Source: Candidatus Scalindua sp. (GTDB taxonomy: Bacteria; Planctomycetota; Brocadiia; Brocadiales; Scalinduaceae). Taken from it: 32,000 nt of DNA. The notes below the pieces were generated by a model that did not search any database, was not told the DNA's origin, and saw only the letters and a list, made by a program, of their open reading frames with translations. Of the stretch, positions 1 to 32,000 are shown piece by piece. The DNA is taken from positions 30,001 to 62,000 of the forward strand of contig JALDRA010000002.1 in the NCBI GenBank assembly GCA_031316235.1, in the 5' to 3' direction. Numbering within the stretch: the first letter of the stretch is position 1; each line of letters opens with the position of its first letter. Made by a program: the position numbers and the translations under genes.

Positions 1-3000
1 GGAAGGATTCCCTGTCGCAAAATCTCTCGTTTCAGGCACGATCGTTCCTTTGTCCGAACTCAAAGTTATACGTTTGATTCCTACATTATCTGTAGCGTCA
101 ACAACTATGTCCAGACCCTCACCGATACCAACTGATGTTAACCCATTTTGCGTATTCAAACGTGAAACAACCGGTGCAGCATTATCCCGTACTACCATCA
201 CCACAGGAGGAGAGTTTCCTCTATTACCATCTTCATCAACTGCATGTGCCGAAATGATTAAGTTATTACCGGCAGACGCGTTATTTGGTATCTGAAAGGT
301 GAAACTGGTTGATGCCTTCGACGTGCGAATGTTATCCTTTGTAAATGAACCTATAGGAGTTCCTCCACTTGAGACATCAGCATGTATAGTAGACACCTTG
401 CCTCTATCTTCTGCCATAACCTGTATTACGATCGTATCTCCTGGATCTACCAGTGTCCCAGATAGAGGATTTGAAACAGTTACGACCGGAGGTGCTCCGT
501 CTGTCACAATTAATTGGCGTGTAACGGTCTGGCTGTTTTGCTGCAACGTATCTTTTGCTGATACTCTCAGGTTAATCGTTGCACCTGGAGCAGCAGTATC
601 TGGCACGGTGAAATGGAATGTGTGATCAACAGTTATCAAAGGTGCCTCTAGAACTTCTACTTCATTAGCAGTTGCAGCACCCGTTGCTGAATAAGCAACT
701 TCACGTACTCCAACATCATCGCTAGCACGCACAACAACATTTACCTGTTGGCCGGTAGCAACATTTGAGTGATCGAGAGGTTGTGTTATCACAATATCTG
801 GAGGAAGGTTAGGATTCGCGTTAAGAACAATGGTCAGACCTTTACTAATATTGCCTGCCGTGTCTACCGCTTTGGCCTCTATACGTATCTCAGCACCAAG
901 GCGATTGGTCAACACGAGCTCTATTTCGTAGGGTCGAGTCTCAACTTTTTTATAATGCTCACCATTTACAAAGAAGTCAACATAGGCGACATCATCTGCA
1001 TCTCCAGGGTCAGCAGTAATTCTGGTTTTCTCACCTACAAATATTGAGGTTCCACCCAGTGAAGTTAATGAATTAATATCTGGGCCTATGGTATCAATTG
1101 TACGAAAACTCCAGGTTGTAATCTCTTGTGGCTGTGGATTCGCGGCCCTGTCTTTGACCGGGCCCTGAATCGTAACCGTGTAGGTCTTATTCGGTTCAAG
1201 CCGTGATGCAGGGACAAATACTATGACGGTATCATTAAGGATCGGAAGAGTGTTCAGCTTTCCATCTATATCACTACTTCCATCATTGAGCGTAAAAGAT
1301 CTAATGCTGTCTCGATCAATAGCCTCATCAAACTTAACCCTGATTACGCTCTCAATTGGAACCTGCACGGCAGTATCCTGAGGACTCAGACTCAGAGTCT
1401 CAGGAGGTGTAGAATCATTTATGGTAAAATGGCTCTCAAAATCTTCAAGAAGAGTGAAGCCTACCATATCCTTGACACCAGGTGTTATGTTGCCATTAAA
1501 CCCCACTTTTTCTGAAACAACCGATACCGTAACTAAGCGAAGAGCAGGGATTGGCTTTGCAGGCGTAAACGTAATTGCAGGAGGTGATGTCGATGTCTGA
1601 ATCGTTCCCGTAATCTCTCCGGCGGCTGTTGAAACCTTAAATGTCTTATCATTAACCGTGTCAGGATCAACCGGCTCTGAAAGCGTAACAACGACACTGG
1701 TACCGGGACTAACATCCGATTCTCCGTCTGTCGGGGTGATACTCACTACTCTTGGACTATCATCATCAAGCGTAATTGTCCCCAAATCAACTATCTGACC
1801 ATTTTGATTAATCGTAACTTGTGCAGAATTCTGACCGGTACTGACAGGATCTAACAGCGCTATGTCGCTGTCTCCCAGCGGGATTGCTCTAAACTCAAAG
1901 CAGCCGTTTACGTCCGTTTCAGTGGTGAGACGTAACGCGCTCCTCCCTGCTTTAGTGAGGATAATCACAGCATTAGGAGCGGCATTAACCCCATCAGCTC
2001 TTACCACACACCCCTTAATCAGCCCAGACTCTTCCAGCCTTACATCTCCCAAATCAAGCACTTTATTTGCCTGTACTGTCCCATTGAAAGACGTACCAAG
2101 AGGTGGCTCCTGTACGGTAGTCACAACACCAATTCTAAAGTCTCCCGTGGGTATAGTGAAACTGAATCTGCCCTCACTATCTTCCACACTCCTAATTACG
2201 GGTAGTTTCAAGAACGGGCTTAAACTACTTAAAGTTACCAATGCATTGTTAACTGCATTAAGCCCCTGTGAATCGACAATTCTTCCTTTCACTTCTCCTG
2301 TCCCCTCAAAGATAATGTCGACTTTTTCAGCTTCGCCAGAGATTATTTTGTCAAGCGACAAAGTGACATGCTGGATTCCTCCATCATTACCGATAGGAGG
2401 ACGAGCCGTTAAGGTAAAATCACCGGCAGCTACAGAAGAGAAGCGATAAAAACCGTCATCATCTGTCTGCTCACTTTTTTTGTCGTTCCCTCTTTTAAGG
2501 GTTACGATAGCATTCTTTACCGGATCTTGAGAATTGTTCTCATAAACGGTACCCTGCACCACTCCAGCTGCCTCCAGGAAAACGTCAGCCCTTACCACCT
2601 CTTCATCAAAACTGATATTGCCTGTCACTGCTCCAGTGAGAATGTTTATGGGACTATTGGATGTAGCTGTTACCGTAAATACACCCCGTGGGACACCAGG
2701 AAACGAGAAGCTTCCATTGACATCAGTTTGTGTGATGATATCGCCACTAAAATTACCAGCAGGTCTGAGACGCACAGTAGCTCCTGATTGAGGAATTCCA
2801 TCAAACGAGGAAACCGTACCAACTACCGTTCCCAAGCCTTCTAGCAGTATCTCAACTACTTCCGTCTGCCCGTCAGCTGTAAGTTGTCCGATATTACTGC
2901 CTCTACGAGCAGTAAAAGGTTCAAAAACCTGAATTTTAAAAGGCGCGTTCACCGGAATACTCTCAAACGTAAAATTACCACGTGTATCTGATATGGTGTT

Positions 3001-6000
3001 AAGGCTGGTACGATTTTTAACAACGAGTAATACCTCTGCCGGAGTTGTGAGACTTATACCCGCTTGACGGAATATTGTACCCGCAACCGTACCGAAACCA
3101 AGTACCTCATCAACTGTTTGTCTGTCAGATACGGCTCCCAGTTGAACCTTTACGGGTAATCGAAAACCATTGCTCGGATCTTCCGGTATGGTATTCGATG
3201 CCAAACCTACAGCAGCGGTATTTGGATTATTCGCCTTTACGGTAAAATCACCCTCTATTACGGGAAAGAGTTCAATTTCTCCCTGGTCATCGGTATTGAA
3301 GTTCACGAATTCATCCTGATCTAACAGAGAGGTAGTCGAGAGCGTTACTTTAGCAAAGGGGACAACATCTACCCCATTATTTTCCACAACGGTCACCTTG
3401 ATACTTCCAGAATCCAGGAGTCTCAAATTGGCATCTACCTGGTCTCCGCCGCTCTTGATAAAACCTCTTACCTCACCAAAGAGACGAACATTCAAATCAT
3501 CAAAACCATCTGTGATAATTTCTGCCCCTGACTGGGCACGAGTAAGTGGTACACCGGTATCTGCTCTTATAGTAAAGGCACCCTTTGGTACCAGGGGAAA
3601 CTCATAATGCCCGTCCTCATCCGTTATCACTGAGAACTCTGGAAGACCGGTAGCCTTTATGGTTAAGCTGACGTTTTCCCCTACCGGAGTATTCCCATCA
3701 GGGAGAAACACAAATCCCTCTACCGAGCCGGTTGATGTCTCTAGTACGAGATCTCCCACATCGATGATCCTCTCTTCGGGGTTTGGTGTCTTCGGTATAA
3801 AACTTGAAACTGCTACAGAACCGAGAAATGGGTTTGAGGTACTGACGCCAAATGGACCGGCCAATACGTTGTTCAGAGTAAAACCACCCGTTAGCTCCTG
3901 AGCAGGCTTACCGTCTGGACCCGTTATCTGGATAAATTCGTCACTCTTTATCTCTACCTCCTCACTGGTAAATATAGGCATCCTCACCAGTTCTCCATCC
4001 TCAAATCCGGTGCCCTCAAGTACCTTTCGCACTTCGGTAGATGCAATACCAATACCACCTCCTCCTTCAAGGATCTTGATAACACTCTTGGTAATCTTGA
4101 CATCTGCTATGACGGGTGTACCCCCCTGTGCCTGGATAACACGCCCCTTGATTGACCCCGTTCCCCGATAGATAACGTCCACTCTCTGTGTCTCACCGTC
4201 AAAACTGAAGGTAGTCCTGTTTTCACCCCCATCAGAGGTCCCTCTAGTGGATCGAACGGTTGCCTTAATCGGAGTTTGAACGGGCAAGTCATCAAAGCGG
4301 TAATTCCCATCTTCATCAGTATCCGTAATGGCAAGTCCTCCGGCAATAAAGTAAACTGGCGTATTGGGAACAGGCGTCGTTCTGTCGGCCTTAAAAACAG
4401 TCCCAAAGACACTGACAAAATCTGCCGGTGGTGGCAGTTTCAGTGTTACTTCCTGTAAATCAGTTTCTGAGGAGAGAGTAACCGTAATAGTATTTTTTGA
4501 ACTATTCGCCCCTGCCTTTATCTCTACATTTCCTACGACAAGACCTGTGATCTCAAATGTTCCGTTCTCATCTGTCTCGGTAAGAAACTGTCCAGCAATA
4601 ACCTGAGCTCCGGCTACCGGCTTCCCATCTTTATCTACTATTATACCCTTGACCGTACCACCGACTCCGGGTAAGACAAGATTGACGTCTTTGACCCCAT
4701 TTTCTTCAACGAATGCTACTACCCTGGTTTTCTCACCAGTGACCAGGTTTATGGCCTCTAACGAATACGATCCAATTGTTAACTCTTCAAAGTTAACCTG
4801 CCCGGTCACATCACTCTCTTGAAGGGCAATTGCCTTACCCCCAGTCCTCAATACCACTGCTACGCCTTCCACCTGCTCTCCATCAGATGAGAGAACTCTC
4901 GCCCGCAGCGACCCTCTCCCTGTTGCAAATACGGTAACATCTACGTTAGCAGTTGATCCAACGGCAGCTATATTCCCGGCAGCCCTTCCATTTGCCCCAT
5001 CAGCAGGATTGTGTGCCACGATTCCAATATTTCCTACCGCAATCTGATCAACTCGGTAATAACCATTGTGATCTGCGACTGCCCCACCTTTTCCACCATG
5101 TTGCAATCCTGTCGTGAGGCTGTTTACGTTAACGATTGCTCCTGGTACCGGGCCTCCATTGCTATCGTGCACAACACCCTCTACAGAACCAAATCCGGGT
5201 ATGATCACGTCGAGGATAAATCGTTGACCATCAAATTGAACAGAGGTCCGCACTCTCCCCGTATACCCCGTCTCGGGATCCTGCGCCTCGATGGTAAAAG
5301 GCCCCAGTGCATTCTTCAGCACAAAATCAATGCTATATTCTCCCCGGTCATTTGCAAAAATCTGGCTGGTTATTGGCCGTGCAGGGCAGACTGGAAACAT
5401 GCATACCGGCTGAATATAGTTAACGATCGCAAAGGGGACCGGGCTGCCGTCAGCATGGCGAACTGTACCACTGAGAACGCCACCATCACCTATCTCTGGA
5501 TCCGGCAGAATTGTGAATGATTGCTGCAAAGGATCCATTGTATTTCCCCGAAGGTCTGCCATGTTTGAGACCGTCAGAGTCCGTTCAATAAATGGTGAGT
5601 TGTGTGCCTGTGCCGGTGGTGGCCTGATTGGTTCATCGAGAAACAGCATAAGAATCCTTCCTCCCGGTTGAAGCCCTATAGAACCGATACCGATACGATC
5701 ATCATCTATGCGATAGTTGGTAATGTCCATTGCACTCTCCTTATCCACTGGCTCGCTAAATAGTGCAACTACCATTCGGCCAAGAGGATCTCCATTCTTT
5801 AACTTTGGAGGTTGCCACGGATAATCGCCCTCTCCCCAATGGTTTGCCACAAGTAGAGCCGGTCCGTCATCAGGTATAAGCCTGTTTCTTGACGGTGATA
5901 TTTCCTCTGGAGTACCATCTCCATCCGTATCCAGATTCAATAGAAAATCATTGTTCTCAGTCGTGTTTATATTCAATGTTCCTTTTATACCTTCCGTAAT

Positions 6001-8358
6001 GGATACCCCTTCATAGAGAAGAGACCTCTGACCCGTTTCCCCTTCAGGGACTATCACTCCAAGATCAAAGGAACCGCTTTGGATTCCCAGAATATCAATG
6101 GTATATTGTGTTGCATCCGGTACCGTCACAACTGCAAAGTTATCGTCTGCATCATCCAACTGGCTCATGGCATAGATTTCTGCAAAAGGAATTTCACGTC
6201 TGACCTCCTCATCTTCAGAGAGTATTCCCAGCCGTTTGCCCTCTGAGTCCGTGATCTGAATTCTCACCGGTGCAGGATCACTACCAGAATTCACTGCAAC
6301 AGAGAGGTGCGGGGATCTGTAACGCTCTGTCTCAGCAAGCCCATTCTGAAATGCGATGATGTCATTATTGGCCACATCCTTTACCATAAGCGCTGCGAAG
6401 GTATCCGCAACGATTGGACCTGGTGCTACTTCTCTCCTGAGTAAATCAAAGGCCTCAATGTCCCTTTTGCTCGCACCCGGTTCGGGCTCATTTATGCCTG
6501 CCCCGAGGTAGTCAAAGAGGAGGTCATGAATAACCAGCTTTTCACTATCCTTAAACTTGATACGCATACCTCCCCTTGCAAGATTGAGTGCCCTCTCAAA
6601 GACAATGTCCTTTGACATCCTGGTAATACCTGCCGGCAGAGAACCTCCGGGAGCGGTTGCCACACTGTACGCCTGTCCGAGGAGTCGCATCGCCGAACGG
6701 ATCAGTTCTTCCGGCAGGTGATCGGCCGTTTCCGGAATAATCAGTGTATCCGGTGAGAGTGGTATTCCATCCTCAGATACACCAACGGTCAGAACAAATC
6801 GACCGTTGATCCCCTCGTCAGAGAGAAATACCGTAGCACCGACCTCTCCGGTAATCTGTGATACCATTCTGAAGAGTACTGTTTCCGAGCTCCCCGCCTT
6901 GATCGTTTCAACATTTTTTACCTCCTCTTCCCCTTCGGCCAGAAGTGTACCGCTCAGGCTGTGCCTGTTGATACTCAGACTAACCAGATTGGCATCGGAT
7001 TTTGAGATATTTGACATGGTTACATATACCGTATACGGTTCATCCCTGCGTACGGTTCTGGGATGGGCAACTGTCATTGCAAATTTTGGATTTCTCACCA
7101 GTACGCTCCCCGGTACCGTCGTAGCGACATCGTAACTGTTTCCACTCCTGAAACCCTCGAGTTTCCCGGTAACATCGATATCAAATACGTGCGTGCCCTC
7201 TATCAAACCCTCAGGCAGAAATTCAGCCTGTCCCGTCTCCCCACCTCTGAGGGAATCTTTATCTTCTGAGACGATCTTTTCACCCGTAGCTGTTTCCGTA
7301 ATACGCAATATCGGCAGGATAGATTGTACTCCCCCCTGCTGCGTCTCTGCCAATCGCAGTGGATCATCACCTGTACCAGGAATCTGATCTTCTCCCGGTG
7401 GCAGCTTAAACGCAGACTTCAGATTACTTACCAGAAGTGATGAACCTTGAGGCGATGCATTACTTACCATAATGAGAACGCTAAAGAATTCGTTGAGAAA
7501 ACCCACATCTCCAGGAATAATAATGACACCCGGTATTGTGGCAGGCGGATCGTCTTTCTCGTCTTCCTGTGCAAGGGGAGGCGTCATGAGACCAAAACCT
7601 GCTACCATGAGGTTAGGAATCTCCAGACCGGGAACCTTCACCTCCTGTATCTGAGGAGCAAATTTTGGTATTTTAGGTTGCGGAATATCGATGGCCTGCA
7701 TCTTCTTTTCAGATGGAATGATAACGGGTATTTCAATCTTGACCGTTTTACTTTCTACGACGAAGCCTACGACAAACTCAAGCGCCGTAAAGTTGTCTTC
7801 TGTAATGATGATCCCTTTTTCCCTGATTTCATCAAGCGAGAGGGGGCGTGAGGTAACTTCCGTAACCAGGATCTCGTCAATTACGTTAATGACAATGGGT
7901 TCTGTGTCAGGCCCCTGCAGCCTCTCAAGGATCACACCGCCCTCCCTTTCCAGGCGAACGTTGGAGATGACGTAGTCACCTGAAACACGTAGCGCCGGTA
8001 TCTCCAGAAAGGTATTCGGCCTTGCAGACAAGGTTAGAGTTTTGTTACCCAGGCCGGGGCCATCCAGCTCAGCCACCACAAGGGAATCAGCCGGAATATT
8101 GGTAACTGTGTTACTTCCATCAGGGGAACCCACAACGGCAAGCACCGCAGAGGGGAAGTCCTTAACCGCCTTACGTGTCGACTGAATGCCATCGATATCG
8201 GGTCTGGTATCAACGTCCACGACAAGCCCCACAATCTTAATCTGTCCGCTGCCAATAGTCTCTGCCTGGGTTGAATTCACCGTAACAATAGACAGCACTG
8301 AATAAAGAGCAACCAGCACAATTGCTAAGATGGCAGCTTTTGATTGTTTGTCACACAT
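1..8358 (-). CDS. Giant secreted surface/adhesin-like protein. The 5' end is complete; the 3' end lies beyond the window (more than 2785 aa here). Order: signal peptide, unassigned ~950-aa N-terminal region, tandem CarboxypepD_reg-like modules, then Big_5-type and Big_7-like Ig modules.
   Basis: It is not in the ORF track because it has no stop inside the window. My translation of the minus strand from ATG 8358 begins MCDKQSKAAILAIVLVALYSVLSIVTVNSTQAETIGSGQIKIVGL..., a hydrophobic signal peptide. I met no stop through to position 1. I re-checked the frame codon by codon over 1-420 and found no tta/cta/tca starting at positions 1 mod 3. GGAGG lies 6 nt upstream of the ATG. The plus-strand ORFs listed here are S/T/P-rich antisense shadows. 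Modules of the form G.V.G.V.D..G.PV..A.V...TD..G.Y.F recur, and the C-terminal part has PP.V...P....G....V.A.D..GV modules. Confidence 0.8.
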   Translation of the reverse strand, partial: MCDKQSKAAILAIVLVALYSVLSIVTVNSTQAETIGSGQIKIVGLVVDVDTRPDIDGIQSTRKAVKDFPSAVLAVVGSPDGSNTVTNIPADSLVVAELDGPGLGNKTLTLSARPNTFLEIPALRVSGDYVISNVRLEREGGVILERLQGPDTEPIVINVIDEILVTEVTSRPLSLDEIREKGIIITEDNFTALEFVVGFVVESKTVKIEIPVIIPSEKKMQAIDIPQPKIPKFAPQIQEVKVPGLEIPNLMVAGFGLMTPPLAQEDEKDDPPATIPGVIIIPGDVGFLNEFFSVLIMVSNASPQGSSLLVSNLKSAFKLPPGEDQIPGTGDDPLRLAETQQGGVQSILPILRITETATGEKIVSEDKDSLRGGETGQAEFLPEGLIEGTHVFDIDVTGKLEGFRSGNSYDVATTVPGSVLVRNPKFAMTVAHPRTVRRDEPYTVYVTMSNISKSDANLVSLSINRHSLSGTLLAEGEEEVKNVETIKAGSSETVLFRMVSQITGEVGATVFLSDEGINGRFVLTVGVSEDGIPLSPDTLIIPETADHLPEELIRSAMRLLGQAYSVATAPGGSLPAGITRMSKDIVFERALNLARGGMRIKFKDSEKLVIHDLLFDYLGAGINEPEPGASKRDIEAFDLLRREVAPGPIVADTFAALMVKDVANNDIIAFQNGLAETERYRSPHLSVAVNSGSDPAPVRIQITDSEGKRLGILSEDEEVRREIPFAEIYAMSQLDDADDNFAVVTVPDATQYTIDILGIQSGSFDLGVIVPEGETGQRSLLYEGVSITEGIKGTLNINTTENNDFLLNLDTDGDGTPEEISPSRNRLIPDDGPALLVANHWGEGDYPWQPPKLKNGDPLGRMVVALFSEPVDKESAMDITNYRIDDDRIGIGSIGLQPGGRILMLFLDEPIRPPPAQAHNSPFIERTLTVSNMADLRGNTMDPLQQSFTILPDPEIGDGGVLSGTVRHADGSPVPFAIVNYIQPVCMFPVCPARPITSQIFANDRGEYSIDFVLKNALGPFTIEAQDPETGYTGRVRTSVQFDGQRFILDVIIPGFGSVEGVVHDSNGGPVPGAIVNVNSLTTGLQHGGKGGAVADHNGYYRVDQIAVGNIGIVAHNPADGANGRAAGNIAAVGSTANVDVTVFATGRGSLRARVLSSDGEQVEGVAVVLRTGGKAIALQESDVTGQVNFEELTIGSYSLEAINLVTGEKTRVVAFVEENGVKDVNLVLPGVGGTVKGIIVDKDGKPVAGAQVIAGQFLTETDENGTFEITGLVVGNVEIKAGANSSKNTITVTLSSETDLQEVTLKLPPPADFVSVFGTVFKADRTTPVPNTPVYFIAGGLAITDTDEDGNYRFDDLPVQTPIKATVRSTRGTSDGGENRTTFSFDGETQRVDVIYRGTGSIKGRVIQAQGGTPVIADVKITKSVIKILEGGGGIGIASTEVRKVLEGTGFEDGELVRMPIFTSEEVEIKSDEFIQITGPDGKPAQELTGGFTLNNVLAGPFGVSTSNPFLGSVAVSSFIPKTPNPEERIIDVGDLVLETSTGSVEGFVFLPDGNTPVGENVSLTIKATGLPEFSVITDEDGHYEFPLVPKGAFTIRADTGVPLTRAQSGAEIITDGFDDLNVRLFGEVRGFIKSGGDQVDANLRLLDSGSIKVTVVENNGVDVVPFAKVTLSTTSLLDQDEFVNFNTDDQGEIELFPVIEGDFTVKANNPNTAAVGLASNTIPEDPSNGFRLPVKVQLGAVSDRQTVDEVLGFGTVAGTIFRQAGISLTTPAEVLLVVKNRTSLNTISDTRGNFTFESIPVNAPFKIQVFEPFTARRGSNIGQLTADGQTEVVEILLEGLGTVVGTVSSFDGIPQSGATVRLRPAGNFSGDIITQTDVNGSFSFPGVPRGVFTVTATSNSPINILTGAVTGNISFDEEVVRADVFLEAAGVVQGTVYENNSQDPVKNAIVTLKRGNDKKSEQTDDDGFYRFSSVAAGDFTLTARPPIGNDGGIQHVTLSLDKIISGEAEKVDIIFEGTGEVKGRIVDSQGLNAVNNALVTLSSLSPFLKLPVIRSVEDSEGRFSFTIPTGDFRIGVVTTVQEPPLGTSFNGTVQANKVLDLGDVRLEESGLIKGCVVRADGVNAAPNAVIILTKAGRSALRLTTETDVNGCFEFRAIPLGDSDIALLDPVSTGQNSAQVTINQNGQIVDLGTITLDDDSPRVVSITPTDGESDVSPGTSVVVTLSEPVDPDTVNDKTFKVSTAAGEITGTIQTSTSPPAITFTPAKPIPALRLVTVSVVSEKVGFNGNITPGVKDMVGFTLLEDFESHFTINDSTPPETLSLSPQDTAVQVPIESVIRVKFDEAIDRDSIRSFTLNDGSSDIDGKLNTLPILNDTVIVFVPASRLEPNKTYTVTIQGPVKDRAANPQPQEITTWSFRTIDTIGPDINSLTSLGGTSIFVGEKTRITADPGDADDVAYVDFFVNGEHYKKVETRPYEIELVLTNRLGAEIRIEAKAVDTAGNISKGLTIVLNANPNLPPDIVITQPLDHSNVATGQQVNVVVRASDDVGVREVAYSATGAATANEVEVLEAPLITVDHTFHFTVPDTAAPGATINLRVSAKDTLQQNSQTVTRQLIVTDGAPPVVTVSNPLSGTLVDPGDTIVIQVMAEDRGKVSTIHADVSSGGTPIGSFTKDNIRTSKASTSFTFQIPNNASAGNNLIISAHAVDEDGNRGNSPPVVMVVRDNAAPVVSRLNTQNGLTSVGIGEGLDIVVDATDNVGIKRITLSSDKGTIVPETRDFATGNPS
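1780..5490 (-). other. Tandem array of at least 13 carboxypeptidase-regulatory-like beta-sandwich modules inside the giant CDS (approximate bounds)
   Basis: My translation gives successive units, for example GSVEGVVHDSNGGPVPGAIVNVNSL...DHNGYYRVDQIAVGNIGIVA, GTVKGIIVDKDGKPVAGAQVIAGQFLTETDENGTFEITGLVVGNVEIKA, GTVVGTVSSFDGIPQSGATVRLRP...TDVNGSFSFPGVPRGVFTVTA and GVVQGTVYENNSQDPVKNAIVTLKRG...TDDDGFYRFSSVAAGDFTLTA. Assignment to the family is from motif memory. Confidence 0.6.
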
Positions 8359-8364
8359 CAGTAA

Positions 8365-8369
8365 CCTCC
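8365..8369 (-). promoter_or_regulatory. Shine-Dalgarno (GGAGG) of the giant CDS
   Basis: The minus strand reads GGGGAGGTTACTGATG. GGAGG is 6 nt from ATG 8358. Confidence 0.6.
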
Positions 8370-8420
8370 CCGTTGGATTCATTCACCATTTTATATCCCG
8401 CATTTTCATCAACATATATT

Positions 8421-8477
8421 GTAGTTGCTCGATTCATCGAGCTAATCATGATCCAGTCATTACTTGATTCATCAGGC
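8421..8477 (+). repeat. Composite REP unit: GTAGTTGC + hairpin (CTCGAT-TC-ATCGAG), linker TAATCATGATC.AG.CATTAC, then a second hairpin
   Basis: It matches 9961..10017 at 46 of 57 positions in my hand alignment. The differences within the stems are compensatory (CTCGAT/ATCGAG versus CCTGAT/ATCAGG). Confidence 0.8.
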
Positions 8478-8493
8478 TAATCATGGCCGCATT

Positions 8494-8544
8494 CATTACC
8501 CGATTCAACCGCCCGGCCATGCCGTTCTGACGGGTCGAAAGACC
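8494..8544 (+). repeat. 51-nt repeat of a second class (CATTACCCGATTCAACC...TTCTGACGGGTC...), copy 1
   Basis: It matches 8900..8950 at 38 of 51 positions in my hand alignment. It supplies the last codons and the stop of the truncated MazF-like ORF. Confidence 0.65.
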
Positions 8545-8660
8545 AATTCCCTTTTACCATTTTTGCTGTCATTTGAAATAATAATTACAGGACGCTTTTT
8601 ATTACTTGATAAATCAGTAAAAGGAGTTGGAATGAGCACAATATCCCTTTGTTTATACAT
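8505..8660 (-). pseudogene. Truncated MazF/PemK-family toxin: about 38 native residues followed by repeat-derived sequence
   Basis: From ATG 8660 the ORF reads MYKQRDIVLIPTPFTDLSSNKKRPVIIISNDSKNGK, which matches the remembered PemK/MazF N-terminal pattern (GDIV.V.FPFTD.S..K.RPALVIS). It then continues RELVFRPVRTAWPGG*, encoded by the 51-nt repeat. That gives 51 aa against roughly 110 expected. The ATG overlaps the antitoxin stop (ATGTATAA). Confidence 0.65.
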
Positions 8661-8853
8661 GGTTCCATACCTCATCTGCTTCATTATTCCAAAAACCAAG
8701 TGAAGAATCAGATGCATCCAACAAATCAGAATAATCATCGATTTGTAAAGGCAATATGATTATTTCTACTTTAGATGATTTTATCTGTGGAATATTTGGA
8801 ACTTTAATTTGACCATCTTTATCAACGTCAACAATATATTTATACGCTTGCAT
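8653..8853 (-). CDS. Putative MazE-like antitoxin (66 aa)
   Basis: It lies immediately upstream of the PemK-like remnant and overlaps it by 8 nt. It is small and has an acidic C-terminal tail (...SSLGFWNNEADEVWNHV). The N-terminal stretch DKDGQIKVPNIP resembles AbrB-type antitoxin strands. The assignment rests on context plus a weak motif. Confidence 0.55.
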   Translation of the reverse strand: MQAYKYIVDVDKDGQIKVPNIPQIKSSKVEIIILPLQIDDYSDLLDASDSSLGFWNNEADEVWNHV

Positions 8854-8899
8854 TTTTTACCCCCAAACTAAAAATCACCACCATTTTACACCTACTTAT

Positions 8900-8950
8900 G
8901 ATTACTCGATTTACCCGCCTGGACAGGTCATTCTGACGGGTCAAGCTACC
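8900..8950 (+). repeat. 51-nt second-class repeat, copy 2
   Basis: GATTACTCGATTTACCCGCCTGGACAGGTCATTCTGACGGGTCAAGCTACC. This is a direct repeat of 8494..8544, and together the two bracket the MazEF remnant. Confidence 0.65.
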
Positions 8951-8978
8951 TATACCCTTGTCACATTTCCCATCATTT

Positions 8979-9000
8979 GCCCAATGAATTGGGCAACTAC
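8979..9000 (-). repeat. REP (GTAGTTGCCCAATTCATTGGGC on the minus strand)
   Basis: A conserved GTAGTTGC head is followed by the palindrome CCAAT-TC-ATTGG. Confidence 0.8.
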
Positions 9001-9023
9001 ACCCAAATTACATATCCATTAAC

Positions 9024-9045
9024 GTAGTTGCTTGATTCATCAAGC
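9024..9045 (+). repeat. REP (GTAGTTGCTTGATTCATCAAGC)
   Basis: It has the same head plus the palindrome CTTGAT-TC-ATCAAG. It sits head-to-head with the REP at 8979..9000, 23 nt apart, in a BIME-like pairing. Confidence 0.8.
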
Positions 9046-9097
9046 TCCATGTTGCAACAGCCATCTTATTGTTTGATAATTCATCGTTCCATCATTA

Positions 9098-9119
9098 GCC
9101 CCATAAATGAGGCAACTAC
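9098..9119 (-). repeat. REP abutting and overlapping the RAYT stop codon
   Basis: The minus strand reads GTAGTTGCCTCATTTATGGGGC. The TAG of the GTAG head (9116..9118) is the RAYT stop codon. Confidence 0.8.
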
Positions 9120-19600: not shown

Positions 19601-22187
19601 ACTTCAACCGATGATGTGGATAAAAGATAATCGTTTTATCCCGGTTTTCAAACTCGATACGCCCCTCAACCGGACTATCGTTTTCATCCTCATTGTACAA
19701 TTTAAAATGAGAGTTCAAGGGGTCAGAATTATCGAATATTGTACAGGGAAGCATCGGTTCGATAAACTTAACGGTAATGGTGGCATCAATATCAACATCG
19801 CTCGCACCCATATCAGGAGATTGAAATGTGACTGTTGGAGGCTCACCATCCCCAATCGTTGAAACAGGTACGCAAAATGTTACCGGATTTCCCGGTGGAA
19901 CGGGTGGAAGGTTTACCGATGTTATTATGCGTCCTTGCTGATTGAGAAATGTTACCAGGAGAGGCTTGTTTACCGGGACGACAGCGATAACAGGGCCGGA
20001 TCTCACCGGGTAGGAGAAATCTGGAAAGGCATCTATAACTGCCGTCCATATATTCTGGTCAGCAGCGCCCGCAAGGATCACTGCATTTAACCCAGCTAAG
20101 GCTGGATCAGTTGCAAGTAAAAATGCTATGCGTGCACTATCTCTTACCCCTGGGTATGGTGGTGAGGTAGTCGTAATTCGATCACCATCCAAAGCTGCAA
20201 TATTGATGGGATTCAGTTTCAGTTCGCCTGCCACATCGATCGTTTTGGCAACGATTATTTGACCATCCGCCGGTATATTTGATAGCGCGGGAACGGAAAC
20301 TTTAAGTTCTTTAGCGGCTGTGACATCACCTATATCGAGATCAACACCTCCAACGTAAGCAAAACCTGCCGGCATTGCAACGGGATAATCCTCTTCCGAA
20401 ATAAATTTGTACTTTACAACCGTCCCGTCCGGTATTGCTCCCGTGGGGATGGTAATGCCAACGCCATCATCCCCAGTAATTGCCCCACCGCTTGAACCCA
20501 TAACCGTTACCGGATCACCATTTTCATCTACAAAGGGAACATCTACCAGATTTGTACGGTTGCCCGCCTGGTCCTGTACCGTAACCAGCAGCTCATTACC
20601 CAGCGTCACCCCGATAGCTACGGTAAAGCTTCCGTTTGCATTTGCTGCCTTAGTTGATGTTTCACCAGTATTGACATTTGTCACAATGATGATATCATCC
20701 GGTTCAACGGTACCCTGTGTGCCCGTTAACTGTGATTTGCCGTTAGCTGGAAGGCTGAAACTGACCTGGCCTGCAACCGTTACCGTGGGAGGAGTATTGT
20801 CTGCAGTTGTAAATGAACTCGCAAACGATTCGAGTTTGTTGCCGCTGAAATCCAGGATCTCCTCCGCCAGGTTGACCGTATAAACAGTTTCTGAATCCAA
20901 CTGGTCTGATGGAACAAAGGTGGCAACTGTGCCTCCAGAATTAAGCGTTATATTCCCCTTGACATTTCCGCTGCTATTCTCAAGCGTAAGAGTGTTTGTC
21001 CCGATAATAGTCGATGGATCAATCTTTTCCGAAAAGGTTACGTGTATGGAAGTAAATAGAGATACTCCCTTTTTATCTGCCTCAGGAGTGATACTGAGTA
21101 CTCTTGGGTGAGTAACGACAAGATTAATATTAACGATTGCCAGATCACCCTTTGAGGACAAATCCCCATTGCCACTCCCCTCATCACCGTTAAGAGAGTT
21201 AATGGCGGCTACATTAAATGGTTTTATCAATGACGGTATTACATAAGTACCCTCGGTATTCGATCTCGAAACAATTGGGTTATTATCTATAGTGATAATG
21301 GCAGTAAGATCACGGTTACCAGCGGCATCTGTAACGTTACCGGTAACAAATCCAAGTGGATTTACGCTCTTGAGAAAGAGATAATATCCTTCTGTAATCA
21401 CTCCAAGTGAAGGTCGAGTATGAAAGTCTGTTACCAGGGTATTATCAATTGCAGAGGCAGTACCAACAAAAAGGAGTTTCGTCGAATCAGATATTTCAAC
21501 CATCTTCGTGAGGAGAATTTGATCTTCGCTTGTAATGCCTCCTGTCAAAGGAAGAGTGATTCGTGCTGATCGAGACAATTTCGCACCATGCATGGTAAGT
21601 GAAACTGCATCGATAAAAGCGAAACCGTCTGATATTGAAACTGCCAGGTTTTCCAGGCCAATCCTGTTTATCTCAACTGGAGTGTTCTCCGTTAAAGCTC
21701 CAGATGGTATAACAAGGCGCATACCATGAGACCCAATAACTGTGCTACCGCTTCGCCCAACCAAGACGCCAGAAGGTTGTCCAAAATCATGAGGAAAACT
21801 GATATCGATATCGATCACACCTGTCTTGAATTCTGCGAAGGAGAAGAAACGGGTCGGTGAAACAATGAATTTGGATGATAAGGTGTCAGGATCTTCATTG
21901 CTAGGTTTACTGTACAGAAAGAGATCCTGAGTATACGGTTCCGTGATGATACTGCTCCCGTCCATGAGTTTGAAATGTTCACTTACCCGGGATTGGATTA
22001 CCGTTCCGCTCGGAACGGAAGAGCCAGAGGTGACGCTGGTTGTCACATCGGCACGTGAATCCGGTTGTGTAAGAAGTATTGGCGGCTCAGGTGTAACCTT
22101 TGCAGTGGCTTGAGGAATAGTAACGGGATTCACGCCCTGAAGCGGTTCTCCCTCTACCGGTGAAATTGTATTTGCCTTATCCGGCAT
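10665..22187 (-). CDS. RHS/YD-repeat polymorphic toxin, 3840 aa. It contains CarboxypepD_reg-like, Big_5-type Ig and LVIVD-like propeller modules, a YD shell, an RHS core and a variable C-terminal toxin domain.
   Basis: The shell-entry motif is DIMIPGRGLSLDFTRTYSS...GPLGAGWTHSY. Dozens of YD repeats follow (for example Y.YD..GNL, TYTYD..NR). The RHS core reads DAWGRIR...YTGHYKDKETCLHYFGARYYDEETGRFLSQDPY...NPLRYVDLTGY. There is no signal peptide and no PAAR, VgrG or LXG-like N-terminus. Confidence 0.9.
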   Translation of the reverse strand: MPDKANTISPVEGEPLQGVNPVTIPQATAKVTPEPPILLTQPDSRADVTTSVTSGSSVPSGTVIQSRVSEHFKLMDGSSIITEPYTQDLFLYSKPSNEDPDTLSSKFIVSPTRFFSFAEFKTGVIDIDISFPHDFGQPSGVLVGRSGSTVIGSHGMRLVIPSGALTENTPVEINRIGLENLAVSISDGFAFIDAVSLTMHGAKLSRSARITLPLTGGITSEDQILLTKMVEISDSTKLLFVGTASAIDNTLVTDFHTRPSLGVITEGYYLFLKSVNPLGFVTGNVTDAAGNRDLTAIITIDNNPIVSRSNTEGTYVIPSLIKPFNVAAINSLNGDEGSGNGDLSSKGDLAIVNINLVVTHPRVLSITPEADKKGVSLFTSIHVTFSEKIDPSTIIGTNTLTLENSSGNVKGNITLNSGGTVATFVPSDQLDSETVYTVNLAEEILDFSGNKLESFASSFTTADNTPPTVTVAGQVSFSLPANGKSQLTGTQGTVEPDDIIIVTNVNTGETSTKAANANGSFTVAIGVTLGNELLVTVQDQAGNRTNLVDVPFVDENGDPVTVMGSSGGAITGDDGVGITIPTGAIPDGTVVKYKFISEEDYPVAMPAGFAYVGGVDLDIGDVTAAKELKVSVPALSNIPADGQIIVAKTIDVAGELKLNPINIAALDGDRITTTSPPYPGVRDSARIAFLLATDPALAGLNAVILAGAADQNIWTAVIDAFPDFSYPVRSGPVIAVVPVNKPLLVTFLNQQGRIITSVNLPPVPPGNPVTFCVPVSTIGDGEPPTVTFQSPDMGASDVDIDATITVKFIEPMLPCTIFDNSDPLNSHFKLYNEDENDSPVEGRIEFENRDKTIIFYPHHRLKYGTSYRFELKGAQDVSTEILPDLVSNFKTFEPSVIGLLPFTPAEKNDGERAIGIDYIDNTCTVLLTNGPYGFVDNLTGFRVINVGRPNAPVLLGDEVVTAGRAMDIVTHTDSFAGRIAVVVSGNNRVFGNLRIFDVNKPENTAQLRYQGERVRGVPDEDETLYLGFRKLSTPFNLTPPLHVPEDPGVPIAAALAGDQVAYVATVPIGIQAVDLMATTNWLYTPFADRGPQPRIEGLYRGKFSDVDFIRAQRPNSPEGTVLAVGSLSSGRGFGLTVLDANLEHPDEVLNDPPTKSASRVKGLANFTISIDPDGDGIPEDKRYDLAFVAGGILGGLHVISLNEVCSSNSAAPCELGFIPTTHEGVTVPAFDITIDGPGNLVYVSSGSDPAILIFDISRMFDSDGDFVEGQQTCDGENCIDKDQDGDDDRILGSVSIPEGEANESVYDAKRGLLYLASGPGGLSVIRVGRRSALFDPDQAVVIEGEKISSANGVTLDKDVLVFNRPYGSDSFCINLDTKLSGDDRLNYEIVEQPLNNPDGAPGAAILSPNNMQGVLTEGNQEICLTIDSSPFDDFFGSQIILRVLDQQGLCTAELSFEIKPARIDGPDILTIATKVDRINGETCFGAGRFIFTQTVDAKVTLEINGRVAVDVKDEDLNPIGGTGKFEEIFFEAGTHSVILFSDTLPPGENRYILKAKEIPGYRDEIDDEGIILHEIEVNATLPIGHTMIKGVDIWDGHLTHSTQDIMIPGRGLSLDFTRTYSSAGYASDGPLGAGWTHSYNIRLIKDSCGRYVVIGGEGSGNAFRSPHSDTRRATDFGLPANDVEFFKPQIGYHSALVRYPNNLAKGLDFYTKAHIRYHFELDPNQSFMPLQELYILRFIEEPNGNKIRLFYDERPPLGDNDPTTLDQVTDASDRSLLFEYEIEVSGQKIAYTDIYLKKRIRKITGSDPLTGSDLDLELTYEYDIHGNLVTVRRKTPNPGLGYDDERVERYTYWHSPAQASHSKPTVQIPTTVHPSQLHNLKSYTDPNGKQTNYVYGQPQPVVTLTNIETLFGVPSHERVEFVNQPEGVTTGFTYSFSGKTRVVTDPRPNVSPTTYTLNDYGATVTIVAPMSKRTKMEWCTDAPHQSCNGGIDVLMVSKTDAEGRRTEYVYDDLGNLEIETIKFTGNKKDVMNTAGGVENEVVTRSTYDKNFSKMIEKTDAEGNKTFYHIDSNTYSGQTFSCTGGRGNTGNLLGVKDAESNITCYTYDTITGSEGNLLTVKDPRGKVTKYTKYDRYGNPEMIEAPDGLNTTTNRYDERSRLKDTSDNPFGHHVAYTYDGLDRTIRESRFEDSGETGTSEVTEYRYYANDELKQVIDGLGQITEYPILDGLNRVKVKKELGVAQVTGNTEYTTSYTYDEDSNVVTEEDQRGIKREHTYDELNRRTETKIVSGGGVVGRTNVIMNYTYDLVNNKLSEIDHHGHETKYFYDGLYRVVETHLPHTHVFSDIPFPLAAKIEIRYDLVGNKVSETDANGQKMTYGYDDIYRLLSMKDADQNKITYRYDRASNKIREENKSSGLVTTWDSSYDGLNRPTAFTQTGPGILPTTGYKTSYTYDDSDNAVTVHNPRGINVRTDKDGLDRVFETIVDPGGLNLITTYSYDGNGNVISVNDPKRNETILLYDGLNRKIRSTYAAAAASTVAGPMDPDQNQNSPTEEFTYDGNNNLTRYKDKRGIVFRNTYDYLDRLLKKIVEESVTGGGTDLTLMEYVYNDSSTPYTINETDANGNVTEKRYDGIHRLTTIDDPDPITDTNDPDGRALVTFEYDGVNKRAETDKKGHRTEYDYDEINRLVKTREYNSGGGLKTAPDALMVTYDDANNRVEETDRRTIKTTRQLDALQRLRELKRTGPDMATHYPLATNNEVLLETYEYDENSNKTLFIDGEGNKTRYTYDAADRLVTMTEGLGSTKVESDTNYTYDKVNNILTVKDGRVHGSTFDIKYDYDDRYRKISETNGEKETTQYKYDGNDNLVSMEEPKGGQEFTTLYRYDELNTLLAVDETQRGGGVTRFFYDDNRNKIEQRDAEENRVTYSYDRLNRLTDTFQHIGGTNTLRWQYGYDLNSNLSLIVDPKGQRVEMVEYDWLDRLVTKDYKDHDPSETGLDFQMQKCEYVYDGNSNITSITETKQIGGVRDKREVTTQTFDPLNRLQTSTHIDYDNTTKEIQYDYDKQGNRTKVIDPDGLITDYKYDERNRLDTVTTEFGLPTEGLTKYTWWEDSLLKKVEYPNGTVCDRESADSYDAADRLMKTINRPADPSLPIFSVYSYTYDENSNRWTQVETQRVLHGGNSEKTIYDYDNLNRLRMVTYNDGGNPQILTYTYERNGNRKSEIGTDPHTGQPVDRLYTYEELPGMAGVTFDGVNTLTQIVDNLDSSKSVTYEYDRNLNQTAKEKGGVRTEFKYGIRDHILEADELSGDTVTFDYDHDRMRVKKISGGTGKETRYLYDQSSVLVEYDGTDPDRSTSHKYDYGYELLSLTTFDDVNLTRDSQFYMKDGLMSTANLTDERGGLLHSYRYDAWGRIRDQVGTSTNPRQYTGHYKDKETCLHYFGARYYDEETGRFLSQDPYLGEENTPPSLHRYLYAYANPLRYVDLTGYQAEGVPMFTDKDIARYNAAAKAKPYTVMSQVIHHEDVMPELANTVIENENSEGVETVPLDLDGDLPSGMPDLLWKILKKMGPLQGDPLSHLGDAISKLGSLRDDYARNAARSSRNLLFDVAYGNETPENAASRAVFRRRMIERNIRDATGKISQKTADLMGKRNLSEYGDKLGPKDTSHPKFKGKSPIEIIESAGKTNKTINALGKVAQYGGKVLSVAGKGLAIFGTAKAGFQIGTGIDELISGENTVKGAADLGFGSAKLGVEIAATSMAGAGSLAAAGTGALAAGGLWLAEESVNAANEGRETPLEIAEKHYFGESGTALYGSGNFWKITKAAFGEEITTVKNAANWINPFSSKK
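10668..11738 (-). other. C-terminal variable (toxin) domain of the RHS protein, 357 aa, family unassigned. It contains a Gly/Ala-zipper hydrophobic segment.
   Basis: It begins directly after ...ANPLRYVDLTGY. The sequence QAEGVPMFTDKDIARYN... leads into GKVAQYGGKVLSVAGKGLAIFGTAKAGFQIGTG...GFGSAKLGVEIAATSMAGAGSLAAAGTGALAAGGLWLAEE and ends ...NWINPFSSKK*. Confidence 0.7.
11739..17417 (-). other. YD-repeat shell plus RHS core region (approximate N-terminal bound)
   Basis: It runs from VDIWDGHLTHSTQDIMIPGRGLSLDF (aa ~1591) to VDLTGY (aa 3483). Confidence 0.75.
18200..19452 (-). other. LVIVD-like beta-propeller region of the RHS protein (approximate bounds)
   Basis: Blade-like motifs recur: GFRVINVGRPNAP, LRIFDVNKPEN, GIQAVDL, GLTVLDANLEHP, GLHVISL, ILIFDISR and GLSVIRVG. 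There is also an Asp-rich Ca-binding-like loop, CIDKDQDGDDD. The family call is from motif memory. Confidence 0.5.
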
Positions 22188-22301
22188 AAGCAGTACAACC
22201 TGTCCTGACTTTGAGACGCTGAGCTGAATCTGTAAACCATCCTGGGTAACAGTAGCTGTGGTATGAGTTATCCAGTTGTTATTATTCTCATTCCATATGG
22301 C

Positions 22302-25301
22302 CTAAACAATCTGGTTACCAGCTGAAAGGCCATAGTTATTGGGTACCAGAAGTTTAGCCGGTTGTTGAAAGATTACCTCATCAGGGGTAATCTCAACCGA
22401 AACAAGAGGTGTCCAGCCAAGGGGTAATCGACCCCGTAATCCTTGTCCGCTAATGGAGGTAACTCTGATATCTTGATCACCTCCCAGGGCACCAGCTGCA
22501 AACTGAAGAGAGATAGTTTCATCTTCACTGGTGGCAGTACCTCCGAGTGCGCTATTAATTTGGTTTTGTTTCTCATCTACGGGAGTAAGCCTTGCGTCGA
22601 GAACAGTGGTACTCAACCCTTCTCTTACCTCCGTGGATCGATACACCTTTGTAAAACCTTCTTTATTAATCATGAGATGTACCACGGTGGCATCCATCTC
22701 AATAGAATATCTTCCATGCTTGTCTGTATTCACAGAACTGTGATCTTCACCGATTATAGAGACATTCGCTCCCTCCAGAAAGAGACCTGTGGAGTCGTCA
22801 TAAACCTCACCTGTTAAAAATCCGTTTCCTAATCTCGTGAGGCGAGAAGTAACTTCGATCATAGCAGTCTTTGTGGAAACATTGTTTGAAAAATCTGTAG
22901 CTTCTACGCGTATTGAAACAATTGTACCAAGTTCTGCATCCAGTGGTATTGTTACCGTTGTTTCAAAAGGTTGAGCGGTATCACTGATTACCTGTGACCC
23001 ATCCGCATAAAAAGAGACAGAGGAGACACCAACATCATCAGTAGCTTTGACATTTATTGAAACAGTTTCTCCCGGAAGAGCTCTATCCGGTAAAGTTATT
23101 TCTATTCCAGGAGCTGTGTTATCCTCTGCAGCAACCACATTGAGTGTCTTGGATGCTATCGCAGTAAGACCTTCAAAATCAGTGGCAGTCGCTGACACCT
23201 TTAAGCTGGATCCTACGGTGATATTGTTCGGTAGTGAAAATACCGCTTCAAAAGGTGCCTGAGATATTGTGATTGAGTCGGAAATTACCGAATCCATCTC
23301 AATACTGAACAATACCAAGGATACTCCACTGTTATCAATCGCTTCCGCAGATAGTCTGAGTTTCGCACCCGGAAAGGTTTCTGATGGTGCATTCAGGTCG
23401 ACTGTAGGAGGTTCAGTATCAGGAGTGGCAACTACTTCCACCATTACGGTAGAATCTCCTGAATTCCCCTCAGCATCTACAGCGGTAGCCTTAATGGTAA
23501 TATCCTCCCCTACTTGTGCATCTGAGGGGACCGTAAAGAGATGGTTGATTTCAAAAGGCTCATCATTGTCAGATAGTGTTCGAGTTCCAACATTAAGATT
23601 CAGAAGTCTCACCTCAACATTATCTTGAGCAGTTGCAGTTATAAAAAACGTCTTTCCTGCTTCAGAATGCATTGGTGTATTTATGGTTACTTTTGGTGGA
23701 ATGTTATCTATTATGGTTATTGTTGTAGATACAACAGAATTTAGATTTGCAAAGTCTTGTGCCGTAGCAGTTAGATTAATGGTATCGCCAGGAGTTTTGT
23801 CAGTTGAAACCGTGTAATTTGTTTCATAGGGGGCAGTTGTGTCCGCAAAACTAAAACCGTCTCCATCTGAAAAAGTGACAGATACGATACCACTTTTATC
23901 CATTGCTTCGGCTTCGAAGGATATAATTGTGTCGGGTAGTGCCTCCAAGGGTGCTTTTACAAACTTGACAGTTGGAGGTATAGTGTCAGGGACAGGCACG
24001 ACCGTAATTGTCAACATATCCAAACCCGGATTACCTGAAACATCTGTTGCCGAAGCGGTAAATACAAAGGTCTCACCTTCGGCAGCATCAGAGGGAACCG
24101 TAAATGTTTGATCAATGGTAAAGGGTTCTGAAGAAACACTCCTAATAAGGTTGTCATCTTGTTTCAGAGTAAACAGGGCAACCCTTTTATTGTCCTGTGC
24201 TGTTGCCTGGAGTCTAACTATGCTGCCAGGCGTTGCCGTTAAAGGAGCTATGAGTTCGACTGTTGGTGAGATGATATCTCGATCACCTTCAACTTTAATA
24301 ACCTTTTTCTCTTGTGCAATGTTACCAGCTTTATCCGTCACTTTTGCTGTGATCTCAAGTTGTGAACCTTCAGTGGCAGTGACAGGTACTGAAAAAGGGA
24401 ATTCGAACGGTGGTAGAGTGTCAATATCAATGAGAGAACCATCCATAAAGAGGATGACATCAGCAATACCAGATTCGTCATTTGCGATAACTGAAGCGGT
24501 AACAGAACCTCCGGGTGGTGCAGTCTCTAAGGGAAGATTTAGTTCCATTGTGGGTAATATTGTATCGAGGGTAACTTGTACCTCTGGACTCGTTCCAGTA
24601 CCAGCGGTGTTTTGAGCTGAAACGCTTAGGGTATTAACACCTTCTTTCAGGTTAATGGACGTGCTAAATCTTCCGTTGTTAACGGTAATGGTAAGATCTG
24701 ATCCATTTAAACGTAATATAGCTGAAGTAAGAGTCTGATCACTAATTGTGCCACTAACCGTTTGCTCAACACTATTCGTTACTAACCCATTGAGAGGCTG
24801 GGTAATGGTTATAGAAGGAGAAGAAATAGTAGCCAACCTACCAAATATATTAAAGAATGAACTAAATGGTGATAGCTCTTTCAGACAAATAATGATATGA
24901 ACAAAAACAAATTCACCTGGAGCGAATTCTCCATCAGCATAGCCATCTCTCAATGAAACAATTAATCGAGACCCTACCCCTCCTGCCCCCCCTTGAGCAT
25001 TTTGCAGTAAATTCCCATTAGATAATTGCACAACCTCAACTTCAAGGTCTGTATATGTGCTGCGGCTTGTGTTAACAAGCTTTGCGTCGAAGCTAAATTG
25101 TCCGGCAAATCCATCCGGACAACCAGAGGCATCTGGAGTTGACCTGAATGTTGATCTTATCGGTTCAAAATTAACCCGACTGTTTATATTCGACGTAACA
25201 GACGTTTGCGCTATTCCACTTGAGGAGATGCTTAGCTGTAATACTGCAAACACAAGCAATAAATAGGCTAACAGCGGAAAAGTTGTTATGCGTTTGTTCA
25301 T
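22302..25301 (-). CDS. Secreted Ig-repeat protein, 999 aa: signal peptide, unknown ~140-aa domain, 1 Ig-like module, 6 Big_7-like modules, CarboxypepD_reg, and the first half of a domain that continues past the TAG. Probably the N-terminal part of the RHS gene.
   Basis: The signal peptide is MNKRITTFPLLAYLLLVFAVLQLSISSSGIAQ. There are six ~95-aa repeats of the form (I/E)PPTV.L.AP....PG....L.A.A.D..GV..V.F......I..D...PFE..F.VP......G......A.A.D..GN. The CarboxypepD_reg module reads GFLTGEVYDDSTGLFLEGANVSIIGED..NTDKHGRYSIE. The TAG stop is in frame with the RHS ORF. Confidence 0.85.
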   Translation of the reverse strand: MNKRITTFPLLAYLLLVFAVLQLSISSSGIAQTSVTSNINSRVNFEPIRSTFRSTPDASGCPDGFAGQFSFDAKLVNTSRSTYTDLEVEVVQLSNGNLLQNAQGGAGGVGSRLIVSLRDGYADGEFAPGEFVFVHIIICLKELSPFSSFFNIFGRLATISSPSITITQPLNGLVTNSVEQTVSGTISDQTLTSAILRLNGSDLTITVNNGRFSTSINLKEGVNTLSVSAQNTAGTGTSPEVQVTLDTILPTMELNLPLETAPPGGSVTASVIANDESGIADVILFMDGSLIDIDTLPPFEFPFSVPVTATEGSQLEITAKVTDKAGNIAQEKKVIKVEGDRDIISPTVELIAPLTATPGSIVRLQATAQDNKRVALFTLKQDDNLIRSVSSEPFTIDQTFTVPSDAAEGETFVFTASATDVSGNPGLDMLTITVVPVPDTIPPTVKFVKAPLEALPDTIISFEAEAMDKSGIVSVTFSDGDGFSFADTTAPYETNYTVSTDKTPGDTINLTATAQDFANLNSVVSTTITIIDNIPPKVTINTPMHSEAGKTFFITATAQDNVEVRLLNLNVGTRTLSDNDEPFEINHLFTVPSDAQVGEDITIKATAVDAEGNSGDSTVMVEVVATPDTEPPTVDLNAPSETFPGAKLRLSAEAIDNSGVSLVLFSIEMDSVISDSITISQAPFEAVFSLPNNITVGSSLKVSATATDFEGLTAIASKTLNVVAAEDNTAPGIEITLPDRALPGETVSINVKATDDVGVSSVSFYADGSQVISDTAQPFETTVTIPLDAELGTIVSIRVEATDFSNNVSTKTAMIEVTSRLTRLGNGFLTGEVYDDSTGLFLEGANVSIIGEDHSSVNTDKHGRYSIEMDATVVHLMINKEGFTKVYRSTEVREGLSTTVLDARLTPVDEKQNQINSALGGTATSEDETISLQFAAGALGGDQDIRVTSISGQGLRGRLPLGWTPLVSVEITPDEVIFQQPAKLLVPNNYGLSAGNQIV

Positions 25302-26140
25302 TTATTGTTTTGTTGTTTTTCCCAGGGTTAAAGAAAAAAAAGGAATATTTTCAAATAAAAATGTAGCTTAGCTACTGGTCCAAAAATCCCAGTCCATTAT
25401 AATAAATGCTACCACCACAGGAACAGGTAAACAAAATAACTCAAGATTTACCTTTATTAAAGTTAACACTTCCGCATATATAATACCAGCGTAGTTAAAA
25501 TATAATGCAAAATACGTATACTTAAATTCTGTAAGCAGTTACTAATTTATCTTAACATTCTTGTATTTTATCTTTGTTATGGATCTATAACATTTTTTGT
25601 TATTTTGTTATAACAAATGTTTTGTAAAGAAATGAAACTTAATGCATATGCTATGCGGTTTGCTAAAACAAAAATCTAGATGTATGCTTGAAGATACATC
25701 ACAAAATATCAGTCAACAGAACTCTTTGCATTCGCCCAAGTCCTAAAAACTAATTGTAACAGTTTTTAACAAAATGCCTATGCATTTAGCTCCTAAATGG
25801 AGTAGTTACTGCCATACCCCCCTCTGTGTCTATAATAGTTGGACATTTTCCTTGTAATAATTTAGTGTAGGGCGAGGAGAAAAACAGCTATGAGAAAAAA
25901 TAATCAAAGTAAGAGTCCCAGCAGCATTTTATAAGTTGTGGGTTGAAAATTTAAAACTTTTAAGAAATGAAATTGGCATGTTATAAGTTTTAATCCATTG
26001 ATTGAAAGAAAGACGAGCAATACTGTAGTATTAAGATCCGTAGGATAGTGATTTAAGGTTGACAAGTTTGTCAAGACCATTTCCGACCATCAATGGTATG
26101 TAGGTATGTGTAAATGAAAGGAATAGAATGGAAAGAAAAA

Positions 26141-26173
26141 AAGGGGCATAATGAATCTTTTATCATGCCCCTT
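26141..26173 (-). terminator. Rho-independent terminator-like hairpin downstream of tRNA-Ala (possibly bidirectional)
   Basis: AAGGGGCAT (26141..26149) pairs with ATGCCCCTT (26165..26173) around a 15-nt loop. The minus strand continues TTTTTTTCTTTCC, and the plus strand continues TAAAATTTT. Confidence 0.5.
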
Positions 26174-26250
26174 TAAAATTTTAGCCACAATTTGGACACA
26201 ATTTTTAGCCTAATTGATGAAGCTCCTATCGTAAGTCCTTCTATAGTATA

Positions 26251-26323
<73 letters not shown>

Positions 26324-26364
26324 GCTTGATTTGTAAGCATATGGTATGATATATTTTATGAGGT

Positions 26365-26652
26365 TTATACTTTACAAAAACTAGCAGAAAAGTCAAGGAT
26401 TTTCCCCCATACTGTCACGCCAGAATAGAAATGGCCGGTTTTTAGCGAAATAATTTTCCTGAACGAGCGACTCCAAGAAATTACAAATCCCCACTGAAAC
26501 TCTCTTTGAGTAAATACAACAACATCTTCAGGTTTATAGACAAGCATATCAAGTGCAATATTAGGTTTAATAAGCTTATCAAGTTCTCTCATACGATCGA
26601 TTCCATAGTAAGTATCAGACTTTATTATCAAAAAATCAATATCGGTTGTCTC
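26365..26652 (-). pseudogene. Fragment of a nucleotidyltransferase-fold (MNT-like) gene, 5'-truncated with an aberrant C-terminus
   Basis: The open frame starts right after a TAA and reads PILETTDIDFLIIKSDTYYGIDRMRELDKLIKPNIALDMLVYKPEDV. This matches the remembered D.D...(V/I) and (V/L)D(V/L)LVYTPEE patterns of minimal NTases. The upstream GS motif is absent. No HEPN partner is seen. Confidence 0.45.
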
Positions 26653-26752
26653 TAAGATAGGTTAAAAAGATTTAAATTTTGAGTACAAGTATTTTATTTG
26701 ATTTGGTTGACTTCTCTCCGGGGTGCTTGTTAAGTTTGCTTGATAGAAGTTT

Positions 26753-27146
26753 TCATTTGATTTGTTGTTCTCTTATTTTCTTTCTGATAAATGACAAAAA
26801 TACTCTTAGTGCTGTTTCCGGATTATCTGGTAGTTTACTCTCTGTAACATTATCCTCCGTTTCTTCATGGCTATGTTTTGGAAAGTCTTAATTTTAGACC
26901 ATTTCTTATGAGGGGAGAAGCATTATCATGTCTGTAAATTGTATTTCTCATATTTCTTTGCTCCCAGTGAAGAGAATAATTGTTTTCCTCAGAATAAAAA
27001 ATATCTACAAAGGTACTATCTATAAGTTTAAGCCTCAGTTTTCTTGCTCTACCAGTATAGCTATAAATAATTTCTGAATTGTCAATTATGTCGTCATATT
27101 CTTTATCAGCTAATTTCTTAAGATCTTTGTAAAGACTTAATATCAC
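26753..27146 (-). pseudogene. TumE/DUF6516-like toxin gene. The track ORF (26871..27146) ends early, and the conserved-looking C-terminus continues through two frame changes.
   Basis: Frame 1 reads ...YSLHWEQRNMRNTIYRHDNAS. A second frame reads PHKKWSKIKTF. A third frame reads FPKHSHEETEDNVTESKLPDNPETALRVFLSFIRKKIREQQIK* with its stop at 26753..26755. Joined, they give the remembered DNAPH...FPHHKH pattern of the family. The shifts lie at the C4 run (26912..26915) and near 26880. Confidence 0.45.
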
Positions 27147-27411
27147 TCTCTATTTCCTTTATCTCAACGTCTATGTTTTGTATCTCAATAAGGTCTTCCC
27201 AAGATGGATGTTCTGGTACTTTACCTCCCTTTATCTTATCTTCAAATTCTTGTACCGTATCGACCTCATATCTTGCTAGGATCTCAATCTTTTCTATCTG
27301 CAAATTTCTCTTTTTTTCTTTCAAGGCAAGCTTTGATCCCAAAGTAATAAATTCATCAGTAGACATTGAATATTTTTTTGCAATTATATCAACAGCGTCT
27401 GTTAGAACCAT
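27118..27411 (-). CDS. Small coiled-coil protein (97 aa), putative partner or antitoxin of the TumE-like gene
   Basis: AAGGAGA lies 7 nt upstream of ATG 27411. The gene overlaps the downstream gene by 29 nt. The product is MVLTDAVDIIAKKYSMSTDEFITLGSKLALKEKKRNLQIEKIEILARYEVDTVQEFEDKIKGGKVPEHPSWEDLIEIQNI... The function is inferred from context only. Confidence 0.6.
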   Translation of the reverse strand: MVLTDAVDIIAKKYSMSTDEFITLGSKLALKEKKRNLQIEKIEILARYEVDTVQEFEDKIKGGKVPEHPSWEDLIEIQNIDVEIKEIESDIKSLQRS

Positions 27412-27717
27412 CTTATGTTCTCCTTTTTGTAACCTTTCAAATGGAGATCGTCAAGTTATTCATTATTAAATACATCAAGATTTTATCGATAAATTACCCC
27501 GATCCTATTTCTTGTGATGATTATGTAAATAGAAGCAAACAAAGTCAAGGATAAACGGCGTGGTCAAATAGTCTCAATACTTATCTTCATTGTAAAATAT
27601 AAATTGATTACTCTTCAAGTACTTCTTACTGTGTGGACATTCTCACAGGTATGTATAGTTTGTTTGAGTGTGAAGTAAGAATGCAAAACAGGACAAAATG
27701 ATAATAGCACACTTTTG

Positions 27718-27774
27718 TTTGAATGTCATTCAAACGCTCTTCCAACTGAGCTAATCCCCCGCTTGATTTGTAAG
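27718..27774 (-). repeat. Relic copy of the tRNA-Ala 5' half (positions 1 to ~43) plus 14 nt of 5' flank; direct repeat of 26281..26337
   Basis: The two 57-nt copies differ at 2 positions. One changes the anticodon from GGC to GAC and the other is in the D-loop. Similarity ends exactly at the 3' side of the anticodon stem. Confidence 0.85.
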
Positions 27775-28021
27775 TATAAGAAATGAAGCAAACAGTCAGC
27801 AAGGTTGACATTACCTGTTCAGTGTTCATCCGGCCGGATGAAATAGTTGATCTGTTCCCACGGTGGACGAAGTTTGTTGGAGGCATCAGGATACCCCCGG
27901 GATGATATACCCTTAACAAGGCTTTCACCCTGATAATTCGCGCTTCAGATGGTTCTTTGCCCGGATATACAGTACCGGGAGGCATAGAGTCATTCACTGA
28001 CTGCATGGGTGTTCTTAATTT

Positions 28022-28486
28022 TTACTCGTTGTCTCTTTTTTTACAAGTTTGCCAGAGAAAAAAATAGTACCTGAAACTTGAAATGAGAAGTGCACCACCT
28101 ATCGTTGTATACAAAATAGAGAGGTAGTGTTTCGGAATGGGAGAATGACGCAGAAAAATGCCCAGTGTAATCATTACAGAAATAAGCAGATAACTCTTCC
28201 ATGCCTGAAACGCAAAGATACATCTTTTGCCGTTGCTTAAACAGATGCGATCAATATTCTTCTGAGCAACGTAGGTAAATCCAAAACGGAAAAGGATACA
28301 GGCCAGGGCAATACCGATCAAACCATGTACCAGTGCAACCCGCCAGTGAACTAATTCAAGCCAGGTAAATGACAACCGGCAAAGCATCATTCCAATCATG
28401 CTCCAGGTTGCACCTGCCAGGCCAAGAAGCCACTTTTCAGAAACGGCTGGTTTCAGTCTTGTTATTAACACACTCTTACTTCTCAT
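28022..28486 (-). CDS. Small integral membrane protein (154 aa, about 4 TM helices), function unknown
   Basis: Hydrophobic segments are WLLGLAGATWSMIGMMLCRL, VALVHGLIGIALACILFRFGF, SYLLISVMITLGIFL and LSILYTTIGGALLISSFRYYFFLW. Confidence 0.65.
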   Translation of the reverse strand: MRSKSVLITRLKPAVSEKWLLGLAGATWSMIGMMLCRLSFTWLELVHWRVALVHGLIGIALACILFRFGFTYVAQKNIDRICLSNGKRCIFAFQAWKSYLLISVMITLGIFLRHSPIPKHYLSILYTTIGGALLISSFRYYFFLWQTCKKRDNE

Positions 28487-28942
28487 AATTCCGGGATATT
28501 CGAGTTATCACACTGCCTGTTACTATCTTAAAAACAGACAACATTGTCAAGGAAAATGTCTTTATTGTCTTCATGTGATACTCTCACCGGGACATAAAAA
28601 AATTTTCTCTTTTGTCTTGACACATTTTCTATTTTTGCCTTGAATACCAACGTTCATTGTTTTAGAATAAAAAACTTAAAGCAGGCAGTAACGTGTTGTT
28701 TATTGTGACATCTCCCTTTGAACTATTTCCCCTTTAGCTCAATATTCTCAATACCTTCCTGTTAAGTATATCTCGGTTAAGGTCTTTAGTAGTATCAAAT
28801 AACTCAATTTAAAAGATATTCTCTTCAGTTCCGCGCTGGAAAGTAAATCTCCTTGTTGTTGGTCTCATTCGACGGAAATGCATTGCGATTTGATGAAGGC
28901 ATTGTTCTTAATGAGAAAAGAGAAGCAGGCGGAAGCCAGAAA

Positions 28943-29707
28943 ATGATAATTGACCAAATCCTTGTGAACAAATTAGAAGAAATCGAAGACCCGGGAGAAC
29001 TGATGGCAGAGTTGTTCCGGCAGTTTGGTATCCGTGCCGCAATTGGTACCAGCGGACAATGGTCGGGAGTAGCCCTGATTGACATGGTGATCCGCACCGG
29101 GATCCCCGCACCAAATGTCTACACGGTAGACACCTTGCGTCTTTTTCCAGAAACCTATGATCTTATGCGTGAATTGGAGAAGCGATACAGGATTAAGATT
29201 AAAAAGGCTGTACCTGATTTTAACGCGGTAACCAAGATGGTTCGTGATCATGGAGAGATGATCTTTTTCAACAGCAAGGCCAAACAGGAGTATTGCTGTA
29301 AAATCCGTAAGGTTGACCCGAATAACAGGATTCTTGACACCCTGGATGTCTGGATTACGGGCATACGGGCAGACCAGTCAAACAGCAGATCTGAAATGAA
29401 ACGGTTAGATATTATAACGCACAGGCAGAATGACGGTACAGAGAGGCCTTTACTCAAGGTTACACCCTTGATTGAATGGACGGAAGAGGAGGTCAAGGAT
29501 TATGTGAAGAAACATAATGTACCGGCACACAAATTACTTGAGATTGAACGGGACGGATGGCATTACGCCTCACTTGGATGCATTATCTGTACGACTCCCA
29601 TCGGTCCTCATGAAACCCGACGGGCTGGACGCTGGAGATGGTTTAACTATGCCCTCAGCGATGATCATAAAGAGTGCGGCCTGCACCTCCCGAAAAAATG
29701 TGAATAG
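28943..29707 (+). CDS. cysH: Adenylylsulfate/phosphoadenylylsulfate reductase (CysH family, Fe-S cluster type)
   Basis: Family motifs are EYCCKIRKVDP, WITGIRADQSNSR, LGCIICT and the C-terminal KECGLH. The CC...CxxC cysteines are typical of the 4Fe-4S APS-reductase subgroup. I prefer ATG 28943 (MIIDQILVNK...) over the track's TTG 28853. Confidence 0.8.
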   Translation: MIIDQILVNKLEEIEDPGELMAELFRQFGIRAAIGTSGQWSGVALIDMVIRTGIPAPNVYTVDTLRLFPETYDLMRELEKRYRIKIKKAVPDFNAVTKMVRDHGEMIFFNSKAKQEYCCKIRKVDPNNRILDTLDVWITGIRADQSNSRSEMKRLDIITHRQNDGTERPLLKVTPLIEWTEEEVKDYVKKHNVPAHKLLEIERDGWHYASLGCIICTTPIGPHETRRAGRWRWFNYALSDDHKECGLHLPKKCE

Positions 29708-29736
29708 GAATGGTACGGTTCACATACCATTTTTTA
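29708..29736 (+). terminator. Intrinsic terminator after the cysH-like gene
   Basis: The stem-loop is GAATGGTA-CGGTTCACA-TACCATT, followed by a T-run (TTTTTAT). Confidence 0.55.
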
Positions 29737-29764
29737 TACGAAAACCAAAATGGATATTTTCTGA

Positions 29765-31090
29765 TTATTGATTTGAGTCTCTGTTTTTCGGTCTGAAGTA
29801 AAATTGCAGAGGTATTTCATGAAAAGGAAGTGTCTTACGCAGCTGGTTAGAGAGATAACGTTCATAATCTGCATTAAAGAAAGATTTATCGTTAACGAAT
29901 AAAACGAACGTTGGCGGGCAGACGTTTACCTGTGTGCTGTAGTAAATCTTTGCCACCTTACTCTTTTTCCTGGTTGGACGATGGAGGAGAAACGCATGTT
30001 CAATTGCTTTGTTCAATTCAGCAGTCGATATCCGGGTATTTGCCTGTTCAAAGAGTTCCTGGGCCAGGGCAATGGTCTCGATTACGTTAGATCCATTTAT
30101 CGCACTCATAAAAGACAAAGGGGAAAAAGACAATCCAGGCAGACGCGCCTGAACATACTTGGTAAACGTACTCGTCTCAACCTGCCCTGCAAGGTCCCAT
30201 TTGTTAATAACCAGAATACAGGGTTTGAATTGTGTTTTAATATAATCACCAATTTTCTTATCCACCTGGGAAATCTTCCGTGGCGCATCTATCAGCAATA
30301 TTACAACATCAGCACGGCGAATAGACCTCTCTACCCTCGCCATGCTGTAAAATTCAATGGAACCCTGGATCTGTTTCTTCTTTCTGACTCCGGCGGTATC
30401 GATTGCAATAAAAGGCTTTCCCTTAATCTCAAATTTTACATCAATCGAATCACGGGTGGTTCCGAGCGTCTCGCTGACAATCACCCTCTCTTCATGAGCA
30501 AGAGTGTTTATCAAGGTAGACTTTCCGGCATTTCTTTTCCCTACTATCGCAATCTTCATTAAGGGTTTTACGGCACTCACATTCGATGCTGCATCAGGGA
30601 AGGTTGCAACTATTTTATCCAGGAGATCTGTTTTACCGTGTCCCTCAACTGCAGAAATTGTTAATGATTCTCCCATCCCGAGCTTATAAAAAACACCCGC
30701 CTGAAGATCAAATTTTGGTGTATCGCACTTATTAACAACAAGAAGCAGTGGTTTTTTTATCCTTCTAAGTCTTCCTGCAATCTCAACATCCAGTGGTGTG
30801 ACTCCTTCACGAACATCAACAACAAAAAGAATAAGATCCGCTTTCTGAAGCGCCAGCTCAATCTGCGTTTCGATCTCGTATGTCAGATCATCTACGTCAT
30901 TAACACCGATACCGCCAGTATCAACGAGCTCAAACATTTTTCCATCATGCTCGATTTCTACAGAAACTCTATCTCTCGTAACACCGCTCACAGAATCAAC
31001 TATTGAAATCCGTTTTTTTGCCAGGCAGTTCAGGAGTGAAGATTTCCCTACATTCGGTCTACCAATAATAGTTACGGTTGGGAAAAGCAT
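29765..31090 (-). CDS. der: Ribosome-associated GTPase Der (EngA), with two GTPase domains and a KH-like C-terminus
   Basis: Domain 1 has GRPNVGKSS, DTGG and NKCD. Domain 2 has GKRNAGKST, DTAG and NKWD. The product is 441 aa. Confidence 0.92.
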   Translation of the reverse strand: MLFPTVTIIGRPNVGKSSLLNCLAKKRISIVDSVSGVTRDRVSVEIEHDGKMFELVDTGGIGVNDVDDLTYEIETQIELALQKADLILFVVDVREGVTPLDVEIAGRLRRIKKPLLLVVNKCDTPKFDLQAGVFYKLGMGESLTISAVEGHGKTDLLDKIVATFPDAASNVSAVKPLMKIAIVGKRNAGKSTLINTLAHEERVIVSETLGTTRDSIDVKFEIKGKPFIAIDTAGVRKKKQIQGSIEFYSMARVERSIRRADVVILLIDAPRKISQVDKKIGDYIKTQFKPCILVINKWDLAGQVETSTFTKYVQARLPGLSFSPLSFMSAINGSNVIETIALAQELFEQANTRISTAELNKAIEHAFLLHRPTRKKSKVAKIYYSTQVNVCPPTFVLFVNDKSFFNADYERYLSNQLRKTLPFHEIPLQFYFRPKNRDSNQ

Positions 31091-31281
31091 TGTTTACCAT
31101 TCTCATGAAGTTAAGGCTCATAAATCAGGAACTACAGCTTACCGTCACTGAAGTTGACCAATTTATCGGGGTTGATAAAATTGCAAGGTTTCGTTCAGCT
31201 ATATGGTGCTTGCACGAAAACCCTGTGTTTGAACGAAAACTATATACATAATACAGAAATCCAGGAAAACAAGAGAATATC

Positions 31282-32000
31282 TCAAAAGTTTTTTTGCTCA
31301 TTCCGGGATGGTTCAACAGGCGATGGTGTATCAGACTCTCCGGAAAATCCATTCTGAGAATGCCCTTGTTCGCTTGCCGTTTCTTCTCCTGTTTTCTTAT
31401 CGATTAATGCCCTGTGATTTATTCCCCCTGCTGACTCCTCATAATATACATCACCTGTTTCTGTACCATCGACATCCTTCCTTAAAATGAAGTAAGCAAT
31501 GGTACTGGCCGTTCCGGCAAAGACAACCACAAAACTTCCAACAACTGCCTTAACCAGCGTTAAATAGATAATCAGCATAAACGTGAAGAATTTCAATGAC
31601 CACGTAACGGATCCTGCCATTCCGCCTCTCACCTGAATGGCAGGATCCGCGTTCCCTGAAACCAGAGCCCGTATAGAATCAAATTTCTGCCCCATCCCGA
31701 ATCCTACCGTAGTGAATGAAGTCTGCATGATGAGACATGAAATGCCATTTAAAAAAAATGTAAAGAATACTCCGCAAAAAATAATACAGAGAAACAGAGA
31801 AACAAAATGTTTTGGCCTTGCAAGCACATAACTATACGACCTGCTCATTGCATCAAAACAATCAGAACCTTCAGCGCTTATTGTCGGAAACATAAGAAAA
31901 AAACCAATCAACCCGACAATCCCGATAAAGACAATGAGAACACCTGAAATAATTGCCAGGGGAAACCCCAGAGCAGCAGCAATTTCACCGACATATTTTG
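31282..32000 (-). CDS. Multi-pass membrane protein with an acidic, disordered C-terminal tail. The 5' end lies beyond the window.
   Basis: The frame stays open upstream of the track's TTG 31911 to the window edge (...KYVGEIAAALGFPLAIISGVLIVFIGIVG-LIGFFLMFP...). It has several hydrophobic helices. I recognise no family. Confidence 0.6.
   Translation of the reverse strand, partial: KYVGEIAAALGFPLAIISGVLIVFIGIVGLIGFFLMFPTISAEGSDCFDAMSRSYSYVLARPKHFVSLFLCIIFCGVFFTFFLNGISCLIMQTSFTTVGFGMGQKFDSIRALVSGNADPAIQVRGGMAGSVTWSLKFFTFMLIIYLTLVKAVVGSFVVVFAGTASTIAYFILRKDVDGTETGDVYYEESAGGINHRALIDKKTGEETASEQGHSQNGFSGESDTPSPVEPSRNEQKNF

Follow-up and report, generated by a model that had tools for sequence, protein, structure and literature searches.

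Results

The giant gene and its surroundings

The analysed window is a 32,000-nt stretch of DNA from Candidatus Scalindua, an anammox bacterium, and both giant-gene ORFs are located on its minus strand. ORF A (25301..22305, -) encodes 999 aa and is ended by a TAG (22304..22302, -), which is codon 1000 of the fused frame. Behind the TAG there are 38 sense codons (114 nt; 22301..22188, -) and then the ATG (22187..22185, -; M1039 of the fused frame) assigned as the start codon of ORF B, an RHS ORF of 3,840 aa running from 22187 to 10665 (-) and terminated by a TAA (10667..10665). The initial annotation had reported that the TAG and the ATG share one frame, with no further stop in the intervening codons. 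Translation of the window confirmed this, and the readthrough peptide quoted in that annotation matched the translation exactly. When the TAG was read as a sense codon, a 4,878-codon open frame was obtained in which codon 1000 was the sole internal stop, and the predicted readthrough junction peptide is LLVPNNYGLSAGNQIV-X-AIWNENNNNWITHTTATVTQDGLQIQLSVSK. All 3,878 codons located 3' of the TAG, about 11.6 kb, are intact. When TAG was removed as a stop throughout the window, the only pair of ORFs that merged meaningfully was ORF A and ORF B.

ORF A begins with a putative signal peptide (approximately residues 1-31; 25301..25209, -), read by eye from the sequence MNKRITTFPLLAYLLLVFAVLQLSISSSGIAQ. 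According to Pfam it continues with an Ig array (-) consisting of a Glucodextran_B/Big_13 domain and five Big_7 Ig-like domains, and with a CarboxypepD_reg-like (TTR-like) domain (residues 829-898; 22608..22817, -). The C-terminus of ORF A represents the N-terminal two thirds of a ZU5-like domain, referred to below as copy 1 or the junction copy (fused residues ~915-1042; 22176..22559, -), which holds the TAG at residue 1000 as well as the ATG (M1039). Two later ZU5-like copies with weak Pfam ZU5 matches, copy 2 (fused residues ~1176-1312; 21366..21776, -) and copy 3 (fused residues ~1596-1730; 20112..20516, -), lie in ORF B, and two Big_5 plus Big_6 domains (-) are listed between them. The RHS half of ORF B (-) comprises a propeller-like region with homology to LVIVD-containing relatives, a DUF6531 plug N-terminal to the repeats (fused residues 2629-2700; 17202..17417, -; PF20148, E 1.6e-13), the RHS/YD repeats of the shell (PF05593, E 2.3e-61; TIGR01643, E 3.1e-51) and the Rhs_assc_core (fused residues 4441-4520; 11742..11981, -; TIGR03696, E 7.1e-20, 71.3 bits against a cutoff of 32.5). 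The 358 aa directly after the core (10668..11741, -) are, by position, the variable C-terminal tip, and they gave no Pfam or NCBIfam match. The statements of the initial annotation that only the upstream ORF carries a signal peptide and that the RHS ORF lacks trafficking domains were both upheld, the former by reading MNKRITTFPLLAYLLLVFAVLQLSISSSGIAQ and the latter by the absence of PAAR, VgrG and LXG domains from ORF B in the Pfam search (E ≤ 0.01). The trafficking signal is thus confined to ORF A and reaches the RHS part only when codon 1000 is a sense codon. Uninterrupted, the gene would encode a Sec-exported giant polymorphic toxin of the RHS/YD type.

The RHS gene is followed by a small ORF of 178 codons (10114..10647, -), which from a GTG start at 10569 would encode 152 aa. 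It has no Pfam or NCBIfam match and is, purely by its position, a candidate immunity gene. On the other side of the giant gene lies a tRNA-Ala(GGC) (26251..26323, -), the only tRNA in the window, at which synteny with related Scalindua contigs ends; this tRNA gene probably marks the edge of the island on which the giant genes lie. The nearest strains (L019 and L020, with 99% and 91% identity in the neighbouring Der gene) have no giant genes at the position of the window. The giant toxin gene is located on a strain-specific island adjoining the tRNA-Ala. An IS element is also found near this accessory island gene.

A ZU5-like domain around the TAG

In the initial annotation the residues on both sides of the TAG had been described as one copy of a domain of about 120 aa that recurs twice in the RHS ORF. 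The repeats were recovered, as the profile of the junction domain aligned with copies 2 and 3 in hhalign with E values of 5.6e-5 and 9.3e-6, respectively; the size of the domain is nearer to 140 aa. The profile alignment also bore out the proposed register, with QILL (at its second L) and QIIV (at its V) as the counterparts of the TAG column in the two later copies. The complete ORF B scored 23.9 bits against Pfam ZU5 (gathering cutoff 21), and the isolated copies 2 and 3 scored 18.1 and 17.6 bits. The junction copy alone gave no Pfam ZU5 match and is tied to copies 2 and 3 by hhalign.

The fold was assessed on an AlphaFold (AF2) model of the homologue P0001 (43% identity), with the two pieces from the window as rows of the alignment. 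The two pieces abut on P0001, and exactly one column remains for the stop. The pLDDT of the model in the ZU5-like domain is 85-93. The residue equivalent to the TAG (I212) is located in the middle of a strand (209-216), the 38-codon stretch has its counterpart in strands 221-230 and 236-243, and the equivalent of the ATG methionine (L251) falls in the last strand (246-252), so that three strands follow the TAG-equivalent residue. Together with the alignments, the model indicates that the 38 codons after the TAG encode remaining strands of the ZU5-like domain and not a spacer. Within this stretch W1010 is invariant in the alignments, G1033 is near-invariant and the following Gln is mostly kept. 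In a Foldseek search the P0001 model matched the ankyrin ZU5 domain 3f59 (TM 0.66, rmsd 3.1), and the matches to 3f59 and 3kbu had target-normalised TM values of 0.61-0.66, rmsd values of 3.1-5.4 and E values of 1.5e-5 to 3.8e-4. The ZU5 beta-sandwich fold is therefore assigned on the homologue P0001 rather than on the window protein itself. A Kelch-like match obtained in a sequence-profile search of solved structures was a chance match only. The alignments and the model thus place the TAG inside one predicted ZU5-like domain that spans both ORFs.

ZU5-superfamily domains can carry autopeptidase motifs, including a C-terminal CxH (Zhang et al. 2012, PMC3482391). The junction copy contains neither an HFS/SFS-type motif nor a C-terminal CxH. 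No column that is invariant or near-invariant in the alignment of the junction domain holds a His or Cys, and the sole aromatic-Ser pair (G-W-S/T-P) is located mid-domain. The lack of a conserved His or Cys in the junction copy leaves autopeptidase processing unsupported.

The site in homologues

We collected 29 homologues across the site (17 and 12 more), all of them distant, with 27-43% identity. The column of the TAG is occupied by L, V, A, I or F and in none of the 29 by a stop, and the column of ATG 22187 holds an ordinary internal V, L, I or A. At 13 of the 16 reference-genome loci the site lies within a single giant ORF of 3,900-5,300 aa, and in four of these (L010, L013, L017 and L018) the RHS part belongs to the same giant ORF. 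The ORF starts inspected at nine of these 13 loci include signal-peptide-like hydrophobic stretches. The two-gene arrangement was seen in no relative. In tblastn searches, in-frame stops appeared to recur in L012 and L001, which turned out to be short out-of-frame stretches, that is, frameshifts and not nonsense codons.

Relatives with identity above 43% were found neither in the protein database nor in alignment-based scans of reference genomes and metagenomes. A database search with the junction protein yielded two distant matches only, a profile search added two more fragments, and a single-protein scan of metagenome contigs gave no match. The 999-aa product has no exact match on record.

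The initial annotation had suggested that the ancestral unit is one Sec-exported precursor made of the Ig array and the RHS part, and it had named two findings that would speak against this: orthologues with two separate genes and a non-homologous spacer, and independent folding of the two sides. Neither was observed. Over the distant range covered, the position is a sense codon in 29 of 29 homologues with no non-homologous spacer, and the P0001 model has one ZU5-like domain across the site rather than two independent folds. The continuity in the homologues and the location of both the stop and the ATG within a domain show that the ancestral unit was a single ORF and support a Sec-exported precursor as its product. 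Moreover, an in-phase frame of 3,878 codons with homology across the stop in 29 relatives makes coincidence impossible, and ORF A and ORF B are one gene.

Expression signals and the use of TAG

The only purine-rich tracts 5' of ATG 22187 are an AGGA at -20 and an AGG at -14, which are too distant to serve as a Shine-Dalgarno sequence; the neighbouring giant gene, in contrast, has a GGAGG 6 nt before its ATG. The earlier observation that the ATG has no Shine-Dalgarno sequence at normal spacing was thereby corroborated. Neither a promoter-like site upstream of ATG 22187 nor a terminator after the TAG was detected. Thus, ORF B has no expression signals of its own.

The RNA 3' of the TAG had a minimum free energy of -30.4 kcal/mol compared with a mean of -34.9 for shuffled sequences (z = +1.1) and is less structured than these. 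The PAPS-reductase gene is terminated by TAG in the window and in L019, and the same C-terminus is followed by TGA in L020. TAG is therefore used as a normal stop in this lineage, which argues against its reassignment. Genome-wide reassignment was rejected, given that conserved genes end in TAG and that no other ORFs merge meaningfully. In the literature no link between Scalindua and pyrrolysine was found; the two are co-mentioned only in the context of an Rh50 permease.

Discussion

The TAG is flanked by homology in the same frame on both sides and is absent from the relatives, as is seen in recent nonsense pseudogenes. We consider it probable that the TAG is a very recent, real nonsense mutation that inactivates a single giant Sec-exported toxin gene. 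The ancestral precursor would have consisted of a signal peptide, the Ig array, the TTR-like domain and three ZU5-like domains interleaved with Big_5/Big_6 domains, followed by an RHS half with the propeller-like region, the DUF6531 plug, the RHS/YD shell and core and, at its C-terminus, a variable toxin tip. The TAG would have arisen by a single point change in the codon for a buried hydrophobic residue, midway along a beta-strand of ZU5-like copy 1. The ancestral codon was presumably Leu, since the most parsimonious path is the single substitution TTG to TAG. Translation would then end at residue 999; the product would be a secreted Ig stalk that lacks the toxin and ends in a broken ZU5-like domain, and the remaining 3,878 codons would stay untranslated or, at best, be weakly re-initiated at the accidental internal ATG. 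A re-initiated product would have no signal peptide and so could not be exported. A stalk without toxin and a distal product that is not exportable would together mean that the toxin is inactivated.

The age of the lesion can be gauged from the downstream frame. A second stop in ORF B would be expected after about 27-39 neutral substitutions, corresponding to 0.23-0.34% divergence, and none is present, which implies that the mutation is very recent (below about 0.3% neutral divergence) or else that the TAG is an error. The mutation may still segregate in the population behind the assembly. An error, or continued selection on a product that is translated, would explain the intactness of the 11.6 kb downstream equally well.

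An error of base calling, consensus or assembly would mean that the true codon is a sense codon, probably TTG, within an intact 4,878-codon gene, and that the site is without biological significance. A single base indeed separates the TAG from a codon compatible with the homologue column, the frame behind it carries no other lesion, and giant genes in other MAGs of the family (L001, L012 and L016) are visibly damaged by assembly. However, the damage in those MAGs consists of out-of-frame stretches of the indel type, whereas about 23 kb of giant ORFs in the window contain no frameshift, not even at C7 and C8 homopolymers, which speaks for an accurate consensus; a single miscalled base that produces a stop by chance is rare a priori. 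A miscall linked to a methylation motif (TGGCCA) was likewise considered and is unsupported, as TGGCCA and TTGGCC sites are present elsewhere. Since the frame is kept at the C7 and C8 tracts and no motif-linked miscalls are seen, a random substitution error is less likely than a mutation. We regard an error as unlikely and the base call as probably real. Alternatively, the two ORFs could be a functional pair of genes, with ORF A retained for a secreted Ig-array protein and ORF B separately re-initiated at ATG 22187. Bacterial ribosomes are able to restart after nonsense codons, ORF B is intact, and its ATG is located only 114 nt past the stop. But the residue encoded by this ATG is internal, unconserved and part of the last strand of a domain, the ATG is preceded by neither a Shine-Dalgarno sequence nor a promoter, ORF B lacks a signal peptide or any other export domain, and no relative is organised in this way. 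Residues 1001-1038, which contribute three strands, are absent from both products, and therefore the domain could not be restored by complementation. A functional split into two genes is hardly to be expected.

Leaky or programmed readthrough or suppression of the UAG, yielding mostly the 999-aa stalk and a minority of full-length exported toxin, would throttle the output of the toxin. It is the sole way in which the RHS part could obtain a signal peptide; also in its favour, the interruption is one clean in-frame stop and no frameshift, and the frame downstream is fully intact. Against it, the stop is kept in none of the 29 relatives (distant, ≤43% identity), and it interrupts a beta-strand, so that the short product ends in a broken domain and not at a domain boundary. 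The RNA downstream is less structured than its shuffled counterparts, TAG is an ordinary stop in the lineage, the window encodes no tRNA other than tRNA-Ala, and no link of pyrrolysine with Scalindua was found in the literature. Near-cognate insertion at UAG would place Gln, Lys, Tyr or Trp, residues that mostly fit a hydrophobic column poorly. Readthrough in any form is very unlikely, and it is highly improbable that a leaky stop at this UAG is real and maintained, giving little full-length toxin and mostly secreted Ig stalk. If so, it would be a means by which an anammox bacterium limits the translation of a costly giant toxin, and only if the stop is read through would the importance of the locus be much greater; the evidence speaks against this. 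All of these indirect tests went against a maintained leaky stop, and the TAG most likely does not reflect a new translation mechanism. Among the three possibilities raised in the initial annotation, a recent nonsense mutation is thus the one favoured, a sequencing error is less likely, and readthrough or suppression has the evidence against it.

The locus should be annotated as a single gene with an interruption, either a pseudogene or a candidate assembly error, and not as an Ig-array protein next to a leaderless RHS protein. The apparent fresh knock-out of a costly competition gene in an anammox Scalindua provides one modest observation on how such genes turn over.

Comparison with known systems

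In large RHS proteins and other large surface proteins, ZU5 domains are placed N-terminally (Zhang et al. 2012, PMC3482391). The Scalindua strain carries a giant RHS toxin with the Sec-type architecture of these authors. As in the Sec-dependent RHS/YD toxins described by Zhang, de Souza, Anantharaman, Iyer & Aravind (2012), a signal peptide is combined with adhesion-type Ig modules, ZU5-like domains are located N-terminal to the central RHS repeats, and a propeller-like region, an RHS-associated core and a variable tip are followed by a small ORF. Unlike in those toxins, the Scalindua gene is stopped inside its first ZU5-like domain, its junction copy has no His or Cys matching the autopeptidase motifs, and neither its tip nor its immunity candidate has a match among described families. 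Solved T6SS Rhs proteins (for example 8qja, 8h8b, 7q97 and Tse5 8cp6) show homology to the RHS shell and core (E 1e-21 to 1e-15), but the Scalindua protein has no PAAR, VgrG or other T6SS adaptor, and its export would need the N-terminal Sec signal 1,000 codons upstream, from which the RHS part is now separated by the TAG. The modelled segment (TTR-like and ZU5-like domains) also has teneurin structures among its fold matches, which probably reflect the TTR-like domain.

As for the stop itself, programmed recoding (UAG as pyrrolysine or leaky termination) resembles the Scalindua gene only in having an in-frame UAG between coding stretches; here the UAG is unconserved, has no downstream element, is a normal stop in this lineage and lies in the middle of a strand. 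Ordinary nonsense pseudogenes and split genes share more features with it: one point stop with in-frame homology on both sides, a distal part without expression signals, and an accessory gene on an island close to an IS element. It differs from these in showing zero further decay over 11.6 kb, and the Scalindua lesion is either the very first step of pseudogenisation or not real.

One reading frame across the stop

The 999-aa Ig-array ORF (ORF A; 25301..22305, minus strand), which ends in a TAG at 22304..22302, and the 3,840-aa RHS ORF (ORF B; minus strand, ATG 22187 to TAA 10667..10665) were found to share one frame with 38 sense codons in between, as the initial annotation had stated, and the readthrough peptide quoted there matched our translation exactly. 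When the TAG is ignored, 4,878 codons are open with codon 1000 as the sole internal stop, and the downstream 3,878 codons contain zero other lesions. Along this fused frame (10668..25301) the third-position GC shows a steady increase, from 0.32 at the N-terminal end to 0.58 where the RHS shell ends, and falls again to 0.32 over the final ~375 codons, which form the C-terminal toxin tip. The low value of the tip would fit a swapped-in toxin cassette.

Homologues were continuous across the interrupted site. Two database proteins carry I and V at the TAG position. Sixteen loci with 27-39% identity emerged when reference genomes were scanned with an alignment, and all of them match the query continuously over the site; in 13 of them the site lies within one ORF of 3,900-5,300 aa, and the ORF starts checked for nine of these 13 include signal-peptide-like hydrophobic stretches. 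The RHS part is located in the same ORF as the site in loci L010, L013, L017 and L018 (36% identity over 2,115 columns in L013). A further 12 metagenome loci were likewise continuous over the site. In keeping with the alignment check proposed initially, a sense residue (L, V, A, I or F) occupies the TAG column in 29 of 29 aligned homologues, all at ≤43% identity, and no relative above 43% was found in the protein database, reference-genome and metagenome contig searches. The column of the ORF B start codon (M1039) holds V, L, I or A in the 29 homologues, and the alignments reveal that the 38 "spacer" codons encode one invariant Trp as well as a near-invariant Gly, which a mostly conserved Gln follows. 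Moreover, the two window pieces abut on the homologous protein P0001 with exactly one column remaining for the stop. Orthologs built as two separate genes, which the initial annotation had named as evidence against a single unit, did not occur, as the relatives are not organised in this way.

In several relatives (L001 3480..3600; L012 10961..11200; L016 10741..11805; L002 1952..1998) the giant gene is broken by short stretches out of frame or by gene calls that overlap. These breaks fall within the linker that follows the ZU5-like domain and probably reflect indel errors or genuine frameshifts in the assemblies concerned; they are not in-frame stops, and no recurrent stop was present in this region.

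A predicted ZU5-like domain spans the TAG

The domain spanning the TAG and the ATG was modelled for the homologue P0001, whose identity to the window is 43% over this domain, with the window pieces included as rows of the six-row alignment. The model was confident over residues 31-255 (pLDDT 85-93 in the domain) and matched the ankyrin ZU5 structure 3f59 (Foldseek TM 0.66, rmsd 3.1). In this model the TAG-equivalent I212 is placed in the middle of strand 209-216, followed by strands 221-230, 236-243 and 246-252, the last of which contains the ATG-equivalent L251. Hence, the C-terminus of ORF A and the N-terminus of ORF B do not form complete separate domains, the other outcome that the initial annotation had named as contrary evidence, and the model and the homologues together support the initial proposal of one continuous conserved unit across the TAG. 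The junction-domain profile also aligned to both later copies in ORF B (E 5.6e-5 and 9.3e-6), which gave weak Pfam ZU5 matches, and it confirmed the placing of the TAG on the L or V of these copies. The junction-domain alignment lacked conserved His/Cys fitting known ZU5 autopeptidase motifs, and processing activity is not supported. As written, the cell would be expected to secrete an Ig stalk of 999 aa, cut short within its ZU5-like domain, and no exported toxin would be made.

Nature of the TAG

Among the three explanations offered initially, we favour a real nonsense mutation, recent or segregating, which is the probable one. For the ancestral codon, TTG (Leu) is the simplest candidate, because Leu alone among the single-step neighbours of TAG fits the homologue column. 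Under neutral drift a second stop would be expected after about 27-39 substitutions (0.23-0.34% divergence, indels not counted); the absence of a second lesion in the downstream codons therefore implies that the change is either very recent or not real. The latter, a base-call or assembly error, agrees with the intact downstream frame but is rather unlikely: no frameshifts were detected in ~23 kb of giant ORFs, C7 and C8 runs included, and no motif-linked miscall pattern was visible in the window. The window consensus looks accurate, which makes a true mutation in this accessory gene of 14.6 kb a priori more likely than an isolated stop-creating substitution error.

Programmed readthrough, the third initial suggestion, was not supported and appears very improbable. 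The stop is kept in none of the 29 homologues, the predicted mid-strand position would leave the short product with a broken domain at its end, and the RNA 3' of the TAG does not reach the stability of shuffled controls (z = +1.1). TAG is also an ordinary stop in the lineage; the conserved PAPS-reductase gene ends in TAG in the window and in the related Scalindua contig L019, and in TGA at the same C-terminus in the second such contig, L020. The only tRNA in the window is tRNA-Ala, and a literature search returned no link between Scalindua and pyrrolysine. Even harder to credit is a functional split in which ORF B is translated separately. Consistent with the initial annotation, no Shine-Dalgarno sequence stands at a working distance before ATG 22187, whereas GGAGG lies 6 nt before the start of the neighbouring giant gene (ATG 8358). 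In addition, neither a promoter-like site upstream of ATG 22187 nor a terminator following the TAG is present, both products would lack residues 1001-1038, and ORF B would be without any export signal.

Genomic setting

One neighbouring gene product, the Der GTPase, shares 99% identity with a protein from an ENA contig and 91% with that of Candidatus Scalindua sp. AMX11, and window positions 28015..32000 are syntenic with the same ENA contig at 94-97.5% identity. The PAPS-reductase ORF (28853..29707, plus strand) has 284 aa as listed, counted from a TTG start, against 254 aa in the gene calls of the L019 and L020 orthologues, and its real start in the window is therefore probably further downstream. 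Synteny with the two related contigs breaks down at tRNA-Ala(GGC) (26251-26323), and neither carries a giant gene at the matching position, which indicates that the giant genes form a strain-specific island. In their place L019 and L020 contain toxin-antitoxin and other small genes, or unrelated genes.

The GC content of the giant-gene cluster is 0.43-0.47, compared to ~0.41 in the core. Besides the RHS gene, the island contains another giant secreted ORF (1..8358, minus strand), which runs off the window after >2,785 aa, and, separating the two giant genes, an IS200-like Y1 transposase ORF (9116..9535, minus strand; PF01797, E 6.6e-9) whose surroundings are low in GC (0.37). The second giant ORF begins with a sequence resembling a signal peptide and contains Big_5, Big_7 and at least seven CarboxypepD_reg domains; its similarity to the first giant gene is of Ig type only. 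The small ORF directly after the RHS gene had no family match.

Domain composition and relation to known RHS toxins

ORF A begins with a signal-peptide-like sequence, as judged by eye, and in Pfam matches Glucodextran_B/Big_13, five Big_7 Ig-like domains and one CarboxypepD_reg-like domain. ORF B contains two Big_5, one Big_6, a DUF6531 plug, RHS repeats (E 2.3e-61) and YD repeats. Its RHS shell is homologous to solved T6SS Rhs proteins; as initially noted, the family search found no PAAR, VgrG or LXG domain in the frame after the TAG. The RHS-associated core TIGR03696 (minus strand) covers fused residues 4441-4520, and the 358 C-terminal residues beyond it had no family match. The last ~100 aa (10668..10970), likewise without a family match, are a Gly/Ala-rich hydrophobic stretch resembling a glycine zipper, which hints at a membrane-active toxin.

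In L003 (6617..20467) and L006 (8498..20293), from Sedimenticolaceae and Vicinamibacterales MAGs, a Peptidase_S8 subtilase and a TIG domain take the place of the RHS shell on the same stalk, which comprises the Ig array, the TTR-like, ZU5-like and Big_5 domains and the LVIVD propeller. Judging from sequence, the stalk is a reusable delivery or display module.

We regard the feature as an ordinary point interruption in an already known kind of giant toxin gene. Zhang et al. 2012 (PMC3482391) described Sec-type RHS polymorphic toxins with N-terminal ZU5-superfamily domains and a propeller, and reported ZU5 at the N-terminus of large RHS proteins as well as in other large surface proteins. The fused frame has the same architecture as these Sec-type toxins, with N-terminal ZU5-like domains and a propeller-like region.
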